Shown here: one piece after another, positions 1 through 64,000 of the stretch | How the letters are laid out: every line of letters begins with the position of its first letter | How positions within the stretch are numbered: position 1 is the first letter of the stretch | DNA from: Polyangiaceae bacterium | GTDB taxonomy: Bacteria; Myxococcota_A; Polyangia; Polyangiales; Polyangiaceae | Assembly: GCA_044224495.1 (NCBI GenBank) | Contig: JBGAKG010000005.1 | Span: forward strand, 44,711-108,710 | Direction of reading: 5' to 3' | Length of the DNA stretch: 64,000 nucleotides | Notes under the pieces: model-generated | Seen by the model: the letters and a program-made list of their open reading frames with translations, nothing else | What the model was told of the DNA's origin: nothing | Databases searched by the model: none | Made by a program: the position numbers and the translations under genes

Positions 1-647
1 TCGTCGTGATCGAGGTTGTTGACGAGGATCTGGAGCGGCGCGGTCGGGTCACCCGGCGCCGGCGGCACGGTCTTGAGGATCAGATCGAAGAGCGGCTCGA
101 GGTTGACCGAGGCGTCCTCGAGCTTGTTCTTCGCGATGCCTTGCTTGCCGATCGCGTAGATGACGGGGAAGTCGACCTGGTCGTCGGTCGCACCGAGATC
201 GCAGAAGAGGTCGAAGACCTCGTTCAGGACGTCGGTCGGGCGAGCGTCGGCGCGGTCGATTTTGTTGATGACTACGATGACGGGGAACCCGAGCTCCAAG
301 CACTTGCGGAGCACGAAGCGGGTCTGGGGGAGCGGCCCCTCGGCGGCGTCGACGAGAAGGAGCGCGCCGTCCGCCATGAGCAGCGTGCGCTCGACCTCAC
401 CACCGAAGTCGGCGTGGCCGGGGGTGTCGACGATGTTGATCTTGGTGCCCTTCCACCGGACGCTCGTGTTCTTCGCGAGGATGGTGATTCCGCGCTCGCG
501 CTCGAGGTCGTTGGAGTCCATGACGCGGTCGGCGACGACCTCGTTCTCGCGGAAGGTCCCCGCTTGGCGGAGCATGTGGTCGACGAGCGTCGTCTTCCCG
601 TGGTCGACGTGAGCGACGATCGCGACGTTGCGGAGAGCCTGGGCCAT
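1..647 (-). CDS. typA: Translational GTPase TypA/BipA, N-terminal part; gene continues past window start
   Basis: Minus-strand translation from ATG (comp 645-647) reads [23 protein letters not shown]...[14 protein letters not shown]...NKIDR, i.e. G1/G3/G4 motifs of the EF-G/BipA family. C-terminus lies beyond coordinate 1. Confidence 0.85.
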
Positions 648-722
648 GATGTTCGGGCGCTCTATTAGCCGCCAGGGGCCCGCCGCGCAAGCAGTCGCGA
701 CTGCGACGCGCGAACCCGCCCG

Positions 723-3700
723 TCAGCGCACGCCGAGTCGGCCGCGCGCATCCATGTACGCATCGGCCAGGGTGAAGGCGAACACGTCCTTCACTTCGGC
801 GTTGCGGCTGAGGAAGGAAACGCGCTCCTGCTCGGTCGCGGGAGCGCCGGAGACCTTCGGCCCGCTCGCCCAGGCGAGCGCATCCAAGGCTGCGCTGGGC
901 TCGCCGACGGCGAGCAGCGCCGTGCGGTTCGCGATCGAGAGCACGGCCGCGCCGAGGGCGGCAATCTGGGGCCCGACGCCGCCGATGACCTCGAGCGCCA
1001 TGGCGCCGAGATCGGGATCGAGCTGGCGCGGCATGCCGGCCGCGAGGCGCCGGCCCGCCTCGGCCAGGGGGCCTGGCGCGATGCCTTGGGGGGACCAGTT
1101 CGGGACGAACGCCTTGAGCCAGGCGCCGACGAGCACGGGGAGGTCGCCCGGCGGGAGCCGCGCGAACGCCGAACCGTGGAGCTGGAGCAGCTTCACGCCG
1201 CGCGTGATGAGGAACGCGCGGGCGACCTCGCGGGGCTCGTTCACGAGCTCCTCGCCGAGGACGAGGATGGGGCTGGGCGAGGCACCCGGCACGCACGCTC
1301 GACCGAGCTGGGGGCTCACGAAGAGCTGGAGGTTCGGCACGCCGGCGGCCTGCGCCAGCCCGATCGCGAGGCGCGCGGCGGGCTCCGTGGGCGGGTAGGG
1401 GTTCGCCCGGAGCGTGCGCGGATCGAGCGGGACGGCGGCGTCGAGGGCGCTTCCGGTTCGCGTGAGGAGGGCTCGTGCCGCGGCGGTGAGCAGCTCCGGG
1501 GCGAGCAAGTCGTCGAGCCGTGGGTCGAGCGCTCGCGCTTCGCCCCCGCGCATGAGCTGGTCGCGCGACGGGGTCTCGTTCTTGAGCGCGGCGAGGGAGG
1601 CGCGGACCACCTTGCCCGCGTCCTCCTTGTTCCGGAGCTCGTAGACGGTCTGCATCGTCTCGAAGAGCGCCGCGTTGATGCGGCCCGCCGCGAGCGCACG
1701 GCGAGCGTCGCCGGCCGCGCGATCGAGGAGGATGTTGACCGCCGGCGCCTGCTTCTGGCGGACGTAGTACTCCGCCAGCGCGCGGAGCGCGGCGACGTCG
1801 CTCGGGAACTCGCGCCGAGCAGCCTCGAGCGTCTGCTCGGCCTTGCGGAGATCGTGCGAGACGTACTCGTAGATCGCCGCGAGCTCGACGAGCCGCTTCT
1901 GCTTGGTCTTCGAGTCCGGAGCCCGCTTGATGAGGTCCTGCTGGGCCTCGAGCGCGCGCGCGGGATCGTTCTGGCGCTTGTAGACGTCGACGAGCTGCTC
2001 GCGGACCTGAATCTCGTCCGGGGCGCGCTTCAGCACCTCCTGGAACGCGACCTCGGCGCGGGAGTAGTTCGCGAGCTGCTCCGCGTACAGCGCCCCGAGG
2101 CGCCGGTAGATCGCGAGCTGCTCCTCGGGCTGCGGCAGGAGGCGGACGAGCCGCACCCACGCCTGCTCCGCGCCTTCCCAGTCCTTCTCTTGGAACGCGA
2201 GGTCCGCGGCAGCGCCGAGCGCGCCGACGTGGTCGGGCTTGATCGCGAGGGCGGCCTCGTAGGCCTCCTTCGCCGCGCCCGGATCGCCGATCTCGGCGAG
2301 CACGCGGCCGCGGTCGACCTCGAGATCGACGCGCTCCTCCGGATCGAGGACGGTGCCGATGCGACGCTCGAGGAGCGACGCGAGCTCGGTCCGTGCGCCG
2401 CGCTTCGCGTAGAGGCGCGAGAGGCGCGGGAAGACGTCCTTGTAGGTCACGTTCGCCGACGCGACCTGCTCGAGCGCCGCGACGGCGCGCTCTTCGTCGC
2501 CGGCCTCGGTCCACGCGATCGCAGCACCGTAGTACGCGTCGACGCGGTGCTCCTCGACGGTGGCCGTGCGCGCGACGGACTCGAGCGCTTCGGCGGCGGG
2601 ACCGTGCTCGCCCGCGGCGAGGTGGACCTCCGAGAGGAGGCGCCACGCGCGCGTGTCGGCGGCGTCCTCGGTGGTCGCGCGAAGGATGTACGCCTTCGCT
2701 TCGTCGGGCCGGCCGAGCCGAGTGGCGGCTTCGGTGGCGCGGAGGAGCAGGGTCGCGAGCTCGCCCGGACGCGTGCAGCGCTCGATGAGGCTCTTCGTCG
2801 TCGCGAGCAGCGCTTCGTCGTCGTCCTTGGCGCGCGCGTGCGCGTTGCGGAGGCGGAGCGCCCAGAGCGACGGCACCTTCTCCGCGACCGCGAGCTCCGC
2901 GAGCGGCAGCGTGGCGTCCCACTGGTTGCCGTTCATGCGGAAGCGCGCGGCGATCTCGGCGTGGCTCAGCGCCTCGCCGCCGGTCCCCTTCAGGTACGTC
3001 GCGATCGCGGCGAGGATCGGCTCGAGCTCGTCGTCGCGCCGGCCGTCCATCAGGGCGTGCTCGACGTGGCGCAGGCTCGCGGCGTGGTCGGGCGTCTCCT
3101 CCAGGATCGTGCGGCGCCAGAGGAGCGCGCTCGCGGGATCGTTGCGCGCGTGGCGGTCGAGCTCGGCGAGGCGCTCGTAGGCTTCGCTCCGGGCGCGGAC
3201 GGAGCCGGCGCTGCGCGCCTCGGTCAAGAGCTCGTCCGCGAGGCGTGCGGCGTCGCCGGCGGCGACCTCGACGCGCTCGAGAGCGACGCGGGCGAGGGGA
3301 GCCATCGTGGTGGGCTCGCCGATCTGGCGGATGGCGGCGAGCGCCGCTTCGGGCTGCTCCTGGCGCTCGTAGTCCCAGGCGGCTTCCAGCAGGAGCAGGC
3401 TCTTGGCGCTGCCGGTCGCGGCGGCGGCGCGGCTGGCGCGCCACTCGGCGCGATCGGTCGGCGGCGTGGGCGAGATGCGCTCGAGCAGCTCGCGGACGGC
3501 GACGTCGTCCGGACGCGCGCGCAGGGCCTCCTCGAGGAGCCCGGCGGCGAGGGTGGTGTCGGTGTCGGCGACGAGGAACGCCTCGCGGACTTGGTCGACG
3601 GCCTTCTCGATCGGATCGCTCGCGAGCGCGCTGCGCTCGCGCACGAGCTCGACGACGGCGTCGACGTCGGCCGCGCGGCGCGCCTCGCGCTCGGCGAGGA

Positions 3701-6248
3701 AGTTCGCGATCGGGAGCTGGGGCGCGGCCTTGGCGAGCGCGACGAGATCCTCTCGCCGCGCGGCGAGATCGCCGCTGCGGAGGATGATCTCGAGCCGCAG
3801 CACGGCGGCGCGGAGCGGATCGCCGCAGGCCTCGGCCACGCGCTCGAGCGCCACCGCGAGGGGGAGCTCGGGATCGGTCGCAGCCGCGGCGCGAGCAGCC
3901 GCTTCGTTCGTGGGATCGGCGGCGAGCGCCGAACCGTAAGCTGCCGCGGCGCGAGGAGCGAGCCCTGCACGCTCGGCGACGATGCCGGCGGCCAGGCTCG
4001 CTTGCGAGGTGTCGGACCAGCTCGCGAGGGCGGCGGAGACCTCTTCGATCCGACCGGCGGCGGCGGCTTCCTCGATCCGAGCCGCGCGGGCGAAGGACGG
4101 ATCGTGAGCGTCGAGCGCGTCGAGGCGGGTGGGGTCGAGCTTGCCGGCGGCCATGCCGCGCCCGACGCGGAGCGCGGCCTTCGTCGCGTCGTCGCCTTGG
4201 ATGGCGTCGAGGCGGACGTCGAGCGCGGCGGACGGATCCACGAGCGCGGCGCGGAGCGCGGGCGCGACGTCGTCGCCGAGCGCGGGCTTCACACCCGCGA
4301 GCGCGGAGAGGACGGCGCGCTCCTCTTCGTCGAAGCCTTCGCCGCCCGCGGCGGCGCGAAGCGAGTCGACGTCGCCCAGCTCCAGCGCGCGCGCGGCCAG
4401 CGCTCGTTGTGCGCGCGGATCGGTGGCGGCCAGACCCTGGAGCAGCGTGACGGCCTGCGCGCGAGTCGAGCTCTTGGTCGCGGCGAGCGCGGCGGCGAGC
4501 CAGTGCGCTCCCGGTTGGAGCGCGGGCGTTGCGCCGAGCTCTTGGAGCTGCGCGCACGCAGCGGTCGTGTCGTTGCGCTCCAACGCGACGCGGGCGCGGC
4601 GGAGCGCGCCCTCCGGCGAGGAGCCCCCCTCCTTGCGGTCGACCCCACGCAGCCCGAGAAGCGTCGACACGGCGTGGGCGACCTCGGTCAGGTGCGGTGC
4701 ATCGGGCACGCGGAGCGTCGCGGACGGAGGACCGTCCTGCGCGAGGCCCCGCGCCGCGCGCTGGACCACGACGCGCGCGTCGTTCGGCGCGAACCGCGCC
4801 GCTTGCTCGAGGCGCTTCGACGTGGCCTCGTCGTCCCCCGTCCGCGCGATGAGGTCGGCGGCCAGGAGGGCGTCGTGGAGCTTCGCCAGCGGCGGCAGCG
4901 CGAGCTTCGCCTCGGCGTCGAGGCGTGGAACGAGCGTGTCGGCCTCGAAGGGAACGAACGCGCGCGCTTGGCGGTGCGCGAACGCGAGCGACGGGTTCGC
5001 CTCCAGCGCTTCGCCGGCGAGGCGCTCGGCCTCGTCGCGCTGTCCGAGGATGGCGCGGAGCTCGCTCGCGGCGAGCAGGCAGCGCGCGCGCCCGGACTTG
5101 TCGAGCATGTTCTGGGCTTCTTCCTCGAACATCGTCGCGCGCGCTTCGAACGAGGGGCGCGCTTCGTCGGGGAGCCAATCGTTCGCGGGCTTCTCGTCCT
5201 CGAAGACGACGGCGCCGCGGAGCTCGCTCGGACCGGGCGCCGGCGCGGGGGCGACGACTTCGGGCTCGCGCACGGACTCGTGGGCGATGTCGGCGGCGGC
5301 TTCGATCGGTGCATCGAGCAGGGCCGCGAGCTCGGCGTCCTCGTCGGCGAGCGCCGGCGCGGAGAGCAGCTCGTCGGAGCGGACGAGCTCGGCTTCCTCG
5401 GACGCGATGCGCTCGCGCGCGGGCGGGAGCTCCTCGATCGCGGGCGCGGACGGTGCGGGCGGCGGCGGGGCGGCCGGGCGCGGCGGCATGGCCGGGCGAC
5501 CGGCGGCGGGCGGCGGCGGGGGCGGCGGTGCCGCCTGCTCGCGAGCGGCCTCGATCTTCGCGCGGAGGGACGAGAGATCGGCCACGCTCGTCGCGGCGTC
5601 GCTGTCGTCGTCGGGAGGTGGGGGCGGCGGGAAGCGCGTGGGCTGGTCGTTCTTCACCGGCTCCGGCGCCGGGTCCTGGAACGGATCGAAGAGCGCGCCA
5701 TCGGGCACGTGCGGTTCGACGTCGAGCGTGGCGAGCTGCGGGCGCACGCTCTGGCGAGGCGCCCCTTCGGCGCCGACGTCGATCGCGCTCGTCACCACCG
5801 CTTCGTCGTCTTCGTCGCTCCCGCTCGTGCGGCGCGGTCCGGGCTCGTCGAAGAGCACGTCCAGCGCTTCGTCGTCGCTCGAGGGTGCGGGGCGCGCGGG
5901 GGCGGACGACTCGCCGCGGCCGAAGAGCTGCCCGAGCCCACCGCGCTTGCGCGGGATGGCGGGCGGCTTCGCGATCGGCTTCGGCGGCGAGACGCGCGCC
6001 TGCTCGAGCAGGTGCGAGGCCGTCGGATCGAGCGTCTCCTGCGGAGGACGATAGAGGGCGGGCTGCTTGGCGCCGGGCGGGACGGGCGGAGGGGGCTTCG
6101 CCGCCGCGGGCTTCGGGCTCTTGCCCTCTTCCTCTTTCTCTTTCTTCTCCTTCGCGAGATCGGGCTCGAACGGCTTCTTGTCCCACTCGGAGAGAGCCGC
6201 ATCCCAGTCGAAATCGTCGAGCGGAGACTTGGTGCCGTCGTCGGTCAT
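723..6248 (-). CDS. Giant TPR-repeat protein (1841 aa) with Pro-rich acidic N-terminal region
   Basis: Single ORF with protein-like composition and GC3 bias. N-terminal about 350 aa low-complexity (PPPPPP runs, DE clusters), then several hundred aa of TPR-like helical repeats, then a non-TPR C-terminal domain. Start ATG overlaps stop of upstream gene (ATGA at 6245-6248). Confidence 0.75.
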   Translation of the reverse strand: MTDDGTKSPLDDFDWDAALSEWDKKPFEPDLAKEKKEKEEEGKSPKPAAAKPPPPVPPGAKQPALYRPPQETLDPTASHLLEQARVSPPKPIAKPPAIPRKRGGLGQLFGRGESSAPARPAPSSDDEALDVLFDEPGPRRTSGSDEDDEAVVTSAIDVGAEGAPRQSVRPQLATLDVEPHVPDGALFDPFQDPAPEPVKNDQPTRFPPPPPPDDDSDAATSVADLSSLRAKIEAAREQAAPPPPPPPAAGRPAMPPRPAAPPPPAPSAPAIEELPPARERIASEEAELVRSDELLSAPALADEDAELAALLDAPIEAAADIAHESVREPEVVAPAPAPGPSELRGAVVFEDEKPANDWLPDEARPSFEARATMFEEEAQNMLDKSGRARCLLAASELRAILGQRDEAERLAGEALEANPSLAFAHRQARAFVPFEADTLVPRLDAEAKLALPPLAKLHDALLAADLIARTGDDEATSKRLEQAARFAPNDARVVVQRAARGLAQDGPPSATLRVPDAPHLTEVAHAVSTLLGLRGVDRKEGGSSPEGALRRARVALERNDTTAACAQLQELGATPALQPGAHWLAAALAATKSSTRAQAVTLLQGLAATDPRAQRALAARALELGDVDSLRAAAGGEGFDEEERAVLSALAGVKPALGDDVAPALRAALVDPSAALDVRLDAIQGDDATKAALRVGRGMAAGKLDPTRLDALDAHDPSFARAARIEEAAAAGRIEEVSAALASWSDTSQASLAAGIVAERAGLAPRAAAAYGSALAADPTNEAAARAAAATDPELPLAVALERVAEACGDPLRAAVLRLEIILRSGDLAARREDLVALAKAAPQLPIANFLAEREARRAADVDAVVELVRERSALASDPIEKAVDQVREAFLVADTDTTLAAGLLEEALRARPDDVAVRELLERISPTPPTDRAEWRASRAAAATGSAKSLLLLEAAWDYERQEQPEAALAAIRQIGEPTTMAPLARVALERVEVAAGDAARLADELLTEARSAGSVRARSEAYERLAELDRHARNDPASALLWRRTILEETPDHAASLRHVEHALMDGRRDDELEPILAAIATYLKGTGGEALSHAEIAARFRMNGNQWDATLPLAELAVAEKVPSLWALRLRNAHARAKDDDEALLATTKSLIERCTRPGELATLLLRATEAATRLGRPDEAKAYILRATTEDAADTRAWRLLSEVHLAAGEHGPAAEALESVARTATVEEHRVDAYYGAAIAWTEAGDEERAVAALEQVASANVTYKDVFPRLSRLYAKRGARTELASLLERRIGTVLDPEERVDLEVDRGRVLAEIGDPGAAKEAYEAALAIKPDHVGALGAAADLAFQEKDWEGAEQAWVRLVRLLPQPEEQLAIYRRLGALYAEQLANYSRAEVAFQEVLKRAPDEIQVREQLVDVYKRQNDPARALEAQQDLIKRAPDSKTKQKRLVELAAIYEYVSHDLRKAEQTLEAARREFPSDVAALRALAEYYVRQKQAPAVNILLDRAAGDARRALAAGRINAALFETMQTVYELRNKEDAGKVVRASLAALKNETPSRDQLMRGGEARALDPRLDDLLAPELLTAAARALLTRTGSALDAAVPLDPRTLRANPYPPTEPAARLAIGLAQAAGVPNLQLFVSPQLGRACVPGASPSPILVLGEELVNEPREVARAFLITRGVKLLQLHGSAFARLPPGDLPVLVGAWLKAFVPNWSPQGIAPGPLAEAGRRLAAGMPRQLDPDLGAMALEVIGGVGPQIAALGAAVLSIANRTALLAVGEPSAALDALAWASGPKVSGAPATEQERVSFLSRNAEVKDVFAFTLADAYMDARGRLGVR

Positions 6249-9200
6249 GGCGCCTCCAAGCCGAGGGCGCGGCGCGCGTCGGAGAACGCACCGGAGAGGT
6301 TGAACTTGGCGAGCGCGGCGATCCTCGGATCACCGGGCCCGGCGGGCGGAACGAGCTCGCTCGCGACGACGGGGAGCTCCCCGGCGGCGACGAGCGCGAC
6401 GCGTGCGTGCGACATCAGTGCTGCCCGCGCGAACATCTTCGCGTCGGGGTTCTGCTGGGCGACCACCGCGCACGTCTCGCGGATGGCGTTCTTGGTCTTG
6501 CGCGAGATCGCCTTGTTGACCAGCTTCTCGACCTCGGCCAGCACCGCGTAGGGCGGAGCTTGGATGGGGACGTCGACGATGCGACACGCGGCGACGACGA
6601 TCGCGGCGACCGTCGTCTCGTCGCGCGAGCGGAGCACCGTCGTGCCGCGCGCGAGCGCGAAGAGCTCGCGCGCGAACTTCCCGCGCGTGGCCGGATCGAA
6701 CGGAGCGCGGATGCCGGGACCCACGACGATCGCGGGCTCTTCACCGGCGATGCCCTGGACGCCGAGCGGGTCCTTCCCGCCGACGTAGAGCTGGACCTCC
6801 GCGTGGCCGAGCGCTCCCGCCCACGCTGCGTGCTCGTTGTAGAGCGGCAGGCCCGAGCGCGGGTCGACGCGATCGCGGCGGCCGACGCCGAGCGCGTCGC
6901 GCGACGGACCGATGGCCTCGCCGAGCGTGGGACCGAGGAGCTGGAAGAGCGCCGCGAGCGGGCCGTCGTCGCCGGGAGCGAGGAGGAGCTTCAGCGTGAG
7001 CGGCGTGACCGCGGTCTGCGGCACGAGCCGCCCGCGCTGCGAGCGAATGCGCGTCTGCGCGTCGTCGAGCGCCACCGTGCGGATGCCGAGCGTGGACGCG
7101 ACACCGAGCGCCGCCTCTTGGAGCGGAACGTTGCCGAGCGCTTGGGCGATCCACGAGAGGCGCGCGGCGCTCTCGCCGTCCATCGGGTTCTGCCCGAGCG
7201 TGGCGAGGATGGCCGTCTGCGCGGCGGCGAGCAGGCGCTTTCGCTCGGGCGACTGGATCCCGAGGAGCACGTCGACGGCTTCTCCGTCGCCGGGGGCCTC
7301 TTCGAGCAGCTTGACGACGGCCTTCTCCGCGCGCTGCGGCGCGGCGAGCTTGTCGCGGTAGATCGTGATCGCGAGGCGCGCCGCATCGACGCGCCCGTCG
7401 CGCTCGGGCCGCTCGACCATGAGCTCCTCGAGGATCGAGACTGCTTCCTCCCACGACTTCGTGCGCGCGGCGGACTTCGCGAGGCGCTCGCGGACGGGGA
7501 GGGTGGTGAGCTTCGCCTTGTGGAGGAGCAAGAGGACCTCGAGCGCGCGCTTCGGCTGCTCGAGCTTGTTCTCGAAGAGGTCGACCGCCGCGACGCCCGC
7601 GGTGATGCGGTTCTTCGGCGGCGCCGAGTCGAGCGACGCGAGCCGGGCGAGGCGCTCCGCAGCGTCGGCGAACTTGCCTTGGCGGATCGAGATCTCGCCG
7701 CTCAGCGCGAGCGCGCCGACGTGATCGGGCTCGATCATGACGACGTTCTCGAGCGCGTTGAGCGCGCCATCGGTGTCGCCCCGCTCGCGGAGCACGCGGG
7801 CTTGCTCCCAGTAGAGCTTGCCGACCTCGGGCGGGTCGTCGGTGTTCTCGAGGCGGCGCGCGATGAGCTGGAGCAGCTTCTCGCCGTCCTTGCGCTCGCG
7901 GACGCGACGGAAGAGGCGATCGAACGCGGTCGTCCGCTTCGGGTCGCGCTCGAACGCGGCCTCGAAGGCGGTGTCGGCGGCGTCGTCCTGGCCGATGCCG
8001 AGGTAGACGAGCGCGGCTTCCTCGAGGAACGCGGCGCCGCGGTGCGAGTCGCCGGCCATCTCGCCGAGGTGGGCGGCGGCGGCCGCGTGGAGCTCCGGTT
8101 GGCTGCCGAGCTCGGCCGCCGCACGGAGGCCTTCCCAGGCGGCGAAGTCGTCCGGCCGCGCTTGGGCGACCGCTTGGAACACCTCGATCGCGCCCTCGAG
8201 ATCGCCGGCGACGAGGAGTGACCAACCGCCGAGCCCCAGTGCGTCCGCTTGGGCGGCCTCGCCCAACGCGTCACCGAGGTTGCAGAGCGCCGTCGCGCGG
8301 CGGCGCGGATCGGACCCGGGCGGCGCGACCTCGAGGTTGGCGAGGCGCACGGCGGCGCCGTCCCCGTCGAGGAGCGGCGTGGTGATCGGTCCGCCTTCCT
8401 CGCGGATGCGGTCCAGCACGACGGCGCTCGCGGCGAGCTGCTCGCGCGCTTCGCCCGACACCTGCTCGGCGAGCGCGCGACGCGCGGCGACGTCGTCGCC
8501 GAGCTCGCGCGTCTCGGCTGCCGCGACGATCCACGCGAAGGCAGCGGGGGCGCCGCCACCGACGTCGACCCAAGCGCGCGCTGCTTGCGAGCGCGCCTCG
8601 GGATCGAGCGTCTGCGCGCGGCGGAGTCGCTCCGCGGCGGCGAGCTCGGGTGCGCCCTGCGACGCGATCACGTCGAGGGCGACCTCGACGGCCGCCGGGT
8701 CCGGGTTCGTCTCGGGGATGACGAGCCGCGCGAGCGCGGCCGACACGGCGAGCGCGCCGCCCTCGGGCTCGCGCTCGAGCGCACGGAGGACCTCTTCGGC
8801 GTCCCCACCTTGGCCGGCGGCGAGCTCGGTGGCGAGACGCTCGAGATCGAGGACGCGAGCATCTCCACCGCCGTCGCGCGCTCGCTCGATCGCGAGCCGG
8901 CGACCCTCGACGGCGTCCGCGTCGATCGCGCGTCCGGCCCAGCCGAGGACCATCTTGGCCGCGCGTCCGGACGGGCCTTCGCCGCGCTCGGCGGCGATCA
9001 GGAAGGCTTGGAGCGCTCCGGCCTTGTCGCCCGCGGCCCAACGCGCGAAGCCCGCTTCGAGCGCGAGCGCGCACGCGACGACCGCATCGCCGGTCGCCTG
9101 CGCGAACGACTCGAGGACGTTGGCGGCGGCCTGCGCGTCGCCCGAGGCGCGATCGAGATCGGCGAGGAACGCGGCGACGATCGCGTCGTCCTTTCGTTCG

Positions 9201-10972
9201 CCGAGCCGCTCCTTGAGGATCTCCTTCGCGCGCGCGGTCGAACCCGCGCCATGAGCGCGGAGCGCGGCGAGCAGCCGGAGCGCGCGCGCGTTGTCTTCGT
9301 TCGGCTCGTGGCCGGCGAGCGACAGGAGCCCATCGACGTCGGGCGCGCTCCGGGCCGACTCGCCCGCGGCTTCGCCTTCGGCAGGCTTCGCTTCGAGCGG
9401 GAGGTACGCCCCGAGGATGCGCCCGAGCCACGCGCTCTCGTTGTTCGCGGCGAGCTCGGCGATCGCCTTGCGCGCACCGTCGAGGTCGTTCCGCTCGAGG
9501 CGCGCGCGGAGGAGCTCGAACCAGAGGCCGGCGAGCTCGACGCCATCGACGCCGCTCGCGACGAGGCGCCGGGTGGCTTCGTCGAGCCACGCAGCGTCAC
9601 CTTTGACGACGGCGAACGCACGCGCGAGGCGCGCGACGGTCCCCGAGGGAACCTCCGAAGCCTGCGCTTGCGAGAGCGCGAGCTTCGCGGCGGCGACGTC
9701 GTCGGCCTCCATCGCCCACGCGTAGGCGCTGAGCAGGTAGGCGCGGCCGCGCGCGGCGTCGGTCCCGAAGCGCTCCGCGAACGACTCGAGCTGCTCGGCG
9801 AACGCCCCGCCGGGGCCGCCGCTCCCGAGGAGATCCAACTGGAGGGCGCGCGCCGGGAGCGACGCGGGATCCGCGGTCGTCGCCTTCGCCAGTGCTTCGA
9901 GCGCCTTGTCGCGATCGCCTTGCGTCGCTGCGAGCTCTGCGAGGCGGATCGCGAGCGCGCTCGTCGTCGCGCCGTCCGTCTCTCGCGCGAGTCGCTTCGA
10001 GGCGAGGTCGGCCGCGAGCGCGGTGTCACCGAGGACCTCGGCGACGCGCAAGCGGGCTCCGAGGAGAGCGCTGTACGCGAGCGTGTCGGAGTCGCCGTCG
10101 GCCCCGACGACCTCGAGCGCGCGATCGAGTGCGGTCGCGGCACCGGCGACGTCCCCGGTGAGCCGCTTCGCGTCGGCCGCGCGGAGGTAGGCGTCGGCGA
10201 GGTGAGCGGGCGTACGCATCCAGTGCGGGACGCCGAGCGCATCCGCGCGCTCGGGGGTCGCGAGGCCTTCGGCGACGAGCGCCCCGATCGATTCGAGCGA
10301 GGCGGCGTAGATCCGCTTCTGCTCGTCGTCGCCGGCGCCGCGCGCGACGCGCTCGGTGAGCATCGCGGCGAGGTACGTCGCCTTCGAACCGAGCTCGCGG
10401 GCGCGCGTGAGGAGCTCGAGCGCGCGCGGAGCCTGCCCTGCGGCATCGGCGATGCGCGCGAGATCGAGCAGGAGAAGCGCCTGCCACGTCGGATCGCCCG
10501 CGTGCTTCACACGGAGCTCGAGCGCGCGCTCGCGGAGCGCGACGTCGCCGTTGCGACACGCGAGCAGCTCGAGCGCGAGCGCAGCGGTCGCCTCTTCGGG
10601 GGCGGGAGGATCGGCGGAGGCGGCCTCGGTGAGGGCCTCTTCGATCGCCGCGCGCGCGCCTTCCACGTCGGCGCTGACGTCCTCGACGTAGGCCGCGCGC
10701 ATGAGGAGCGCGCGCGCCTTCTCCGCCGGCGTGACCGCCGCGCGGACGAGTGCGTCGATCACGCGTCCGAGGTTCTTGAGCGAGCGCCGGCGCTCGAGGA
10801 GCCGAACGAGGGCCTCGAGCGGCTCGCGGAAGGTCGGGTCGGCGTTGAACGCCGCCAGGTAGTCGCGCGCCGCGGTGGGCTCGTCGCCCGCACGCTCCGC
10901 GATCTCGCCCGCTTCCCCCAGGAGGCGGGCGAGTCGTTCTTTGTCCGTGGTCTTCGCGATCTCCGCGCGCAA
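6245..10972 (-). CDS. Giant TPR-repeat protein (1575 aa), paralogue of downstream neighbour
   Basis: Long ORF, all-alpha TPR-like composition (A/L/E/R rich, periodic W/Y/G). C-terminal approx 250 aa resembles C-terminus of the 723..6248 protein. Track start is a TTG; true start uncertain. Confidence 0.7.
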   Translation of the reverse strand: MRAEIAKTTDKERLARLLGEAGEIAERAGDEPTAARDYLAAFNADPTFREPLEALVRLLERRRSLKNLGRVIDALVRAAVTPAEKARALLMRAAYVEDVSADVEGARAAIEEALTEAASADPPAPEEATAALALELLACRNGDVALRERALELRVKHAGDPTWQALLLLDLARIADAAGQAPRALELLTRARELGSKATYLAAMLTERVARGAGDDEQKRIYAASLESIGALVAEGLATPERADALGVPHWMRTPAHLADAYLRAADAKRLTGDVAGAATALDRALEVVGADGDSDTLAYSALLGARLRVAEVLGDTALAADLASKRLARETDGATTSALAIRLAELAATQGDRDKALEALAKATTADPASLPARALQLDLLGSGGPGGAFAEQLESFAERFGTDAARGRAYLLSAYAWAMEADDVAAAKLALSQAQASEVPSGTVARLARAFAVVKGDAAWLDEATRRLVASGVDGVELAGLWFELLRARLERNDLDGARKAIAELAANNESAWLGRILGAYLPLEAKPAEGEAAGESARSAPDVDGLLSLAGHEPNEDNARALRLLAALRAHGAGSTARAKEILKERLGERKDDAIVAAFLADLDRASGDAQAAANVLESFAQATGDAVVACALALEAGFARWAAGDKAGALQAFLIAAERGEGPSGRAAKMVLGWAGRAIDADAVEGRRLAIERARDGGGDARVLDLERLATELAAGQGGDAEEVLRALEREPEGGALAVSAALARLVIPETNPDPAAVEVALDVIASQGAPELAAAERLRRAQTLDPEARSQAARAWVDVGGGAPAAFAWIVAAAETRELGDDVAARRALAEQVSGEAREQLAASAVVLDRIREEGGPITTPLLDGDGAAVRLANLEVAPPGSDPRRRATALCNLGDALGEAAQADALGLGGWSLLVAGDLEGAIEVFQAVAQARPDDFAAWEGLRAAAELGSQPELHAAAAAHLGEMAGDSHRGAAFLEEAALVYLGIGQDDAADTAFEAAFERDPKRTTAFDRLFRRVRERKDGEKLLQLIARRLENTDDPPEVGKLYWEQARVLRERGDTDGALNALENVVMIEPDHVGALALSGEISIRQGKFADAAERLARLASLDSAPPKNRITAGVAAVDLFENKLEQPKRALEVLLLLHKAKLTTLPVRERLAKSAARTKSWEEAVSILEELMVERPERDGRVDAARLAITIYRDKLAAPQRAEKAVVKLLEEAPGDGEAVDVLLGIQSPERKRLLAAAQTAILATLGQNPMDGESAARLSWIAQALGNVPLQEAALGVASTLGIRTVALDDAQTRIRSQRGRLVPQTAVTPLTLKLLLAPGDDGPLAALFQLLGPTLGEAIGPSRDALGVGRRDRVDPRSGLPLYNEHAAWAGALGHAEVQLYVGGKDPLGVQGIAGEEPAIVVGPGIRAPFDPATRGKFARELFALARGTTVLRSRDETTVAAIVVAACRIVDVPIQAPPYAVLAEVEKLVNKAISRKTKNAIRETCAVVAQQNPDAKMFARAALMSHARVALVAAGELPVVASELVPPAGPGDPRIAALAKFNLSGAFSDARRALGLEAP

Positions 10973-11060
10973 CCACGCCGCCGTCGCCGCCGAGGCATCG
11001 GCGGTCTCTGCGCCTCCCGTGGTCGAAGGCCCTTCGGCGTTGCTCAGGGGGTAGCTCCCT

Positions 11061-11348
11061 TCACAGAAGCTGGTTCAACTTCTCGTTGATCTTGTCCTCG
11101 ATCGTACCCTTCATCACGCGCAGCATGAAGGGGAGGTCGACTTCGACCCGAACGTTCTTGTCCGTGACCGAGACTGCGCCCTTCACGCCCTTGGCCGTGC
11201 CGCTCGTGGCCTCGAACTTGATGGCGTTGCCCGCCCAAGCCCAGGTCAGATTGAGGCGATCTTGCATGCTCTTGGCGAGCTCCTCGGCCTTCTTCTTTGC
11301 ATCGTCGAGGGGGAGCGAGTGGGTCTTGCTGATGTCGATCGTAGCCAT
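11061..11348 (-). CDS. Polyhydroxyalkanoic acid system family protein (PHA_gran_rgn-like), 95 aa
   Basis: 95 aa; N-terminal IDISKTHSL and C-terminal VRVEVDLPFMLRVMKGTIEDKINEKLNQ match the architecture of the small PHA-system proteins as I recall them. Confidence 0.55.
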   Translation of the reverse strand: MATIDISKTHSLPLDDAKKKAEELAKSMQDRLNLTWAWAGNAIKFEATSGTAKGVKGAVSVTDKNVRVEVDLPFMLRVMKGTIEDKINEKLNQLL

Positions 11349-11366
11349 GGTGCTCCTTCGAAAGTA

Positions 11367-11975
11367 TCACTCGATGCGCTTCACGATCCAGTACCCCCGC
11401 GGGGTATCCACTGGACCATCGGCCACTTTACCGACCCCCAGGCTGAACAGGACGTACTCGGGCGCCGGCTCCAGGGTCCCCCGGGGAACCCGGCCGACGT
11501 CGTCCGCCGACCCATCGTCCCCCTTGCGGACGGCCGCGTGGAAGTCGGTCTTGGCGAGCTCCGCCAGGCTGGCTGCGAGCTCCTGGGCGTCCCGCTTGTT
11601 CCGCGCCGTCGGGGAGGACATCTCGGCGCCCTGGTAGGTCACGAGGACGACCCCGAAACGCACCTTCATCGGGGCGTCTCCGGCGAGGGGGGGCACTTCG
11701 CTCCCGTCCGGCATCCGGAACCCGACGCCACCATCGCGGCGGGGCTCGTTGATCGGGAAAATGGGCATCGACGTGCCCAAGTCTGCGTCGTCCGGGAACA
11801 GGTCGGCGTCGCCGGCGCTCGCCAGCGAGGCGCCGCCGTCGCCGGTCCCGGTCTCGGCGTCACCCGCGTCGGACGGCGCCCGCCAGGGCCTCCAATTCGA
11901 GATGGTCTGTCCCGCGAGCAGCACCGCGATCGCCACGGCGGCGATCCCCAGCACGATCGAAGCGAGCCGTTGCAT
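11367..11975 (-). CDS. Membrane-anchored parvulin-type peptidyl-prolyl isomerase (PpiC domain)
   Basis: N-terminal TM helix (LGIAAVAIAVLLAG), C-terminal rotamase-like region ending PRGYWIVKRIE, typical of the PpiC/parvulin fold. Confidence 0.5.
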   Translation of the reverse strand: MQRLASIVLGIAAVAIAVLLAGQTISNWRPWRAPSDAGDAETGTGDGGASLASAGDADLFPDDADLGTSMPIFPINEPRRDGGVGFRMPDGSEVPPLAGDAPMKVRFGVVLVTYQGAEMSSPTARNKRDAQELAASLAELAKTDFHAAVRKGDDGSADDVGRVPRGTLEPAPEYVLFSLGVGKVADGPVDTPRGYWIVKRIE

Positions 11976-11981
11976 CGAGGG

Positions 11982-12521
11982 TCAGGCCGCTCCGGCCGCG
12001 CCCGGATCCGCCATCGACTCGTCGTCGGTCGGGGTCGCCGGCGGGCCGTACTCTTCGTAGGGGCGAAGGGTGGCCGGCGGCGGGTCGCCGAAGAGCTCGA
12101 GCTGTGCGGCGAGCCAGTTCTGGCGGGAGATGAGCGCGCTCGCGCGGGCCATCTCCTTCGCCTGCGTGCGGTCGAGCGAGTCCTGCAGGAGCTTGGAGAG
12201 CTCCGCGTCGACCTCGGCGAGCTCCTTGCGCACGAGCACCGGATCGATCGCCGACTTCTCGACGAACTCCTCGGTGAGGACGAGCACCTTGTCGGCGCTC
12301 ACCTCGACGAAGCCGCCGCCGATCGCGCAGCGCTTCGTGTCGTTACCGATCCGGTACGACACGATGCCGGTGCGCGCGGCGGCCAGCGCCGGGAGGTGGC
12401 CGGGGAGGACGCCGAACTCGCCGGCTTCGCCGGGGAGGGAGACCTCGTCGACCTTCTCGGAGAGCGCGCGCCCCTTCGGCGTCACGACCTCGAGTTGGAT
12501 TCGGTTGGCTTCGTCCGCCAT
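11982..12521 (-). CDS. atpC: F0F1 ATP synthase epsilon subunit with C-terminal extension
   Basis: LEVVTP...VSLPGEAGEFGVLPGHLP motif. Immediately downstream of atpD. Confidence 0.85.
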   Translation of the reverse strand: MADEANRIQLEVVTPKGRALSEKVDEVSLPGEAGEFGVLPGHLPALAAARTGIVSYRIGNDTKRCAIGGGFVEVSADKVLVLTEEFVEKSAIDPVLVRKELAEVDAELSKLLQDSLDRTQAKEMARASALISRQNWLAAQLELFGDPPPATLRPYEEYGPPATPTDDESMADPGAAGAA

Positions 12522-12522
12522 G

Positions 12523-14043
<1,521 letters not shown>

Positions 14044-14121
14044 TCACGCGCTGCGCGGGCGTTCAAGAGGGTGGGGGCGGACGGTCTGCTCAACCAGGGG
14101 AAAAAGGACGAATCCGGAGTC

Positions 14122-14151
14122 GAGAACGGGAACGGGAATGGGAATGGAAGG
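14122..14151 (+). repeat. GGGAAY hexamer tandem repeat (about 4 units) in promoter region of 14174..15010
   Basis: acgggaacgggaatgggaatggaagg located 20-50 nt upstream of the ATG at 14174. The same GGAAC core recurs in the palindrome downstream of that gene. Confidence 0.5.
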
Positions 14152-14173
14152 AGACGACTGCTAAGGGTCAGGC

Positions 14174-15010
14174 ATGCGCGGCGTTGGCCTTCCGTTGGCG
14201 CTCTCCGTCGCCCTCTGGGCGGGCGTGGGTGCTGCCGGGCCCATCGCCGTCGACAACCAGCCCCCCGAGTGGAGCGGGCTCGAGTCCGAGTACGAGACGA
14301 AGGCGGGGGAGCGGCTCGACTTCACGCTCCGCGCGACCGATCCGGAGAACGATCCGATCCGGTACGAGGTGCGCGGGCTCCCCTTGAACGCTCGGGCCGT
14401 CGCCGGTGACGGCGGCGTCCAGGTGAAGTGGGACACCGAGGAGTCCGAGGCAGGGTCGTATCCGATCGAGGTCTTCGCCACCGACGGGAAGACCACCATC
14501 TCCAAGAAGGTGATGCTCGTGCTGGCGGAGAAGTCGGAGAGCTTCTTCGTCCCCGGCGTGGGCTACGAGCTCTTCGTCCCGAACGCCCCGAGCAAGCTCG
14601 GCTACATGAACGGGTTCCGGATCGAGTTCCTCGGCGCGAGCTACGTGCACCGGAACGCGAAGCCGGGACCGAGCCACGGCCGCTTCTTCGTCCATTTCGA
14701 CGTGCTCCTGTCGACGAAGGAGGACGTCCCGGCCGCGTTCCTGCCGACCCTCGGCTTCGACTTCTCGTTCGAGCGCAACCCACCGCGCCGCTTTCTGATC
14801 CCGTTCTTCGGCCTCGAAGGGGGCGCCTGGTTCAACGGAACGACGGGCTCGCTCGGCTTCATGCACCCGTTCGCGGGGGTGCACCTCTACACCAAGGCGA
14901 ACCTCTTCTTCAGCCTGCGGGGAGGCTACTTTCTGCCCTTCACGTCCGAGCAGTTCGACGTGGTGCGAGGGGTGCGCGCGTCGGCCACGGTGGACCTCTC
15001 GTTCTGGTGA
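14174..15010 (+). CDS. Secreted Ig-like (cadherin-like DPENDPIRY) domain protein fused to a probable outer-membrane beta-barrel (C-terminal ...LSFW)
   Basis: Signal peptide; putative Ig domain with DPENDPIRYEV motif. C-terminal half has alternating aromatic/Gly strands and an aromatic C-terminus typical of outer-membrane proteins. Confidence 0.6.
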   Translation: MRGVGLPLALSVALWAGVGAAGPIAVDNQPPEWSGLESEYETKAGERLDFTLRATDPENDPIRYEVRGLPLNARAVAGDGGVQVKWDTEESEAGSYPIEVFATDGKTTISKKVMLVLAEKSESFFVPGVGYELFVPNAPSKLGYMNGFRIEFLGASYVHRNAKPGPSHGRFFVHFDVLLSTKEDVPAAFLPTLGFDFSFERNPPRRFLIPFFGLEGGAWFNGTTGSLGFMHPFAGVHLYTKANLFFSLRGGYFLPFTSEQFDVVRGVRASATVDLSFW

Positions 15011-15019
15011 GAGAAAAGC

Positions 15020-15156
15020 CGAACAGGGAACACGGAACAGGAATTCGGAACGCGGAACGCGGAACGAGAACACGGAGCGCAGAGCGGGAACAGCGCGTGT
15101 TCGGGGTTCGGGTTCCGCGTTCCGCATTCCCGATCCCGTTCCGTGTTCCCTGTTCG
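15020..15156. repeat. 137-bp near-perfect palindrome built of CGGAAC/GGGAAC units; probable bidirectional terminator or MITE/REP-like element
   Basis: Perfect 19-bp terminal inverted repeats cgaacagggaacacggaac (15020-15038) / gttccgtgttccctgttcg (15138-15156). Inner arms gcggaacgcggaac / gttccgcgttccgc. Central perfect palindrome gaacagcgcgtgttc (15088-15102). Lies exactly between the stop codons of convergent genes (15010 and 15167). Confidence 0.65.
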
Positions 15157-15166
15157 TCTTCTTCTT

Positions 15167-17047
15167 CTACTTCTCGATGTGGAACTCGACCCGCCGGTTC
15201 GCCTTGCGCCCCGCATCGCTGGTGTTCGGCTCCAGCGGCCGATCGGGTCCGAAGCCCGCGCTGGCGAGCCGTGCCCTGTCGATGCCGTGCGCCACGAGCC
15301 ACTTCACGACCGACGCGGCGCGGTCGCCCGACAGCTTCTTGTTGAACGCGGCCGGGCCCTGGTCGTCGGTGTGACCTTCGACGTTCAGCTTCGTGATCTC
15401 GGGGTGCGCCTTCAGCACGCCGAGCACGGCGGTGAGCACCTCTTCGCTGTCCTTGCCGGGGAGGATGTCCGCGCTCCCGGTCTTGAACTTCACCTGCTCG
15501 AGGATCGTGATGACCCCGCCGTTCACGAACGCCATCGGGCACCCGTTCTTCTTCGGGTCGGTGTTCGCTTTGCCGGGCTCCTTCGGGCACGCGTCGAGCT
15601 CGTTCTCGATCGCGTCGCCGTCGAGATCGGCAGGGCACCCGTTGAACTCGGGCTTCGTCGACGCCTTGCCGGGTTGGTCGACGCACGCGTCGTCCTTGTC
15701 GTAGATGCCGTCGCCGTCCTTGTCGGGTGGGCAGCCGTTCTTCTTGGGGTCGTCGCTCGGGACGCCCGCGACGTCGACGCACGCGTCCTTCGCATCGGGT
15801 ACGCCGTCACCGTCCTTGTCCGGCGGCGGCGGCGGGGGCAGGGCCACCGGCGGCTCGGCGGGGCAGCCGTTCGTCGCGCGATCGAGCGAGCGCGGACCGG
15901 GGACACGCGGGCACGCATCTTCCCCATCGGGGACACCGTCGCCGTCGCCGTCGGCCGGGCACCCGTTCTTGTGCGGGTCGTCGCTCGCGACGCCGGCGGT
16001 CGTGGGGCACGCGTCCTTGCCGTCGCGGATGCCGTCGCCGTCCGTGTCGTCGCGGTAGGGCGGCGCGAGCTCGAGCGACGCCATCCACCGCCGCTCCGGC
16101 GCGCCGAAGCCGCGCGTGAGCCCGAAGCCACCGCCGACGCCGAACCGCACGGGGCCGGCCGTGTAGTGCGCGCCGAGCAGCACCTCGACCGGGACCTCCG
16201 GCCCGGTGTCCTCGGGCGCGCCCGAGAGCGACGCCTGCGACGGGTTGCTCGTGAAGACGGCGCTCCCGAAGAGCTCCGGCCCGATCACGAGGTGCCGGTC
16301 GAGCACGCGCACGCCCGCCGCCGCGGCCCAGGTGAGCTCCTGTCCGATCCGCGTCGCGCCGAAGAACCGCTCCGGTCGCCCGAGGTTCGCGCCAATGCGT
16401 GCAGAATACACGAAGGGCCCGATGTCGCCCGCGACGAGCAGCCGCGGCGCGATCCGGAGGTTGCCGTCGCTCGTGTAGTCGCTCGGGTTCCCGCTCGGGA
16501 AGTAGATGCCGAGCCCCGCGGCGAGGGTGAACGGGTCGCCGTACTCGCCGAACACGCGCAGGTCGGCCGTGAAGCGGAAGTCGCCGAACGACTGATCGTT
16601 CTCGGGCCCGGCGATGATGCTCTTCCCGAACGTCGCCTGATGGCCGTCTTGGAAGACCACGACCGGCACGTCGAGCGCGACGCGGAGGCGCTCGAAGAAC
16701 ACCATCGCGGCGCCGATGTGGAGCGTCCCCACGTTGCGGAGCGGGCTCAGCCGGATGTCGCCGTTGGGCGCGTTCACGACGAGCGGGCGGTATTGCCCTT
16801 CCATCACGACGCCCACCGTCGGGCGCAGGTGCCCGCGCACGTCGAGCGAGTCGTTCGCGAACCACTCGCTCCCACGGACCGCGGGATCGAAGCGGTTCAT
16901 CGAGATGCCCGGCTCGACCGCCTGCGCGGAGGCTGCTTCTTCGCGGGCGGCGAGCGCGCCGAGCGCGACGAAGGCGCCGAGCGCAAAGCGAGAAAGGCGA
17001 GCGGAACGAACGGACCGACGCGACCGAGGCGTACGCCGAGGAGTCAT
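15167..17047 (-). CDS. OmpA-family outer membrane protein with thrombospondin type-3 (Ca-binding DxDxDG) repeats
   Basis: Signal peptide, N-terminal beta-barrel-like region, multiple DTDGDGIRDGKDACP / DKDGDGVPDAKDAC TSP3 repeats, C-terminal OmpA/MotB peptidoglycan-binding domain (NRRVEF). Confidence 0.85.
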   Translation of the reverse strand: MTPRRTPRSRRSVRSARLSRFALGAFVALGALAAREEAASAQAVEPGISMNRFDPAVRGSEWFANDSLDVRGHLRPTVGVVMEGQYRPLVVNAPNGDIRLSPLRNVGTLHIGAAMVFFERLRVALDVPVVVFQDGHQATFGKSIIAGPENDQSFGDFRFTADLRVFGEYGDPFTLAAGLGIYFPSGNPSDYTSDGNLRIAPRLLVAGDIGPFVYSARIGANLGRPERFFGATRIGQELTWAAAAGVRVLDRHLVIGPELFGSAVFTSNPSQASLSGAPEDTGPEVPVEVLLGAHYTAGPVRFGVGGGFGLTRGFGAPERRWMASLELAPPYRDDTDGDGIRDGKDACPTTAGVASDDPHKNGCPADGDGDGVPDGEDACPRVPGPRSLDRATNGCPAEPPVALPPPPPPDKDGDGVPDAKDACVDVAGVPSDDPKKNGCPPDKDGDGIYDKDDACVDQPGKASTKPEFNGCPADLDGDAIENELDACPKEPGKANTDPKKNGCPMAFVNGGVITILEQVKFKTGSADILPGKDSEEVLTAVLGVLKAHPEITKLNVEGHTDDQGPAAFNKKLSGDRAASVVKWLVAHGIDRARLASAGFGPDRPLEPNTSDAGRKANRRVEFHIEK

Positions 17048-17080
17048 GGCAGGTACGACGTTTCGCCTGCCGCCACGCGC

Positions 17081-17103
17081 GGGTCAAGGTCCGTCCTTGA
17101 CCC
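17081..17103. promoter_or_regulatory. 9-bp-arm inverted repeat gggtcaagg-N5-ccttgaccc in divergent ompA-like / dnaG-rpoD promoter region
   Basis: Perfect inverted repeat in the 92-bp intergenic region between divergent starts (17047 minus, 17140 plus). Candidate operator. Confidence 0.3.
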
Positions 17104-17139
17104 TCGGCCGTCACACGCCATACCACGAAGAGCCTCCTC

Positions 17140-19110
17140 GTGATCCCCCCGGAAACCATCGCTCTCGTCCGCGAGCGCACGAACATCGTGACGCTGATCC
17201 AAGAGGCGGTGCCATCGCTCAAGAAGCGGGGGCGCTCCTGGGTCGGGCTGTGCCCCTTCCATCGCGAGAAGACGCCGAGCTTCCACGTCAACCCGGAGCG
17301 CGGGTTCTTCCACTGCTTCGGCTGCAAGGAGAGCGGCAGCGCGATCGACTTCGTGATGAAGCAGGACGGCTACACGTTCCCCGAGGCGGTGCGCATGCTC
17401 GCCGAGCGCTGCGGGGTCGTCGTCGAGGAGGAGTCGCGCCCCGCCGCCGAGGTCGACCGCCAGAAGAAGGCGCGCGACGATCTCTACGCCGCGCTCGCCG
17501 TCGCTGCGAGCTTCTACGAGAAGATGCTGCGCGAGCACCCGGAGCGCGAGTACGCGCTCGAAGAGCTCGAGAAGCGCGGCGTGCTCCCGTCTTGGGCCGG
17601 CGCCCCCGGCGAGCGCGCCGCGATCGACGACACGCTCCAGGCGTTCCGGATCGGCTACGCGCCGAACGAGTGGGATGCGCTCGCGCGCTACCTCCGCGAT
17701 CAAGGCATCTCGCCGCAGACCGCGGAGACGGTGGGGCTCCTCGCGCCGCGGAGCGGGGGGAGTGGCCACTACGATCGCTTCCGCCATCGCCTCATGTTCG
17801 CCGTGACCGACACCCAGGGGCGCCCGATCGCGTTCAGCGGGCGCGCGCTCCGGGAGCCGCCTTCTGGCGCGGGCGCCCGCGAAGGGCAGGGGAAGAGCGA
17901 TCCTCCCCCGAAGTACATCAACTCGCCCGAGAGCCCGATCTACACGAAGGGCCAGCTCCTCTTCGGGCTCTTCCAGGCGCGCCACGCGATCCGGCAGGAG
18001 GAGAAGGCCATCCTCGTCGAAGGCAACTTCGACGTCGTGACGCTCCACGCCCGCGGCGTCGCCAACGTCGTCGCCCCGCTCGGTACGGCGTTCACGGAGG
18101 AGCAGGCGAAGCTCCTCCGCCGCTACGCGGGGGAGGTGGTGCTCTGCTTCGATGGCGACGCCGCCGGGCGCAAGGCCACCCGCCTCGCGCGCGACCCGTG
18201 CCGCTCCGCGGGGCTCACGGTCCGCGTCGCGCGCCTCCCCGACGGCATCGATCCCGACCAGCTCGTCCGCGACAAGGGCCCCGAGGCGATCGCGGAGGCC
18301 GTCGGCGCCGCGCAGGGTCTCCTCGAGTTCCTGATCGAGGACGCGCTCGATGCCTCGTTCGCCTCCGCCGACGCCTACGAGCGCGCGGCGCGGGTGAAGG
18401 AGGTGGTGCGCCTCATCGCCGAAGAGGACGACCCGCTCGTCCACAACATGGCGAAGCGCTACGCCGACCGCCTCGCCGGGCGGCTGGATCTGGTCGGGCG
18501 GGACGAGCACCGGCGCGGCGACACGTCGCCCGAGACCTTCCGCGCGCTCGAGCACGCCGTGAAGAAGGCGCTGGCCGAGGCTCAAGCGCGGGACGCCGCG
18601 CGCGCCCGCGTCCGTCCCCAGCGCGAGGCGGTGACCCCGGACCGCGCCCGCGTGCCGTCGCGCCCCCTGGGCTCGGCGGAGCGCGGCGAAATCGTGGGTG
18701 CTTTCATCGATTTTCCGACGCTCCTCTTCGATCCGGAGCTCGAGTGGGCGCTCGATCTGCTGACCGAGGCCGCCGCGCTCACGATCCGTGCCATCCGCCA
18801 GAGCCTAAAAACCTCGGAGGAGGGGGAAAAATCGCTGGACACGAGCGCTTTTCTTGCGCAAATGCCTCCCGCGATCCAAAGCTTCGCGGTTCGAAGGCTG
18901 GCGGCCCCGCAGTTGGAGACGCTCCAAGCAGCCAAAGACGCCGTCCTCTCGAACGCGACCAAGCTCAAACGAATGTTGTTGGAGAAAGAATCACGAGAGC
19001 TTGGGACCCGCGGTGGGGCGTGGTCGGACGAAGACAGTGAAGCGCTCAAGGCGCTGAGTGACCTGGCGCGCCAGGAGCGTGGGATCAAGGGCGGGACGAA
19101 CGAACGCTGA
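17140..19110 (+). CDS. dnaG: DNA primase
   Basis: GTG start; CHC2 zinc finger ([11 protein letters not shown]...HCFGC), TOPRIM (EGNFDV...FDGDAAG) motifs. Followed by rpoD as in the canonical macromolecular-synthesis operon. Confidence 0.9.
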
Positions 19111-19139
19111 CGGCGACGGCGGCGTCGCGAGGGAAAGAA

Positions 19140-20930
<1,791 letters not shown>

Positions 20931-20940
20931 GAGGCTCCCG

Positions 20941-21330
20941 GTGGCGAACGAAAGACCTGCGGTTCGCGAGACCGCAGGTCTTTTGCTTTCCATCGGCTTG
21001 GTCGCTGCAGCCGTGCTCGCCTGCGGCGACCCGGCGTGGAGCATGACCGGCACCGTCGTCGACGGCACCGGTGCACCCGTGCCGGGTGCCACGGTGAAGG
21101 TCCTCTGCCCCGGCAAGGCCGCGCCGTGGGAGACCGCGACCACCAACGATGCGGGGGCCATCTCGATGGGCGGCATCCCCGCTGCTCCTCCGAACTGCAC
21201 GGCCGAGATCTCTGCGGCCGGACACGCGTCGGAGACCGTCCCCGTCGGCTCGTTCTGCTACCGGAGCACGACCGCCGGAAACTACGGCTCGCCATGCGCC
21301 CCGGGAAGCGGCAAAGTCGTCCTTCCATGA
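20941..21330 (+). CDS. Small lipoprotein with carboxypeptidase-regulatory-like (beta-sandwich) domain; start codon uncertain
   Basis: Lipobox LAC; [18 protein letters not shown]... C-terminal [14 protein letters not shown]. Track start overlaps the rpoD terminator, so the true start is probably an internal TTG/GTG. Stop overlaps next start (ATGA at 21327-21330). Confidence 0.5.
20953..20990 (+). terminator. Rho-independent terminator of dnaG-rpoD operon
   Basis: 11-bp perfect stem agacctgcggt / accgcaggtct, 7-nt loop, followed by T-rich tttgctttc, 23 nt after rpoD stop. Confidence 0.7.
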
Positions 21331-22208
21331 GAACCCTTTTCTTCGTGGTCCCGCTCGCCGTGCTGGCCGCTTGCAGTGACGATGCGGCGACGACGCCGCA
21401 GTCGCCGTCGGACGCCGCCGCCTCGGATGCGCCGGTCGTCGGAAACGACGCCGGCTCCGTCACGGACGCCAAGGCCGACGCGCCGGTGACCCCGTCCGGC
21501 GGTTGCGGGACGACCCAGCCCGCCGGCACGACCGCCAAGACGATTCAAGTGAACGGCACCGCCCGTGGGTACCAACTGACGGTACCAAGTGGGTACGACG
21601 GCAAGACGCCGCTCGCGGTCGTGTTCGCGTACCACGGGCTCGGCTCGAAGGGCTCCGACATGCGCTCCTACCTCGACATGGAGAAGATCGCGGGGAGCGC
21701 GGCCATCTTCGTCTACCCCGACGGGCTCCAGGCCCAGGGCGGCACGGGCTGGGATCTCGGGGCGAACGGCAAGGACGTCCTCATGTTCGACGCCGTCAAG
21801 AAGGACCTCGACGCGACCTATTGCGTGAATGATGCACGCATCTTCGCGACCGGCTTCAGCTACGGCGGCTGGATGGCGAACGCGCTCGGCTGCGCGCGCG
21901 GCGACGTCGTCCGCGCGATCGCACCGATGAGCGGCGGCGGCCCGGGCGGCACCTGCAAGGGCCCCGTCAGCACGTGGATCTCGCACGGCGCGAACGACAC
22001 CGCCGAGCTCCCGGTCGAAGGGCAGAAGTCGCGCGACAAGTGGATCACGACGAACGGCGCCCAGAAGCCGGGCAAAGCGACGACCCCCGCGCCGTGCATG
22101 GTCTTCGACGGCGGGAAGAAGCCCGTCGTCTACTGCGAGTTTCAGGGCGGGCACGAGATCCCGAGCTTCGGGCGGCAGGCGATATGGGACTTCTTCGTCG
22201 CGCAGTGA
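21327..22208 (+). CDS. Secreted alpha/beta-hydrolase esterase (PHB-depolymerase/feruloyl-esterase-like) lipoprotein
   Basis: Lipoprotein signal VPLAVLAAC; nucleophile elbow GFSYGGWMA (GxSxG). In-frame ATG at index 98 of track ORF 21036..22208. Confidence 0.7.
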
Positions 22209-22564
22209 TCGGCGCGATCGCGCTGGGCGCGTTGGGCACCCTCGCCGGGTGCCACCGCGGCTGGAAGGTCCGGGCGAAGGTCGTGGACGCTTCCGGCGCC
22301 CCGATCCCGGCGGCGACCGCGCACTTCAAGTGCGGGACGAGCGCCTCGCTCGCGGGTCCGATCGGCAACTTCGTCAGCAAGGACGATGGCGTCGTCGAAG
22401 CCGTGGGCGGGACCGACACGGACCCGGGCCCTTCGTGCTCGTTCGAGGTGGTCGCCACCGGGCACAAGACGGCCACCTTCGCCGTCAGCGAGACCTGCTA
22501 CCGGAGCAGCGGGGCAGGGAACCTCGGCGAGCCGTGCCCCGACACGAAGCTCACCGTGCCGTGA
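22184..22564 (+). CDS. Small lipoprotein, paralogue of 20941..21330 (carboxypeptidase-regulatory-like domain)
   Basis: Lipobox LAGC; KVVDASGAPIPAATAHFKCG...CYRSSGAGNLGEPCPDTKLTVP parallels [21 protein letters not shown]...[24 protein letters not shown] of the upstream gene. Confidence 0.55.
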   Translation: MGLLRRAVIGAIALGALGTLAGCHRGWKVRAKVVDASGAPIPAATAHFKCGTSASLAGPIGNFVSKDDGVVEAVGGTDTDPGPSCSFEVVATGHKTATFAVSETCYRSSGAGNLGEPCPDTKLTVP

Positions 22565-23377
22565 TCAGACCGCGCGCGGGCGGCCTGCCTGGATCCAGGC
22601 GGGCTCGTTCTGCACGGTGTAGACGTAGAAGTGCTCCATCCGGCCGCGCAGGTCCTTGTCGAACGCGGGCGCCTGATCCGGCATGAACTCGAGCCGCTTC
22701 GTGAGGTAGGCGCGGTGGTAGGCGATCTGCGCCGCCTCCCACGCTTGGATGTGGGGGAGCGTGGTCGGGCGAGCACGCTTGTACCCGAGCTCGGCCTGCG
22801 TCATCGCGACGTACTGGTTCCACGCCGCCGCTTGGCAGAGCGCGTGGAGACAGCTGGCCTCGCCGACGCGAACCCGCATCCCCGGCTCGTAGGTGTTCAC
22901 GGTCCGACAGTGGGTGCACGTGACGTTCAACGCCCGGAACGTCGGCGGGACGTTCAGCGGCGCACCGCACTGCGTGCACCCGACGGCGCCCTGGTTCGCC
23001 TTCTCTTCGGCGTCGCGGCGCGAGATCGCCTGGAACGCGTTCACGAAGATCTCGACGCGAACGCGCTCCACCTCGACGTCCATCCAATCGCGGAGCGCCT
23101 GGCCCTTCGCGCGCTGGTGGTCCATGAGCGGCCGGGGCGCGCCGGCTTCTTCGAACTTCGACTCCACCTGGCCGCTCCAGGTCTCGTCGATCTTGAGGCC
23201 GAGGTCCTTCGCCCGGCGCTCCATCGCGCTCCACGCGTTGCTCATCGGGAGGGGATCGAAGTCCGAGTCCGCGAGCAGCTGCGCGCACCCGTCGCGCGAC
23301 TCCTGCATGACCTGCTGGAACCGATCGGTGATGTTCTTCAGGAAGGCATCCCACCGCTGGACGAGGGCATCACTCAT
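22565..23377 (-). CDS. Hypothetical protein with internal zinc-ribbon (CTQC...CTHC)
   Basis: Protein-like composition and GC3; CxxC-N14-CxxC motif; no family recognised. Confidence 0.55.
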   Translation of the reverse strand: MSDALVQRWDAFLKNITDRFQQVMQESRDGCAQLLADSDFDPLPMSNAWSAMERRAKDLGLKIDETWSGQVESKFEEAGAPRPLMDHQRAKGQALRDWMDVEVERVRVEIFVNAFQAISRRDAEEKANQGAVGCTQCGAPLNVPPTFRALNVTCTHCRTVNTYEPGMRVRVGEASCLHALCQAAAWNQYVAMTQAELGYKRARPTTLPHIQAWEAAQIAYHRAYLTKRLEFMPDQAPAFDKDLRGRMEHFYVYTVQNEPAWIQAGRPRAV

Positions 23378-23389
23378 GTTCTCTCTCCT

Positions 23390-24043
23390 TCAGACGACCT
23401 TGCCGCCGCAGTACGCGCACGGCTCGATCACGGCGCCGTCGTTCACGGGCGCCGCCCCCGCGCCGGGCTTCCGCGGGGCGCCGCAGGTGGTGCACTTCAT
23501 CTGCGTCGCGCCGGCCTTCGCGCCGGACGCCGCGTAGGTCTGCGTGCTCGCCCGCGCGTTCGCGAAGATGCTCGCGGAGGTGTTCGCCGGAGGCGTCGTC
23601 CGCGCGAGCATCTCCTTCATCGTCCCCTCGACGAGCTCCAGCAGCCGCTGCTCGAGCGCGCGCACGAGCGCCTCTTCGGCCGGGCTGCTGGCGGCGCGAT
23701 CCAGCGGGCGCAGGGCGGCGCGGGCCCGCTCCTCGACCGCCACGAGCGCTTGGCGCAGCTCGACCGGCAGCGCACCCCGCGACCGCTTCGGCCCCTCCGC
23801 GACGTGGCGGCGGCGCTCGTCGGGGGCGAGGGGAGGGATCCCCATTTGGGACAACGCGGCGTCCCAGCTCGCGTCTCCGCCGAGCGCGGCGTTGGCGGCC
23901 GTCTCCAGGAGCCACGACCGCGACTGGTCGACCCACGCGGTCAACGACCGGAGCGTGGCTTCGTTCTCGCTCACGAACGACCTTCCATGGGCGCGAGTAG
24001 AAGGCCTCGCCCAGCGGTCCGTCAATGGTATGCTCCGGGCCAT
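23390..24043 (-). CDS. Hypothetical protein with C-terminal zinc-ribbon (CTTC...CAYC)
   Basis: 12 bp upstream of previous gene on same strand. C-terminal CxxC-N18-CxxC. Start codon shares CATG with divergent DUF962 gene. Confidence 0.45.
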   Translation of the reverse strand: MARSIPLTDRWARPSTRAHGRSFVSENEATLRSLTAWVDQSRSWLLETAANAALGGDASWDAALSQMGIPPLAPDERRRHVAEGPKRSRGALPVELRQALVAVEERARAALRPLDRAASSPAEEALVRALEQRLLELVEGTMKEMLARTTPPANTSASIFANARASTQTYAASGAKAGATQMKCTTCGAPRKPGAGAAPVNDGAVIEPCAYCGGKVV

Positions 24044-24479
24044 GAGCAGCGAGACCCGATTCCAGTCCTTCGAAGAGTTCTGGCCCTTCTACGTCGGCGA
24101 GCACTCCAAGAAGTCGACCCGGCAGCTCCACTTCATCGGGACCACGGCTGCGCTCGGCTGCGTCGCTTGGGGCATCGTCCTCGGCAAGAAGAAGTACCTC
24201 TGGCCGGCCGCGCTCGTTGCAGGCTACGGCCCCGCCTGGTTCTCGCACTTCTTCATCGAGAAGAACCGCCCGGCGACGTTCAAGTACCCCGCCTGGTCGC
24301 TCTACGCCGACTTCGTGATGTGGTCGAAGATGATCCAAGGCACGATGGACGCCGAGGTCGAGCGCGTGATGGCCGAGCGCGCGAAGAAGGCCGAAGGCGA
24401 GACCAACGGCGCGGTCACGAACGGCACGGCGAACGGCACGAACGGCGTCTCGCACCCGACCGATCCCGCCGCCGAGTGA
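24042..24479 (+). CDS. DUF962 (Mpo1-like) family membrane protein
   Basis: FEEFWPFYVGEHSKKSTRQLHFIGTTAALG motif characteristic of the DUF962/Mpo1-like family; 145 aa. Confidence 0.65.
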   Translation: MSSETRFQSFEEFWPFYVGEHSKKSTRQLHFIGTTAALGCVAWGIVLGKKKYLWPAALVAGYGPAWFSHFFIEKNRPATFKYPAWSLYADFVMWSKMIQGTMDAEVERVMAERAKKAEGETNGAVTNGTANGTNGVSHPTDPAAE

Positions 24480-24498
24480 CCCCATCAGGGCCCTCTAC

Positions 24499-25053
24499 GT
24501 GATCGCCGCGCTCGCGGCGCTGTCGGGCACGGCAGCGTGCGAGCGCGGCTGCCTCTCGCGCCGGGTCAGCGCTTCGCTGGATGCGGGCGGAGGCGTGCAG
24601 GACCCGCTCGCCGTCGTCGACTGCCCAGCGGGGGTGTTGCGTTGTCGTACGGGTGTCGTCGAACGCCACGCCACAGCGACGGCGTGCGCGACGTGTACGT
24701 GCCCCTGGGTCGGGACGGGGACGGTCTGCGAGAGCGGCTGCGTCGCCGAAGACGTCGAGCTCGTGCGCGACGAAGCCGAGGCCCCCACGCTCTGCAGCGC
24801 GAGCCCGACCGCGCTCGCGGCGTTCGCCCCCGACGCTCCCCCCGACGCCGGAGCGTGGGCTTGCACGGACGACGGCGCGCGCTTTCAGTGTCACGCGGGA
24901 ACCGTGTACGGCTGTGCCGGGGAAGGTGTCCCCGTCGCGCAGTGCGTGTACGGATGCGTGGAAGAAGGCGATGGCGTCGACGAGGTCTCCGTCGACGTCG
25001 CCCGTGCGCGCGCGCTCTTGTGCCGCCGCCACGCAACGAGTGGTCGCCCCTGA
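24499..25053 (+). CDS. Cys-rich putative secreted/lipoprotein (hypothetical)
   Basis: GTG start, LSGTAAC lipobox-like N-terminus, about 20 Cys, strong GC3 bias in this frame. Weak support. Confidence 0.35.
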   Translation: MIAALAALSGTAACERGCLSRRVSASLDAGGGVQDPLAVVDCPAGVLRCRTGVVERHATATACATCTCPWVGTGTVCESGCVAEDVELVRDEAEAPTLCSASPTALAAFAPDAPPDAGAWACTDDGARFQCHAGTVYGCAGEGVPVAQCVYGCVEEGDGVDEVSVDVARARALLCRRHATSGRP

Positions 25054-25449
25054 CACGCGGATCACGGCGAACGGACACGTTCGTTCTCATGACTCGCTCA
25101 GTGTGAAACGACGTTCGTTCGCAGCCGCGTATGCGCCTTCGCAAACGGCGTGACGGCGTCACGCGGCTTGCCGAAAAAGTGACGATGCGCGTCGGGATAT
25201 CTTACGCTTGACTACATTGGCGCCATGGTCGATTTCCTCGTGATTTCAGGGGAGCGACGGCGGGCCGACGGCCCACCCGTACCGCGTCGCGCCAGCGCGC
25301 CGCGGCATCGCGGAGTTGGGACCGTCGCTTCGTACGCTGCCACTGGAGCGGGGACCACGTCACGACGCACTGCGCGGGGAGCGGCGTAGATGGCGAGTCT
25401 CTTGCATTACCTTTTTGGGACCACCGCAAAGGTCGAAGGGTTTGCCTCC

Positions 25450-26379
25450 ATGAAACGCGCAGTCGTCATCGTCGCCGCCTCCACCGTCGTCGCCAGCGTC
25501 TTCGGCGTCAGCGGAAGCTCGTCGCTCGAAGGCACCGCGCAGGCGCAGACCGCGGGCGACGAAGGCCCACCTCCTCCGGCCGAAGGGCCAAAATCGCAGC
25601 TCCTCGCGGCCGTGAAGACCAGCACGACGGCGCCCATCTCCGCGCCGAGCGCCTGCCCGGGCGGCATGGTCGAGGTCGAAGGCGACTTCTGCCCTTACGT
25701 GGAGCAGAAGTGCCTCCGCTGGCTCGACCCGGACACGAAGATGCGGTGCGCGGAGTTCGCGCCGACGGGCGAGTGCCCGACCCACACCGTCAAGAAGCAC
25801 TTCTGCATCGACGCGTTCGAGTTCCCGAACGAGCCCGGCGCCAAGCCGACCGTGATGGTGTCGTGGAACCAGGCGAAGGCTCAGTGCGGCGCGCAAGGCA
25901 AGCGGCTCTGCAACGAGAGCGAGTGGACCCTCGCGTGCGAAGGCCAGGAGCGCCTGCCGTACCCGTACGGCTACGCGCGCAGCGCGGACGCCTGCAACAT
26001 CGACAAGCCGCACCCGGCACCGAACGAGCACCTCATCGCAGACCCGAAGACGCGCGACGCCGAGGTCGCCCGGCTCGACCAGCGCGACCCCTCCGGTGCG
26101 CGCGAGGCGTGCGTGAGCCCGTTCGGCGTCCACGACATGACCGGCAACGTCGACGAGTGGGTCGTGAACGAGAGCGGGCGCCCCTACAAGAGCGGCCTGA
26201 AGGGTGGCTACTGGGGTCCCGTCCGCACGCGCTGCCGCCCGATGACGACGGCGCACGACGAGAACTTCACGTTCTACCAGGTCGGCTTCCGCTGCTGCTC
26301 CGACGCTGCAGCGGCCACGGCCGGTGGCGGCGCGGTGGCGAAGGCGTCGCCCGAGGCGAGCGGCCCGGCCGGGAGCTGA
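25450..26379 (+). CDS. Secreted formylglycine-generating-enzyme (FGE-sulfatase/SUMF1) domain protein
   Basis: Signal peptide MKRAVVIVAASTVVASVFG; signature GVHDMTGNVDEWV and RCCSD motifs of the FGE-sulfatase fold. Start at in-frame ATG index 21 of track ORF. Confidence 0.8.
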   Translation: MKRAVVIVAASTVVASVFGVSGSSSLEGTAQAQTAGDEGPPPPAEGPKSQLLAAVKTSTTAPISAPSACPGGMVEVEGDFCPYVEQKCLRWLDPDTKMRCAEFAPTGECPTHTVKKHFCIDAFEFPNEPGAKPTVMVSWNQAKAQCGAQGKRLCNESEWTLACEGQERLPYPYGYARSADACNIDKPHPAPNEHLIADPKTRDAEVARLDQRDPSGAREACVSPFGVHDMTGNVDEWVVNESGRPYKSGLKGGYWGPVRTRCRPMTTAHDENFTFYQVGFRCCSDAAAATAGGGAVAKASPEASGPAGS

Positions 26380-26862
26380 TCAGTCGGCGCCCGCGTCCGA
26401 GGGCGGCGCCGGCGGAGGTGCAGGACGGTGGAGCGGCGGATCGCCGTACTCGGTCCGCATCTTCCGCGTGAGCTGGTTGAGGATCACCTGCTCGTGGTAG
26501 CGCGGCATCTGCGGGAGCTGGACGATGACGTGGATCGGCCCGTCGAGCTCGCGCGGCTTCACGAGCTCGAGGGAGCCCTGGGAGACCTGCTTCCCGCTCT
26601 CGGTCGAGGTGTACTCGAAGAGTAGGTAGCCGCTCTGCTCGTCCTTCTCGATGACCTTCAGGTTCATGTCGATGCGGATCAGCCGCAGCGCGGCGTTCCA
26701 GGTCCGGTCGTAGCCATAGGGGGAGTCGTAGGACGACTGCGCCGCCACGTCCGGGCTCGTCAGGACGATGGCGCCGGTCACCGCGAGACCGAGCGCCGTC
26801 CCGGTGAGGGGAGCCGCCGCACGAAGCCAGAGCATCGACAGGAGCGAGTGGCGCATGCCCAT
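26380..26862 (-). CDS. Secreted hypothetical protein (160 aa)
   Basis: Signal peptide, balanced composition; convergent with FGE gene. Confidence 0.5.
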   Translation of the reverse strand: MGMRHSLLSMLWLRAAAPLTGTALGLAVTGAIVLTSPDVAAQSSYDSPYGYDRTWNAALRLIRIDMNLKVIEKDEQSGYLLFEYTSTESGKQVSQGSLELVKPRELDGPIHVIVQLPQMPRYHEQVILNQLTRKMRTEYGDPPLHRPAPPPAPPSDAGAD

Positions 26863-26938
26863 CGCTTATCGAAGCGCAAGAGCCTGGGCCAAATTTCCGA
26901 CGCTTGCTGGCGCGCCGCTCCTCCCGCACCATGAGCGC

Positions 26939-29227
26939 ATGGGACGGACCGGGATGGGCGCGCTGGGGGCTTTGAGCGCGCTGGGGCTCGCGCTCGGGGC
27001 GACGTTCTCGTGCTCGGACGAACCGACGGCGGTGACCCCGACCGACGCCGGGAGCGACGTGAAGGTTCCGGCCGACCTGTGCAGCCCCTCGCCGGCGAAG
27101 GACGCGTTTCCCACCGGCTCCTGTACCGCGCCGCAGCCGCCCCAGAAGGACGCGTTCGACGAGGCGCTCGCGATGATCGGTCGAGACCGGTGCAGTCTGC
27201 AACAAGATCCCAAGAAGATGCTGAACGCGGTGATGGACGTGGACGATCCGCGCCAGCTCCCCGACTTCAAGCCGCTCCTCGAGTACCCGCTCCGGCTGCC
27301 CAGCTACGGCACCGCCGTCGCCAAGGACTTCGATGGAGCGCTCGCCAGCGCGCGGCCCGTCTCTCGGGCGATCGCCGCCGCGTCGCTCCGGCGGGGGAAG
27401 CCGCTCGTGGGCTGCGCCGACGGCGCGTGGTGGGCGCTGCCGGCAGGTGATGCCCCGCTCGCGGTCGCGCTGAAGCAGCTCGCCGACGATCAAGGCGTGG
27501 ACTTCGACGAGGCCGCCGCCGCCGAGGCCCTGTCGGCCACGCCGATCGAGCTCCAACGCGCGCTCGTGCCGGTGGCGCGCGCGCTCGCGCGGGCGAACGT
27601 CGCCATCGCCGAGGCGCGGGTGCCGGCCGCCGCCTTTCTGCCGCGCTTCCGCACCGCGCCGGACTGGGTGATCGGCACCATCACCTACAAATGGACGGAT
27701 CCGCTGCTCGCCGCGTTCGACGGCGTCGACGTCGCGAAGATGAGCGAGGCCGCCACCGAGATCGCGGTCGCGATCGAGGCCGCCGAGCTCTCGCGATTCG
27801 CCGGGCTCGCCGTGCCCGACGTCGATCTGGCGACCCCGTTCGGCGGCATGGTGCTCCGCGGCGCCGACGCCCAGACGTACCTTCCTGGGACAGCGGCGGA
27901 GAGCGCAGCCTTCGTCCTCGACACCGGCGGCGCGGACACCTACCGCATCGCCGTGGCGGCGGCCACGCTCGATCGGCCGCTCGCGGTCCACGTCGATCTC
28001 GGCGGCGACGACACCTACGCCTACGTGGAGAAGAAGGTCGCCGAGGACGACCTCGGCGATCGCCTCCCGAGCGACGACGCGGGTCGCGTCGGGCGCACGC
28101 GGAGCCGCGTCGGGCGCCAGGGCAGCGCGGTCCTCGGCGTCGGGATGCTGTTCGACCTGGGGAAGAGCAAGGACGTCTATCGCTCGCTCGCGATCTCCCA
28201 GGGCGCGGCGGTGTTCGGCGTCGGGGTGCTGTACGACGACGGCGGCGACGACCGCTACGACGCCGAGGTGCTCTCGCAAGGCGCGGCCGCGTGGGGGATC
28301 GGCCTGCTCCTCGACGGGGGCGGGAGCGATCACCACCTCGCCTACGCCGACGCGCAGGGCTTCGGCATGGTGCAGGGCTTCGGCGCCGCGATCGACGCCT
28401 CGGGCGACGACGAGTGGTACACGAACCCCGGCTACCCCGGCGTGGCCGGCATCAAGGACGACATCCTCTACGCGAACGGGCAGCTCCCCGGGAAGGCGAA
28501 CACCTCGCTCTCCCAGGGCTGCGGCTTCGGGCATCGCCCCGACGCGCCGGAGCCCGGCTTCGAGTTCGCCGGCGGGTTCGGGCTGCTCCGCGACGCCGCT
28601 GGAAGCGATCGCTACACGACGGGCGTGTTCGGTCAGGCGTGCTCGTTCGGTCTCGGCATCGGGATGCTCCTCGATGGCGCCGGCGACGACGTCTACAAGG
28701 GGCTCTGGTACGTGCAGGGTGCAAACGCGCACACGGCGGTGGCGTACTTCGACGACGGCGCCGGCAACGACGCGTACAACCCCGACGCGTTCCCCGTCAC
28801 CGCGACGTCGATCGGCGTCGGGCACGACTTCTCTTCGGCCGTCCACTACGACGAAGGCGGCGACGACGTGTACTTCGGCCCCGGCCTCTCGCTCGGAAGC
28901 GGGAACGCCAACGGCATCGGCGTCATGGTGGTGCGCGGCGGGAAGGACACCTTCAACGCCGCGAGCGTGGTCTCGCTCGGCGCCGCCAACTCGACCGAGA
29001 TCTTCGGCACGCCCCGCAAGACGCTGCCGACGATCGGCGTCTTCGTGAAGGCGGGTGGCGCAGGTGCGTACGCCGTCGGCGGGGTCGATGCAGGCGCGTA
29101 CCCGTCGGGGAGCTGGTCCTACACGCCGAACAACACGCCGGACGGCGGCGCCGACGGCGGCCCGATCTACGACTACGAGAAGAGCATCGGCCTCGATCGG
29201 CCGAACGGCACGGCGGCGCTGCCGTGA
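26939..29227 (+). CDS. Large lipoprotein with about 10 tandem GxGDDxY repeats (possible beta-helix/beta-propeller)
   Basis: Lipobox ATFSC; repeated motifs GGADTYR, GGDDTYA, GGDDRYD, GGSDHHL, GDDEWY, GSDRYT, GDDVYK, GNDAYN, GDDVYF, GKDTFN spaced about 30 aa. Start taken at in-frame ATG (index 58) to avoid overlap with minus-strand gene. Confidence 0.6.
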   Translation: MGRTGMGALGALSALGLALGATFSCSDEPTAVTPTDAGSDVKVPADLCSPSPAKDAFPTGSCTAPQPPQKDAFDEALAMIGRDRCSLQQDPKKMLNAVMDVDDPRQLPDFKPLLEYPLRLPSYGTAVAKDFDGALASARPVSRAIAAASLRRGKPLVGCADGAWWALPAGDAPLAVALKQLADDQGVDFDEAAAAEALSATPIELQRALVPVARALARANVAIAEARVPAAAFLPRFRTAPDWVIGTITYKWTDPLLAAFDGVDVAKMSEAATEIAVAIEAAELSRFAGLAVPDVDLATPFGGMVLRGADAQTYLPGTAAESAAFVLDTGGADTYRIAVAAATLDRPLAVHVDLGGDDTYAYVEKKVAEDDLGDRLPSDDAGRVGRTRSRVGRQGSAVLGVGMLFDLGKSKDVYRSLAISQGAAVFGVGVLYDDGGDDRYDAEVLSQGAAAWGIGLLLDGGGSDHHLAYADAQGFGMVQGFGAAIDASGDDEWYTNPGYPGVAGIKDDILYANGQLPGKANTSLSQGCGFGHRPDAPEPGFEFAGGFGLLRDAAGSDRYTTGVFGQACSFGLGIGMLLDGAGDDVYKGLWYVQGANAHTAVAYFDDGAGNDAYNPDAFPVTATSIGVGHDFSSAVHYDEGGDDVYFGPGLSLGSGNANGIGVMVVRGGKDTFNAASVVSLGAANSTEIFGTPRKTLPTIGVFVKAGGAGAYAVGGVDAGAYPSGSWSYTPNNTPDGGADGGPIYDYEKSIGLDRPNGTAALP

Positions 29228-29228
29228 C

Positions 29229-30359
29229 TCAGGAGGCCGCTTCGGCGGTCTGCTTGTCGGGCTCTTTGTCGTTCTCGGCTGCGGCGATCGCCTTCAGGCT
29301 CCCGTGGCCCGCGAACAGCGCGACGCCGCCGGCGATGATCGTGAAGAGCACCTGGACCGAGAACAGCAGGAACGCATAGGCCGGCCCGCGCTCCTGCACG
29401 ATCGCGCTCGGGTAGTAGAACGTCATCCCGCAGAAGAGCCCTGCCTGGAAGATGCCGAGGAGCCCCGGCGGACCCGGGATCAGGATCGTGATGCCGAGCA
29501 TGCCCATCATCGCGGCGGCCTCGCCGAACGTCGGCGCGCTGCCGTCGGCGTGCTCCAAGCCGGCGCCCCACGCGAGGAACCACATCCCCGCCGCGTTGAC
29601 GCCCCAGTAGAGGGTGGTCTCGAGGAGGTAGCCCGCGGCGTCGCGCGGAGAGCGGAGGACGTCGAGCCCTTCGGCCAAGCGCTCCGCCTCGTGGGCGAGC
29701 TTCTCCGCCAGCTTCTTGGAGACGATGCCGACGATGGCGACGGTCGCCCGGTGCGCCCATTTGCGCGCGAAGAAGTAGACCGCGATCGTCGTGAGCGCGC
29801 CGGTGAAGCCGAGGAGCGTGAAGAACGCATAGCCGCGGACTTGCGCCGTCGTGACGGGGAGGCCGACGACGTGATCGGGCAACGGAACCACCGTCGGGAC
29901 GAACAGCAGCGCGATCGCGAGGACCACGCTCAGGTAGAGCCCGTCCACGATCCGGTCGGCGATGATGCTGCCGGTGGCGGCGGAGAAGGAGACGCGGCCT
30001 TTCTCGCGGAGCATCGCCGGGCGCACGAACTCCCCGAGCCGGAACGGCAGGAGCAGGATCGCGGCGAAGCCGACGAGCGAGATCGAGATGAGGCGCGTGG
30101 TGGGGACGTGGTCCGCGACGCGGCGGAGGAGGAACCGCCAGCGCGTGCCGCGGAAGAAGCTCATCCCGGCCATGAAGAAGACGTACGTCGGGACCGTCCA
30201 CCACTTCACGTGGGAGAACTGGCTCCGCGACGGGACGAGGTCGAGGCCGGAGTGCCGGAGCGCCCACAAGAGGCACACGGTCACGACGATCGACGCGATG
30301 AATCGCGTGGCGTGACGGCGAAAGAAGCCCGGCCTCGTGGCTGGGGAAAGCTCGGCCAT
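29229..30359 (-). CDS. UPF0104 / flippase-like (lysyl-phosphatidylglycerol-synthase TM-domain family) membrane protein
   Basis: 8 or more TM helices, RWRFLLR and FRLGEFVRP motifs typical of the family. Start at ATG index 59 (MAELSPATRPGFF). Confidence 0.7.
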   Translation of the reverse strand: MAELSPATRPGFFRRHATRFIASIVVTVCLLWALRHSGLDLVPSRSQFSHVKWWTVPTYVFFMAGMSFFRGTRWRFLLRRVADHVPTTRLISISLVGFAAILLLPFRLGEFVRPAMLREKGRVSFSAATGSIIADRIVDGLYLSVVLAIALLFVPTVVPLPDHVVGLPVTTAQVRGYAFFTLLGFTGALTTIAVYFFARKWAHRATVAIVGIVSKKLAEKLAHEAERLAEGLDVLRSPRDAAGYLLETTLYWGVNAAGMWFLAWGAGLEHADGSAPTFGEAAAMMGMLGITILIPGPPGLLGIFQAGLFCGMTFYYPSAIVQERGPAYAFLLFSVQVLFTIIAGGVALFAGHGSLKAIAAAENDKEPDKQTAEAAS

Positions 30360-30388
30360 GGGAAGAGCGTGCTCTATAGCACGGGTCG

Positions 30389-31114
30389 TCAGCCGCCGGC
30401 TTCGCCGGCCAGGATTCGGCGCGGACCCAGGTCGAGGAGGCGCACCGTCTCCTCCCGGCCCACGAGCTTCTCCAGCCTGGCGATGGAGCGCACCACGTCG
30501 TCCACGTCGGCGGGGCGGTGGGCGTCGGAGCACGCGGCTTCGTAGGCGTCCTCTTCCAGGAGCTTCTCGGCCACGCGCTGCGGCTGCGAGCCGTACTTCC
30601 CGACGAGCGCGCAGACGTCCAAGAGGAGCGCGGCGCCCACGTCGAGCAACGCATCCACCGCGTCCCGATCGCTCCAGACGGGCTGGTACCGCTCCGGGTG
30701 GGCGACGATCGGAACCAGGCCGTGCCGGCGGAGGTCGGCCAAGCGCTCGGGCAGACGAACGGGAAAGGCGCTCGGGTTCATCTCGACGAGCACCGCTCGC
30801 CCACCGGGGTAGGGGAGCCCGGCGCCGGAGAGCAGGCGGGCGAACGTGACGTCGTCGAACCAGTGCTCGCTCGCGAGCGCGCGCGCGGGGAGCTTGGCGG
30901 CGTGCGGAGCAATCGCGGCCTCGAACCCGGCGAACGCGGTCTCGAGGCGGGCGCGATCGTTGTCGAACATGCCCGGCCGCATGTGCGGCGTCGCGACGAC
31001 GGTCTCGAAACCAGCCTCGCCCAGGCGCTGGAGGAGCCGCAGACCGTCCTCCACCGAGCGAACCCCATCGTCGACCTGAGGGACGTAGTGCGAGTGCAAG
31101 TCCACGTAGCCCAC
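30389..31114 (-). CDS. PHP-domain tyrosine-protein phosphatase (CpsB/YwqE family)
   Basis: VDLHSHYVPQVDDGVRSVEDGLRLL...TVVATPHMRPGMFDN...IVAHPERY motif set of CpsB-type Mn-dependent PHP phosphatases. No ATG; start is a GTG at either index 163 or 169 of the track ORF, so start is within 31114..31132. Confidence 0.7.
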   Translation of the reverse strand: MGYVDLHSHYVPQVDDGVRSVEDGLRLLQRLGEAGFETVVATPHMRPGMFDNDRARLETAFAGFEAAIAPHAAKLPARALASEHWFDDVTFARLLSGAGLPYPGGRAVLVEMNPSAFPVRLPERLADLRRHGLVPIVAHPERYQPVWSDRDAVDALLDVGAALLLDVCALVGKYGSQPQRVAEKLLEEDAYEAACSDAHRPADVDDVVRSIARLEKLVGREETVRLLDLGPRRILAGEAGG

Positions 31115-31201
31115 GCTGCGGCTATACCACACCGACTCCGGGCGGTCCTCGTCCCACGTCCTCGCCGAGGTGAAGTCGAGTATAGTCGCGCTCCACCAGG
31201 C

Positions 31202-32434
31202 ATGGCCGCGCTCAACCCCCTGACGAGGGAGCTCGTCTTCAAGATCGTCTTCTATGGGCCCGGCCTCGGCGGCAAGACGACCACGCTCCAGACGATCCAC
31301 GCGCGGACCAAGCCCGAGTTCCGCGGGAAGATGGTCTCGCTCGCGACGCCCACCGATCGCACGCTCTACTTCGACTTCCTCCCGCTCCGGTTGCCGAAGG
31401 TCCGCAACCTGAGCGTGCGACTCCAGCTCTTCACCGTGCCGGGCCAGGTCTACTTCACGGCAACCCGCAAGCTCGTGCTGACGGGCTCGGATGGGATCGT
31501 GTTCGTGGCCGACTCGCAGAACGCGCGGATGGACGCGAACCAGGAGTCGCTCGACGACCTCAACGGCAACCTCGCCGAGCACGGGCGGAGCCTCTCGCAG
31601 ACGCCCCACGCGTTCCAATGGAACAAGCGCGACCTCGCTGACGTCGCCACGGTCGAGGAGCTCGATCGTCGCTTCAACCTGTTCGCGGCGCCGGCGACGG
31701 GGACGGTCGCCACGAGCGGGGAGGGCGTGTTCGACGCGCTCGACAAAATCACGCAGCTCGTCCTCGAGAACTACAAGGCGCAGATGCCCCGCGGCGGCGG
31801 CGGCGTCCCGATGCTCGACGCGGAGGACTCCGGGCTCGAGGTCGCCGTCCGCGGTCTGGCCGAGTCACCGCTCCCGCGGCCGCTTCCCGCGCCCGTCGCG
31901 CGCACGCCCGAGCCGCCGAGCGCGCGCGCGCCCGAGTCGCGCCCGCTCCCGGCCGCGCCTCCCGTCCACGCGCCCCAAGCTCAGGACCGTCCGCCGTCCG
32001 CACCGGCGATGGCAGCCGTGTCGCCCGTGCCGCCGTCGCAGCCGCGACCCGAGGTCACGGCCGAGCCGATCGCCGTCCGCGGGGTGAGCTTCGCCAACCT
32101 GTGGCCCGAGGGCGAGCGGGCCGACGTTCGCGCCGCCGAGACCGAGCTCGTGCGTGGGAGCTGGGGCCCTGCGATCCTGCGCTGCGACGTGGTGGTGGCG
32201 CGCACGCTCGCTGCTGCGGCGAGCCTCGCCGGGGGCGCGGCCGAGGCGCCTCGCGATCCGGCGGTGGTGGCGATGCTCCTCGGGATCGACGGGCCGGCCT
32301 ACCTCCGCTTCCGCCAGCTCGTTCGGGCGGCCCGGAGCCTCCGGCCGGTCGCCGAGGAAGAGGCCCTGGGGGCCTACCATTTCGCCCTCGACGTGCGGCG
32401 GGCCCGGATGCAGCTGGAAGCCGCTACGAGTTAG
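31202..32434 (+). CDS. MglA-like Ras-superfamily small GTPase with about 230-aa C-terminal extension (Pro-rich linker plus unknown domain)
   Basis: Residues 1-190 align motif-for-motif with gliding-motility MglA: KIVFYGPGLGGKTTTLQ (G1), TDRTLYFDFLP (G2/Arg-finger region), FTVPGQVYF (MglA-type G3 with Gln), NKRD (G4), SGEGVFD (G5). Followed by PRPLPAPVARTPEPPSARAPESRPLPAAPP linker and a 120-aa C-terminal domain. Confidence 0.8.
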   Translation: MAALNPLTRELVFKIVFYGPGLGGKTTTLQTIHARTKPEFRGKMVSLATPTDRTLYFDFLPLRLPKVRNLSVRLQLFTVPGQVYFTATRKLVLTGSDGIVFVADSQNARMDANQESLDDLNGNLAEHGRSLSQTPHAFQWNKRDLADVATVEELDRRFNLFAAPATGTVATSGEGVFDALDKITQLVLENYKAQMPRGGGGVPMLDAEDSGLEVAVRGLAESPLPRPLPAPVARTPEPPSARAPESRPLPAAPPVHAPQAQDRPPSAPAMAAVSPVPPSQPRPEVTAEPIAVRGVSFANLWPEGERADVRAAETELVRGSWGPAILRCDVVVARTLAAAASLAGGAAEAPRDPAVVAMLLGIDGPAYLRFRQLVRAARSLRPVAEEEALGAYHFALDVRRARMQLEAATS

Positions 32435-32526
32435 CCAGGCCGCCCGCCAGGCTGGAGCGGAAAACCTCGCGAACGCCGTTACGGAAACAGGTGAACGGAT
32501 GGGCGGGTCGGTGTAGAATTCTAGCG

Positions 32527-34221
32527 ATGGTCGAGACGCTCGCGCCAGACGATCTGATCGAGGAAGCGCTGTCCGCGGACGCGCTCCGTCGGGGGACGCG
32601 TCTCGCGCGCTACGAGCTCCTCGTTCCGATCGCGAAGGGCGGCATGGCTCGAGTGTGGGCCGCGCGCCTCCACGGCCAGCGCGGCTTCTCGAAGACGGTC
32701 GCGATCAAGACGATTTTGCCACACCTCGCGGAGGAGCCCGAGTTCGAGCGCATGTTCCTCGACGAGGCGCGCATCGCGGCGCTCGTCCATCACCCGAACG
32801 TCTGCGAGATCTACGAGCTCGGTGAAGAGGGCAAGGTCCTCTACATCGTGATGGAGTGGGTCAACGGGGAGTCGCTCATGCAGCTCCTCCGTTCGTCGGG
32901 GAAGATGGCTCCGATGGACGCGCGCCTCGCGGCGAAGATCGTGTCCGACGCGTGTGCGGGGCTCCACGCTGCGCATCAGCTCACCGACGACGATGGCCGT
33001 TCGCTCGGCGTCGTCCACCGCGACGTCTCCCCCCACAACATCCTCGTCGGCTCCGACGGGCAGGTGAAGGTCGCCGACTTCGGCGTCGCGAAGGCGCTCG
33101 GCCAGATGCACAGCGCCACGCAGGCGGGGCAGGCGAAGGGCAAGATGGCGTACATGGCGCCCGAGCAGATCGCCGGCAACGCCGACCGCCGGAGCGACGT
33201 GTTCTCGATGGGCATCGTCCTCTACGAGGCGACGACCGGTCAGCGCCCGTTCACCGGTTCGAACGATGCGGAGATCATGCACGCAGTTCTCGGCGGACAG
33301 ATCACGCCTCCGACGCGGATCATCCGGAGCTACCCGCCCGAGCTCGAGCAGATCGTACTGAAGGCGATGGCGTCGGATCCCGCGCAGCGGTACGCCACGG
33401 CGGAGCGGATGCGTGTCGCGATCGAGGAGTTCCTCGCGCGGAGCGGCTCGCTCGTCACGGCGGCCATGATCGGCGGGTTCGTGCAGCAGCGGATCGGCCC
33501 CGAGCTCGAGAAGCGGCGCGAGAAGATCCGCGTCGCGGCGAACGCGACCGCCCGCACCGACGACGCGAGCTCCCCGAACCACGCGGGCGTCGTCGCCACC
33601 GGAACGCCGTCCGTCCAGAGCCTGGTCGAGGGCGTCCAATCGGGCCAACGCCCGGTTCCACCGGCGCCCGCCGGTCCCACTTCGGTACCGGAGCCTGCGC
33701 CGCCGAGCACGGGGAAGTACGTCCTCGCCGCGGTCATCGGCATCCTCGTCGCGGTCGGCCTCGGCACGGGCGTGATCCTCTACCTCCGGAAGCAACAGGA
33801 CGACGGCTTCACCGCGCGCGGCAACGCGACGGCAGCCGCGCCCGCGAGCATCGCTGCAAGCGCAGCGATGCCGAGCGCGGCGGCGCATGCGCCTCTCCAC
33901 ACGGGCCCGGTCGCCTTCAATGGTCTCCCGCCCGACGCGGTGCTGGTGGTCGACGGGATGCTCCTCGATCGCAGCGCGCGCACCGTCGAGCGCCCGCCGG
34001 TCGGTACGAAGCGCTCGGTCGTCATTCGGGACCCTGGCTTCCTCGACGAGTCCATCACGATCGACGACACGACTCCGCCCTCGCTCGACGTCACCCTCAC
34101 GATCGGCTCGCCGTCGGCACTCCCGACGACGCCGACCGCGACCGCAACGGGTGCCACTCCCACCGCCACTGGATCGGGCAAGAAACCACCGCCCGTCGCG
34201 CTTCCGCAAAATCCCTACTGA
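32527..34221 (+). CDS. Hanks-type Ser/Thr protein kinase, single TM, extracytoplasmic PEGA-like C-terminal domain
   Basis: VAIK, HRDVSPHNIL, DFG (ADFGVAK), APE (MAPEQ) subdomains; TM helix YVLAAVIGILVAVGLGTGVILYL; C-terminal VVDG...VVIRDPGF resembles PEGA. Confidence 0.85.
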   Translation: MVETLAPDDLIEEALSADALRRGTRLARYELLVPIAKGGMARVWAARLHGQRGFSKTVAIKTILPHLAEEPEFERMFLDEARIAALVHHPNVCEIYELGEEGKVLYIVMEWVNGESLMQLLRSSGKMAPMDARLAAKIVSDACAGLHAAHQLTDDDGRSLGVVHRDVSPHNILVGSDGQVKVADFGVAKALGQMHSATQAGQAKGKMAYMAPEQIAGNADRRSDVFSMGIVLYEATTGQRPFTGSNDAEIMHAVLGGQITPPTRIIRSYPPELEQIVLKAMASDPAQRYATAERMRVAIEEFLARSGSLVTAAMIGGFVQQRIGPELEKRREKIRVAANATARTDDASSPNHAGVVATGTPSVQSLVEGVQSGQRPVPPAPAGPTSVPEPAPPSTGKYVLAAVIGILVAVGLGTGVILYLRKQQDDGFTARGNATAAAPASIAASAAMPSAAAHAPLHTGPVAFNGLPPDAVLVVDGMLLDRSARTVERPPVGTKRSVVIRDPGFLDESITIDDTTPPSLDVTLTIGSPSALPTTPTATATGATPTATGSGKKPPPVALPQNPY

Positions 34222-34222
34222 G

Positions 34223-35227
34223 ATGAAATCACGCCGCGCTCTCTTCGCAGCGCTCACCGCCCTCGGCTTGGGCGTGAGCGTCCCCGCTTTCACCACCTAC
34301 GCCACGCCTGCCGCGGCCCAAGAAGACGTCGCGGATCCCGCGGCCGAAGCGAAGAAGCAGTTCGCGAACGGGATGAAGGCGTTCCAAGCGAGCCGGTTCG
34401 TCGAGGCCGCGCTCGCGTTCGAAGCGGCGCACTACTACAAGCCCAACGCGGTGGCGCTCTACACCGCGGCGCTCGCGTGGAAAGAGGCGAACCAGCCCGA
34501 GCGCGCAGCGGACGCGTTCAGTCGCTCGATCGACGCGCAGGGTCTGAACCCCCAGCAGGTCACGATGGCCAAGGAGAGCCTGGCCGCGCTCGAGAAGACG
34601 ATGGGCACGCTCGTCGTGACGGGCCCGCCCGACGGCAAGGTCCAGGTCGACAACTTCACCGAGTCCACGCTCCCCGCGCGTCTCCACGCGACGCCGGGCG
34701 TCCACACGCTCAACGTGCGGCTGCCGGGGGCGAAGATCGAGAAGCGCGACGCCACCTTCGAGACCGGGCAGGTCAAGGAGATGGATGTCACGCCATCGAG
34801 GGTCGAGCCGAAGGTCGAACCGAAGGTCGAGCCCAAGACGGAGCCCAAGGTCGTGACCCAGTCGGTCCCCACGATCTCGGTGAAGCGCGCGATCGGCTTC
34901 AGCGCGATCGGCGTCGGCGGTGCAGCCGCGATCTCCGCGCTCATCGTCGGCCTGCAGGCGGTCTCCGCGGGGGACGCCTACGACGCAGCGCCGTCGCGCG
35001 CCGGCTACGATCACGCGAACGCGCTCGCGCTCTGGAGCACGGTCCTCTGGATCAGCGCCGGGGTGTTCGTCGCCGGTGGCGTCACGCTCGTCCTCATCCC
35101 GGAAAAGTCGAGCCCCGCGGCGGACGCGGACAAGGGGACCGACAAACCGGCGGAGGACAAACCGAAGGACGCCGTCCTCAGCCTCACGCCCACGCTCGGC
35201 GGGCTCGTGCTCCGGGGGGCATTCTGA
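34223..35227 (+). CDS. Secreted TPR-like + PEGA-domain protein with C-terminal TM anchor
   Basis: Start 2 nt after kinase stop. Signal peptide; PEGA-like GTLVVTGPPDGKVQVDN...HTLNVRLPG; EPKVEPKVEPKTEPKV repeat; C-terminal TM segments. Confidence 0.6.
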   Translation: MKSRRALFAALTALGLGVSVPAFTTYATPAAAQEDVADPAAEAKKQFANGMKAFQASRFVEAALAFEAAHYYKPNAVALYTAALAWKEANQPERAADAFSRSIDAQGLNPQQVTMAKESLAALEKTMGTLVVTGPPDGKVQVDNFTESTLPARLHATPGVHTLNVRLPGAKIEKRDATFETGQVKEMDVTPSRVEPKVEPKVEPKTEPKVVTQSVPTISVKRAIGFSAIGVGGAAAISALIVGLQAVSAGDAYDAAPSRAGYDHANALALWSTVLWISAGVFVAGGVTLVLIPEKSSPAADADKGTDKPAEDKPKDAVLSLTPTLGGLVLRGAF

Positions 35228-36684
35228 TGCGCGCGCGTCATCTGGTCGGGGGCGTGGCTCTCCTCGGCGGTGCAGCCGCCATCTTCGCTGCCTGTTCGCT
35301 CGGGCTCGACGAGTCCAAGATCGGCGGAGGGGACGCGAGCGTCGACGCGATCGGCGATGGCGGTGGCGACGTCGACGCGGCGAACCCGGTCGGTTGCCAA
35401 GGCGACAACGAATGCAAGCCGGCGAACACCTGCCTCACGGGCAAGTGCGATCTCACGCGCAAGATCTGCCTCTACGATCTCTGCCCGGCGGCGGCGTGCA
35501 AGGCCTCGGTCTGCGACACGAACGCGAAGACGTGCTCCGTCCCGACGTCCTACGGGTTCCGTGCGGGCAGCTTCAAGGTGACGGCGGGCAACCTCGGTTG
35601 CGGTGGCGGTGGCGCCGGCGCACGGCGCTGCTTCGCGGCGTCGTACCCCTTCGTCATCGTCGGCACGACGAACGGCGTCGTCGGCTACTCCGTCGCAGAC
35701 CCGACCGACGCGAACCCGGCTGCGCTCCCCGTCGCGGGCCTGCCGTTCTTCCCGGCGAACATCGTCGCGAGCGGCTCGCGCGTCTACTTCGTCGGCTCCG
35801 TGCAAGGCGCCGGCCCGAACTACAAGCTGCCGATCGCGTGGATGGACGTCCCCGGCGATCCCACCGTCAAGCAGCTCAGCGCGACGACGGTGTTCGACAC
35901 GGTGCAGGTCACGAGCGTCGACCGCATCTTCCCCGACGGCGTCGGTGGCATCTACCTCCAGAACGACAACGCCGCGAAGTCGTTCCCGGTCGCGCGCATC
36001 ACGGCGCCGCTGAAGGATCTCGAGCCGCTCGCGTTCTTCGCGTCGGCGGGCATGCCTCCGAACACGTCGCCGGGCGCTGCCAGCGGCGGGCGTCTGGTCA
36101 CGTTCCGGCAGGACGGCTCGCCGACCTGGAGCGCCGTGCTCGGGTTCGAGACGAGCCCCGCGACGAGCAGCGCGCAGTACGGCGGCGACCAATCGCTCGC
36201 CGCGTCGTTCGGCACGAACTACACGCCGGGTTACATCGCGCACGGCGCGGCCGGTGCGCTCGTCTACAACGCGAGCGCGATCGACGTGCCGGACGGCGGG
36301 CCGAGCCGCGTCACGGCAGTGCGCGTCGGCTGGATCGTCGACGACGACAAGGGGACGAAGCTCGAGGCGACCGCCAAGGTGGACGTCGAGAAGTACTCCC
36401 AGCAGATCGGGGTCGGCAGCGATCTCGCCGGCCCGGTCGCTTGGCTGGACGCGAAGCGCGCGCTGGTCCTCGCCGCGTCCGCGAGCAACACGTCGCAGAC
36501 GGCCGTGCAGGTGGCCACCCGCGACGGTACGCCGGCGATCATCCCGAACCGCCGCTTCGTGCTCCCGTTCGTGCCGAGCCAGCTCGCAGCGACCGCGTCG
36601 AACGGCTTCGGCTACGTGCTCGCGCCGGACGTGAACCCCGAGCCACCGACGGTCCACATCTTCGGCGCCGGCTGCGACAATTGA
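35227..36684 (+). CDS. Lipoprotein with N-terminal Cys-rich region (hypothetical)
   Basis: Start overlaps previous stop (TGATG). Lipobox IFAAC; Cys-rich CQGDNECKPANTCLTGKCD module, then about 380-aa Gly/Ala/Val-rich domain. Confidence 0.55.
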   Translation: MRARHLVGGVALLGGAAAIFAACSLGLDESKIGGGDASVDAIGDGGGDVDAANPVGCQGDNECKPANTCLTGKCDLTRKICLYDLCPAAACKASVCDTNAKTCSVPTSYGFRAGSFKVTAGNLGCGGGGAGARRCFAASYPFVIVGTTNGVVGYSVADPTDANPAALPVAGLPFFPANIVASGSRVYFVGSVQGAGPNYKLPIAWMDVPGDPTVKQLSATTVFDTVQVTSVDRIFPDGVGGIYLQNDNAAKSFPVARITAPLKDLEPLAFFASAGMPPNTSPGAASGGRLVTFRQDGSPTWSAVLGFETSPATSSAQYGGDQSLAASFGTNYTPGYIAHGAAGALVYNASAIDVPDGGPSRVTAVRVGWIVDDDKGTKLEATAKVDVEKYSQQIGVGSDLAGPVAWLDAKRALVLAASASNTSQTAVQVATRDGTPAIIPNRRFVLPFVPSQLAATASNGFGYVLAPDVNPEPPTVHIFGAGCDN

Positions 36685-36736
36685 CCCAGGCAGCGTCCAT
36701 CCGGTGAACGGGGTGGGGGTCGGTCGGGTCGGGCTG

Positions 36737-39307
36737 TCACGCCCACCGAACGAGCGTGGTCTCGTAGGGATTGCTCATCGCGGCGTTCCAGGGCATCACG
36801 CGCACCGTGAAGGCGTGAGCCCCACTCGCGCTGGTCGGGATCTCGCCGCGGTAGCGGTACTTCCCGCCGTCCTCCGCACCGTCGACCTTCATCCGGACGA
36901 CGTCGCCGTGGGCGAGCTCCAGCGCTCCGCCCGTCTCGCCGTGGTAGAGCTCCACCACGACGTCCTCGGGGGAGAGCGGCCCGAGCTTCACGAGCGCGGT
37001 CACCTTCACCGCGTCACCCACCGTGACCTCCTCGGCCGTCTCCCGGGTCACGCTCTCGATCGTGACGTCGGCCCACGCGCGCTGCGCGCGCTCCTTCCAC
37101 GCCACGAGCTCGCGCGCGCCGCGTAGATCGGCGTCGGTCATGCGGTGCCACAGCTTGTGCGACGTGACGTAGAACCGCTCCGTGTACTCGCGCACCATGC
37201 GCGACGTGTTGAACGCCGGCGCGAGCTTCGCGATCGCGTTCTTCATCTTCCGTACCCAGCCGCGCGGCAGGTCGTCGCGCTCGGCGCGATCGAAGAAGAG
37301 CGGCACGACCTCGCGCTCGAGCACGTGGTGCAGGAGCTCCGCCTCGATCGCGTCGCCGGTTCCGTCTTCGTACTCTTCGCCGCGCCCGATCGCCCAGCCG
37401 ACGTCGCTCCCGTGATCGCGCCACGCCTCGGCCCACCAGCCGTCGAGCACGCTCAAGTTCAGGACGCCGTTGGCGGCGGCCTTCATCCCGCTCGTCCCGC
37501 TCGCCTCGAGCGGCCGCCGCGGCGTGTTGAGCCACACGTCGACGCCGCTCACGAGCGCGCGCGCGATGCGCATGTCGTAGTCCTCGATGAAGACGACGCG
37601 CCCGGCGAGGCCTTCCTTCCGGCTCTCGTGCACGATCTTCCGGATCAGCTCCTTGCCGCCCTTGTCCTGCGGGTGCGCTTTCCCCGCGAAGACGAGCTGC
37701 ACGGGCCGCTTCGTGTCGCCCACCAAGCGCAGGACGCGGTCGACGTCCGAGAAGAGGAGGGTCGCCCGCTTGTACGTCGCGAAACGGCGCGCGAACCCGA
37801 TCGTGAGCGCATGCGGATCGAGCACCTGCTCGGCGGCCTCGATCACCTCGCGCGCCTCGCCCCGCCGCTCGGCGGCGTTCTTCAGCCAGCGCCGCGCTCC
37901 GACGACGAGCCGGTGGCGGCGGTGCTCGTGGATCTGCCAGAGCTCCGCGTCCGGGATCTCGTAGGTCCGCGCCCAAGGCGCCGCGTCGTCCGGCGTCTCG
38001 GCCCAGCGCGGCCCGAGGTAGCGCGTGAGGAGCGCCGCCATCTCGTCGGAGATCCACGACGCGACGTGAACGCCGTTCGTGACGGACTGGATCGGCACCT
38101 CGTGCTCGGGGAGATCCGGCCAGAGCATCGACCACATCTTGCGCGAGACCGCGCCGTGCAGCGCGCTCACGCCGTTGTAGTGATCCGAAGCGCGGATCGC
38201 GAGGACGGGCATCTGGAAGCTAGGCGGCTTCGTCGTGTCGTCCGCGCGGCCGAGCGCGAGGAGCTGCTCCTCGGTGATGCCGAGCCCCTTCCGGTACGGC
38301 TCGAGGTACTTCTTCACGAGCTCCGGGTTGAACGCGTCGTTCCCGGCCGGGACCGGCGTGTGGGTCGTGAAGACGTTCTGCGCCGTGCAGGCCTCGCGAG
38401 CGACGGCGAAGCTCGCGCCGCGCTCGCGGATCAGGCGCCCAATCCGCTCGATCGCGAGGAACGCCGAGTGGCCCTCGTTCATGTGGCAGACGGTCGGCGA
38501 CATCCCGAGCGCCTCGAGCGCGTGCACGCCGCCGATGCCGAGCATGATCTCCTGGCGGACGCGGAACTCCTGGTCGCCACCGTAGAGCGGTCCGGTGATC
38601 GCGCGGTCCTCGGCCGCGTTCACGGTGAGGTTGGCGTCGAGCAGGTAGAGCGGCACCCGACCGACCTGCACCTTCCATAGCTGGGCGTAGATGGTCCGGT
38701 CGGGGTAGGCGACGTTGATCACGAGCCGCTTTCCGTTCGCGTCGACGACCGGGAGCACGGGGAGGCGGTGCCAATCGTTGATCGGGTAGCGCTCCTGCTG
38801 GAGCCCGTCGCTGTTGAGCGCCTGGCGGAAGTAGCCCTCCGCGTACGCGAGCCCGATCCCGACGAGCGGGAGCCCGAGGTCGCTCGCGGTCTTCAGGTGA
38901 TCGCCGGCGAGCACGCCGAGGCCGCCCGAGTACACCGGCAGCGACTCGTGCAGCCCGTACTCCATCGAGAAGTACGCGATGCGCGAGCCCGCGCACTCGG
39001 GGAACTTCTTCGCGAACCAACCCTCGCGCCCGAGGTACTTCTGGAGGGCCTGGTGCGCCACGTCGACCTGCGCGAGGAACGCGTCGTCCGTCGAGAGCTC
39101 GTCGAGCCGCTTCTGCTCGATCCGGGTGAGGAGCTCGATCGGGTTGCCGTGCACCTCTTCCCAGAGCGCCGGATCGATGCGCCAGAAGATGGTCCGCGCG
39201 TCGGGCGCCCAGGCCCACCAGAGGTTCTGGGCGATGTCGCGCAGTCGCTCCAGCGAGGCGGGGAGGCGAGGAACGACGTGGTACGTGGTCAGGGTCCGCG
39301 GCGGCAT
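36737..39307 (-). CDS. glgP: Alpha-glucan (glycogen/maltodextrin) phosphorylase, GlgP/TIGR02094 family
   Basis: Full-length match in architecture: GGLGVLAGDHLK, EGHSAFL, TNGV motifs and PLP-site K in GTSGMKAAANG. Start at in-frame ATG index 27. Confidence 0.85.
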   Translation of the reverse strand: MPPRTLTTYHVVPRLPASLERLRDIAQNLWWAWAPDARTIFWRIDPALWEEVHGNPIELLTRIEQKRLDELSTDDAFLAQVDVAHQALQKYLGREGWFAKKFPECAGSRIAYFSMEYGLHESLPVYSGGLGVLAGDHLKTASDLGLPLVGIGLAYAEGYFRQALNSDGLQQERYPINDWHRLPVLPVVDANGKRLVINVAYPDRTIYAQLWKVQVGRVPLYLLDANLTVNAAEDRAITGPLYGGDQEFRVRQEIMLGIGGVHALEALGMSPTVCHMNEGHSAFLAIERIGRLIRERGASFAVAREACTAQNVFTTHTPVPAGNDAFNPELVKKYLEPYRKGLGITEEQLLALGRADDTTKPPSFQMPVLAIRASDHYNGVSALHGAVSRKMWSMLWPDLPEHEVPIQSVTNGVHVASWISDEMAALLTRYLGPRWAETPDDAAPWARTYEIPDAELWQIHEHRRHRLVVGARRWLKNAAERRGEAREVIEAAEQVLDPHALTIGFARRFATYKRATLLFSDVDRVLRLVGDTKRPVQLVFAGKAHPQDKGGKELIRKIVHESRKEGLAGRVVFIEDYDMRIARALVSGVDVWLNTPRRPLEASGTSGMKAAANGVLNLSVLDGWWAEAWRDHGSDVGWAIGRGEEYEDGTGDAIEAELLHHVLEREVVPLFFDRAERDDLPRGWVRKMKNAIAKLAPAFNTSRMVREYTERFYVTSHKLWHRMTDADLRGARELVAWKERAQRAWADVTIESVTRETAEEVTVGDAVKVTALVKLGPLSPEDVVVELYHGETGGALELAHGDVVRMKVDGAEDGGKYRYRGEIPTSASGAHAFTVRVMPWNAAMSNPYETTLVRWA

Positions 39308-39388
39308 GGCGGCGCAGCATACACCACGACCCCCGGTCCCCGAGGACGAAACGTAACTCAGGAATGAGTTACGTAATTCCTCCAACGT

Positions 39389-40099
39389 TCACGGGCAGAT
39401 GCCGTACTCGACGCCCTGCACGAGCACGCTCGGGTTGAGCGCCGTGCAGCTCCCGCTCGTGCACGACGTCCCGACCTTGCACCACTTGTGACACGTGTTG
39501 TCGGTGAGGCAGATCGTGCCCTGCGAACACGCGAACGGGTTGGAGCTCGAGCACGTCGAGCTGGTCCCGGCGCCGACGCAGTCCGTCTCGCCGTTCGTCG
39601 TCGCGATGCAGTTGCCCGTCCCGCACGCCGCGGCCGGCGAGAGGAGCGAGCACTTCATGCGGCAGATCTTGAGGTTCGGAACGTCGCCGCCGTTGCCGTC
39701 CTGGAGGTTCACGCAGACGTCCGTCTTGGGATCCGTGCACGTGCCGCTCGCGCTGCAGAAGGCATGACAGGCGCCGAGCTCGCAGCTCAGGCCGACCGCA
39801 CAGTCGGCGGTGGTGCTGCACGCCGAGCCCATCGGCTTCGAGCCGGCGCTGACGCACGAGGCCGTCCCCGCCGTGTCGGTGATGTCGCACGTCTGATTCG
39901 CCCCGCAGCCGCACTGCGGGCTCACGCCGCAGGCGTTGCTCGGAGGCGCGGTCTTGCAGTTCGGATCGGCGTCCTTCGGCGGCGAACCCGAGTCCTGCGG
40001 CGTCGACCCCCCGTCCCCCGCGTCGGGCTTCACGAAGCCGCTGCTGCCGACGGCACAGGCGGCGAGGACGAACGGAAGGGCGAGGAGAGCGGAGCGCAT
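39389..40099 (-). CDS. Cys-rich lipoprotein (myxobacterial Cys-repeat type)
   Basis: Lipobox VLAAC; more than 30 Cys in repeated CxxxxC/GTC modules. Confidence 0.55.
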   Translation of the reverse strand: MRSALLALPFVLAACAVGSSGFVKPDAGDGGSTPQDSGSPPKDADPNCKTAPPSNACGVSPQCGCGANQTCDITDTAGTASCVSAGSKPMGSACSTTADCAVGLSCELGACHAFCSASGTCTDPKTDVCVNLQDGNGGDVPNLKICRMKCSLLSPAAACGTGNCIATTNGETDCVGAGTSSTCSSSNPFACSQGTICLTDNTCHKWCKVGTSCTSGSCTALNPSVLVQGVEYGICP

Positions 40100-40121
40100 G
40101 GCGCGGTCTCTTAGCTCCATC

Positions 40122-41165
40122 TCAGCCGTGGTCCAGCTCGACGACGTTCTCGAGCGTGCCGAGCAGGTCGATGTCGAGCGCCACGACGTCGCCGGGCTCG
40201 AGCCACTGGTTGTCGGTGATCTTCGACCCGTTCAGCTCGAGGAAGCATCCCGTCCCGACCGTGCCCGAGCCGATGACGTCGCCCGGGTACAGCGTGACGC
40301 CGTAGCTCGCGCGCTCGAGGATTTGCGCGAACGTCCAGTTCATCTGCGCGACGTTCCCCTCGGAGACCTGCTTGCCGTTCACGCGCGCGCGCATCGCGAG
40401 GTCGAAGACGGCGCCGTTCGCCGTCTTCTTCGTGCGCGGGGCGAGCTCGTCGAGCGTGACCAACCACGGGCCGAGCCCGGTCGCGAAGTCCTTGCCCTTC
40501 GCGGGCCCGAGCGAGAGCTTCATCTCCTCCATCTGGAGCGTGCGCGCCGAGAAGTCGTTCATGATCGTGAGGCCGAAGATCGCCTCGTCCGCGTTCGCTG
40601 CGGTGAGGTTCCGCGCTTCCTTCCCCACGACGATCGCCGCCTCGAGCTCGAAGTCGAGCTTGTCGAGGTGGAGCTTCATCACCCGCAGCGGGCCGGGCCC
40701 GATCACCGCCTGGTGGTTCGTGAAGTAGAAGACCGGGAACTGATCGAACTCGGGGATCATCTCGAGGCCGCGGTTGCGGCGCGCCGTCTCGACATGCTGA
40801 CGGAACGCGTAGCCGTCGCGCATCGACGGCGGGCGCGGGATCGGCGCTTCGAGCTTCACGCTCGCGAGCGGAAGAAGAAGCGGCGCACCCTCGAAGGTCG
40901 CCGGGAGCTTCCCCGCCGCGTGCTCCGCCACGATCGCGTCGGCAGCGGCGCGCGCGGCGGCGGCGTGCTGAACGAAGCCGAGCACCCCCGCGCCGTAGCG
41001 ATCGACGACGTGCGCGGTGTCGCACGGGCGACCTGCCGCGTGCTCGTGCCACGCGAACGCGCGGGCCAGGTCCAGCACGCTCGCGCCGCTGGTGGTGGGA
41101 TCGCCGAGGACGATGCCTCCGCGAGGGTGGCCGTGCGCATCGGTGCGGTAGGTGACGAGCTTCAT
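40122..41165 (-). CDS. Fumarylacetoacetate hydrolase (FAH) family protein
   Basis: IFGLTIMNDFSAR, GKDFATGLGPWLVT, DVIGSGTVGTG motifs of FAH fold. Start at ATG index 187 of track ORF. Confidence 0.8.
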   Translation of the reverse strand: MKLVTYRTDAHGHPRGGIVLGDPTTSGASVLDLARAFAWHEHAAGRPCDTAHVVDRYGAGVLGFVQHAAAARAAADAIVAEHAAGKLPATFEGAPLLLPLASVKLEAPIPRPPSMRDGYAFRQHVETARRNRGLEMIPEFDQFPVFYFTNHQAVIGPGPLRVMKLHLDKLDFELEAAIVVGKEARNLTAANADEAIFGLTIMNDFSARTLQMEEMKLSLGPAKGKDFATGLGPWLVTLDELAPRTKKTANGAVFDLAMRARVNGKQVSEGNVAQMNWTFAQILERASYGVTLYPGDVIGSGTVGTGCFLELNGSKITDNQWLEPGDVVALDIDLLGTLENVVELDHG

Positions 41166-41213
41166 GGCGGCTCCCTTTTCGCAAGCGACGCGTGCTAAAC
41201 GCAAGGCCGAAAC

Positions 41214-41687
41214 GTGTACCTGAGACTCCCCAAAGCCGCCCTCGGCGTCCTCCGCGAGGTCGGGCGCCACATCCTCAAGCGACCGGTCGTCGGTGTGGCC
41301 GCGATCGCGCGGGACGGGGAGGGGCGCATCCTCCTCGTTCGGCGCGGGGACACGGGCACCTGGGCGCTCCCGGGCGGGACCCTCGAGTGGGGTGAGACGC
41401 TCGCCGCGACCCTCCCGCGCGAGCTCGCCGAGGAGTGCGGGGTGGACGCTCCGACCGCGGTCGAGGTGTGCGGCGTCTACTCGCGCCCCGACCGGGACCC
41501 GCGCTTCCACGCCGTGACCGTCCTGGTTCGGTGCCGCGTCGAGGGCCCGGCCCGCGGCCCGAAGAACGTCCTCGAGATCCGGGAAGCCCGTTTCTTCGCC
41601 CCGGCGGACGTGCCCGCCGAGCTGGCCATGTCGATGACCGACATGCTCGCGGCCGGGCTCGCCAACGGTCCCGTCGTCCTCGAGTGA
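41214..41687 (+). CDS. NUDIX hydrolase
   Basis: Nudix box GGTLEWGETLAATLPRELAEECG. Confidence 0.7.
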   Translation: MYLRLPKAALGVLREVGRHILKRPVVGVAAIARDGEGRILLVRRGDTGTWALPGGTLEWGETLAATLPRELAEECGVDAPTAVEVCGVYSRPDRDPRFHAVTVLVRCRVEGPARGPKNVLEIREARFFAPADVPAELAMSMTDMLAAGLANGPVVLE

Positions 41688-41721
41688 GATCCTTTCGCCG
41701 GCTCGGGCGTACACGCCCGAC

Positions 41722-42864
41722 ATGGAGACGATCGGCGAGTACAGGGTCGTTCGGTTGGTGGGTGAAGGTGGGATGGGGAAGGTCTACGAGGCCGAAGAGC
41801 GCCTCTCGGGGCGCCGCGTCGCCCTGAAGGTCCTCCGCCCCGAGCTGACGGGCGACGACGAGGGCCGCCGCCTCTTCACCAACGAGATGAAGATCCTCGC
41901 GCAACTCGAGCACGAGAGCCTGGTCCGCAGCCTCGCGTCGTTCGAGCACGAGGGCCGCTTGGTGCTCGTGCTCGAGTACCTCGAAGGCGAGACGCTCCGG
42001 AGCCGCCTCCAGCGCGTGGGCAAGCTCGGTTGGATGGACGCGGTCGGCATCGCCGCCCGCATCGCCGCCGCGCTCGAGGTCGCGCACGAGAAGGGCATCG
42101 TCCACCGCGATCTCAAGCCCGAGAACGTGATGCTCGTCGGTGCGCCCGGGGAAGGCACGGCCGCGAAGGTGATGGACTTCGGTGTCGCCAAGATCCTGTG
42201 CGCGCACACGGGGAACGTCCCGTCGCAGAGCGTGGGCACGCTCCAGTACATGAGCCCCGAGCAGATCGACGCGAAGCCGATCGATGGCCGCAGCGATCTC
42301 TACGCGCTCGGCCTCTTGCTCTACGAGATGATCGGCGGCGCTCCGCCGTTCCGCTCCGCGTCCCCGCGCGAGCTCCTGAACCTCCAGTGCACGGCCACGC
42401 CCGCGCCGCTCCCGAACGCGAGCGAGCTCCCGCGCGGCGTGCGCGAGCTCGTGACGAAGCTCCTGGCGAAGGCGCCGGGCGACCGCCCCCCGACGGCCGC
42501 GGACGTGAGCCGGACGCTCGCGCCGTTCCTGCCGGACGCGCCCGAGCCGCTGGCAGCCAAGGCCGAGACCGAAGCCAAGGTCGAGACCGAAGCCAAGGCC
42601 GAGACCGAAGCCAAGGCCGAGACCGAAGTCAAGGCCGAGCCGACGCAGGAGCCCAAGGCCACCGCGGAGGCGCGCACGCCGATGCCCGCGCCGAAGCGTG
42701 CGCCGACCGCCCGCGCGTCGCGCGAGGTCGCGAACCGCAAGGCCGTGGTGGTGCTGCTCACGGCGGGGCTCCTCTCGTTCGCGCTCACGTTCGCCGTTCG
42801 CCAACAAATGGCGGAGGGAAAGAACTTTTCCGAGGCTGTCTCGTCCCTGGTGAAAACGCCATGA
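41722..42864 (+). CDS. Hanks-type Ser/Thr protein kinase with C-terminal TM anchor and (AKAETE)n repeat linker
   Basis: GEGGMGKVY, VALK, HRDLKPEN, DFGVAK, SPEQ subdomains; 18-bp in-frame tandem repeat; C-terminal TM helix VVVLLTAGLLSFALTFAV. Confidence 0.85.
   Translation: METIGEYRVVRLVGEGGMGKVYEAEERLSGRRVALKVLRPELTGDDEGRRLFTNEMKILAQLEHESLVRSLASFEHEGRLVLVLEYLEGETLRSRLQRVGKLGWMDAVGIAARIAAALEVAHEKGIVHRDLKPENVMLVGAPGEGTAAKVMDFGVAKILCAHTGNVPSQSVGTLQYMSPEQIDAKPIDGRSDLYALGLLLYEMIGGAPPFRSASPRELLNLQCTATPAPLPNASELPRGVRELVTKLLAKAPGDRPPTAADVSRTLAPFLPDAPEPLAAKAETEAKVETEAKAETEAKAETEVKAEPTQEPKATAEARTPMPAPKRAPTARASREVANRKAVVVLLTAGLLSFALTFAVRQQMAEGKNFSEAVSSLVKTP
42556..42639 (+). repeat. 18-bp tandem repeat x4.7 (gccaaggccgagaccgaa) encoding (AKAETE)n inside the kinase gene
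   Basis: Four near-identical 18-bp units plus a partial unit, in frame. Confidence 0.8.
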
Positions 42865-44462
42865 AGCTCCGCAACGTCCTCGCGCTCGCCCTCGTCATGA
42901 CCGCGGCCGGTTCGGCCGCCGCCTTCGCCGTCACGCCGGGAGCTCCCGCCACGACGGCGACGTCGCAGGAGCCCGGTGCCAAGAGCACGAGCGAGGCGCC
43001 GAAGCCTCCGCCGCTCCCGCCGTCCCGCTTCCAGGGCAACGGGACGCTCGCGATCGACGCGCGCCTCGGCCACGACTCCGTCGCCAAGGACGGCACCGGC
43101 GAGACCTACCTGATGGCCTCGATCACGGCTGCCGATGCGAAGAACGTCGCGCCGCCGCTCAACCTGGCGCTCGTCATCGACAAGTCGGGCTCGATGAAGG
43201 GCGACCGCATCGCGCGCGCGATCGAAGGCGCGAGCGGCATCGTCGACCGGCTCCGCGAGGGGGACGTCGTCACCGTCGTCGCGTTCGACACCAAGGCCGA
43301 CGTGGTCGTCGCTCCGACCGAGATCAAGGCCGGCAACCGCGCCGCGGTGACCTCGAAGATTCGCTCGATTGCCCTCGGCGGCGACACCTGCATCTCGTGC
43401 GGGCTCGAGAAGGCGATGGACGCGCTCCAGACCGCCTCCATCACCGGTCCCCACACGTCGCGCATGATCCTCCTGTCCGACGGCGTCACCAACAACGGCA
43501 TCAAGGACATCCCCGGCCTCCGCGAGATGGCCGCCAAGATGCGCGACGGCGGCTTCACCATCAGCACGATCGGCGTCGACGTCGACTTCGACGAGAAGGT
43601 GATGGCCGCGATCGCGAACGAGTCGAACGGCAAGCACTACTTCGTCTCCGACGCGGCCGCGCTCCCGAACGTCTTCGCGCAGGAGCTGGATGGCCTGCTC
43701 GCCACGGTTGCGAACGACGCCGAGGTCGAGCTCGATCTGGCTCCCGGGGTCGTCGTCGATCAGGTCTTCGATCGCACCTTCCGGCGCGAGGTCGACGGCA
43801 CCGGCGTGAAGGTCTTCGTCCCGATGGGGACCTTCGCCGGCAAGCAGGAGAAGACGCTCCTCCTCAAGCTCCGCGTCCCGGTCGACACGGCCGGCGAGCT
43901 CAAGGTCGCCGACGTGCACCTCGTCTACAAGGACAAGGAAGCCGGCGCCGAGGGCAACGTCGCAGGTGCGCTGACGGTGGGCGTCGTCGCCGCCGAGCTC
44001 GCGCAGAAGGACCTCGATCCGTTCGTCGCGGCGCGCGTCGACAAGAGCATGACCGCGAGCACGCTGACCGAAGCGAACAAGCTCTTCGAAGAAGGTCGCG
44101 TCGACGAGGCGCGCGCAGCGCTCCGCGGCCGAAGCGCGACGCTCGCCGCGAACGTCGGGCACCTCGGGGGCAAGCTCGGGGACTCGGACAAGGCGGAGCT
44201 CGAGAGCTCGAACGCCCAGCAGCTCGCGCTCCTCGACCGCGCCTCGGCGAACTTCGCCCCGGCGGCCGAGGCAGCTCCTCCGGTCGTCGGCGGGTTCGCC
44301 GGCGGTGGGAGCGGTACCACCGGTACGGTCGCGGCGACCAAGGCGGCCTCGCGCCCGATGGCCACGGCCACCGCCATCACCGCGACTCCCGCAGCGGCGC
44401 CGAAGGCGGCTCGCGCGCAGGTCCGCGCGAACCAGCAAGCGGCCTCCGATCTCGGTCTCTGA
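42861..44462 (+). CDS. Secreted von Willebrand factor type A (VWA) domain protein
   Basis: ATGA overlap with kinase stop. Signal peptide; MIDAS-like DKSGSM...TVVAFD...LLSDGVTNNG. Confidence 0.8.
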   Translation: MKLRNVLALALVMTAAGSAAAFAVTPGAPATTATSQEPGAKSTSEAPKPPPLPPSRFQGNGTLAIDARLGHDSVAKDGTGETYLMASITAADAKNVAPPLNLALVIDKSGSMKGDRIARAIEGASGIVDRLREGDVVTVVAFDTKADVVVAPTEIKAGNRAAVTSKIRSIALGGDTCISCGLEKAMDALQTASITGPHTSRMILLSDGVTNNGIKDIPGLREMAAKMRDGGFTISTIGVDVDFDEKVMAAIANESNGKHYFVSDAAALPNVFAQELDGLLATVANDAEVELDLAPGVVVDQVFDRTFRREVDGTGVKVFVPMGTFAGKQEKTLLLKLRVPVDTAGELKVADVHLVYKDKEAGAEGNVAGALTVGVVAAELAQKDLDPFVAARVDKSMTASTLTEANKLFEEGRVDEARAALRGRSATLAANVGHLGGKLGDSDKAELESSNAQQLALLDRASANFAPAAEAAPPVVGGFAGGGSGTTGTVAATKAASRPMATATAITATPAAAPKAARAQVRANQQAASDLGL

Positions 44463-44525
44463 GCGGCGTCCGAGCAAGGTGCCAGGTGCGTTGAGATCCC
44501 GCGTCGGCCGCGTCATGATGGTGCC

Positions 44526-46328
44526 GTGGCCAACGCGCCCATCGACGAAGGCCGCACCCTGGAGTCCGCCGACGCGGCTTCGGGTACGCGCGAGCGTCCC
44601 CGGGCCGTTCGGCTGAGCGCGGCGCCCGCGGACGGGCGCCTTCGTTCGTTCGCGCGGGGGCGGACCCGGCCGCGTGCGATTGCGTGGTTCGGGTTCACCG
44701 CGTTCTGGGGACACCTGCGGCACCTGGTCGCCTCCGCGATCGCGACCGAGAACATCGACTCGCGCCAGTGGATGGTGCCGGAGCGAGCCGACGAGCTCCT
44801 CGCGCGCTGCGTCGCCATCCTCGGCGAGGCGGGCGCGAAAGAGGGAGCCACCCTCGCCGCCGCGATGGGCGGAGAGGTCTGGCTCGACTTCGTCGCCGAC
44901 ACCGGCGACGACGTGACGGTCTCGACCGCGGTCGGCAAGCTCGTCGCCCGCGCGTACGAGCTCGAAGACGGTACGGCGCTCCCGCGCGGCCAGGTGCTGA
45001 TGCTCGGCGGCGATCTCGCGTACCCGGTGGCGACCGTGCGCGAGATGACGCGCCGCCTGGTCGAGCCGTGGAACGCGATCTTCGAGGCCGAGGACGACGG
45101 CATCCCGCGCCTGCTGCTCGCCGTGCCCGGCAACCACGACTGGTACGACGGGCTCGACGGCTTCGCGCGCCTCTGTCAGGTGCACTGCGACTTCGAGCGC
45201 CCGCCGCCGCGGCGCGAGACGTTGCACCCCGTGACGAACGAGCACCCGGTCCTCGCGTGGGTGGAGGCGTTCTCGCGTGGCGAGGCGGTGCGGAAGCCCG
45301 ACGCGCTCTCGCTCTACGGGTATTTCCCCGCCCAGCGCACGAGCTACTTCCGGCTCCCGCTCGCGGAGGGCTTGGATCTCTGGGGCGTCGATCGGCAGCT
45401 CAAGCAGATCGACTCGCGCCAGCGTGACTTCTTCCGGAGCGCTCCGCGCCACGCCCGCCTCGTCGTGCTCCCCGATCCGGCGCGCGCGTGGGGCGAGCGC
45501 CGGCCTCACGGGGTGGCGTCGCTCGAAGCGCTCGACCTCCACCCCGAGGCGCAGCGCCTCTACGTTCTCTCCGGCGACATCCACCACTACGAGCGCTCGG
45601 CCGACGGCGAGAGCGTCCACGTCGTGGCCGGCGGCGGCGGCGCGTTCCTCCAAGGCGCGCGCATGGCGAAGAACGGGCGCTACCGGATCGACGCCGAGTT
45701 CCCCGGTCCGAAGGCGTCGGCCGGCATGCTCCGCGCGTTGCCGCTCCACCTCGCGACCGGCGGCGCGGGTTGGTTGATCGTGTGCATCTTCGGCGCGCTC
45801 GAGGCGTGGGCGCTCTGGGCCCACCTCGCGCACGGCATCCGAACCTCCGCTCCGGTCGCCGTGATCATCGGGCTCATCGTGACGGTGAGCACGGTCGGCC
45901 TCATCGGGTGGCGCCGCCATCGCAAGCACCGCATCATCCCGTTCGCGAGCGCGTTCGGCGCGCTCATCGGAGCGCTGCCGCTCGCGATCGGCGTCACCGT
46001 GGATCAAGTCGGCCTCGCGGCGCTCGGGCCCACGTTCGCGTCGCGGATCGCGGTGGTGTGCGCGGCGTGGCTCGCCGCGACGTTCGTGTGCGGCGCGGGC
46101 TTCGGCCTGATGCTCGCCGCGCTGGCACGCCTCGGACTCAACCACGCGCAGCCGTTCGCCGCGCTCGGCATGCCCACCCACAAGCACCTCGTGCGCATGC
46201 GCATTCGCGAGTCGAAGGGGGAGACCGCGATCGACACGTTCGTCATCGGGCAGGTCGATCCGGTGGGTGGAAGCCCGCCCGTCCTCGTCGACCGCTTCAC
46301 CTGGAGCGCGCGTGCGAAGGACGGGTAG
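44526..46328 (+). CDS. Calcineurin-like metallophosphoesterase with C-terminal polytopic membrane domain
   Basis: GTG start. GGDLAYP, GNHDWYDG, GDIHHYE motifs; 4-5 C-terminal TM helices. Confidence 0.75.
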   Translation: MANAPIDEGRTLESADAASGTRERPRAVRLSAAPADGRLRSFARGRTRPRAIAWFGFTAFWGHLRHLVASAIATENIDSRQWMVPERADELLARCVAILGEAGAKEGATLAAAMGGEVWLDFVADTGDDVTVSTAVGKLVARAYELEDGTALPRGQVLMLGGDLAYPVATVREMTRRLVEPWNAIFEAEDDGIPRLLLAVPGNHDWYDGLDGFARLCQVHCDFERPPPRRETLHPVTNEHPVLAWVEAFSRGEAVRKPDALSLYGYFPAQRTSYFRLPLAEGLDLWGVDRQLKQIDSRQRDFFRSAPRHARLVVLPDPARAWGERRPHGVASLEALDLHPEAQRLYVLSGDIHHYERSADGESVHVVAGGGGAFLQGARMAKNGRYRIDAEFPGPKASAGMLRALPLHLATGGAGWLIVCIFGALEAWALWAHLAHGIRTSAPVAVIIGLIVTVSTVGLIGWRRHRKHRIIPFASAFGALIGALPLAIGVTVDQVGLAALGPTFASRIAVVCAAWLAATFVCGAGFGLMLAALARLGLNHAQPFAALGMPTHKHLVRMRIRESKGETAIDTFVIGQVDPVGGSPPVLVDRFTWSARAKDG

Positions 46329-47730
46329 GCGCGGCGCGGCGCTCGCCGGCCTCGTCGCCCTCGCGACCGCGTGCGGCGCCCACGTGAACGCGCCGCGCTC
46401 GTCCATTCGCTCCGACCTGCGCTACGTCGTCGACGCGTCGCGCGGGACGACCATCACCGTCACCGCCGACTTCGCGATCACCGGCGCCTCCGTCGTCGAC
46501 CTGCCCGACGACATGGGGCCCGCGCTCGTGTCGTTCGCCGTCTGGCGCGACGAGCGCTGGGTCGAGCTCCCGGTCCGCGATCGGTTCGACGTCCCGGAGT
46601 GCCGCATCGCGTGCCGGCTCCGCTACGTGCTCGACCTCACGCGCCCGGATCGGAGCCTCGACACGGTGATGCGCGCGAGCGGCGGCGCCGTCACGCCGAC
46701 CTACGCGTGGCTCGCGCGCCCGGAGCCGCTCCCCGTCGGCACCACGCACGTCGACGTGATTGCCCCGGCGCTCCCCGCACCCGACGCGGGCAAGGAGAGC
46801 TTCGTCGACGTTCCCGCCCACTCGGCGGCGACGAGCGTCGGCTTCTCCAACGACGACTTCGCGGAGGGAAGCTTCGCCGCGTTCGGCAAGGTGCGCGTCG
46901 CGCCGCTGGCGGTGCCCGGCGCCGAGGTCGACCTCGTCCGGATCGGCGACGCGCCGAAGCTCGGCGAGCCGGGCCTCGTGCAGTGGGCGCGCGACGCCGC
47001 CGGATGCGTGAGCACCCTCTTCGGGAAGTTCCCCGTCACGCACGCGAGCGTCTTCGTCGTGCCGGTGCGCGACGCGGACGAGGTGGTGTTCGGCAAGGTG
47101 CTCTCGCTCGGCGGGCCGGCCATCCTCGCGCTCACGGGCGAACAGCTCCCGGTCGAAGGGATCCACGACGACTGGGTGCTCGTGCACGAGATGATGCACC
47201 TCGGCGCGCCCACTTTCTTCGGCAAGCTCCGCTGGCTCGGCGAGGGGACCGCCACCTACTACGAGGCCGTGCTCCGCACGCGCTGCGGGTGGCGAACGCC
47301 GGCGCAGCTCTGGGGCGAGTTCGCGCGCTCGATGCCGCGCGGGGTCATGCCGAAGGGGAGCGAGCGCCCGCTCGACGACGGGGAAGGGATCGACGACGTG
47401 TACTGGGGCGGCGCGCTCTTCCTCTGGGCCGCGGACGTGAAGCTCCGCGAGCACGGCTCGTCGCTCGACGACGTCATGCGCGGCGTCCTCGCCGAGGGCG
47501 GCGACGGGACCAAGGTCTGGACGATCGAGCGGTTGCTCGACGCGGGCGCCCGCATCTCCAAGACGACCGTGCTCCGCGAGCTCTACGACGCCTTCGGCGC
47601 CGGACGCGGCCAGATCGATCTCGCGCGGTTGCTCGCCGACCTCGGGATCGAGGGGAAGGGCGACGGCGTGAGGCTCCGCGACGACGCCCCTTTGGCGGCG
47701 GTTCGAAAGGCCATCGATTCGCGCCGCTGA
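46312..47730 (+). CDS. HExxH zinc-metallopeptidase-like lipoprotein
   Basis: Lipoprotein signal RRTGRRGAALAGLVALATAC; HEMMH zinc-binding motif with downstream E (EGTATYYE). Start reassigned to in-frame GTG (index 16), overlapping previous gene by 17 nt. Confidence 0.6.
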   Translation: MRRTGRRGAALAGLVALATACGAHVNAPRSSIRSDLRYVVDASRGTTITVTADFAITGASVVDLPDDMGPALVSFAVWRDERWVELPVRDRFDVPECRIACRLRYVLDLTRPDRSLDTVMRASGGAVTPTYAWLARPEPLPVGTTHVDVIAPALPAPDAGKESFVDVPAHSAATSVGFSNDDFAEGSFAAFGKVRVAPLAVPGAEVDLVRIGDAPKLGEPGLVQWARDAAGCVSTLFGKFPVTHASVFVVPVRDADEVVFGKVLSLGGPAILALTGEQLPVEGIHDDWVLVHEMMHLGAPTFFGKLRWLGEGTATYYEAVLRTRCGWRTPAQLWGEFARSMPRGVMPKGSERPLDDGEGIDDVYWGGALFLWAADVKLREHGSSLDDVMRGVLAEGGDGTKVWTIERLLDAGARISKTTVLRELYDAFGAGRGQIDLARLLADLGIEGKGDGVRLRDDAPLAAVRKAIDSRR

Positions 47731-47751
47731 ACTGCTGACACGTGAACGGGT

Positions 47752-49146
47752 GTGAGGTACCCTGGGCGGGTGTCGTTTCGGAGCAAGCTCGAGCGCCTGA
47801 GTCAGCGGACGGCCCTGCCGGCCTCGGCGCTGCCTGCGATCGAGCCGGTCGGCGAGCCCGAGGTCGATCCCTCCGTGTCGGCATCGGCACCCGCGCCGTC
47901 ACCGATCTCGGCCACGCTCGAGGATCTCCGCGCGCGCATGCGCGCCGTGCTCGCGCGCTCGGTCGAGAAGCGCCCGCCGCGTCCGGTGGACGACTCGGTG
48001 GAGCTCCCCTTCGTCGCCGAAGAGACGGAGCACGGCCTTCGCCACCGGCGCGTGCTCCACTTCGGCGGCTCCGCGCGGGTGGGGCGGGCGCCCGTCGCGA
48101 GCGCGCGCAACGCCGACGCACGCCTCCTCTCGCTCCTGGCGCTCGACCCAGCGCTCGCGGGGCTCTCGCTGGAACGTGCACTCTACATCGATACGGAGAC
48201 CACCGGGTTGTCCGGCGGCGCCGGCACGGTCGCGTTCCTCGTCGGGATCGCGCGCTTCGGGGGCCCGCTCGAGGGACTGATCGTCGAGCAACTCCTGGTT
48301 CGCCAGCTCGGCGAGGAAGCTCCGATGCTCGCGCTCCTGCGCGAGCGGATGGAAGAGGCCGACCTGCTCGTGTCGTTCAACGGCAAGGCGTTCGATCTTC
48401 CGCTCCTCCGCACGCGGTTCGTCCTCGCGCGGATCGCTCCGCCCACGCCGAAGCCGCACCTCGATCTGCTGCACGTCGCGCGGCGGCTGCACAAGCCGCG
48501 GGGCGTCGACTGCCGGCTCGTGTCGCTCGAGGAGCGCATCCTCGGGTTCGTGCGCCAGGACGACTGCCCGAGCGGCGAAGTGAGCGGGCGATACTTGCAC
48601 TTTCTCCGGACCGGAGACGCACGGTCGCTCCTCGGCGTCATCGAGCACAACGCCTGGGACGTCGTGACGATGGCAGCGCTCGTCGGGCTGTACGGCGAGC
48701 CGCTCGCGGGGAGCCAGCTCCACGCGGGCGATCTGGTCGGCGTCGCACGGACGCTCAAGCGTGCGCGCGCCCACGACGATGCGCTGGAGGCCGCCGAGCT
48801 CGCCGCCGCAGGCGGCGCAGGCCCCGAGTCGCTCCGCGCCCGGGCCGAGGTCCACAAGGCGCGCGGCGATCGCGCCCGCGCGCTGGCCGATCTCGAGGCG
48901 CTGCTGGCGGAGGCGCCCTCGGCCGCGGTTCGGCTCGAGCTCGCGAAGCTCTACGAGCACCACGTGAAGGACGCGCCCGGTCTCACGCGAGCGCTCGAGC
49001 TGGTCGACGAGGGCGTCGCGGAGCCGGAGGACGCTCAGGCCAAGCGGCGTTCGCGGCTCGAGCGAAAGCGCGTCGCGCGGAGCCCCCAATCGCCGCTCTT
49101 CCCCGCTGCGCCGGCGAAGCCGAAGAAGCGCGCGCGCTCGCTCTGA
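47752..49146 (+). CDS. RNase H-like (YprB/PF13482-type) putative 3'-5' exonuclease with C-terminal TPR-like region
   Basis: LYIDTETTGLSGGAGTVAFLVG...LVSFNGKAFDLPLL matches exonuclease motifs I/II of the YprB family. C-terminus helical, Ala-rich. Confidence 0.6.
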   Translation: MRYPGRVSFRSKLERLSQRTALPASALPAIEPVGEPEVDPSVSASAPAPSPISATLEDLRARMRAVLARSVEKRPPRPVDDSVELPFVAEETEHGLRHRRVLHFGGSARVGRAPVASARNADARLLSLLALDPALAGLSLERALYIDTETTGLSGGAGTVAFLVGIARFGGPLEGLIVEQLLVRQLGEEAPMLALLRERMEEADLLVSFNGKAFDLPLLRTRFVLARIAPPTPKPHLDLLHVARRLHKPRGVDCRLVSLEERILGFVRQDDCPSGEVSGRYLHFLRTGDARSLLGVIEHNAWDVVTMAALVGLYGEPLAGSQLHAGDLVGVARTLKRARAHDDALEAAELAAAGGAGPESLRARAEVHKARGDRARALADLEALLAEAPSAAVRLELAKLYEHHVKDAPGLTRALELVDEGVAEPEDAQAKRRSRLERKRVARSPQSPLFPAAPAKPKKRARSL

Positions 49147-49218
49147 CGGGCGCGGCGGGAAGGAATCGGGGGCGACCGCCGTCGGTCGAAACATGGTAAC
49201 AACCGGGCGCGAGGAGCC

Positions 49219-51725
<2,507 letters not shown>

Positions 51726-51726
<1 letters not shown>

Positions 51727-52247
51727 TGCGGCGGGCGGCAGCGCTCGTCTTCCTCGTCCTCTCGGCGTGCGGGTACCGGTCCGTCTACGCGACGCCGGCG
51801 GCAAAGCTCCACGTCAAGCTCGGACGCGTGGCCATCGCCGACGCCGCCGCCGCGAGCGAGGTCGTGAGCGGGGCGCGGGAGTACCTCGCGCGCGAGGGAG
51901 CGCTCGCGAGCGGCGACGGCTTCCCCGCGCTCGAGGTGGACGTGCTCCGCGTCGACGAGACGAGCGAAGGCATCTCCGCGACGGCAGCGAACGAACCGCG
52001 CGCGCGCGCGACGAGGCTCGGGGTCCTCGGCCGCGCGACGGTGGTCCCGCGCGACGGCGGGGACGCCACGACCGACACGGGAGACGTGCGCGCGAGCGAG
52101 CTCGTGGCGGTCCCGCTCGATCCGGCGGCGGAGCTCTCGGGGCGGAGCGACGCCGTGCGAGCGATCGCACGCAAGCTCGGGCAGAAGCTCGCTGCGCGAG
52201 CGCTGGGGCACCCGGAAGCGGGAGAGATCGAAGCGCAGGATCCGTAG
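51726..52247 (+). CDS. lptE: LPS-assembly lipoprotein LptE (RlpB)
   Basis: Start overlaps leuS stop (TGATG); lipobox LSACGY; conserved leuS-lptE synteny; size 173 aa. Confidence 0.6.
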
Positions 52248-52266
52248 TCCCAATCGGGGACTACGG
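52242..52266. other. 9-10 bp stem-loop (ccgtagtcc / ggactacgg) spanning the stop codons of convergent lptE and DUF72 genes
   Basis: Perfect inverted repeat; no U-tract. Possible shared attenuator/terminator hairpin. Confidence 0.35.
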
Positions 52267-52914
52267 CAGCTTCATCGCCTTCTTGAAGCGCTTCCCATCG
52301 GCGTACATGTCCACGTTCGTGAACACGTAGTGCACGGCCTTGTGCTTCGCGCTCTTCGCGAGGTCCGCGAGCTTGTCGATCGCCGGATCCTCGTAGCGGC
52401 TCTTGTGGCCCGCCGGGCCCGGCAGCCGGTAGTACGCGGTGTCCGCCTTGGAGAGCCCGTGCACGAGCGGGTCACGCGCGACGATCGCACCGCTGCCCTG
52501 GGCGGCGGCCTCGGCGTCCTTGATGTCCCAGGTCGGGGGCGCCTCCCAGACGACGCGATCGAACTTCTTCCGGACCGCGAGCAGGAAGTCCTTCACGCTC
52601 GCCTTCGTCGCCCGGCTCGCCGTGAAGTCCGGCGGCGCGACGAACACCGCCGTCGTCGCCGAGAGCTCCTTGCCGACGCCGAGGAGGTTCTTGAGCGCCG
52701 TCTCGGTGACCTTGCCGTCGCGGAAGCCCTCGAGACCGATCTCGCGTGGCGCGAGCATCGCGAACTCGAAGCCGGTCGGCGCCTCACGGCGCCAGCGCCG
52801 CACGGTGCCGATGCCCGGAAGCGCGACGTGCGTCTCCTGGACCTCGACGAACGAGAACTCCTTGAAGAACCTCGTCGCCGGTACGGGAAACCCCGCGCAT
52901 CCCACCACGATCAT
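52261..52914 (-). CDS. DUF72 (UPF0759) family protein
   Basis: MIVVGCAGFPV...YRLPGPAGHKSRYEDPAIDKLADLAK pattern typical of DUF72. Confidence 0.7.
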   Translation of the reverse strand: MIVVGCAGFPVPATRFFKEFSFVEVQETHVALPGIGTVRRWRREAPTGFEFAMLAPREIGLEGFRDGKVTETALKNLLGVGKELSATTAVFVAPPDFTASRATKASVKDFLLAVRKKFDRVVWEAPPTWDIKDAEAAAQGSGAIVARDPLVHGLSKADTAYYRLPGPAGHKSRYEDPAIDKLADLAKSAKHKAVHYVFTNVDMYADGKRFKKAMKLP

Positions 52915-52931
52915 GGCGGGAGAAGGCTAAC

Positions 52932-53621
52932 TCACAAACCGCACTCGGTCTTGCACTTCGTCTGCGTGCAGCTCCCGAGCGCGTTCGAGGCATCTTTGCC
53001 CGACGGATGGGCCAGGCCGCAGGCGTCCACGCAGGGGAGATCCGTGCAGATGGCCAGGCACTGGGAGTAGGCGTCGCAGTCGCTGCCACTGCCGCACGCG
53101 GTCCGCTCGGCCGAACACTTCGTCTGGGTGCAGTCGCCGCAGGTCTGCACGGTGGTGCCGGAGTCCTGCCCCGCGTCGGTCCCCGCGTCGGGGGTCTGGC
53201 AGGTGGCGGGGGGGTAGTTGCACTGGCCCGAGCAGACGCCGCAGCCCGCAAAGAGGTTGCACTTCGCGAGCGCGAGGTACGCGGCCTGGCCGTTCGGGAA
53301 CGACGCGTAACAGCTGTTGACGCAGTTCTGGTCGCAGTTCGGCTTCGTCGCGCACTGGTAGATGCTGGCGCAGTCGTTCTGGCTCTGACAGGCCGCGAAC
53401 TGGCCGCTGCACTGCTGGTACGAGCACGCGTTGCACTGGTTCACGACCGGCGCATCGGACCCGCTGTCCGGCGGCACGTACTGGTCGTAGGTGGTGCTGG
53501 AGTCCCCCGAGTCCGTGATGGTGACGACGCAGCCCTGCGCCCCGAACAGGGCCGCGAGCGCGACGGTGGCGAGCCCGAGCCCGGCGGAGGTAGCGGCAAA
53601 GCGAGTGAAGCGCGTGTTCAT
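52932..53621 (-). CDS. Cys-rich secreted protein (hypothetical)
   Basis: Signal peptide; about 30 Cys in CxxC/QCxxxxC modules. 4-nt overlap with lnt stop. Confidence 0.5.
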   Translation of the reverse strand: MNTRFTRFAATSAGLGLATVALAALFGAQGCVVTITDSGDSSTTYDQYVPPDSGSDAPVVNQCNACSYQQCSGQFAACQSQNDCASIYQCATKPNCDQNCVNSCYASFPNGQAAYLALAKCNLFAGCGVCSGQCNYPPATCQTPDAGTDAGQDSGTTVQTCGDCTQTKCSAERTACGSGSDCDAYSQCLAICTDLPCVDACGLAHPSGKDASNALGSCTQTKCKTECGL

Positions 53622-55258
53622 TCGGTCTCCTGTTCGACGGGGGGCTCCGGCTTTGATTCAGCCGGCTTTTTCTTCTTCGATCCGGCGGGTTTCCGCTCCG
53701 TTTCGACCTTGGCTCTAGCAGGGTGCCGCCGGAACGCGAAGAAAACCATCCCGAGCGAGACGAGCCACCACAGCTTGTCGCCTACGTACTCGTACACCGT
53801 CGCACCCTTCATCAAGTGGACGATCGTGTCGAGCGACTCGCTCTTGAAGGTGTGGGTGTGGAGCATGACGCGGCCGACCGGATCGACGAACGCGCTCACG
53901 CCGCTGTTGGTGCTCCGCACCAGATACCGGCGGTGCTCGATCGAACGAAGGGTGGCGAGCGAGAGATGCTCCCACGGCTCGGCCGTGTCCCCGAACCACG
54001 CGTCGTTGGTGATGTTGACGATGAGCTCCGCGTCCGTCCCCGCGACCATGTCGTTGGTGAAGCCGGGGAGGATGTCCTCGTAGCAAATCAGCGGCGCGAT
54101 GTGGTGCGTGCCGGTCTCGGTCTCGAGCGGGAGGAGCGTCTTGTCGGTGCCCTTCGCGAAGCGGCCGCTGTTCGGCGACCACTCGTACAGGATCGGGAAG
54201 GTGTCCCCGAGCGGGAGGTACTCGCCGAACGCGAGCAGGTACTCCTTGTCGTAGCGCCCGACGACCTCGCCCTTGCCGTTCGAGATGAAAGCCGTGTTGT
54301 AGAGCCGCTCGAGGCGCGGATCGGGATCCTCGTGGATGACGACGCCGCCGAAGATCGTGGGCACGCCGTTGAGCTGGTTCGTGACCGTGTTCCGGTAGAA
54401 CGTCTTGTAGATGTCCTCGGACACGCCGAACGTGACCGACGACTCGCTCCAGACGACGAGCTCGACGCCCTTCTTCTTCAGGTCCGCCGTCATGCGGACG
54501 TGGCGGCGGAGGCCCTCGGCGGAGTCCTCGCGCTTCTGCATCAGGCCGAGGTTGCCCTGCACGATGCCGACGTGGAGCGGCGGGGCGGCCTGCGCCGCCG
54601 CGTCGACCTGCTTGATCCGGATGATGCCGTAGAGCGCGGAGACGGCGGGCAGGACGAAGAGACCGCCCACGAGCCGCCGATCGGCGGGCTTTCCCTCGGC
54701 GCGCGCGCGGAGGAGCTCGAACAGCGCGACGGACGGCGCGAGCACGAGGACGCCGATCAGGATCGGACCGCCGAGATCGGCGACCTGGGAGAAGACCGGC
54801 GCCTTCACCATCGTTGCGCCGAAGTACCAGGGGAAGAGCATCAGGTACGCGCCGAGGAGCTCGCTCGCGACGAACGAGCCGAAGGCGACGAGCGTCGGGT
54901 TCCAGCCGCGCTGGCTCGCGCGCCCGTAGAACCACCCCATCAGGCCGATCCGCGTGCCCTGGTACGCGCAGATGATGACGACGAAGAGGAGACAGAGCGG
55001 CAGCGGAAACCCGCTGAACGTCTTCAGCATCGTCGTGAGCCACGAGAAGCCGGCGAGGTTCATCGTGAGCCCCGCGACGAGCCCCATGCCGAACGCGCCC
55101 TTCGGCGTGCGCCCGTGCATCGCGACGAAGAGCGGCAGGAAGGCGAGGAACGCCAGCGGCCACACGTCCTTGCCGGGGAACGCGAGCCAATACAGGAGCC
55201 CACTCAGGACCGCGCAGGCGATCGCTGGGAGACGCGGGAGGGGAAAGGAGAGCTTCAC
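53618..55258 (-). CDS. lnt: Apolipoprotein N-acyltransferase
   Basis: N-terminal polytopic membrane domain plus C-terminal nitrilase/CN-hydrolase domain (catalytic triad context E...K...C in ICYED). Confidence 0.85.
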   Translation of the reverse strand: MKLSFPLPRLPAIACAVLSGLLYWLAFPGKDVWPLAFLAFLPLFVAMHGRTPKGAFGMGLVAGLTMNLAGFSWLTTMLKTFSGFPLPLCLLFVVIICAYQGTRIGLMGWFYGRASQRGWNPTLVAFGSFVASELLGAYLMLFPWYFGATMVKAPVFSQVADLGGPILIGVLVLAPSVALFELLRARAEGKPADRRLVGGLFVLPAVSALYGIIRIKQVDAAAQAAPPLHVGIVQGNLGLMQKREDSAEGLRRHVRMTADLKKKGVELVVWSESSVTFGVSEDIYKTFYRNTVTNQLNGVPTIFGGVVIHEDPDPRLERLYNTAFISNGKGEVVGRYDKEYLLAFGEYLPLGDTFPILYEWSPNSGRFAKGTDKTLLPLETETGTHHIAPLICYEDILPGFTNDMVAGTDAELIVNITNDAWFGDTAEPWEHLSLATLRSIEHRRYLVRSTNSGVSAFVDPVGRVMLHTHTFKSESLDTIVHLMKGATVYEYVGDKLWWLVSLGMVFFAFRRHPARAKVETERKPAGSKKKKPAESKPEPPVEQETE

Positions 55259-55264
55259 GGCCCC

Positions 55265-55636
55265 CTACTTGATGGCCTTGGCCACCTTGTCGAGGAGCTC
55301 CTTCATGTTGAAGGGCTTGGTGATGTAGTGGCGCGCGCCGGCGTTGATGCCTTCGATCACGTCGAGCGCGCCGGTCTTCGCGGTGAGGAAGATAATCGGG
55401 ATCTGCTTGAAGCCGTCGAGGCCCTTCAGGTGCTTCGCGAACTGGATGCCCGTCATGCCCGGCATCATCACGTCGCACACGATGAGATCGGGGGCGCGGA
55501 TCGTCCCGAGGAGCTGGAGCGCGCTCTGGGCCTCGGGCGCCTGGTAGACGGTGTACTCGGTCGAGAGTTGCTTCGCGATCAGCGTGCGAACCGACTCGTC
55601 GTCCTCGACCACCAGGATCGTCTTCTGTCCTGCCAT
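55265..55636 (-). CDS. Single-domain response regulator (CheY-like receiver)
   Basis: ILVVEDD, phospho-acceptor D in LIVCDVMMPGMTG, conserved K in ITKP. Confidence 0.8.
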   Translation of the reverse strand: MAGQKTILVVEDDESVRTLIAKQLSTEYTVYQAPEAQSALQLLGTIRAPDLIVCDVMMPGMTGIQFAKHLKGLDGFKQIPIIFLTAKTGALDVIEGINAGARHYITKPFNMKELLDKVAKAIK

Positions 55637-56215
55637 CTACTTCTTCTCGATCTTGATCAGATCGATCTCGAAGAGCAAGGTCGCCTTCGGCGGAATTCCG
55701 GGGCGCCCGCGCTCACCGTAGGCGAGCTGGTACGGGATGGTGAGCTTGCGCTTGCCGCCCACCTTCATCCCGGGGATGCCCTGATCCCAGCCCTTGATGA
55801 CGTTGCCCTGGCCGATCGTCACCTTGAACGGTGCGCCGGCGGGCTGATCGCCCATCGCCGGGTGGTCGCGCGAAGCGTCGAACTTGGAGCCGTCGGGGAA
55901 CGTCCCGATGTAGTGAACGGTGACCGTGTCGCCGTCCTTCACGGCGTCGCCCGTGCCGACCTTCACGTCCTCGATCCCGAGCTTCGCCTCGGCCTCGTCC
56001 TGGGTGGGCGCGGGGGCGGGCGCGGTCTGGGTCGGCGTCGCCGCGGGGCGCGCGCTGGGGACGGTGGCTGCGGTCGTCGTGTTGTCCGACGCGATGGGCT
56101 CCGGCGAGGGCGGCGCGGTCAGCTTGGAGCAGGCGAGGGCGCCGACGGGGGCGAGGGCGAGGAAGCCGAGGAGACCAAGGAGGCGGGAGGAGGGAACGTT
56201 CGACGGACGGCGCAT
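55637..56215 (-). CDS. FKBP-type peptidyl-prolyl cis-trans isomerase lipoprotein
   Basis: Lipobox ALAC; FKBP domain VTVHYIGTFPDGSKFDASRD...GWDQGIPGMKVGGKRKLTIPYQLAYGERG...LLFEIDLIKI. Confidence 0.8.
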   Translation of the reverse strand: MRRPSNVPSSRLLGLLGFLALAPVGALACSKLTAPPSPEPIASDNTTTAATVPSARPAATPTQTAPAPAPTQDEAEAKLGIEDVKVGTGDAVKDGDTVTVHYIGTFPDGSKFDASRDHPAMGDQPAGAPFKVTIGQGNVIKGWDQGIPGMKVGGKRKLTIPYQLAYGERGRPGIPPKATLLFEIDLIKIEKK

Positions 56216-56260
56216 GAGCGGAAGGAAAAGTAGCCGGAAGCCGCCACAAGTAAAGGCTAT

Positions 56261-57484
56261 ATGGTGGGGAGGATGGCCCGCGTGCTCCACATCGAGGACG
56301 ACCCGCGCAACCGGCTGCTCGTCCGGAAGCTCCTCACGGCCGAGGGGATCGAGGTCATCGACGCGCCCGACGGGCTCGCCGGGGTTCGCCTCGCGCTCAG
56401 CGAGCACCCGGACCTCGTCCTCGTCGACGTGAACATCCCCGGGCTCGACGGCTACGAGGTGACGCTGCGCCTCCGCGCCGAGGAGAGTCTGCGCAAGGTG
56501 CCGATCGTCGCGATCACGGCGGAGGGCGATCGCGACACGAGCGCCGCCGTCGGGTGCGACGGGTTCGTCCAGAAGCCGCTCGACGCGCGCGTCTTCGGCG
56601 CCCAGATCAAGAAGCTCCTCCAGGGCCACCGCGAGCCTTTCGCATCGGGCCCGGATGCCACGGGCGAGCGGCTGCGCCTGCAGAGCGGGCGCATCGTCGC
56701 CCACCTCGAAGAGAAGGTCGCGGAGCTCTCGTCCGCGAACGAGCGCCTGCGCGACATGGACCGCCTGCGGACCGAGTTCTACCGGAACGTCTCGCACGAG
56801 CTCGCCACGCCGCTCACGCCGATCGTCGGCTACCTGCGCATGCTCATCGACGAGGAGCTCGGCGATCTCACCAAGCCGCAGGCGAAGGCGCTCCGCGCGA
56901 TGGACGACTGCATCCGGCGCTTGCGCGGCACGCTCGACAACCTCGTCGACGTGACCGGCCTCGAGACCGGGCGGATGAAGTTCATCCACAAGAACTACGA
57001 TTTCCTCGAGGTGGTGAAGCGCGCGCTCGAGACGCACGAGACCCCCATCACCGAGAAGAAGCTCGAGCTCGTGACCGAGCTGCCGCGCGGGCCGCTCCCC
57101 GCGTACGGCGATCCCGAGCGGCTCGGGCGCGCGATCGGTCAGCTCGTCGACAACGCGGCGAAGTTCTCGCCCGAGGGCAGCAAGATCGGCGTCGCGGTCG
57201 AGGCGACCGACACGACCTACGCCGTGCTGGTGGCCGACAGCGGCCCTGGCGTCGCGCCGGAGCTCTGGGAGACGATCTTCGAGCCGTTCCGCCAGGTCGA
57301 CGGCTCCACCACCCGCGCGCACGGTGGCGTCGGCGTCGGCCTCGCGATCGCGCGGCGCGTGGCGCGCGGTCACGGCGGCGACGTGCGGGTGCACGATGGC
57401 GCGCGCGTGGGGCGTGTCGAGTACCCGGGCGCAGCGTTCACGCTCCGCGTCGCCCGCGTCGCGGGGGAGCAGGAGCGTGGCTGA
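56261..57484 (+). CDS. Hybrid receiver-histidine kinase (REC-HisKA-HATPase_c)
   Basis: N-terminal receiver (VLHIEDD...LVLVDVNIPGLDG), H-box NVSHELATPLTPI, N/G boxes (LVDNAAKF, DSGPGV, GGVGVGLAIA). Confidence 0.8.
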   Translation: MVGRMARVLHIEDDPRNRLLVRKLLTAEGIEVIDAPDGLAGVRLALSEHPDLVLVDVNIPGLDGYEVTLRLRAEESLRKVPIVAITAEGDRDTSAAVGCDGFVQKPLDARVFGAQIKKLLQGHREPFASGPDATGERLRLQSGRIVAHLEEKVAELSSANERLRDMDRLRTEFYRNVSHELATPLTPIVGYLRMLIDEELGDLTKPQAKALRAMDDCIRRLRGTLDNLVDVTGLETGRMKFIHKNYDFLEVVKRALETHETPITEKKLELVTELPRGPLPAYGDPERLGRAIGQLVDNAAKFSPEGSKIGVAVEATDTTYAVLVADSGPGVAPELWETIFEPFRQVDGSTTRAHGGVGVGLAIARRVARGHGGDVRVHDGARVGRVEYPGAAFTLRVARVAGEQERG

Positions 57485-58214
57485 GCAGGGCGCCGACGAC
57501 GGAGCGCTCGCTCCCGACGCGGTCGTCCTCGTCCGGGATGGCAAGGAGATCACGCGCGAGCAGTTCCGCGCCGAGCAGGTCGCGGCCATCCCCGAGGGCT
57601 ACTCGCCGTGGTTGCACCTGCTCTTCCCGTCGGCGGTCGGCATCGGTGCGGCCGCGGTCGCGCTGGCGCAGCTCCGGGACGTGACGAGCCTCGACCTCGC
57701 GATCGTTCCGCTCGTGTGGCTCGCCTCGAACGCGGTGGAGTGGCGCGCCCACAAACACCTCCTTCACCACCGGACGAAGCCGCTCGAGGTCCTCTACGAC
57801 CGCCACACGCCGGTCCACCACCGGATCTACATGACCGACGACATGGCGGTCCGGAGCCGCAAGGAGTGGCGGCTGGTGCTCATCCCGCCGTACGGCATCC
57901 TCGCCATCCTGCTCCTGGTCGTCCCCGGGGCGTGGGGGCTCTGGCACCAGGGGCTCGCCAACGCGGCCTGCTTCTTCGTGGCCACCACCATGCTCTACGT
58001 CGTGAGCTACGAGTGGCTCCACCTCGCGTACCACCTGCCCGAAGACCACCCGATCGGGCGCCTCGGCATCGTGAAGCGGCTCAAGCGGCACCACGCGACC
58101 CACCACGATCCGCGGTTGATGCAAAAGTGGAACTTCAACGTCACCGTCCCACTTTGGGATTGGGTGCGCGGCACGACCTATCGCGGCGATCCGGACGCTC
58201 GCCAACGCCCCTGA
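57477..58214 (+). CDS. Fatty-acid hydroxylase/sterol-desaturase family membrane protein
   Basis: GTG start overlapping kinase stop; histidine boxes HKHLLHH, HLAYH, HHATHH; TM helices. Confidence 0.7.
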   Translation: MAEQGADDGALAPDAVVLVRDGKEITREQFRAEQVAAIPEGYSPWLHLLFPSAVGIGAAAVALAQLRDVTSLDLAIVPLVWLASNAVEWRAHKHLLHHRTKPLEVLYDRHTPVHHRIYMTDDMAVRSRKEWRLVLIPPYGILAILLLVVPGAWGLWHQGLANAACFFVATTMLYVVSYEWLHLAYHLPEDHPIGRLGIVKRLKRHHATHHDPRLMQKWNFNVTVPLWDWVRGTTYRGDPDARQRP

Positions 58215-58306
58215 CGTGATTCGCAGGCGCAATCGCGTCATGACGCGCTGCGCACCACGGAGTCTCCTGGCGCGAGCGCTCGCTTTCGGCTAACGGTAGG
58301 GAAGCG

Positions 58307-58762
58307 ATGGGTAAGCTGGGTTTTGCCGTCGCCTCGGTCGCGGTCGCGCTCGTCCTCGGAGCGTGCGGCACCAAGGACGACAATGCGCCGACGGTGGGGC
58401 CTACTTCGGGAGTGAATCCCGGCGATGATGCGGGGCCCCCGCGCACGCTGGCCGATCTCACGGCCGCCGAGCGGAAGAAGCTCTGCGACTGGACCGCGAA
58501 CCGCGGTGGCGGCTACGGCAAGTCGCAGGTGTGCGACGGAGGCCTCGTCGTGCGCACCGTCGCCGACCAGACCACGTGCATCAACCAGTACCTCGGCGCG
58601 TGCACGACGGTGAGCGTGACCGAGTGGGAAGCGTGTCGCAACGCCGAGGTCGCGAACCCGTGCGCGCTGCCGCTCTACAGCGCACCGGAGTGTCTCGTGG
58701 TGCGGCGCTGCATCGGACTGACCGACGGCGGGCCGCCGCCCGAACCGGGGGATGGAGGCTGA
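58307..58762 (+). CDS. Small Cys-containing lipoprotein (hypothetical)
   Basis: Lipobox LVLGAC; 151 aa; overlaps start region of next gene. Confidence 0.45.
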   Translation: MGKLGFAVASVAVALVLGACGTKDDNAPTVGPTSGVNPGDDAGPPRTLADLTAAERKKLCDWTANRGGGYGKSQVCDGGLVVRTVADQTTCINQYLGACTTVSVTEWEACRNAEVANPCALPLYSAPECLVVRRCIGLTDGGPPPEPGDGG

Positions 58763-58763
58763 C

Positions 58764-60308
58764 ATGCGATCCGCCAAGCAAGCAGGGGCCCTCGTCACCG
58801 TCCTCGCGTTCGCGGGGCTGCTCGCGCTCGTGCCGGCGTGCGGCAGCTCGAGCTCCAGCGGAGACGACCCGACCGCGCTCACGCAGCCCGTCGCGACGGG
58901 CCTCACGATCAACGAGGTCGCGATCTTCCAGTCGCTGAAGATCCCGCTCGCGAAGGACGGGCAGGTCGCCGATCGCGGTTCGATCCCGCTCTCGGTCGTG
59001 GCCGGGCGCGATGCGATGCTTCGCATCTACGTGACGCCCGACGCGGGCTTCGGCGCGAAGCCGGTCACCGCGCGCGTGAAGATCGTGAACACGTCGCCGA
59101 CCGGCGGCTTCGCCAAGGTGTTCAGCGCGACGGCCACCGTGAGCGCAGCGTCCGCCGAGTTCGATCTCGGGACGACCCTCAACGTCGACATCCCCGGCGC
59201 GTACCTCCAGCCCGGGTCGACCTACACCGTCGTGCTCAACGCGGACGGCGGCTCGTCGGCGTCTTCGCCGAGCCCGGCGAAGTTCCCGACCGACGGCTCG
59301 CTCGTCGAGCTGCCGACGAAGCAGACCGGCGACCGGCTGCGCGTCATGATCGTTCCCGTCCAGTACGACGCGGACGGCTCGAGCCGCCTCCCCGACACGA
59401 GCGACGAGCAGCTCAAGCGCTATCGCGAGCAGTTCTACAAGCTCTACCCGGCGGCCAGCGTCGAGATCACGGTGCATGATCCGTGGGCGTGGCCGGGGGC
59501 GATCAGCCCGAGCGGGCAGGGGATGAACACCGTCCTCGACGCCCTCGGCAAGCTGCGCGCGCAGGACTCGCCGGATCCCGACGTGTACTACTACGGCGCC
59601 TTCGCGCCGCGCGACTCGTTCGGCGCGTATTGCGGCGGCGGCTGCGTGACGGGCCTGAGCCCGATCGGGCAGCCCTACAGCGTCGGCGTCGGCTTCACCG
59701 GCGGTGGCGCGGCGGAGACGGCGGGCCACGAGGTGGGGCACGCCCACGGCCTCAACCACGCGCCGTGCGGTGGCGCGGGTGGTCCCGATCCGGCGTACCC
59801 GAGCGACGCGGCGCACGCGCAAGGGAAGATCGGCGTCTGGGGCTACGACCAGATCGCGAAGAAGCTCATCGATCCGCTCCCGCCGGCGGCGCAGACGACC
59901 CCGCACGACATCATGGGGTACTGCAGCAACGACTGGATCAGCGACTACCACTACGACAAGCTCGTGAAGCAGATCCGGAGCGACAACCGGTTCTTCGCGA
60001 GCGACTTCAGCGGCGAGCGGTCCACGCCGAACGACTACGTCTCGGTCACGGTCGACGGCTTCGGCGGCGCGAGCCTCGGCGTCGCGCGCTCGCGTGACGT
60101 CTCGATCCCGCGCGGCGACGCGCGCCCCGTCACGTTCACCACCGGCGCGGGCACGGTCGTGGCGAACGGGACCGGCTACTACTTCCCGTACGACCATCTC
60201 CCCGGCGGCGTGATGTGGATCCCGGCGCCCCCCAGCGGCGCGGTCGGGGTGAAGGTCGGGGCCGGCGCTTTGGACGCCACCGCGCTGTCCTTCGCGCTCG
60301 CGCGCTGA
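58764..60308 (+). CDS. Metzincin-type zinc metalloprotease lipoprotein (HExxHxxGxxH)
   Basis: Lipobox LVPAC; extended zinc-binding motif HEVGHAHGLNHA. Pappalysin/M43-like myxobacterial lipoprotein architecture is plausible but not verified. Confidence 0.65.
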   Translation: MRSAKQAGALVTVLAFAGLLALVPACGSSSSSGDDPTALTQPVATGLTINEVAIFQSLKIPLAKDGQVADRGSIPLSVVAGRDAMLRIYVTPDAGFGAKPVTARVKIVNTSPTGGFAKVFSATATVSAASAEFDLGTTLNVDIPGAYLQPGSTYTVVLNADGGSSASSPSPAKFPTDGSLVELPTKQTGDRLRVMIVPVQYDADGSSRLPDTSDEQLKRYREQFYKLYPAASVEITVHDPWAWPGAISPSGQGMNTVLDALGKLRAQDSPDPDVYYYGAFAPRDSFGAYCGGGCVTGLSPIGQPYSVGVGFTGGGAAETAGHEVGHAHGLNHAPCGGAGGPDPAYPSDAAHAQGKIGVWGYDQIAKKLIDPLPPAAQTTPHDIMGYCSNDWISDYHYDKLVKQIRSDNRFFASDFSGERSTPNDYVSVTVDGFGGASLGVARSRDVSIPRGDARPVTFTTGAGTVVANGTGYYFPYDHLPGGVMWIPAPPSGAVGVKVGAGALDATALSFALAR

Positions 60309-60324
60309 AGGTTCGGGCGGCGCC

Positions 60325-61443
60325 GTGCGCGTCTACCTCGATTGGAACGCCACCACGCCCCCGCTCGAGGGCGTGCTCGATGCGATGCGCGCTGCCGCTG
60401 CGACGGCGTGGGGGAACCCGTCGAGCGTCCACGCCGACGGACGAGCCGCTGCCCGCGCGCTCGAGGACGCACGCGCCGCGGTCGGGGAGCTCGCCATGGC
60501 CGAGGCGCGTGACGTCGTCTTCACGTCCGGTGGCACCGAGGCGAACAACCTCGCGCTGCGGACCGCGCTCGCGCGGCCGGGCCGCTTCGTGCTGTCGCCG
60601 ATGGAGCACCCCTCCGTCACGAAGGTGGCGGGGCTCGTCCCAAAGCGCGTGCGCTGGCTGCGCGTGGAGCCGAGCGGACTCGTCGAGCTCGCCGACCTCG
60701 AGCGCGCGCTCGGCGAGGGCCCCGTGGCCGCGGTCGCTCTCCAGGCCGTCAACCACGAGACCGGCGTCCGGCAGCCCGTCGCCGACGCGATCGCGCTCGT
60801 GAACGTGCGCGCCCCGGGCACGTGGTTCCACGTCGATGCCGTCCAGAGCTTCGGCAAGCTCCCGCCCGAGGCGAGCGGCTTCGGCGCGACGAGCCGGAGC
60901 ATCGCCGCGCACAAGCTCCGCGGGCCGAAGGGGATCGGCGCGCTGGTGACCTTGCCGCGCACGAAGCTCGCGCCGTTGGTCGTCGGGGGCGCGCAGGAGA
61001 GGGGGCTGCGGCCCGGTACGCAGGACGGCGTGCTCGCGGCCGGCTTCGCGGTGGCCGCCCGCCACGCCGCTCGGAGCGCTGCGCGCTGGGCGGAGCTCGC
61101 CCCCATGCGCGACGCGCTGGAGGCCACCCTCCTCGCGCGCGGCGGCCAGGTCAACGGCACCGGCCCACGAGCGCCGCACGTCACCAACGTCTTCGTACCA
61201 ACGTGGTACGGCCCGGAGCTCGTCGCCGCGCTCGATCTGGAGGGCGTCTCGGTCGCGAGCGGGAGCGCGTGCAGCGCGGGCACCCTCGACCCGTCACCGG
61301 TGATCGAGGCGATGTTCGACCGCGCCCGGGCGGCTCGCAGCGTGAGGCTCTCGATCGGAGAGACGACCACGCCCGAGGACGTGGCGCGAGCGACGGCAGT
61401 GCTGGCCGCCGTCCTCCCGCGCGCAAGCACGCCTCGCGGGTGA
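60325..61443 (+). CDS. Cysteine desulfurase (class V aminotransferase, NifS/IscS-like)
   Basis: GTG start; TSGGTEANN, PLP-lysine context SIAAHKLRGPKG, active-site Cys in SGSACSAG. Confidence 0.8.
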   Translation: MRVYLDWNATTPPLEGVLDAMRAAAATAWGNPSSVHADGRAAARALEDARAAVGELAMAEARDVVFTSGGTEANNLALRTALARPGRFVLSPMEHPSVTKVAGLVPKRVRWLRVEPSGLVELADLERALGEGPVAAVALQAVNHETGVRQPVADAIALVNVRAPGTWFHVDAVQSFGKLPPEASGFGATSRSIAAHKLRGPKGIGALVTLPRTKLAPLVVGGAQERGLRPGTQDGVLAAGFAVAARHAARSAARWAELAPMRDALEATLLARGGQVNGTGPRAPHVTNVFVPTWYGPELVAALDLEGVSVASGSACSAGTLDPSPVIEAMFDRARAARSVRLSIGETTTPEDVARATAVLAAVLPRASTPRG

Positions 61444-61593
61444 ACCCGAGCGAGCGCCGGTTCTCCGTCCTCTCGCGCCCGGTCAGCCCTTTCGCTGGTC
61501 GTCGAGACGTTCGGTTCAACGTCAACGCTCACGACGACGTCAACGGAGCCCGCGTGAGGGCTACGTCTCCGGCGAAACTTCTGCCGGACGGTA

Positions 61594-63327
61594 CTAGTAG
61601 TTGCTCGCCTGCGCGTTCGGCGCTTGGGTCGGACCGTCGACGCGGATCGGCAGCCAGAACGCCTTCACGTACGCTCCGGTCGCGTTCCGCTCGTAGCCGG
61701 TGAGCCCGAACAGCACGTTCCAGAAGTGCCCGGCCGGGCTCTTGCCGTAGGAGAAGAGGGGCAGGAAGTGGAACTGCCAGTCGAGACCGCCGGCGACCTT
61801 CTTCTGCATGTAGAGGGTGTTCGCGGCGATCTGGACGATCGAGTCGTCGCTCGTGTCGGTGAAGCGCCAGAACAGCGGGAACGCGACCGTGGCGCGGCCG
61901 CGCGGGCTCGCGAAGTCCCACCAGAACGGCGCGACGACGGTGTGGCGCGCGTCGCCGCTGCGCCCGACGTAGACGAGCGGGTGGAAGTCGGTCTCGAAGC
62001 CCTGCGTGTCGAACGTCGCCGTGAGCGTCGGGAAGACCCAGTACGTGCGCGAGACACCCCGCTTCTCGAAGCGACCGAAGAGCGGCGTGAGGATGTCGCT
62101 CCGGGTGCGACTCTGGTTCGAGAAGAAGAGCGGGGCGATGCCCCAGGTCGTCTGATCGACGTCCTTGTCGCGCGAGTGGAAGAACAGCGGAACCACCGGC
62201 CCGACGAGCGTGGTCTGGGTCTGGCCCTTCCGCGTCGTGAAGTGCGACGCGAGCGGCGTGATCAGGGTCGAGGCGGTATCCGTCGAGCGGTAGAGGAACA
62301 GCGGCGTCGCGACGGTCGTCTCGGTGTCGGTGTGGCCGTAGTGGAAGAGCGGGAAGAACGTGGTGTGCGTCTCGCGCACGCCGCCGGACTCCGGCTTGCC
62401 GTGGATGTGGAAGAACAGCGGCGCCACGTCGAAGACGGAGCGGTACGGGCTGTTCGCCACGATCACCGGCCCCGCGACGGTCAGGTTGGTGCGCTCGAGC
62501 TCGTTCTCGCGGTGGTAGAAGAGCAGCGGCGGGATGAGCGTGTAGTTCGTGCGCGCGCCTTCGTCGCCGCCCTCGCCGTGGAAGTAGACGGGGGCGATGC
62601 CGGCGTCGACGTTCGTCTGCTTCCGCACGCGGAAGTACGGCCCGGCGATCGTGAAGGCGCTCTCGGGCGACCACGACGACGTCGTGAGGAGGAGCGGCGC
62701 GTGGAAGTAGCCACCGTCCTTGCGCGTGCCGCCGAAGAAGAGCGGCGCGAACCAGTTGTCGGTCTCGTGCGGTGCCTCGCGGTGGAGGAAGGGGCCGATC
62801 GCGGTGAGGTAACTGTCGCCGCTCCGGACGTGCCAGAAGAGCGGGAACAGCACGTCCGCGTCGATCTTGAGCGAGCGGCGCTGGTAGTAGAGGAGCCCGG
62901 CGAGGACCTCCTGATCGACGTTGGCCTTGCGCTCCGGGTGCGCGGGATCGAAGAGCCCGCGCGTGTGCTCGAAGTAGAAGGGCGGGAGCATCCGGAAGCG
63001 GTAGTCGCCGCGGGATTCCTCGTAGAGCCCGTAGAACCGCTGCTTCAGCTCGCCCTGCGCGGGCGGACGCTTCTCGCCGTCGTAGTCGGAGCCGATCTGC
63101 TCCTTCTGATCGTCCGTCACGAGGAGCGGATCCTCGGGCGCGATCTTCACTTGGCCTTGGCCCGGCATCGGCGAGCCTTGGCCCGGGGGCGGCGCTCCCT
63201 GCGGATCGGCTTGGCCGCCCTGGCCTTGGCCCCCTGCGCCGTTCTGGGCGAGCGCGCTGGCGCTCGTCCCGAGGAGGGCGGCGGCGGCGGCGAGGAGCGC
63301 GACGCTCGTGCGGAAGAAGCGCCTCAC
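61594..63327 (-). CDS. Secreted repeat protein with about 14 PLF[FW]H repeats (beta-propeller-like, hypothetical)
   Basis: GTG start overlapping hisS stop (GTGA); signal peptide; Gln/Gly-rich low-complexity spacer; repeats PLFWH, PLFFG, PLLFYH, PLFFHIHG, PLFHYGH, PLFLYR, PLFFH, PLFFSN, PLFGRF, PLVYVG, PFWWDF, PLFWRF, PLFSYG every about 25 aa. Confidence 0.6.
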   Translation of the reverse strand: MRRFFRTSVALLAAAAALLGTSASALAQNGAGGQGQGGQADPQGAPPPGQGSPMPGQGQVKIAPEDPLLVTDDQKEQIGSDYDGEKRPPAQGELKQRFYGLYEESRGDYRFRMLPPFYFEHTRGLFDPAHPERKANVDQEVLAGLLYYQRRSLKIDADVLFPLFWHVRSGDSYLTAIGPFLHREAPHETDNWFAPLFFGGTRKDGGYFHAPLLLTTSSWSPESAFTIAGPYFRVRKQTNVDAGIAPVYFHGEGGDEGARTNYTLIPPLLFYHRENELERTNLTVAGPVIVANSPYRSVFDVAPLFFHIHGKPESGGVRETHTTFFPLFHYGHTDTETTVATPLFLYRSTDTASTLITPLASHFTTRKGQTQTTLVGPVVPLFFHSRDKDVDQTTWGIAPLFFSNQSRTRSDILTPLFGRFEKRGVSRTYWVFPTLTATFDTQGFETDFHPLVYVGRSGDARHTVVAPFWWDFASPRGRATVAFPLFWRFTDTSDDSIVQIAANTLYMQKKVAGGLDWQFHFLPLFSYGKSPAGHFWNVLFGLTGYERNATGAYVKAFWLPIRVDGPTQAPNAQASNY

Positions 63328-64000
63328 GTTCCGTCCTCGCGGATGCCACCCGCGGCGGCGAGGCGATCGACGATGACGGACGCCACCGCGTCGCGTGCGA
63401 TTTCTTCTTGGGCGTGTCCCGCCATGTCCTTCACGGTCACGACCTTCTTGTCGATCTCGCCGTCGCCCAGGATGAGCACGACGCGCGCGCCGAGGGAGTT
63501 TCCGCGCCGGAGGAGCGACTTGAGCGAGCCACCGCGTCCGTCGACCTCGCACGAGACGCCGCGGCTCCGGAGCTCGCGCGCCAGGCGAAGCCCCTCCTCG
63601 AGCGCGCGCGCTCCGAGCGGGGCGACGAAGGCGTCGACGATCGGGCCGGCGGGGACGGCGTCCCCGGCGATGATGAGCCGCTCGATCCCCGCCGCGAAGC
63701 CGATCGCCGGCGTCGCGGGGCCGCCGAGATCGGCGATCATCCCGTCGTAGCGGCCGCCGCCGAGGAGCGTGTCGCCGGCCCCCAGCTTGTCGGTCGCGCC
63801 TTTGATCTCGAAGAGCGTGCGCGTGTAATAGTCGAGCCCGCGCACGAGCGCGCGGTCGACCGTGTACGGCGTGCCGAGCGCGTCGAGCAAGCGGCGGAGG
63901 CCGTCGAAGTGGGCCTGATCGGCCTCGTCGAGCAGGTCCAGGATGGACGGTGCGTCCTTCACGACGGCGCGGTCCCGCGGGTCCTTGGAGTCGAGGATGC
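63324..64000 (-). CDS. hisS: Histidyl-tRNA synthetase, C-terminal part (N-terminus beyond window end)
   Basis: RGLDYYTRTLFEI, GGGRYDGM motifs (class II motif 3 region) and anticodon-binding domain. ORF open to the window edge. Confidence 0.85.
   Translation of the reverse strand, partial: ILDSKDPRDRAVVKDAPSILDLLDEADQAHFDGLRRLLDALGTPYTVDRALVRGLDYYTRTLFEIKGATDKLGAGDTLLGGGRYDGMIADLGGPATPAIGFAAGIERLIIAGDAVPAGPIVDAFVAPLGARALEEGLRLARELRSRGVSCEVDGRGGSLKSLLRRGNSLGARVVLILGDGEIDKKVVTVKDMAGHAQEEIARDAVASVIVDRLAAAGGIREDGT

Follow-up and report, generated by a model that had tools for sequence, protein, structure and literature searches.

Two consecutive large genes, denoted P1 and P2, lie on the minus strand of the window, which is the 64-kb stretch of DNA that was analysed (Table 1). 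At their junction, GCGCCATGACC, the TGA stop codon of P1 and the ATG start codon of P2 share 4 nt, and both open reading frames (ORFs) are present with exactly the lengths and ATGA overlap given in the preliminary description. The GC contents by codon position are 0.80/0.52/0.90-0.91 in both ORFs and are steady across all 600-nt blocks; in a genome of about 74% GC, the two frames show a matching coding signature throughout. Several ORFs of more than 1000 aa overlap the P1/P2 region in other frames, as might be seen if P1 and P2 were themselves artefacts, chance open frames in 74% GC DNA. However, the GC3 of the long overlapping ORFs is 0.52-0.81 against 0.90-0.91 in the P1 and P2 frames, by which these shadow ORFs were ruled out, and P1 and P2 have hundreds of full-length homologues and high-confidence folds. 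We give practically no credence to the artefact reading; the frames named at the outset are upheld by GC3 and homologues and the other frames are not.

The P1 product is 100% identical to a protein on record (P0001) and has 567 homologues (E ≤ 0.001), and the P2 product is likewise 100% identical to a protein on record (P0121) with 134 homologues (E ≤ 0.001), of which about 50 are full-length. Among the P1 homologues listed, the best share about 50% identity with P1 along its full length (about 1600 aa), which argues for strong purifying selection. The P1 homologues start about 25-50 residues further N-terminal than the 1575-aa ORF, and a GGGAG Shine-Dalgarno sequence is located 7 nt upstream of a CTG codon at 11047. 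Based on these two features, the true start of P1 is uncertain and the CTG is a plausible candidate, which would give a protein of 1600 aa. Neither a signal peptide nor a membrane helix was found in P1 or P2, where the most hydrophobic 19-residue stretch scores 1.7; due to this lack of a signal peptide and low hydrophobicity, both proteins are predicted to be cytoplasmic.

As previously claimed, the pair is flanked by atpD, atpC, the genes of the parvulin-type PPIase and the PHA_gran_rgn protein, and the TypA-like GTPase gene, whose ATG is located 75 nt past the P2 stop codon. When 83 related loci were analyzed using tblastn, the PPIase was found in 64, PHA_gran_rgn in 57 and the typA-like gene in 34, and the conserved neighbours of the pair are atpDC, PPIase, PHA_gran_rgn, typA, dnaG and rpoD. 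Locus L077 shows the order PPIase-P1-P2 directly, and in the nine further loci of its divergent group, a match to the PPIase lies upstream of P1. In L077, another TPR protein of 1422 aa adjoins the pair, which weakens the suggestion that proteins of this size are unusual. Between atpD and typA, the minus strand has no terminator-like site, no sigma-70-like promoter was found, and the window contains no tRNA or Rfam match. Tandem repeats within positions 1-12000 are GC-rich tracts coding for Pro and Ala only.

Table 1. Positions of the P1 and P2 genes, their parts and neighbouring genes in the window
Feature	Position	Strand	Residues	Basis or remark
P1 gene	6245-10972	-	1575 aa from TTG	ORF list, GC3 0.90
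P1 helical repeat array	7028-10972	-	1 to ~1315	
P1 canonical TPR block	7253-8050	-	~975-1240	Pfam TPR_8, ANAPC3, TPR_19, TPR_2 above cut-offs
P1 C-terminal domain, putative pseudo-zincin	6248-7027	-	~1316-1575	
P1 RELFA	6656-6670	-	1435-1439	inferred HExxH-equivalent position
ATGA overlap, P1 stop/P2 start	6245-6248	-		sequence
P2 gene	723-6248	-	1841 aa from ATG	ORF list, GC3 0.91
P2 head	5139-6248	-	1-370	Pro-rich, acidic, low conservation
P2 head motif DDFDWDAALSEWDKKPFEPDLAK	6150-6218	-	11-33	per-column conservation, homologue N-termini
P2 helical repeat array	1539-5138	-	~371-1570	colinear with P1 array (hhalign)
P2 canonical TPR block	1599-2720	-	~1177-1550	Pfam and NCBIfam TPR matches
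P2 C-terminal domain, putative pseudo-zincin	726-1538	-	~1571-1841	
P2 TRGVK	1191-1205	-	1682-1686	inferred HExxH-equivalent position
typA/bipA-like translational GTPase gene	3-647	-		Pfam GTP_EFTU, E 4e-56; cut by window edge
PHA_gran_rgn protein	11061-11366	-		Pfam; conserved upstream neighbour
Parvulin-type PPIase, membrane-anchored	11367-11981	-		Pfam; N-terminal hydrophobic anchor

Paralogy and conservation of the gene pair

When P1 and P2 were compared by BLASTP, only the TPR block was aligned (E 3e-8), and the C-terminal regions gave insignificant fragments (E 1.8 and E 29). In the profile-profile comparison, the C-terminal domains aligned between residues 1376-1573 of P1 and 1623-1841 of P2 (probability 96.3%, E 1.7e-9), and the two C-terminal motifs highlighted in the preliminary description were paired with each other. 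The shared non-TPR C-terminal domain is significant at the profile level and not by BLASTP. While the similarity had been claimed for the C-terminus, it extends over the whole bodies of both proteins, as hhalign aligned P1 1-1573 with P2 374-1841 (probability 99.9%, E 1.3e-34, 1372 columns). Judged from these alignments, P1 and P2 are colinear paralogues along the whole length, beyond the C-terminus alone. They have diverged to about 23% identity, and each type is nonetheless conserved. No further paralogue was found elsewhere within the window.

The pair of a P1-type ORF followed by a P2-type ORF (c1 then c2 domain) was found in 65 of the 83 related loci; these 65 are 62 loci of the scan together with Pendulispora, Sandaracinus and a headless duplicate of the pair. 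Most of the remaining loci are cut-off contigs, and neither gene was seen alone among loci with enough sequence to judge. The duplicated pair consists of a 1575-aa c1-type protein and a headless 1537-aa c2-type protein in the same order. The overlap of 4 nt (ATGA, GTGA or TTGA) is conserved in 58 related loci, including L024, where the junction is a normal ATGA, and a stop/start overlap is also present in Pendulispora, Sandaracinus and the second paralogous pair. In 11 loci, mainly of the Labilithrix group, the genes are separated by +1 to +3 nt, and in one locus the distance is -1. A 3399-aa P1-P2 fusion in L043, from a long-read MAG, was rejected, as it contains a frameshift inside the P1 domain; since the fusion is an artefact, the support it might have lent to a P1-P2 interaction is lost. 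The named hosts are all Polyangia, and it is among the soil myxobacteria of this class that the ordered pair is conserved. The family was found only there in the homologue lists and a two-pattern scan, and the P1-type domain occurs in 991 representative clusters.

Helical repeat arrays

In each of P1 and P2, a divergent TPR-like helical array of about 1300 residues precedes a domain of about 260 residues. Profile matches above curated cut-offs and helix-pair repeats identify both as TPR repeat proteins. The canonical TPR matches span only about 250-375 aa per protein, and the remainder of the arrays is a divergent TPR-like repeat that is visible by profile comparison alone. The description of the proteins as almost entirely TPR-like is to be corrected accordingly. 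The N-terminal segments of P1 aligned with the canonical TPR block of P2 in several registers (probability ≤97.5%, E 5e-12), residues 1240-1315 of P1 fold as TPR pairs, and TPR proteins in the PDB match residues 1177-1449 of P2. At the N-terminus of P1, the motif GDEPxAARDYLAAFNADPTFREPLE.LVRLLERRRSLKNLG is almost invariant.

C-terminal domains and N-terminal head

The C-terminal domain of P2 adopts a zincin metalloprotease fold that is closest to M48 peptidases (HtpX, BepA). The features of a zincin-like fold were found, which are a helix, a mixed β-sheet with its edge strand before a long 'active-site' helix, and a helical lower subdomain. The P1 domain is homologous to that of P2 and has an identical order of helices and strands, in which a helix is followed by three strands (VQLY, VQGI and AIVV), the 'active-site' helix PATRGKFARELFALAR and a helical bundle. 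A sequence-level link between these domains and M48 was not found using Pfam, the PDB or hhalign: the C-terminal domain has no Pfam match even at E ≤ 10, peptidase models included, the domain profile has no sequence match in the PDB, and hhalign against aligned E. coli HtpX, BepA, LoiP and YcaL gave probabilities below 0.1%. In a third homologue search, with the P2-domain profile, the matches were only short-contig fragments, and no distant relative that retains an intact protease motif was among them.

M48 peptidases are defined by HExxH and by an HPxxxxR plug downstream of it (PMC7950410). HExxH is absent from the whole of P1 and P2, as is HPxxxxR in a regex search. The putative HExxH register in our domains comes from their secondary structure and from lining them up without gaps against E. 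coli HtpX (..VAVSTGLL..AEAVIAHEISH..). In this register, 254 P1-type domains exhibit R-E-L-x-A (R 215, E 204, L 192, a variable position, and A 187 or G 51), and 85 P2-type domains exhibit x-R-A-L-K. None of the common residues at these columns in the 254 and 85 domains is His, which in the P1 type is outside the six commonest residues at all five positions. There is no invariant His anywhere in the P1-type domain alignment, and the last 260 residues contain three His in P1 and one in P2. Two HE..H strings occur among 360 domains, both outside the equivalent position. Because the HExxH-equivalent residues are replaced in P1-type and P2-type domains, both look like pseudo-proteases, and we infer that they would be incapable of zinc-dependent proteolysis. 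Non-canonical chemistry may be possible for P1, as the Glu of the motif is retained. The third zinc ligand of M48 peptidases is a Glu on the following helix; in the P1-type domain, a Glu that lies 46 residues past the retained one is invariant (E168, alignment A3, motif PPYAxLAEVE) and is a candidate equivalent.

The head that precedes the array in P2 contains 18.9% Pro, 16% Ala and 19.5% Asp+Glu and has a net charge of -33. Its low conservation is consistent with disorder, and the disordered Pro-rich acidic head proposed earlier corresponds by composition and poor conservation to 370 aa. The head opens with a conserved acidic/aromatic motif, DWDxALxEW, and the P2 N-terminus carries DDFDWDAALSEWDKKPFEPDLAK or its variant LDFEPDALLDSL in nearly every related locus; LYRPP and GGLGQLF are other short conserved motifs. 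No family in Pfam, NCBIfam or PADLOC matched the head.

Comparison with known systems

In contrast with the M48 proteins BepA (YfgC), HtpX, LoiP, YcaL and ZMPSTE24, P1 and P2 have no HExxH, no HPxxxxR, no PF01435 match and no profile similarity, and their genes form an ordered pair of paralogues. BepA consists of an N-terminal M48 domain followed by a C-terminal TPR domain cupping it, whereas in P1 and P2 the TPR part comes first and the zincin domain at the end; the four TPR motifs of BepA also compare with a repeat array of about 1300 aa. These M48 proteins are periplasmic or membrane-bound, BepA having a signal peptide, whereas P1 and P2 are predicted to be cytoplasmic. The architecture of P1 and P2 is therefore not of the BepA type. 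The N-terminal domain of anthrax lethal factor is a catalytically dead zincin fold used for binding, but it belongs to a secreted toxin, has no sequence relationship with P1/P2 and represents a different zincin branch, since M48-like proteins score far higher. Minigluzincins (projannalysin, proabylysin and selecase) are small, stand-alone, zinc-binding proteins in which HExxH is present, whereas the core of P1/P2 lies inside a domain of about 260 residues with a helical bundle and the motif is missing. LapB/YciM, PrsT, MamA and PilW/PilF share generic TPR similarity with residues ~975-1240 of P1 and ~1177-1550 of P2, where the scores are far below the family cut-offs (43 against 363 bits for LapB, 77 against 312 bits for PrsT), and they have neither a C-terminal zincin-fold domain nor paired genes. 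A defence system was also considered and rejected, as PADLOC models gave no match.

Possible roles of P1 and P2

Of the roles considered, we find it likeliest, and moderately probable, that P1 and P2 form a 1:1 heteromeric cytoplasmic scaffold, the dead clefts of which bind peptides. The two proteins would be produced together in matched amounts and would assemble as a 1:1 hetero-complex, which could serve as a large scaffold for protein-protein interactions. The TPR arrays would provide docking surfaces, the dead protease clefts might, by analogy only, be peptide-binding sites, and the P2 head, as a flexible arm, could recruit partners or dock back onto the complex. In compact operons, genes that are unrelated are likewise often found side by side with a 4-nt overlap, an observation that counts against a P1:P2 complex. 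In a more far-reaching version, about which we are rather doubtful, P1 and P2 would form a Polyangia-specific and near-universal heterodimer of 370 kDa or a higher assembly, in which the former protease clefts are receptors for extended peptides and which is tied to core physiology. The ligands could be DWDxALxEW of P2's own head, which would imply auto-regulation, or the tails of client proteins. The link to core physiology is drawn from the conserved place of the pair beside atpDC, the membrane parvulin and typA.

Alternatively, P1 and P2 could be tandem duplicates that act independently, with the overlap reflecting a compact operon. Overlaps of 4 nt are common in high-GC bacteria, and a gap of 1-3 nt in 11 loci would suit this alternative. 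However, the order of the two types is kept in 65 of 83 loci, distant lineages included, and even in the duplicated pair; no sufficiently sequenced locus has one gene alone, and the two types, at about 23% identity to each other, are each conserved. Independent action seems to us an outside chance. A polar or motility scaffold with a pole-targeting P2 head is less likely still. The resemblance of the head to polar-targeting regions, which had been pointed out from the sequence, is one of composition (its Pro content, net charge and apparent disorder) and does not extend to any family match, although a general scaffold role would suit the TPR arrays. Pfam, NCBIfam and PADLOC gave generic TPR similarity alone, the best gliding-motility match, GltE, reached 22 bits against a cut-off of 225 and fell in the generic TPR block, and no motility genes are located near the pair. 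Furthermore, the family was found only in Polyangia, whereas the well-studied motility scaffolds are from Myxococcus. This comparison was made with family profiles.

We regard it as very unlikely that the C-terminal domains hydrolyse substrates at a non-canonical site, for instance through the retained Glu of P1 together with other ligands, so that the pair would be a giant protease guided by its TPRs, comparable to a cytoplasmic BepA. In both families, other residues stand at the two positions of the zinc-binding His, the P1 domain has no invariant His, HPxxxxR is absent, and no Pfam peptidase model matches at E ≤ 10. The motif Glu, kept in 204 of 254 P1-type domains with conserved Arg, Asp and Glu around it, would be in line with activity but is also lost in P2. 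The zincin/M48 fold itself speaks for a hydrolase, as does the precedent of BepA, in which TPR and M48 parts make a protease and chaperone (PMC7950410).

The family was rightly called uncharacterised, as its named members are only 'hypothetical', 'uncharacterized' or given a generic TPR label, and our literature search turned up papers on BepA and M48 but none on the family. Pfam has no model of the C-terminal domain, and its assignment as a dead M48-like zincin would be the first structural handle on the family. The assignment would also make P1/P2 a clear case, in bacteria, of a pseudo-protease joined to a repeat scaffold. If the more far-reaching version is correct, a whole protease active site would have become a module for recognition on a giant TPR platform. 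TPR, zincin fold and disordered arm are familiar as building blocks, so the surprise is moderate rather than high. Cultivable hosts for work on P1 and P2 are Labilithrix luteola, Sandaracinus amylolyticus and Pendulispora, and the host class, Polyangia, is rich in natural products.

Reading frames and gene starts

The G+C content of the region is ~74%, so long open frames arise by chance on every strand. The GC contents by codon position were 0.80/0.52/0.90 for P1 and 0.80/0.53/0.91 for P2, steady across every 600-nt block, whereas the third-position GC of overlapping ORFs in other frames was 0.52-0.81. As such, the two frames named in the preliminary description are the coding ones. Each translated sequence has an exact counterpart among recorded proteins (P0001 for P1, P0121 for P2), and at E <= 0.001 P1 and P2 had 567 and 134 homologues, respectively, many of them full length with ~50% identity. 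The stop/start overlap is also present: at the junction, ...GAGGCGCCATGACC..., TGA and ATG have 4 nt in common.

The P1 frame is open 5' of the listed TTG (window 10972-11064, minus strand), with no ATG, GTG or TTG in this stretch, and the N-termini of P1 homologues are 25-50 residues longer; the homologue P0003, 79% identical to P1, starts with MSERLSNPEGS... and P1 here with LSNAEGPS.... A CTG is found at 11047, 7 nt after a GGGAG that closely follows the stop codon of the PHA_gran_rgn gene. Considering the longer homologues, the open frame and this GGGAG-CTG arrangement, P1 may start at the rare CTG, which would give 1600 aa and place the start ~11 nt past the upstream gene.

Coordinates of the pair and of the neighbouring isomerase gene in the window
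Feature	Position	Strand	Basis
P1 gene	6245-10972	-	codon-position GC, homologues
P2 gene	723-6248	-	codon-position GC, homologues
Parvulin-type PPIase gene	11367-11981	-	upstream neighbour of the pair

P1 and P2 are paralogues over their whole bodies

In BLASTP, P1 and P2 aligned only within the TPR block (27% identity across 258 residues, E 3e-8), so the family alignments (41 P1-type and 51 P2-type sequences) were compared as profiles. P1 1-1573 was colinear with P2 374-1841 over 1372 columns, with a probability of 99.9% and an E value of 1.3e-34; from this alignment, P1 and P2 are paralogues over their whole bodies, and P2 corresponds to a P1-like protein with a 370-residue head. When the comparison was restricted to the C-terminal part, which rules out inflation of the score by repeats, the probability was 96.3% and the E value 1.7e-9. 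Thus, the shared C-terminal domain of the preliminary description, which BLASTP did not detect at a significant level, was recovered by the profiles, and the alignment pairs both of the motifs quoted there.

The C-terminal domain has lost the protease motif

AlphaFold2 models built with family alignments had pLDDT values of 93.6 for P1 1240-1575 and 95.8 for P2 1565-1841. Both models run in the order helix, three short strands, 16-residue helix and helical bundle, where the three strands are the LQLYVGG...VQGI...AIVV motif pointed out earlier. The zincin fold is assigned to the P1 domain from its homology and shared topology with the P2 domain.

The defining features of M48 peptidases are an HEXXH motif in the active-site helix, a Glu ligand further downstream and the HPX4R plug (PMC7950410). 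Neither HEXXH nor the HPX4R plug is present in P1 or P2, and no sequence-level link of the domain to M48 was found. When the sequences were compared without gaps from strand three into the helix, with the register inferred rather than superposed, R-E-L-F-A of P1 and T-R-G-V-K of P2 faced H-E-I-S-H of HtpX. In the same inferred register, these columns read R/E/L/x/A(G) in 254 P1-type and x/R/A/L/K in 85 P2-type domains; in neither set is His common at these positions, and the P1-type domain alignment has no invariant His. On these grounds we conclude, as far as the register holds, that both domains are pseudo-proteases, with P1 keeping only the Glu of HExxH and P2 none of the motif.

Repeat arrays and the P2 head

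Searches of Pfam, NCBIfam and PDB sequences placed canonical TPRs only at P1 ~975-1240 and P2 ~1177-1550, along with isolated repeats, and all matches to named TPR families (LapB, PrsT, MamA, GltE) were far under the cut-offs. In profile alignments, the N-terminal 900 residues matched the canonical TPR block in several registers (e.g. P1 348-718, probability 97.5%, E 5e-12). Together with the Ala/Leu/Arg/Glu-rich composition, these matches are evidence for a long TPR-like solenoid of divergent sequence. The size of the two proteins, earlier regarded as unusual, is not so in these genomes, since in one related locus (L077) PPIase-P1-P2 is adjoined by a protein of 1422 aa (422-4690, minus strand), in which a zinc ribbon at the N-terminus is combined with a long array of canonical TPRs.

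Residues 1-370 of P2 are weakly conserved and contain 18.9% Pro and 19.5% Asp+Glu, with a net charge of -33. The clearest conserved motif lies at the extreme N-terminus, M-T-D-x-K-K ... D-W-D-x-A-L-x-E-W-(D/E) ... F-x-P-E-V-A-K, appears in the most divergent loci as the variant L-D-F-E-P-D-A-L-L-D-S-L, and is followed downstream by the short motifs LYRPP and GGLxQLF. The head had no match in Pfam, NCBIfam or PADLOC. The Pro-rich, acidic character described before is thus borne out, and such a low-complexity head with a few conserved motifs is typical of flexible arms bearing short linear motifs. The evidence for the suggested likeness to polar-targeting regions is compositional, and polar targeting is a possible but unlikely reading.

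Distribution and gene order

A scan with one genome per species matched 81 genomes, of which 80 loci were kept; the hosts were labelled Polyangiaceae, Polyangiales, Polyangia, Labilithrix, Myxococcales or unclassified delta/proteobacterial MAGs, and Pendulispora and Sandaracinus were added through protein searches. As far as sampled, the family is confined to Polyangia. In 65 of 83 related loci, the ORF directly after the one bearing the P1-type domain bears the P2-type domain, the remainder being mostly truncated contigs. The two genes overlap by 4 nt in 58 loci and by 1 nt in one; another 11, chiefly the Labilithrix group, have a gap of 1-3 nt instead. A 3399-aa P1-P2 "fusion" in a long-read MAG (L043) was rejected because P1 is frameshifted within the C-terminal domain (about 10001-10800), most likely by an assembly indel.

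A 15-kb metagenome contig (L002) carries a second pair at 890-10227, a 1575-aa P1-type and a 1537-aa headless P2-type gene with a 4-nt overlap, which shows that both members are duplicated together. The next gene encodes a Ser/Thr protein kinase, and about 10 such headless P2-like proteins were seen (P0173-P0186). A profile searched against 1.84 billion representatives detected the P1-type domain in 991 clusters. In the best 150 of these, proteins of ~1500-1800 aa have it at the extreme C-terminus; the shorter sequences are apparently fragments, and in a few long or truncated ones it is internal.

Possible role of the pair

P1 and P2 are conserved, colinear paralogues that combine a TPR-like array with a zincin-fold domain lacking the zinc motif, and their genes keep a fixed order with overlapping stop and start codons. 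That the pairing is strict, that it persists after duplication and that the two types have diverged all speak for complementary rather than redundant roles. Most likely, the two proteins are produced in equal measure and assemble into a heteromeric scaffold. The clefts that once held substrates, in which Arg, Asp and Glu residues are conserved, would then be peptide-binding sites, and the P2 head would bring in partners or fold back on the assembly. No signal peptide or membrane-spanning stretch was found in either protein (maximum 19-residue Kyte-Doolittle mean 1.7), so both are probably cytoplasmic.

Among described systems, the closest is BepA, in which an M48 protease is fused to a TPR domain. 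Compared with BepA, the pair has lost the catalytic motifs, has the reverse domain order and a repeat array ~10x as long, and consists of two paralogous, probably cytoplasmic proteins. Dead zincin folds are known as binding modules, as in the N-terminal domain of anthrax lethal factor; lethal factor itself was only a weak structural match here. Without HEXXH, the HPX4R plug or a match to the M48 profile, the pair falls outside M48, and it is best described as a TPR scaffold with a zincin-fold module in an uncharacterised family.

Neighbouring genes

The flanking genes are those reported previously, in the order atpD, atpC, parvulin-type PPIase, PHA_gran_rgn protein, P1, P2 and TypA-like GTPase, and no terminator-like sites were found on the minus strand of this run. 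Among the 83 loci, upstream matches were found for PPIase in 64, PHA_gran_rgn in 57 and atpDC in 54, and typA was matched in 34; of these neighbours, PPIase is thus kept in the most loci. In the most divergent group (L071-L080), PPIase is matched upstream of P1 but atpDC and PHA_gran_rgn are not, and the PPIase-P1-P2 adjacency was observed directly in L077 (PPIase at 4898-5617).

This housekeeping neighbourhood hints at a core rather than accessory function, although it may be plain synteny. At its N-terminus, the PPIase carries a hydrophobic anchor (MQRLASIVLGIAAVAIAVLLAG), and it also contains an acidic linker of low complexity; given the anchor, it probably acts outside the cytoplasm, which makes a direct functional link with the probably cytoplasmic pair uncertain. 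A 638-aa protein (15167-17083, minus strand) with thrombospondin type-3 repeats and a C-terminal OmpA domain is encoded between the atp genes and dnaG-rpoD, the latter being divergently oriented. In Pendulispora, too, dnaG adjoins atpD.

Follow-up and report, generated by a model that had tools for sequence, protein, structure and literature searches.

The locus analysed here raises the question of how a 137-nt palindrome came to lie between the stop codons of two convergent genes, and what effect, if any, it has there. The first-pass annotation had linked the palindrome to a tandem repeat in front of one of these genes and read the two as a system bracketing that gene. Below, "the window" denotes the whole 64-kb stretch of DNA that was analysed, and its relevant features are collected in Table 1.

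Table 1 Features at the palindrome locus (positions within the window)
Feature	Position	Strand	Basis or remark
atpD (F-type ATP synthase beta subunit)	12523..14004	-	divergent from the 278-aa protein gene
Solo hexamer simple repeat GAGAACGGGAACGGGAATGGGAATGG (upstream run)	14122..14147	+	26-52 nt upstream of ATG
278-aa secreted-type protein gene	14174..15010	+	without Pfam match itself
A-rich left flank GAGAAAAGC	15011..15019	+	in minus-strand RNA, tail GCUUUUCUC after the hairpin
Heptamer-repeat hairpin, 137-nt palindrome	15020..15156	.	63% G+C, against 70% in the window
Left arm, purine-rich, ~10-11 GGAACNN units	15020..15093	+	TRF, unit starts
Perfect 19-nt terminal repeat CGAACAGGGAACACGGAAC, left copy	15020..15038	+	window motif count
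Right arm, pyrimidine-rich, 9 NNGTTCC units	15099..15156	+	TRF, inverted-repeat search
Perfect 19-nt terminal repeat CGAACAGGGAACACGGAAC, right copy	15138..15156	-	window motif count
T-rich right flank TCTTCTTCTT	15157..15166	+	tail of plus-strand RNA after the hairpin
OmpA-family protein gene, thrombospondin type-3 repeats	15167..17047	-	convergent

A long hairpin built from heptamer repeats

The palindrome ranked as the top inverted repeat of the entire window. Its perfect 19-nt ends, as first described, account for both matches of CGAACAGGGAACACGGAAC in the window (0.02 expected), and the nested inner inverted repeats were likewise recovered as the arms GCGGAACGCGGAAC and GTTCCGCGTTCCGC. 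All five occurrences of GGAACNNGGAAC in the window fell within the palindrome, where 0.11 would be expected in the window. The perfect central 15-bp palindrome that had also been reported could not be reproduced: the segment GAACAGCGCGTGTTC (15088-15102) is not its own reverse complement, and within the 137-nt element no perfect palindrome reaches 8 bp. Its apex is instead an imperfect 5-bp stem that lies 7 nt, or one unit, off the midpoint between the outer arms.

Both arms are tandem repeats. TRF assigned them a period of 7, with 8.3 copies in the left arm and 5.7 in the right, and the unit starts of the palindrome are spaced 7, 7, 6, 7, 7, 7 and so on. Read in order, the left-arm units are CGAACAG, GGAACAC, GGAACAG, GAATTC, GGAACGC, GGAACGC, GGAACGA, GAACAC, GGAGCGC, AGAGCG and GGAACAG, and one segment of the right arm (15125-15142) has a period of 6. 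The 19-nt ends are further repeat units without a distinct terminal sequence.

Folding of the 137 nt produced one hairpin of 56 bp, with a free energy of -93.7 kcal/mol as RNA and -55.9 as DNA. Together with its flanks the palindrome reached -101 kcal/mol on either strand (z of -11 to -11.5), and none of 200 shuffles folded as well. Searching the region against Rfam 15 at E<=1 gave a sole, spurious match to MIR847 (38.6 bits, where the gathering score is 184), which scored for its hairpin shape alone; across the whole window nothing reached the gathering score, and a tRNA scan gave no match. Two further candidates were discarded. An assembly artefact was rejected, because the genes on either side are unique and in conserved synteny and the sequence recurs in a second assembly; sample SRR28480385 also carries it in identical form. 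The 278-aa protein is recorded only on a 1.35-kb Logan contig, which matches the window throughout and breaks off precisely at the palindrome, and the OmpA-family protein has no record. H-DNA or triplex formation was rejected on reading the arms, which are not homopurine.

The upstream run has a different make-up. It consists of the units GAGAAC, GGGAAC, GGGAAT, GGGAAT and GG, which can also be written as (GAACGG)2(GAATGG)2 at 14124-14147. The GGGAAY tandem run reported in front of the gene is thus real, and it is unique: three consecutive GGGAAY units occur in the window only here, with none expected in shuffles. The run has a period of 6, not 7, and forms no hairpin or other structure of its own (z +1.4). 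A scan for sigma-70 promoter and terminator consensus sequences called neither the run nor the palindrome. The reverse complement of 15125-15142 is identical to 14129-14146 of the run at 16 of 18 positions. The case for a bracketing system is weak, and the two are probably local simple-repeat features of common origin.

Recent gain at a conserved gene pair

The convergent gap measures 156 nt, and the non-coding palindrome leaves 9 nt on its left and 10 nt on its right before the two stop codons, so that it takes up nearly all of the gap, though not exactly all of it as had been stated. The gene of the 278-aa protein is syntenic in all relatives, and homologues of this protein carry He_PIG/Big_9 Ig-like domains. 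A comparison of orthologous loci, suggested by the first-pass annotation, did reveal a presence/absence difference. Five more distant lineages keep the convergent pair but separate the two genes by just 6-21 nt (L002, 15 nt; L011, ~21 nt; L012, 6 nt; L232, 10 nt; L235, 12 nt), and the palindrome is absent from all five loci, which have essentially no hairpin. L002, the only relative studied in detail at the upstream site, lacks the run there, and the difference is a clean indel of ~40 nt. Both repeats are therefore recent gains, and the palindrome is young and lineage-specific.

Sequence around the gene also changes quickly at shorter distances. The closest relative, L007 (89% amino-acid identity), carries a GGGAAT/ATTCCC hairpin at the place of the upstream run and purine-rich 7-nt repeats downstream, differences that fit a fast-evolving simple repeat and not a conserved site. 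The flanks were hypervariable even among contigs encoding an identical protein (L008/L009 against L010). The palindrome locus thus varies rapidly in length and presence between related genomes.

A widespread class of period-7 inverted repeats next to stop codons

Repeats of this type have been described before. GGGAATC heptamers in Xanthomonas occupy ~185 sites in each genome and form convergently oriented pairs in 70-75 cases; they lie <=50 bp from stop codons, vary in length between species, are rare between divergent genes and are not linked to IS elements; no function was found (Rehm et al. 2015, PMC4692102). Cyanobacterial 7-bp short tandemly repeated repetitive (STRR) sequences form intergenic hairpins, with suggested roles in transcript stability, translational coupling or termination (PMC2670836). 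Searching the literature on GGAAC-type heptamer strings and on myxobacterial intergenic repeats turned up nothing specific.

The palindrome resembles the Xanthomonas pairs in its G-rich 7-nt units with a GGA(A) core, its G-rich array followed by a complementary array, its intergenic position near a stop codon, its variability in length and sequence between related species and the lack of an IS link. It differs in its unit (GGAACNN), in being the only one in 64 kb where a Xanthomonas genome holds ~185, in lacking G-quadruplex potential and in its degenerate arms, which pair almost fully into one long stem. With STRR elements, such as the hupS-hupL intergenic hairpin (PMC2670836), it shares tandem intergenic 7-bp units that form a hairpin, while STRR units are different, belong to another phylum, are present in many copies per genome and often form direct arrays only. 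The palindrome is thus a new example of an already described repeat type: it has the 7-nt tandem units (at least 2-4 per array), the nearby complementary array and the proximity to stop codons, but, over the DNA covered, not the high copy number of one unit type: the 64-kb window contains a single cluster, and 60 kb from the relatives contains none.

Scanning 185,579 genomes for GGAACNN...NNGTTCC pairs showed how far this layout extends. All counts refer to the matches listed, which comprised >120 loci, against ~17 expected by our own calculation assuming independent, identically distributed bases. They came from Gemmatimonadota, Planctomycetota, Acidobacteriota, Xanthomonadales and other phyla, and period-7 inverted-repeat hairpins were also seen in Chloroflexi and in viral contigs. 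The variable NN positions were complementary between the arms at 65 of 129 listed loci, against 17 expected. Perfect repeats of at least three units within the listed GGAAC loci had a period of 7 in 33 cases (periods 5, 6, 8 and 9: 1, 6, 2 and 1), and many of these were also inverted pairs with other units. Among the matches listed, 65 of 85 inbound genes stopped 0-36 nt before the first unit, and the contexts were 49 tandem, 11 convergent and 6 divergent; most members have co-directional neighbours, each only a short gap away. Full termination between co-directional genes would break operons, which speaks against a terminator role at such sites.

The GGAAC core itself has no special role in this class. 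Composition-matched control units in viral contigs gave as many inverted pairs or more (GAGCA, 11; GACAG, 17; AGCGA, 50; GGAAC, 9), and the recurring features are therefore the 7-nt period and the inverted layout. Viral loci with the G-rich arm first numbered 9, and those with the C-rich arm first 7. Across the class, unit sequences and centres show no conservation; enrichment of T downstream of the final unit is class-wide, with a clear T-rich tail in only 27% of the matches listed. These results showed that the palindrome belongs to a widespread class of period-7 inverted repeats adjoining stop codons.

Mobility, regulator binding and G-quadruplexes

The first-pass annotation had suggested a MITE- or REP-like mobile palindrome. 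Such an element would have inserted into the convergent gap with the help of a trans-acting transposase, for which either the hairpin or the 19-nt ends would be the recognition site. The perfect 19-nt terminal inverted repeats, the length of 137 nt without coding capacity (MITEs span 50-500 bp) and the presence/absence polymorphism against orthologues all agree with such an origin. Some related elements elsewhere are also multi-copy with conserved centres (Fimbriiglobus L039/L051/L056/L086; L041, L117 and L136), so that spread by copying is possible for such elements. At this locus, however, the palindrome is a single copy in the 64-kb window; 60 kb of flanking DNA in the relatives holds no such element, plasmids gave no match, and the metagenome collection contained no second paired copy of the 19-mer ends, only four unrelated single matches. 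Comparison with the empty orthologous sites, which come from diverged relatives, reveals no target-site duplication; the two flanks, GAGAAAAGC and TCTTCTTCTT, do not form a direct repeat, and the supposed terminal repeats are just additional repeat units. REP/BIME elements are imperfect palindromes of 20-40 nt with a family consensus, tens to hundreds of copies and a RAYT transposase, in contrast to one element of 137 nt in the window. The likeness to REP/BIME and MITE elements thus lies in an extragenic palindrome that fills the gap beside stop codons, in its terminal inverted repeats and in its polymorphism; multiple copies, a family consensus, a target-site duplication and an associated transposase were not seen here. 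We consider mobility improbable.

Another proposal held that the GGAAC/GGGAAY units are sites for a sequence-specific protein controlling the gene from both ends; candidates for it would be an ECF sigma factor or a response regulator. The -35 element of ECF sigma factors resembles GGAAC, a common core motif is found on both sides of a single gene, and the 16-of-18 match between the run and the right arm points the same way. Arrays of regulator sites would be conserved at orthologous promoters and recur at other genes, but the palindrome is absent from the five orthologous lineages, the upstream block is absent from L002, and the enrichment of GGAAC elsewhere that this proposal predicts is missing, with no other cluster in 64 kb. 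Unrelated units also give the same architecture at equal or higher frequency, and a 7-nt spacing runs out of phase with the DNA helix. Non-conservation already refutes regulator binding for the most part, and we regard it as highly improbable.

Slightly less credible still is that a non-B structure other than the hairpin, a G-quadruplex or an i-motif of the kind suggested for GGGAATC repeats, modulates transcription. G-rich heptamer repeats do form G-quadruplexes in vitro (PMC4692102), and many members of the class are (GGGGAAC)n. The left arm, however, holds only two runs of at least three G where at least four G-tracts are needed, and therefore forms no canonical G-quadruplex; the competing hairpin is worth -94 kcal/mol, and the class includes the G-poor units AAGATAT, ATCAGCC and AGCGAAT. 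Neither a mobile-element nor a regulator-site annotation is appropriate for the palindrome.

A candidate bidirectional terminator or 3'-end-protecting stem-loop

The explanation that we favour, at a probability of roughly 55%, is that the palindrome is a lineage-specific inverted pair of heptamer repeats that grew in place and acts as a bidirectional terminator and/or a 3'-end-protecting stem-loop, not as a sequence-specific protein site. It consists of a GGAACNN array on the left and an array of complementary units on the right, separated by a short, irregular stretch, and may have grown in situ inside a formerly tiny convergent gap. Replication slippage would have added 7-nt units, and one arm would have been copied onto the other through intrastrand template switching; the two processes together are proposed to explain why the arms are complementary yet shifted in register by one unit. 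The upstream run would be a solo array from the same local repeat stock.

At the RNA level, both convergent transcripts would read into the palindrome, and each would fold the same hairpin of ~56 bp, 9-10 nt past its stop codon, with a U-rich tail behind it. This arrangement shortly past both stops is the ground for proposing that the hairpin may serve as a bidirectional transcription stop and/or a barrier to 3'-exonucleases. Contrary to the first impression that a U-tract is lacking, the flanks GAGAAAAGC and TCTTCTTCTT give a minus-strand RNA tail of GCUUUUCUCUC and a plus-strand tail of UCUUCUUCUUCU, the latter with no run of three or more U. The A-rich and T-rich flanks around the palindrome are terminator-like, and the host does use hairpin and U-tract terminators, as after rpoD (20941-20990), where a stem is followed by UUUUGCUUUCC.

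Compared with known bidirectional intrinsic (Rho-independent) terminators, the palindrome is alike in lying between convergent genes a few nt past both stops, and in having a G+C-rich hairpin that is preceded by an A-rich flank and followed by a T-rich one. It departs from them in its stem of ~56 bp in place of a compact one of 5-14 bp, its irregular apex in place of a loop of 3-8 nt, its interrupted U-tracts and its internally repetitive arms, and the consensus scan made no call. The early remark that it is far longer than a normal terminator is correct, the stem being ~5 times the canonical length. The suggestion of a cruciform or bidirectional terminator is accordingly plausible in its position and flanks, while the excess stem length and the relatives that manage without a hairpin count against it.

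Regarding protection, a stem of ~56 bp would also be an RNase III substrate and could destabilise the mRNAs.

Five lineages essentially without a hairpin show that no function is required here, and the palindrome may be neutral, a by-product of slippage in an unconstrained gap with no role in expression. Such neutrality would fit its absence from the five orthologous gaps, the hypervariable flanks of contigs encoding an identical protein, the lack of a conserved unit or centre across the class and published work in which no function emerged for Xanthomonas heptamers (PMC4692102). It sits poorly with the tight placement of the class past stop codons and its depletion between divergent genes, seen also in Xanthomonas (PMC4692102), and with an arm complementarity far above chance; moreover, a 56-bp RNA hairpin 10 nt past a stop codon can hardly leave a transcript unaffected once made. 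We therefore consider full neutrality somewhat unlikely.

A wider reading concerns period-7 inverted hairpins in general, although we think it unlikely and offer it as speculation. They would form one cross-phylum class at gene ends, produced by slippage locked to 7 nt and by arm-to-arm templating, with a shared job: with repetitive arms, pairing of the RNA stem could start in any register, and genomes with few U-tracts would thereby gain rapid co-transcriptional termination or protected 3' ends. The palindrome would then be a freshly born member, and the upstream half-array a trace of the process.

For this locus little is at stake: the hairpin that separates the secreted-protein gene from the OmpA-family gene is young and dispensable. 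Heptamer-repeat hairpins have so far been reported only for cyanobacteria and Xanthomonas; here such hairpins, built from many different units, are found near stop codons across numerous soil phyla as well as in viral contigs.

Structure of the palindrome and its locus

The gap of 156 nt between the convergent 278-aa and OmpA-family genes contains a 137-nt palindrome, the strongest inverted repeat of the 64-kb window (70% G+C). Its left arm comprises about 10-11 GGAACNN units and its right arm nine NNGTTCC units, spaced by 7 nt with a few units of 6 nt, and the apex sits one unit away from the midpoint between the outer arms. As the first-pass annotation had described, the two ends are perfect inverted repeats of 19 nt, a sequence matched twice in the window where 0.02 matches are expected; in addition, all five occurrences of GGAACNNGGAAC in the window lie within the palindrome (0.11 expected). 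Without its flanks, the element folds with 56 base pairs and an energy of -93.7 kcal/mol (RNA) or -55.9 kcal/mol (DNA); with them it reaches -101 kcal/mol on both strands (z about -11). The earlier observation is real, two details excepted: GAACAGCGCGTGTTC, the supposed perfect palindrome of 15 bp at the centre, lacks self-complementarity, and, contrary to the absence of a U-tract noted earlier, T-rich tails are present in the flanks (left, GAGAAAAGC; right, TCTTCTTCTT).

Features of the window discussed in the text
Feature	Position	Strand	Remarks
atpD	12523-14004	minus	
39-nt block	14030-14068		between atpD and the 278-aa gene
Hexamer run	14122-14147		upstream of the 278-aa gene
Run segment resembling the right arm	14129-14146		GGAACGGGAATGGGAATG
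278-aa gene	14174-15010	plus	no Pfam hit of its own; homologues with Ig-like He_PIG/Big_9 domains
Palindrome	15020-15156		
Right-arm segment	15125-15142		reverse complement GGAACGGGATCGGGAATG
OmpA-family protein gene	15167-17047	minus	thrombospondin type-3 repeats; convergent with the 278-aa gene
Intrinsic terminator	20941-20990		directly after rpoD
18-nt tandem repeat	42555-42643		AGCCAAGGCCGAGACCGA, 5 copies, 94% matches

Two other features of the window were recorded. The 39-nt block, GCGC(C/G)GCGCGAATATCA(C/T)GCGCTGCGCGG(G/A)CGTTCAAGA, has only three variable positions over six lineages in otherwise unalignable intergenic DNA; it probably serves atpDC or the 278-aa gene as a promoter or operator, and a consensus promoter scan made no call there. 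The top-scoring tandem repeat of the window, with its 18-nt unit, is probably a coding repeat of six residues.

The palindrome is restricted to one lineage

Relatives of the 278-aa protein numbered 25, and the loci of nine were retrieved. Five lineages at 57-82% amino-acid identity retain this convergent gene pair with very little DNA separating the two genes: 15 nt in locus L002, about 21 nt in L011, 6 nt in L012, 10 nt in L232 and 12 nt in L235. In the presence/absence comparison proposed earlier, the palindrome stood out cleanly as a single stretch of about 140 nt confined to the window. When aligned with L002, the window shows the upstream hexamer run as an inserted segment of about 40 nt. 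In the closest relative, L007 (89% amino-acid identity), an 84-nt hairpin of GGGAAT/ATTCCC hexamers and GAACC units (409-492; -53.5 kcal/mol, z -4.2) differs from the solo hexamer run of the window but occupies its place 5' of the gene, and downstream of the gene, purine-rich repeats with units of about 7 nt (GGAGACG...) continue up to the contig end. Contigs encoding the identical protein P0003 also diverge downstream of the gene (L008/L009 versus L010). Therefore, both gene flanks are fast-changing simple-repeat hot spots in the sub-lineage of the window, and neither the palindrome nor the upstream run is conserved.

Among public contigs, L001 (Logan, SRR28480385) alone encodes the identical 278-aa protein. 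This independent short-read assembly has the same sequence as the window and terminates precisely at the final base of the palindrome, which counts against an assembly artefact. Short-read assemblies break at long palindromes of this type, and such data will contain too few of them.

The idea of a MITE/REP-like mobile palindrome fared poorly. The palindrome occurs once in the window; a search of 241 million metagenome records for its exact 19-mer end turned up no pair, only four isolated, unrelated matches; a plasmid search found no match, and nothing resembling the palindrome occurred within 60 kb around the relatives' loci. We therefore consider mobility of this type improbable, even though some related hairpins elsewhere have spread by copying (see below).

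The upstream hexamer run and a possible origin

The tandem repeats noted upstream of the gene were borne out as GAGAAC GGGAAC GGGAAT GGGAAT GG, a run found once in the window, absent from shuffles and without structure of its own. A segment of this run is identical at 16 of 18 positions to the reverse complement of the right-arm segment, which is closer to it than to its own pairing partner, and the two form an imperfect inverted repeat enclosing the whole 278-aa gene. The likeness could reflect a common origin or allow 5' UTR-3' UTR pairing. The palindrome itself probably arose by slippage in 7-nt steps with one arm copied onto the other, a course that fits its repetitive build, the shift of register by one unit, the fact that the arms have stayed complementary, and the 16/18 match.

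A widespread class of period-7 inverted pairs

Heptamer repeats have been reported in other bacteria. Xanthomonas genomes carry about 185 GGGAATC repeats each, mainly non-coding and no more than 50 bp from a stop codon, and seldom between divergent genes, with 70-75 cases per genome of two neighbouring sites in convergent orientation; they are transcribed and differ between species, and their function was not found (Rehm et al., PMC4692102). The same authors cited the idea that heptamers match the active-site footprint of DNA polymerase and put forward G-quadruplexes (PMC4692102), a structure that for the present hairpin we rate the least probable of all readings. In cyanobacteria, STRR repeats of 7 bp fold into hairpins in intergenic regions such as hupS-hupL, with suggested roles in transcript stability, translational coupling or termination (PMC2670836), and TAACTGA heptamers are known in Beggiatoaceae (PMC4679880). 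The palindrome was therefore assigned to a known, poorly understood kind; a literature search found neither GGAAC-type heptamers nor such repeats in myxobacteria, and what is new here is the unit sequence and a lineage from which heptamer-repeat hairpins had not been reported.

Scanning 185,579 species genomes with the pattern GGAACNNGGAACN{35,65}GTTCCNNGTTCC returned at least 120 stretches, against about 17 sites expected for the whole collection by our own iid arithmetic. Most of the matches listed far exceed the pattern, with 3-13 units per arm, complementary arms and a unique centre of 20-60 nt, and their hosts include Gemmatimonadales, Planctomycetota, Acidobacteriota, Chloroflexi, Verrucomicrobia, Selenomonadaceae and cultured Xanthomonadales. 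Among these matches, the variable dinucleotide is complementary between arms at 65 of 129 loci (17 expected; maximum 30 in 2000 shuffles). Coding strand and frame were assigned from GC3 at high-G+C loci only; there, 65 of the 85 listed genes pointing into an element stop 0-36 nt ahead of the first unit, the design being blind beyond about 40 nt, while 7 stop within the first arm and 13 read through. Listed contexts were co-directional in 49 cases, convergent in 11 and divergent in 6. Over about 20 nt past the last unit of the matches listed, T rises to 0.22-0.34 (background 0.16), and 27% of flanks contain a T-rich window versus 3.7% of random positions.

Outside the selected elements, the same loci contain 33 perfect repeats of at least three units at period 7, compared with 1, 6, 2 and 1 at periods 5, 6, 8 and 9, and many of those at period 7 are likewise inverted pairs, built of other units (CAGTGGT, GCTATCG, AAGATAT, ATCAGCC, AGTCCGT, AGTCGTC, GGGACTG). 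Control units of matched composition, searched for in the same inverted arrangement, occurred at 11 (GAGCA), 17 (GACAG) and 50 (AGCGA) loci in viral contigs versus 9 for GGAAC, most of the control loci being true multi-unit palindromes. Thus, what recurs is a period of 7 nt in an inverted arrangement next to a stop codon, not the GGAAC sequence. This, together with the lack of conservation of either feature in relatives, makes the proposed array of sites for a GGAAC-recognising regulator very improbable.

The 50 AGCGA loci (L182-L231, IMG/VR contigs, 55-69% G+C) are frequent AGCGAAT/ATTCGCT inverted pairs, with a complementary arm spacer at 34 of 54 sites and at least three units in both arms in 33; a literature search found no description of them. 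In Fimbriiglobus and other Planctomycetia MAGs (L039, L051, L086 and, in two copies, L056), GGAACCGGGAACGCAGTGACCGGGTG-loop-CACCCGGTCACTGCGTTCCCGGTTCC lies 2-6 nt past stop codons and is a true multi-copy REP-like family. Some heptamer-repeat hairpins are also duplicated with a conserved centre, locally or dispersedly, in L041 (3137-3483, three tandem copies 134 nt apart), L117 (about 600-700 and 3780-3880) and L136 (four copies within 6.2 kb), so at least some class members spread by copying. Contig L114 has three GGAAC-heptamer hairpins in 1.5 kb (3793-5337), each adjoining a minus-strand gene at its 5' end, where a prepilin-type GFTLLE motif opens the reading frame; judging from the sequence, these repeats may lie within the leader-coding region on the minus strand.

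Probable role at the convergent 3' ends

In each of the two convergent mRNAs, the hairpin would lie 9-10 nt past the stop codon, and the putative tail after it would be GCUUUUCUCUC for the minus strand and UCUUCUUCUUCU for the plus strand. Terminators of hairpin plus U-tract are in use in the host, as indicated by the canonical intrinsic terminator after rpoD, GAAAGACCTGCGGT-tcgcgag-ACCGCAGGTCTTTTGCTTTCC, with A-tract, T-tract and the tail UUUUGCUUUCC. The most economical reading is that the palindrome acts as a bidirectional stop and/or protects 3' ends; of the three original proposals, the terminator/cruciform one keeps support and the other two do not. The main rival, a neutral by-product, is a somewhat unlikely but serious possibility. 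Relatives have no hairpin at the site, the stem is of a size for RNase III, and most class members are flanked by co-directional gene pairs, all of which speak against a required function. The one finding of broader value is that period-7 inverted repeat hairpins are widespread over phyla and unit sequences.

Follow-up and report, generated by a model that had tools for sequence, protein, structure and literature searches.

An MglA-type GTPase with a predicted helical tail, loosely linked to a MasK-like kinase gene set in Polyangia

In myxobacterial motility, MglA serves as the master polarity switch. To our knowledge, its paralogues have barely been studied, and the old link between MglA and the kinase MasK has never been explained. 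In Myxococcus xanthus, the masABK genes, which encode a membrane protein, a lipoprotein and the MasK kinase, are divergent from mglBA at a distance of 327 bp, and yeast two-hybrid experiments showed that MasK binds MglA (PMC3546991). In the conservons of actinobacteria, too, a GTPase of the MglA family is coupled to a membrane kinase, in this case a histidine kinase (PMC4316618). Among the described MglA-like proteins with extra regions, SofG has 239 aa and is described as having no cognate GAP (PMC4316618), and the group II extended MglA-like (‘MglA2’) proteins have 225-327 aa (Fremgen 2010, PMC3000849; Wuichet 2014, PMC4316618). When prokaryotic small GTPases were classified in 2014, the focus was on proteins of 150-240 aa (PMC4316618), and the family of roughly 400-aa GTPases considered here is described in neither survey (PMC3000849; PMC4316618).

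The window (the whole 64-kb stretch of DNA that was analysed) contains a gene for such a GTPase, followed on the same strand by genes encoding a membrane kinase, a membrane protein and a lipoprotein, with two further genes running divergently. The initial annotation of the locus read the four co-directional genes as one hard-wired operon. It located all six open reading frames correctly, and these are given here with their parts and the regions between them:

29229..30359, minus strand: UPF0104 / LPG_synthase_TM (‘flippase-like’) polytopic membrane protein, 376 aa (PF03706, E 9.6e-30)
30389..31132, minus strand: CpsB/CapC-type PHP phosphotyrosine phosphatase, about 241-247 aa (PF19567, E 8.5e-35)
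31133..31201, no strand assigned: divergent CpsB-GTPase intergenic region, 69 bp, with a candidate -10-like TATAGT at 31181-31186
31202..32434, plus strand: open reading frame of the GTPase, 410 aa
31202..31777, plus strand: MglA-type G domain, residues 1-192 (alignment, invariant motifs, AF2)
31826..31861, plus strand: short conserved helix, residues 209-220, consensus GIxxAxRGLAES (conservation, AF2)
31862..32089, plus strand: Pro-rich disordered linker, residues 221-296, about 75 aa (composition, AF2)
32090..32434, plus strand: five-helix C-terminal domain with a HEPN-like predicted fold, residues 297-410 and the stop codon
32435..32526, plus strand: GTPase-kinase intergenic region, with a -10-like GTG-TAGAAT at 32511-32519
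32527..34221, plus strand: MasK-like receptor-type Hanks kinase, 564 aa (Pkinase, E 1.1e-41)
34223..35227, plus strand: 334-aa envelope protein with a signal peptide, weak TPR, a beta-rich segment, two TM helices and a C-terminal G-x-F
35227..36684, plus strand: Cys-rich lipoprotein, 485 aa (signal peptide, lipobox FAAC, 13 Cys)

By alignment, the GTPase is a genuine MglA paralogue. M. xanthus MglA (5ymx) matches residues 2-192 at E 3.5e-59, T. thermophilus MglA matches the G domain at E 2e-50, and Corallococcus MglA is 51-53% identical to it over 190 aa. The MglA-type motif set recognized in the initial annotation is present: the P-loop (GxxxxGK[ST]) is GPGLGGKT at residues 19-26, R53 occupies the position of the intrinsic arginine finger and aligns with the M. 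xanthus MglA residue, the G3 motif (TxxGQ) is TVPGQ at 78-82 as in M. xanthus MglA, with Thr78 replacing Asp and Q82 as the catalytic Gln, and the G4 motif (NKxD) is NKRD at 141-144. Each of these is invariant in 120 homologues, and the AF2 pLDDT of the domain is mostly 86-96. Judged by its motifs, the G domain is catalytically complete and of the MglA type. The protein is not a single-domain MglA of about 190-200 aa, since it has 410 aa and its homologues have 366-467 aa; sequence comparison assigns it to an uncharacterised family of MglA paralogues found mainly in Polyangia. It is considered a paralogue because canonical mglBA coexists with the extended gene in Sorangium and Sandaracinaceae. 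Sorangium cellulosum So ce26, which encodes a canonical 196-aa MglA with MglB (PMC3000849), also carries the extended gene (locus L040), and in Sandaracinaceae-type loci canonical mglA and the extended gene lie side by side.

The possibility that the GTPase is simply SofG was rejected on architecture, the comparison being made with the description of SofG. The GTPase begins with MAALNPLT and its alignment starts at MglA residue 2, hence it has no N-terminal extension of the SofG kind; instead, it carries a C-terminal extension that ends in a domain of about 110 aa, and it has 410 aa versus 239 aa. The remark in the initial annotation that no MglB/roadblock partner is encoded nearby holds for the whole 64-kb window, in which tblastn with three MglB sequences (E<=1e-3) found no such gene. 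Among the family loci, MglB occurs near the GTPase only in the Sandaracinaceae-type loci, beside canonical mglA.

The C-terminal extension does consist of a Pro-rich linker and a novel domain, as first described, but it measures 218 aa and not 230. Far from being absent or variable, it is kept in more than 120 full-length homologues. In the helix that follows the G domain, R217 is invariant and A215 nearly so, and L219 and E221 are highly conserved; the AF2 prediction of a helix at residues 209-220 is of low confidence. The linker is 31% Pro, has a pLDDT of 40-50, cannot be aligned and varies in length among the homologues of 366-467 aa. An HMM of the tail domain matches 43 fetched loci, including those from Sorangium, Polyangium, Chondromyces, Labilithrix, Sandaracinaceae and Haliangiales. 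The domain occurs in only 199 clusters, its long matches are nearly all MglA fusions, and it appears to be essentially exclusive to this fusion with an MglA-type GTPase.

A roadblock, longin or receiver-like fold, which the initial annotation had put forward for checking, finds no support, since the tail is predicted to be all-helical and HEPN-like. The predicted model has the four- or five-helix up-and-down bundle of HEPN domains; Foldseek E-values against HEPN are weak (0.4-2), the query being a predicted simple helical bundle. A Pfam search with residues 286-410 gave no matches even at E<=10, HEPN included, and a profile search of the tail against PDB sequences gave nothing relevant. The tail lacks the Rx4-6H RNase motif and has no conserved His, and no toxin-antitoxin, CRISPR or defence context was seen for it. 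Its fourth helix reads R366-Y-L-x-F-R371-x3-R375-x2-R378, with R366 in 107 and R371 in all 120 of the 120 homologues, and the tail has an invariant cluster of Arg residues (R334, R351, R371, R375 and R378). Conceivably, the tail is a built-in regulator of the switch, either a nucleotide- or ligand-binding domain acting in cis or a surrogate GAP or GEF working through this cluster, with the linker phosphorylated by the MasK-type kinase, but we consider this highly doubtful. If true, the protein would be a polarity switch complete in itself and independent of MglB, gated by a kinase that senses the envelope, and its tail the first HEPN-fold domain to regulate a small GTPase.

In the kinase, the kinase domain (about residues 33-293) is followed by a linker, a single TM segment (394-422) and some 140 aa of extracytoplasmic domain, and an LPxNPY motif lies at the C-terminus. 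The kinase domain is 45% identical to that of Corallococcus MasK (239-245 bits) and shares 29-30% identity with the window's second kinase. Identity to MasK is 41-46% (221-245 bits) for every kinase linked to a TPR gene and 26-38% for the remaining kinases across 86 loci. On these identities the kinase is MasK-like; the MasK-like subfamily of Polyangia is large, with many paralogues sharing 60-70% kinase-domain identity, and therefore MasK likeness is no proof of orthology. The transmembrane Ser/Thr kinase of the initial annotation is thus retained, but its periplasmic PEGA domain is not, as the ectodomain has no PEGA (PF08308) match in Pfam even at E<=10, nor do the ectodomains of five orthologues. 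Similarly, the protein annotated as a TPR/PEGA membrane protein is a membrane protein with a signal peptide and two TM segments, but its TPR is sub-threshold (Pfam E 0.024; 2e-5 in one orthologue), and PEGA gives no match in the window's protein at E<=10 and only a match below the 20.8-bit cut-off in a single orthologue (E 0.0028, 18.0 bits). A beta-sandwich broadly of the PEGA kind may still be present. The annotation of a Cys-rich lipoprotein is borne out by a signal peptide, a lipobox and 13 Cys, and the protein has no Pfam or NCBIfam match.

The spacing of the genes and the elements in front of them point to three transcription units. The kinase stop codon is 1 nt from the gene of the 334-aa protein (given as 2 nt in the initial annotation), and this gene overlaps the lipoprotein gene by 1 nt (TGATG), as annotated. 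Between the GTPase and the kinase genes there are 92 nt, in which GTG-TAGAAT lies 7 nt before the kinase ATG, with no Shine-Dalgarno sequence. In 11/11 orthologous loci a GTG/TGn-TAnnnT element is found 7-16 nt ahead of the kinase gene, irrespective of the upstream gene, versus a background of two TG(n)TAnnnT occurrences on the plus strand of the 64-kb window; no GTG/TGn-TAnnnT element precedes the TPR or lipoprotein genes. The kinase, TPR and lipoprotein genes, which are translationally coupled, would thereby have a putative promoter of their own and a leaderless or near-leaderless mRNA. The GTPase gene also has a putative promoter: TATAGT lies 16 nt before its ATG (the minus strand reads TATACT), TAnnnT is very rare (14 on the plus strand in 21 kb), and most loci of the family have TG-n-TAnnnT-like elements 8-20 nt upstream of the GTPase start. 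We infer that the GTPase gene, the kinase trio and the divergent CpsB-UPF0104 genes form the three units, and the GTPase and kinase gene set are probably not co-transcribed. Transcription could also run on from the GTPase gene into that of the kinase, because no terminator-like hairpin was found between them on the plus strand.

The genomic context leads away from a hard-wired operon, too, with direct GTPase-kinase adjacency in only four loci (the window, L044, L085 and L086). In five others (L084, L002, L005, L018 and L010), one to three opposite-strand genes, encoding MFS, glyoxalase, aldehyde dehydrogenase, acyltransferase or lipoprotein products, are interposed, and in the distant L043 and L045 the co-directional order is kinase-TPR-MFS-GTPase. 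The gene of the 334-aa protein always follows the kinase gene in nine complete loci, including L043 and L045 (the L086 contig stops inside the gene following the kinase), and the lipoprotein gene comes after it in L002, L005, L010, L018, L084 and L085. Hence, of the four-gene synteny originally proposed, the recurrence of the trio near the GTPase within its own clade is retained and the obligatory adjacency is not. In terms of gene order, the kinase-GTPase linkage is loose but recurrent, and it could be inherited synteny within one family-level clade.

It is actually the CpsB-UPF0104 unit, not the kinase, that is the tightest conserved neighbour of the GTPase. Both genes were correctly annotated: the CpsB product scores 120.7 bits (cut-off 27) over PF19567 profile positions 1-233 of 234, it carries the N-terminal motif VDLHSHYVPQVDDG and, as the N-terminal DxHxH metal motif, VDLHSH, and its start is uncertain (31114 or 31132); the UPF0104 protein, from the second gene of the unit, also matches TIGR00374 (E 1.7e-9) and has multiple hydrophobic segments. 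The CpsB and GTPase genes diverge in L001-5, L010, L015, L018, L020, L044 and L083-86, and UPF0104 is found beside the two in every clade-C locus with upstream sequence.

Overall, we favour the explanation that the units are separate, that the GTPase has a docking tail and that the MasK-type kinase is a loosely linked, non-obligatory partner, and assign this a probability of about 0.55. By analogy with MglA, the G domain would act as a GTP/GDP switch, and the helical tail would serve for dimerisation or docking and so keep the switch at a partner or site. Hydrolysis of GTP may be slow and intrinsic, or stimulated in trans by a canonical MglB encoded elsewhere. The kinase complex would sense the state of the envelope and may bind or phosphorylate the GTPase or its linker, as suggested by MasK and MglA of M. 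xanthus. An obligatory four-gene operon, as a self-contained, MglB-free module of switch, kinase and surface proteins linking polarity signalling with envelope or polysaccharide events, would fit the common strand, the 92-nt gap without a terminator-like hairpin, the adjacency that recurs in L044, L085 and L086, and the absence of MglB from the window. We nevertheless regard it as very unlikely, given that the -10-like element precedes the kinase gene in all 11 loci, including those with an opposite-strand gene upstream, that opposite-strand genes intervene in five related loci, and that the trio is absent from the GTPase loci of Pendulispora brunnea and L020 and from about 20 Sorangium/Polyangium/Chondromyces-type family members, in which the GTPase gene follows a rhomboid protease gene.

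The loss of the linkage in Pendulispora and L020, together with its rearrangement in Labilithrix and the lack of any neighbour conserved across the whole GTPase family, could instead mean that the GTPase and the kinase trio are neighbours without a functional relation, their synteny inherited in one clade whose genomes are crowded with Hanks kinases (two in the window, plus several unrelated ones among the fetched loci). This seems somewhat unlikely to us, since the distant L043/L045 lineage keeps the kinase-TPR pair near the GTPase in another order, canonical mglBA of Myxococcaceae likewise has a MasK-type kinase at its side, making three arrangements in three lineages, and MasK is reported to bind MglA (PMC3546991). 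Alternatively, the true partner in the clade is the divergent unit of CpsB, (UDP-sugar dehydrogenase) and UPF0104, with the GTPase regulating, or co-regulated with, a step of envelope glycoconjugate or lipid modification. In this direction point the divergent CpsB gene in every clade-C locus with upstream sequence, even in Pendulispora, where the trio is missing, and the shared 69-bp control region with its palindromic -10-like hexamer. However, a divergent arrangement is by itself weak evidence, the Sorangium-type, Sandaracinaceae-type and L043/L045 members of the family lack this context, and the tested flanks (roughly 18-25 kb and 40-46 kb in the window) showed no BY-kinase, Wzx/Wzy or glycosyltransferase cluster, so that we judge this partner unlikely.

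The family represents an additional MglA paralogue conserved across Polyangia, and it is present in the culturable, sequenced Sorangium cellulosum So ce56 and So ce26, Chondromyces apiculatus, Polyangium fumosum and Pendulispora. As a MasK-type kinase lies beside a family GTPase or MglA in three lineages, their relationship can be tested outside M. xanthus. The natural fusion of MglA to a tail also offers a way to ask how a switch of the MglA type is localised or regulated when no MglB lies beside it.

Compared with the Group 1 MglA proteins of M. xanthus and T. thermophilus, the GTPase shares the P-loop, R53, TxxGQ and NKRD at 51-53% identity, but it has 410 aa (MglA about 195), adds a helix, a Pro-rich linker and a HEPN-like domain, and has no adjacent mglB in the window. 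Like SofG (compared by description) and the group II proteins, it combines an MglA-like G domain and an extra region with a missing MglB partner, but none of the listed proteins has the 366-467 aa of this family. Relative to the HEPN domains of AF0298 (2hsb), TT1696 (1ufb), ST0689 (1wol) and sacsin (3o10), the tail is without Rx4-6H and without a Pfam HEPN or PDB sequence match. The view that a GTPase linked to a membrane kinase is not a described module gives way to two precedents, conservons (PMC4316618) and masABK beside mglBA (PMC3546991), the window kinase being MasK-like. Conservons (CvnA histidine kinase, CvnB roadblock, CvnC and CvnD GTPase) likewise couple an MglA-family GTPase genetically to a membrane kinase, but through a strictly conserved operon of four genes that includes a histidine kinase and an MglB-like protein, whereas the window has a Hanks kinase, no roadblock protein and loose linkage. 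With masABK, whose layout beside mglBA recurs in the Corallococcus locus L081, it shares an MglA-family gene adjoined by a translationally coupled unit of three genes, whose products are a membrane-bound Hanks kinase, another membrane protein and a lipoprotein, and the kinase domains are 45% identical versus a background of 26-38%. The order and orientation differ (masA-masB-masK divergent from mglB; kinase-TPR-lipoprotein co-directional and downstream in the window), as do the kinase ectodomains, and the window GTPase is an extended paralogue without MglB. No homologues of MasA or MasB were found in the window's unit: the 334-aa TPR protein has a profile hhalign probability of 1.9% and no BLASTP similarity to MasA, the lipoprotein has no BLASTP similarity to MasB, and only the protein types (membrane protein and lipoprotein) are analogous. 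Overall, the locus is best described as a Polyangia counterpart of the mglBA-masABK neighbourhood rather than as a new kind of module.

What is new in this region is its GTPase, an MglA paralogue that is conserved mainly in the Polyangia and carries a private tail predicted to be HEPN-like. ORF listing and translation, followed by Pfam and NCBIfam searches, placed it among six genes between positions 29229 and 36684 of the window, whose G+C content is about 70%.

29229..30359, minus strand: UPF0104/LPG_synthase_TM membrane protein (PF03706, 1e-29)
30389..31132, minus strand: CpsB/PHP phosphatase (PF19567, 8.5e-35)
31202..32434, plus strand: GTPase, 410 aa (MglA match, residues 2-192)
32527..34221, plus strand: Hanks kinase, 564 aa (Pkinase, 1e-41)
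34223..35227, plus strand: 334-aa protein (Pfam: nothing above threshold)
35227..36684, plus strand: 485-aa protein (Pfam: no match)

Hydropathy gives the kinase a single transmembrane segment (residues 394-422) and the 334-aa protein two such segments and a signal peptide, while the 485-aa protein has a lipobox-bearing signal peptide and 13 Cys. Sequence analysis largely supports the initial annotation in its six ORFs, with an MglA-type GTPase, a transmembrane kinase and a Cys-rich lipoprotein. The PEGA domains that it placed in the kinase and the 334-aa protein are not reproduced by Pfam, which gives no PEGA match in either at E ≤ 10; a single sub-threshold match occurs in one orthologue, and TPR matches are weak. 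(We refer to the 334-aa protein as the TPR protein below.)

Over residues 2-192 the GTPase aligns with M. xanthus MglA structures (E 3.5e-59) and with T. thermophilus MglA (2e-50). Its P-loop (19-26), R53, TVPGQ (78-82) and NKRD (141-144) are invariant in 120 homologues, in agreement with the MglA-type motifs first noticed in the sequence. Homologues recovered from 5.8 billion proteins number more than 120, are 366-467 aa long and belong to Polyangiaceae, Pendulispora and Labilithrix; most of them span 96-100% of the query at 51-89% identity. Their alignment has four parts: the conserved G domain, a short conserved GIxxAxRGLAES segment, a Pro-rich stretch that is unalignable and varies in length, and a well conserved C-terminal block of about 110 aa. 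Among 1.84 billion representatives, a profile of this block matches only 199 proteins, C-terminally in every one; all but two of the matches of at least 330 aa have an N-terminal MglA-type domain, and the short matches, of which there are many, look like fragments. The tail-domain HMM matches family members in Sorangium cellulosum So ce56, So ce26 and So ce1099, and further matches Polyangium fumosum, Chondromyces apiculatus, Labilithrix, Sandaracinaceae-type MAGs, one Haliangiales MAG and the distant pair L043/L045 (L-numbers denote the genomic loci compared).

In the AlphaFold2 model built from the full-length alignment, the G domain and five C-terminal helices are confident and residues 221-296 are disordered (pLDDT 40-50); the tail domain modelled alone reaches pLDDT 92.8 and pTM 0.86. 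Searches of Pfam, NCBIfam and PDB sequences returned nothing for the tail. Foldseek ranked seven HEPN entries at the top, with TM-scores of 0.55-0.68 and weak E-values (0.4-2.3). The helix matching the HEPN motif helix reads R366-x4-R371-x3-R375-x2-R378 and has no conserved His. Because HEPN entries rank first and the Rx4-6H motif is missing, the tail is presumably a non-catalytic, HEPN-like helical bundle, and the reading as a catalytic HEPN RNase is rejected. The roadblock, longin or receiver-like fold put forward earlier as something to test is likewise rejected, since the predicted tail is all-helical. In the set of papers searched, none names HEPN and MglA together.

So ce26 reportedly possesses MglB and a canonical MglA of 196 aa (PMC3000849), and in Sandaracinaceae-type loci canonical mglBA lies about 3 kb from the extended GTPase gene; the extended protein is therefore an additional paralogue. 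In a crude neighbour-joining tree the extended proteins form a derived group inside canonical MglA sequences, with the window's clade monophyletic. The 2010 'MglA2' group lists only proteins of 225-327 aa (PMC3000849), and a 2014 analysis of small GTPases in prokaryotes concentrated on the size range 150-240 aa (PMC4316618); neither survey describes an extended MglA family of about 400 aa. Separately, one MAG (L059) has two different MglA-like genes of about 345 aa, 10001..11032 (+) and 11585..12625 (-), convergent and 0.5 kb apart, and the tail HMM matches neither.

Neighbourhoods were compared by tblastn and ORF clustering over 80 fetched genomic loci and six more obtained through exact-protein matches. 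No neighbour gene is conserved over the whole GTPase family among the loci analysed, and contexts differ by clade: rhomboid/ECF sigma/DnaK-DnaJ with mre or pilin genes, mglBA-sppA, or CpsB. About 20 loci of Sorangium/Polyangium/Chondromyces type have DnaK, DnaJ/TPR, ECF sigma and rhomboid genes, in some cases a PA14 lipoprotein gene, and then the GTPase, 3′ of which lies either an mreBCD-pbp2-rodA cluster or an NtrC-type regulator with three to five pilin-like genes. In L013, L017, L024 and L039-L041 (Sorangium/Polyangium/Chondromyces) and L007, L012, L019, L021, L022 and L033, the GTPase follows a zinc-ribbon rhomboid protease gene, and in these rhomboid-type loci a PA14 lipoprotein gene also precedes it; their mreB-mreC-mreD-pbp2-rodA genes lie on the strand opposite to the GTPase, the alternative being the NtrC-type regulator with three to five prepilin-like genes. 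In M. xanthus, known partners of MglA/SofG include MreB and type IV pili. Sandaracinaceae-type loci have mglA-mglB divergent from sppA, followed by a 200-aa gene and the GTPase; in the MAG loci L029 (6327..11173), L053 (5263..8762) and L056, this conserved gene, whose function is unassigned, has a stop codon that abuts the TTG start of the GTPase.

Wherever a locus of the window's clade has upstream sequence, CpsB is transcribed divergently from the GTPase; this includes the cultured Pendulispora brunnea. The position of the kinase, TPR protein and lipoprotein genes varies.

Placement of the kinase-TPR-lipoprotein trio relative to the GTPase gene
Immediately downstream: window, L044, L085, L086
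One opposite-strand MFS gene in between: L084
Two or three opposite-strand genes in between: L002, L005, L018, L010
Rearranged: Labilithrix L004
Not present in the flanking sequence available: Pendulispora L083, L020, L006/L008/L014

The distant loci L043 and L045 have all these genes co-directional, in the order gap-pgk, kinase, TPR protein, MFS, GTPase. With the trio separated, rearranged or absent in many loci of the clade, the tightness of the proposed GTPase-kinase module was overstated.

The trio itself is translationally coupled, because a single nucleotide separates the kinase stop from the next ATG and the TPR and lipoprotein genes meet at TGATG. TAnnnT hexamers are very rare between 24000 and 45000 (14 on the plus strand, 13 on the minus strand), and there are two TG(n)TAnnnT sites in 64 kb. 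TATAGT precedes the GTPase ATG by 16 nt and GTG-TAGAAT the kinase ATG by 7 nt; the kinase start has no Shine-Dalgarno sequence. A -10-like element stands 7-16 nt before the kinase start in 11 of 11 orthologous loci, whatever the upstream gene, and most family loci have a comparable element ahead of the GTPase start; the TPR and lipoprotein genes have none. No terminator-like hairpin was found between GTPase and kinase. A sigma-70 consensus scan gave no promoter in this gap, because its thresholds miss extended -10-only elements. We infer that the GTPase gene is one unit and kinase-TPR-lipoprotein another, and that read-through from the first may occur; the putative internal promoter, recognised from sequence only, argues against the single operon from GTPase to lipoprotein that was first proposed.

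Between CpsB and the GTPase, the -10-like hexamer within 31179..31186 reads TATAGT on the plus strand and TATACT on the minus strand, and could serve both divergent genes from one position. Several TAnnnT hexamers of 24000..45000 lie 8-16 nt ahead of a start codon (GTPase, kinase, GlgP at 39321), a hint that the source organism commonly makes transcripts with a short leader or none.

All kinase orthologues (window 34198..34221; L002, L005, L010, L018) end in a conserved extracytoplasmic LPxNP[YF] motif, with QPFNPEAM in L043/L045. Most TPR protein orthologues (window 35201..35227; the same loci and L043/L045) have a C-terminal G-x-F, preceded by an alternating hydrophobic stretch that recalls the beta-signal of outer-membrane proteins. 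An 819-aa protein at 26768..29227 (+), without Pfam or NCBIfam match, has nine [GA]G[x][DN]x[YFH] motifs at regular intervals in residues 387-729 (GGADTY, GGDDTY, GGDDRY etc.); L086 has an 805-aa ORF at the equivalent position, matched by position alone. At 41722..44462 (+), a gene for a VWA-domain protein overlaps by 4 nt with that of another, unrelated Hanks kinase of 380 aa, the second in the window, which shares 29-30% identity with the first. Upstream, at 18037..20930 (+), lies a pair of dnaG (Toprim) and rpoD (full-length sigma-70), and we therefore regard the region as core chromosome rather than an island. PADLOC gave no support for an anti-phage defence system, with only generic kinase-domain matches (PD-T4-6, mad6) and none for the GTPase or other genes. 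The window has no homologues of the MFS, aldehyde dehydrogenase, glyoxalase, UDP-sugar dehydrogenase or rhomboid genes of related loci. The reported absence of a nearby MglB/roadblock gene holds for the whole 64-kb window by tblastn.

Among known systems, masABK of M. xanthus is divergent from mglBA at 327 bp and encodes an integral membrane protein, a lipoprotein and the membrane-associated kinase MasK, found as an mglA8 suppressor and binding MglA in the yeast two-hybrid assay (PMC3546991). A Corallococcus contig (L081) has the same layout. The window kinase is 45% identical to the MasK kinase domain (E 2e-75); all TPR-linked kinases in the 86 loci show 41-46% identity (221-245 bits), and all others 26-38%, including the window's second kinase (30%). 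Orthology with MasK is not established, since Polyangia hold many paralogues of this subfamily. The TPR protein and the lipoprotein have no homology to MasA or MasB. Corallococcus MasA (L081 7655..9406, -) has CarboxypepD_reg matches and a faint PEGA match, and hhalign gives only one match to the TPR protein family, a 36-column beta-sandwich-like stretch (G-x-h-x-l-x-v-x-aPG); the two may share a domain type without overall homology.

In three lineages, each with a different arrangement, an MglA-family gene lies beside a kinase unit of MasK type, which favours a functional relationship of a loose kind. The GTPase is likely to be an MglA-type switch that would be docked or dimerised through its tail and would have a MasK-type envelope kinase complex as a loose partner. 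The earlier description of the module as new was overstated, since it has precedents in masABK-mglBA (PMC3546991) and in the actinobacterial conservons, a second case of coupling between a GTPase and a membrane kinase (PMC4316618).

Follow-up and report, generated by a model that had tools for sequence, protein, structure and literature searches.

The 64-kb window (the whole stretch of DNA analysed here) comes from a ~70% GC bacterium of the Polyangia (Myxococcota) and carries, in the core chromosome, five consecutive genes encoding a kinase, a VWA protein, a membrane metallophosphoesterase (MPE), an HExxH protein and an exonuclease (EXO). The run is an ordinary syntenic stretch that holds a split kinase/VWA sensor; its five genes do not make up a new signalling or defence system. 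It is probably a conserved piece of the Polyangia core chromosome in which only the first two genes are functional partners.

Gene run and chromosomal setting

All five genes are on the plus strand and are backed by codon-position GC (GC3 0.89-0.94). The sequence-only reading had described them as a same-strand run with overlaps or gaps under 70 bp, and this holds. The kinase gene (41722-42864) and the VWA gene (42861-44462) overlap by 4 nt (ATGA), and the largest gap, 63 nt, precedes the MPE gene (44526-46328). The start of the HExxH gene (46312-47730) agrees with a 472-aa database entry and gives a 17-nt overlap with the MPE gene; a gap of 21 nt then leads to the EXO gene (47752-49146). Tight spacing of this kind is not by itself unusual in a co-directional gene run.

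The run does not stop at 49146, as leuS, encoding leucyl-tRNA synthetase (49219-51726, plus strand; tRNA-synt_1_2, E=8e-59), follows 72 nt downstream of EXO. At the other end, a fumarylacetoacetate-hydrolase-family gene (FAAh; 40122-41723, minus strand; FAA_hydrolase, E=2e-51) is divergent from the kinase gene, and its annotated start abuts the kinase start. The same divergent arrangement is found in L001, L083, L086 and L123. No terminator-like sites occur within 41000-52000, so all six genes could be co-transcribed. Strong internal promoters had also been named as evidence against coupling. The single sigma-70-like consensus match in the run (44491-44519, plus strand; 9/12 consensus positions, with 0.2 expected in shuffles) lies in the VWA-MPE gap and is a possible, weak internal promoter.

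The window also holds atpD, dnaG, rpoD, glgP and lnt. Pendulispora brunnea shares this backbone (LPG synthase, Arf-like GTPase, GlgP ... MPE-EXO-LeuRS-DUF72 ... Lnt), and at the corresponding locus the kinase, VWA and HExxH genes are absent.

The kinase and the VWA protein

The first gene encodes a Hanks-type Ser/Thr kinase (Pkinase, E=5e-53) whose translation contains the GxGxxG, VALK, HRDLKPEN, DFG and SPE motifs. Hydropathy analysis finds one hydrophobic segment (residues 341-359), so that the catalytic domain lies in the cytoplasm, a low-complexity linker leads to the one TM helix, and 21 residues remain as an extracytoplasmic tail. The (AKAETE)n linker noticed earlier is encoded by a tandem repeat (42555-42643, plus strand; TRF period 18, 5.0 copies, 94% matches; repeat family D1). 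In L001 and L083 the linker is K/E/T-rich and non-repeated, and other orthologues have unrelated linkers.

The second gene encodes a VWA protein (VWA, E=2e-20) with an N-terminal signal-like segment (residues 6-24, by hydropathy), a MIDAS VWA domain, and beta-rich and helical C-terminal domains. Across 11 orthologues the MIDAS residues D107, S109, S111, T176 and D207 are invariant, and a C-terminal tail, VRxNQQxAxDLx[FL], is conserved. The architecture proposed from the sequence, a single-TM kinase ATGA-coupled to an exported MIDAS protein, was borne out.

The two genes plausibly encode coupled partners, because they overlap by ATGA, share a co-directional cluster in 13 or more genome loci as well as in several from metagenomes, and have a fused homologue. 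On one metagenomic contig only (L119), a single ORF encodes a kinase (E=3e-31), a TM helix and the same VWA family (39% identity, E=1e-74 over 415 residues). Residues 55-465 of the window VWA protein are homologous to the extracytoplasmic part of this fused protein. In another locus (L117) a VWA gene is followed directly by a kinase gene.

This link supports reading the pair as a split receptor kinase. The Hanks kinase would be anchored in the membrane by its one TM helix, and the MIDAS-VWA protein, exported on its own, would bind a ligand or metal in the periplasm and act as the sensor of the kinase. Binding of a ligand to the VWA domain could alter its association with the TM helix and short tail of the kinase, which in turn could change kinase dimerisation and autophosphorylation. 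The pair would then be a two-polypeptide form of the architecture reported for PpkA, which is described as a transmembrane kinase whose sensor is an extracellular VWA domain (PMC3224232). In PpkA, from the Pseudomonas aeruginosa H1-T6SS, as in the window pair, a Hanks kinase lies in the cytoplasm, a MIDAS-type VWA domain lies outside it, and there is a single TM helix; the fused L119 homologue is built in exactly this way. Unlike PpkA, the window kinase and VWA protein are separate polypeptides from overlapping genes, the VWA protein has its own signal peptide, no T6SS genes, Fha or PppA (PP2C) were found among the window neighbours scanned, and in relatives the pair flanks redox genes instead.

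A redox gene trio between kinase and VWA in relatives

In 12 loci and in Labilithrix luteola, ~7 kb with three redox genes separates the kinase gene from the VWA gene. One of the three genes encodes a pseudokinase-like protein joined to a multihaem cytochrome, another a 4Fe-4S membrane protein that binds cNMP, and another a cytochrome-c3/4Fe-4S/FAD oxidoreductase. No homologues of the trio were identified anywhere in the 64-kb window. The trio is kept in L083, the nearest relative after L001 (MPE 70% identical), and in the more distant VWA orthologues L105 and L163; one of the redox genes (c13) lies upstream of the VWA gene in 15/24 loci of a VWA-anchored metagenome sample. The trio was probably deleted in the window lineage, the direction being taken from identity ranking and not from a rooted tree. 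Such a deletion would have left its two end genes, kinase and VWA, overlapping by ATGA.

Co-occurrence of the five genes

Conserved co-occurrence of all five genes, which the sequence-only reading would predict, was not found: MPE, HExxH and EXO each come and go independently of the others and of the kinase/VWA pair. Among 82 MPE- or HExxH-anchored genome loci, the contiguous five-gene order is confined to the window and one close relative, L001. In 8 genome loci the five families do share a co-directional cluster, but three additional genes lie within it. Pendulispora has MPE-EXO-leuS only, and L022 has FAAh-MPE-HExxH; in both, the kinase ... VWA block is missing as a whole. L. luteola encodes the kinase, the redox trio, VWA, the peptidase and EXO without MPE. 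The VWA gene is likewise followed by HExxH without MPE in L087, L088, L090, L091, L093, L163 and L164, and HExxH is lacking in L013, L014, L015, L019 and L061. In the VWA-anchored metagenome sample, MPE is the next gene downstream of VWA in only 3/17 loci, and neither MPE nor HExxH lies downstream in 10/17.

Some groupings nevertheless suggest that cohesion may extend beyond the kinase-VWA pair. VWA, MPE and HExxH stay together in L165 even though the downstream backbone differs (ArgRS, not EXO-leuS), and L163 keeps VWA, HExxH and EXO without leuS. In many loci the VWA and MPE genes are close (often only about 15-30 nt) or their matches overlap. The comparison genomes all belong to one order with strongly conserved synteny, which makes functional linkage hard to separate from shared ancestry in either direction.

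The metallophosphoesterase and the HExxH protein

In MPE, a catalytic domain (about residues 110-395) that is predicted to be cytoplasmic precedes four TM helices (417-526), and a small beta domain lies at the C-terminus. The earlier description as a calcineurin-like phosphoesterase with a polytopic C-terminus stands for the four TM segments; for the catalytic domain, Pfam Metallophos matches at E=0.22 only. The modelled fold is purple-acid-phosphatase (PAP)-like, and neither PPP, a type that the sequence-only reading had put up for checking, nor PP2C. The DxG, GDxxY and GNHD blocks do not vary within the family. In a profile search against the PDB, similarity was too low for a match. Compared with pig ACP5 (7ov8), Plasmodium GAP50 (3tgh), kidney-bean PAP (6ofd) and PhoD (2yeq), MPE has altered last metal-ligand blocks (GDIHH vs GHxH), lacks a signal peptide, and is fused to the TM helices and beta domain. 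Hydropathy and the positive-inside rule predict that the catalytic domain is in the cytoplasm, not in the periplasm, so its topology as such would allow MPE to act on the kinase.

MPE belongs to a large uncharacterised membrane-phosphoesterase family, mostly without kinase or VWA genes nearby. The MPE profile matches 2274 representatives; among the best 150 of these, nearly all full-length matches carry a GNH[DE] domain at the N-terminus and 3-10 TM helices after it, and one match is fused to a PLD domain. At 38-46% identity, about 50 loci have MPE without the other four genes, with neighbours that differ by subclade. The most likely substrate, as a guess, would be a phosphoester associated with the membrane, for instance a lipid or a lipid-linked intermediate.

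The HExxH protein (HEMMH; lipobox-like LATAC) overlaps MPE as reported earlier. Based on its AF2 model (pLDDT 93) it is an M61-like zinc aminopeptidase-fold lipoprotein, predicted to be periplasmic. The best Foldseek matches are the M61 peptidases 8j9c (Xanthomonas), 7xyo (Myxococcus fulvus) and 4fgm (E=1e-16 to 1e-14), which bears on the peptidase family that the sequence-only reading had asked about; the profile matches PDB 4fgm at E=9e-4, and the Pfam match (15.6 bits) is below the 22-bit gathering score. Residues H292, E293, H296 and E311 are invariant. The protein shares with M61 glycyl aminopeptidases a two-domain fold, made of an N-terminal beta sandwich and a thermolysin-like catalytic domain, and HExxH plus a downstream Glu. 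It differs from them in its low identity (14-17%), the lack of a C-terminal PDZ domain and the presence of a lipoprotein signal.

Alternative readings

The run could be a reduced version of a larger envelope module of a Labilithrix-like clade, comprising kinase, redox trio, VWA, MPE and HExxH. MPE would then act either as a non-canonical phosphatase or as an enzyme of lipid signalling, and the VWA protein or its ligand would be processed by the M61-like lipoprotein. EXO and leuS would be bystanders. We regard this as unlikely, if the strongest of the alternatives. In nearly all loci of that clade VWA is directly followed by MPE and/or HExxH, the groupings in L165 and L163 and the short VWA-MPE spacing fit, and VWA and HExxH are both predicted to be periplasmic. 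Against it, the clusters of L. luteola and of at least 7 other loci have no MPE and those of five loci no HExxH, the MPE family is far wider than the cluster, the 10/17 VWA-anchored loci described above lack both genes, and the evidence is adjacency within one order only.

It is quite improbable that the five genes are functionally unrelated and that the kinase-VWA overlap is a scar of the 7-kb deletion, joining two unrelated genes. Ser/Thr kinases are very numerous in Polyangia, so chance adjacency would be common, and several unrelated loci have kinase-like matches near MPE. Only in the window and L001 do the kinase and VWA genes adjoin directly, and in relatives each gene abuts a redox gene instead. 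However, the kinase ... VWA block behaves as a unit, being wholly absent in Pendulispora and L022, a fused kinase-TM-VWA homologue exists (L119), and PpkA is a precedent.

A single kinase-VWA-phosphatase signalling or conflict system made up of all five genes, with MPE reversing the kinase and the peptidase and exonuclease as an effector arm, is very hard to credit and is largely refuted by the mosaic distribution: same-strand genes with overlaps or gaps <=63 nt and no terminator-like sites, an MPE domain that could reach the kinase domain and the 8 loci with all five families speak for it, but MPE, HExxH and EXO are each dispensable from the cluster, MPE is PAP-like and alone in about 50 loci, two of the proteins (VWA and peptidase) are exported while the exonuclease and the kinase domain stay in the cytoplasm, and the orthologues are one-to-one, without the effector swapping typical of conflict systems. 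The likeness drawn earlier to published systems fails as well. The "ternary" conflict systems are MoxR-vWA-VMAP, iSTAND or FtsH systems, and the theme of kinase, PP2C and vWA accompanies actinobacterial GAP1-N2 GTPase systems as an accessory (Kaur et al. 2020, PMC7159879). Like these, the window has a vWA gene in the vicinity of genes for a Ser/Thr kinase and a phosphoesterase, and its bacterium has a multicellular lifestyle. It differs in that a scan of the genes from about 29 to 57 kb turned up no MoxR AAA+ or PP2C, the neighbours scanned include no FHA gene, and no VMAP, iSTAND or GAP1 GTPase gene is adjacent to the run; genes of these kinds are what characterises the published systems. The window VWA protein is exported and lacks an effector domain, PADLOC gives only generic kinase-domain matches, and the locus lies in the core chromosome, not in a mobile neighbourhood, and goes on into leuS.

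The exonuclease and leuS

EXO (RNase_H_2, E=1e-32) is assigned by motif alignment to the MrfB/YprB type of DEDDh 3'-5' exonucleases; its C-terminal tail is helical and weakly TPR-like. The YprB-type call made earlier was right for the nuclease core, which matches the MrfB crystal structure 8un9 (E=4e-25) with DTETTGL, NGKAFD and HNxxD aligned; the proposed TPR tail gives only a weak match that falls short of the cut-off (TPR_14, E=0.002). In Bacillus subtilis, MrfB (YprB) is a mitomycin-repair DEDDh exonuclease with a TPR tail (PMC11194089). EXO shares its PF13482 core, a disordered N-terminus and a helical C-terminal tail, and differs in that neither its neighbours nor the window genes scanned include one for the MrfA (YprA) helicase. 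EXO would act as an MrfB-like DNA-repair exonuclease; its conserved neighbour is leuS, an adjacency that extends from Pendulispora to Labilithrix.

Layout and boundaries of the gene run

Because the window has a G+C content of ~70%, raw ORF lists are rich in artefacts, and the gene set used here comprises the ORFs that pass a codon-position GC filter. Five plus-strand genes sit between an FAA-hydrolase gene (40122-41723, minus strand), the upstream border, and leuS (49219-51726, plus strand). They encode a kinase (41722-42864, delimited by codon-position GC), a VWA-domain protein (42861-44462, in ATGA overlap with the kinase gene), a membrane metallophosphoesterase (MPE; 44526-46328, after a 63-nt gap), an HExxH lipoprotein (46312-47730, overlapping the MPE gene by 17 nt and beginning at the start of the 472-aa database entry P0121) and an exonuclease (EXO; 47752-49146, after a 21-nt gap). 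The sequence-only reading had this run right in coordinates, strand and spacing (overlaps or gaps of at most 63 nt). Since leuS follows on the same strand after 72 nt, the run extends beyond the five-gene end reported there. Strong internal promoters or terminators would speak against coupling of the genes; no terminator-like site was found in 41000-52000, and the single sigma-70-like match, a weak one, falls in the VWA-MPE gap.

The window also encodes atpD, dnaG and rpoD. A mobile-element or RNA origin of the run was rejected: there are no Rfam families in 40000-52500, no direct or inverted repeats flanking the run above chance-level short matches, and nothing in the composition profile that distinctly sets it apart in GC or skew. 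The sole notable repeat in the run is an 18-bp x 5 tandem array in the kinase gene.

At the upstream border, the FAA-hydrolase gene (longest-ORF start at 41723, minus strand) and the kinase gene (ATG at 41722) meet in a head-to-head overlap (41721-41723), which leaves no intergenic promoter space. Unless one of the two starts has been placed wrongly, the promoters must be within the coding sequence of the adjacent genes. A similarly tight divergent layout of these two genes occurs in the related locus L083.

The kinase and the VWA protein

The kinase has a well-supported catalytic domain (Pkinase, E=5e-53) with intact catalytic motifs. As the sequence-only reading had described, hydropathy places a single TM segment at residues 341-359, followed by a 21-residue tail, and the 18-bp array encodes an (AKAETE)n linker. 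The kinase linkers of L001 and L083, loci from relatives, are K/E/T-rich and unrepeated, and those of other orthologues are unrelated; the array is a K/E/T-rich linker of this kind that has recently expanded in 18-bp units.

The product of the ATGA-coupled gene is a separate polypeptide with its own signal peptide: it carries a signal-like segment at the N-terminus and a VWA domain (E=2e-20), both expected from the earlier description, and its MIDAS residues are invariant across 11 orthologues. These orthologues are collinear at 48-80% identity, and the Pfam scan recognised no effector domain on the protein. The VWA domain also contains an invariant GGDTCISCG (CxxC) loop (window 43380-43400). 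Past a low-complexity spacer, the orthologues share a conserved extreme C-terminus, VRxNQQxAxDLx[FL] (window 44397-44462), that could be a sorting or docking signal.

Four lines of evidence lead us to interpret the kinase and the VWA protein as the two parts of a split receptor kinase, or sensor. First, a single 944-codon ORF in a 102-kb metagenome contig (L119:8513-11347), the one place where such a fusion was seen, encodes a Hanks kinase domain, a TM helix and an extracytoplasmic VWA homologue. Its kinase part matches the window kinase (E=3e-31), and its match to the window VWA protein (39% identity, E=1e-74) spans 415 residues and includes the non-VWA C-terminal domains; it is a Rosetta-stone fusion of the window's two separate genes. 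Second, a kinase gene directly follows a VWA gene in L117. Third, the architecture resembles that of PpkA, the Pseudomonas aeruginosa H1-T6SS kinase, which spans the membrane and has a VWA sensor domain outside the cell (PMC3224232): the window kinase likewise has an active-type Hanks domain followed by a TM helix, whereas the VWA domain that PpkA carries on the kinase polypeptide is a separate protein here and fused in L119. Fourth, the kinase-to-VWA block is present or absent as a whole at the loci that could be examined. The genomic context of PpkA is different, being a T6SS with Fha1, PppA and TagR; among the genes scanned around the run, none showed FHA, PP2C or T6SS domains. A two-gene form of the kinase-TM-VWA design would be a useful, naturally dissected case for studying the signalling between VWA sensors and Hanks kinases.

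A redox trio between kinase and VWA in relatives

The kinase and VWA genes are ~7 kb apart in Labilithrix luteola and at 12 further loci, with the kinase gene upstream and three plus-strand redox genes in the space between them. Relatives with the trio in this position include L017:1024-8336 and L081:735-7955, and also L083, L086, L091, L093, L123, L163 and L164. The first gene encodes a kinase-like domain, apparently without HRD and DFG motifs, joined via a TM helix to a multihaem cytochrome (CxxCH-rich, MtrC-like). The second encodes a cNMP-binding/4Fe-4S membrane protein and the third a cytochrome-c3/4Fe-4S/FAD oxidoreductase. No homologues of the three genes occur within the 64-kb window. 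The trio is kept both in L083, the nearest relative after L001 (MPE 70% identical), and in more distant VWA orthologues; thus, by identity ranking rather than a rooted tree, the direct ATGA overlap in the window would most simply be derived, by deletion of the trio. The kinase tail past the TM helix is unlike the matching tail in L083, the closest trio-bearing orthologue, and for this reason the deletion end-points could not be placed. The kinase-associated multihaem-cytochrome/Fe-S/FAD trio of these relatives, absent from the window, may deserve a study of its own.

A membrane metallophosphoesterase with a purple acid phosphatase-like fold

The third gene had been taken for a calcineurin-like phosphoesterase with a C-terminal membrane domain. 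The membrane domain is borne out by four TM segments (residues 417-526, hydropathy). As to the catalytic domain, Pfam yields just Metallophos at E=0.22, and the fold is like that of purple acid phosphatases (PAPs). Compared by sequence with the five PAP motif blocks, the protein has the first three (DxG, GDxxY and GNHD), all of them invariant; no VxxH block was recognised, and GDIHH stands in place of the fifth, GHxH. Assignment to the PPP-family Ser/Thr phosphatases (calcineurin, PP1, lambda phosphatase), which combine GDxHG/GDxVDRG/GNHE motifs with the PPP fold, was rejected. There were no NCBIfam matches for the MPE, and profile and sequence searches gave no PDB matches for its family.

PAPs are secreted or extracytoplasmic. 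In contrast, the MPE has no signal peptide, and its RRHRKHR loop between TM2 and TM3 together with an arginine-rich N-terminus places the catalytic domain, by prediction, in the cytoplasm. A periplasmic catalytic domain, the topology incompatible with regulation of the kinase, is accordingly not what is predicted. The most conserved stretch of the protein is an N-terminal helix, PRAIAWFGFSAFWGHLRHLxASAIATxNxDSRQWM (window 44670-44760, residues ~49-83), which is near-invariant in 62 homologues, of low confidence in the model and too little hydrophobic for a TM segment (mean hydropathy 0.79, under the TM threshold). Possible roles for it are that of an active-site lid or of a helix lying in the membrane plane.

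In a set of 50%-identity representatives, at least 2274 match the MPE profile (544 with E<=1e-30), and nearly all full-length proteins among the best 150 listed matches have a GNH[DE] domain at the N-terminus followed by 3-10 TM segments. Of ten distant members scanned, two score high enough to pass the Pfam cut-off for Metallophos. One of these two bears a phospholipase-D-like fusion: in P0346 (1293 aa), PLDc_2 (E=1e-13) stands N-terminal to the metallophosphoesterase and TM domains, a hint, if no more, that the family could act on a lipid or phosphodiester substrate. The window member, itself unrecognised by Pfam, points to a large unstudied family of PAP-fold membrane metallophosphoesterases.

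The lipoprotein and the exonuclease

The HExxH gene, described earlier as that of a lipoprotein, encodes an M61-like protein with a lipobox-like LATAC that agrees with this description. The top Foldseek matches of its model (pLDDT 93) are M61 peptidases (E=2e-16), one of them from Myxococcus fulvus, followed by M1 aminopeptidases. The M61 zinc site (HExxH plus Glu) lies within an M61/M1 two-domain fold, and H292, E293, H296 and E311 are invariant. Profile matches are fainter: E=9e-4 to PDB 4fgm, 15.6 bits to Pfam PF05299 (cut-off 22) and none in NCBIfam. Homologues are titled 'Peptidase M61 catalytic domain' or 'predicted metalloprotease with PDZ domain' in some source databases; no PDZ domain is present in the window protein, whose modelled chain ends after the helical catalytic domain.

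EXO is a MrfB-like exonuclease tied to leuS. It matches RNase_H_2 (PF13482; E=1e-32, 113.8 bits against a cut-off of 22) with a DEDDh core, and the MrfB crystal structure 8un9 (E=4e-25), with DTETTGL, NGKAFD and HNxxD aligned; NCBIfam gave no matches. The YprB-type nuclease assignment thus stands, and the TPR tail proposed with it gives a weak signal (TPR_14, E=0.002, 19.1 bits, below the cut-off of 23.5). MrfB itself, a DEDDh enzyme, degrades DNA 3'-5', ends in a TPR domain and acts together with the helicase MrfA (PMC11194089). No gene for such a helicase (YprA, DUF1998) was found beside EXO or among the other window genes scanned.

Conservation of the run

The sequence-only reading had proposed that the five genes form one signalling/conflict system. 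Taking the MPE, with its more than 2800 homologues, as the anchor, we sampled 80 genome loci and located the window genes in them by tblastn and clustering of called ORFs. The five genes are contiguous only in the window and in L001 (MPE 84% identical). L. luteola has VWA, then HExxH, then EXO, without the MPE; L013, L014, L015, L019 and L061 are without HExxH; and L022 has FAA-hydrolase-MPE-HExxH only. In Pendulispora brunnea the order is GlgP-OmpA-NUDIX-MPE-EXO-LeuRS-DUF72...Lnt, without kinase, VWA or HExxH. Some 50 loci with an MPE at 38-46% identity have none of the other run genes, and the neighbours of these distant MPEs vary by subclade and are often on the opposite strand. A kinase-like match adjoins the MPE at a few of the distant loci (L008, L040, L053 and L060), a frequency judged to be about what chance gives in kinase-rich genomes. 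A same-order backbone is shared by the window, Pendulispora and Labilithrix (LPG synthase, Arf-like GTPase, GlgP, LeuRS, DUF72, Lnt and a hybrid histidine kinase). The run is a case of core-chromosome synteny modified by insertions and deletions in individual lineages, with MPE and HExxH gained and lost separately; the five genes are not one system. Of the functional coupling proposed, the kinase-VWA link is the sole part supported. Our verdict is that the window holds a split kinase/VWA sensor whose usual redox partners have been lost, together with a PAP-fold MPE, an M61-like lipoprotein and a MrfB-like exonuclease.

It is unlikely that VWA, MPE and HExxH cohere beyond this backbone. In a second, VWA-centred sample (metagenome contigs scanned with a VWA alignment), the next gene downstream of VWA is the MPE in 3 of 17 loci and HExxH without MPE in 4, but neither of them follows in the remaining 10, which argues against such cohesion; it would be favoured by L165, an HExxH-anchored locus that keeps VWA-x-MPE-HExxH beside ArgRS instead of EXO-leuS. 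Two other HExxH-anchored loci (L163 and L164) have VWA-HExxH-EXO without MPE. Upstream of VWA, the trio oxidoreductase gene is found in 15 of the 24 loci with enough upstream sequence. Together, the VWA- and HExxH-anchored counts point to the redox trio, rather than the MPE, as the steady partner of VWA. The extra gene in L165, between VWA and MPE, encodes 420 aa of no assigned family. In the same nanopore-derived contig a frameshift, probably an assembly error, splits the MPE into two tblastn segments (L165:4276-5983).

Another scheme, to which we give little credence, is that a phospho-switch operates in Labilithrix-like Polyangia, made up of the exported VWA sensor, the membrane kinase and the PAP-fold MPE, with the M61-like lipoprotein trimming VWA or its ligand. 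If this were true, a Hanks kinase would have as its dedicated antagonist a metallophosphoesterase of neither the PPM nor the PPP type, and the window would represent a minimal envelope-sensing module from which the redox trio has been lost.

Comparison with known systems

The kinase, VWA and phosphatase genes had been likened to ternary systems. The 'ternary' conflict systems combine MoxR and vWA with VMAP, iSTAND or FtsH, and kinase, PP2C and stand-alone vWA genes are accessories of actinobacterial GAP1-N2 GTPase systems (PMC7159879). The likeness is not supported. No AAA+/MoxR domain was found by Pfam in the five genes and the neighbours scanned (~29-57 kb), and no Pfam, NCBIfam or PADLOC match indicates a VMAP, iSTAND or FtsH-like third component among the neighbours. 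In ternary systems the vWA protein has variable C-terminal effector domains swapped among relatives, whereas the window VWA protein has no recognised effector domain and its orthologues are collinear. The GAP1-N2 accessories have a PP2C and a GAP1-N2 GTPase nearby, neither of which was found here, and the window phosphoesterase is PAP-like. A kinase-VWA-phosphatase system with effectors would have been a further class of bacterial signalling/conflict systems, but the evidence does not support one. A defence-system reading was rejected as well, since the only PADLOC matches (PD-T4-6, mad6, PglW etc.) were judged generic kinase-domain matches that any Hanks kinase gives.

Two features of the wider window are recorded here. 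Two very large adjoining genes on the minus strand (723-10972; 1841 and 1575 aa) show a few TPR matches and are otherwise without Pfam coverage. The sole GTPase-like match near the run is a weak one to Arf (E=9.6e-4), ~10 kb upstream, in the backbone common to Pendulispora (L082); this Arf-like small-GTPase-domain gene adjoins a second Ser/Thr kinase gene (Pkinase, E=2e-41) at 30518-34221.
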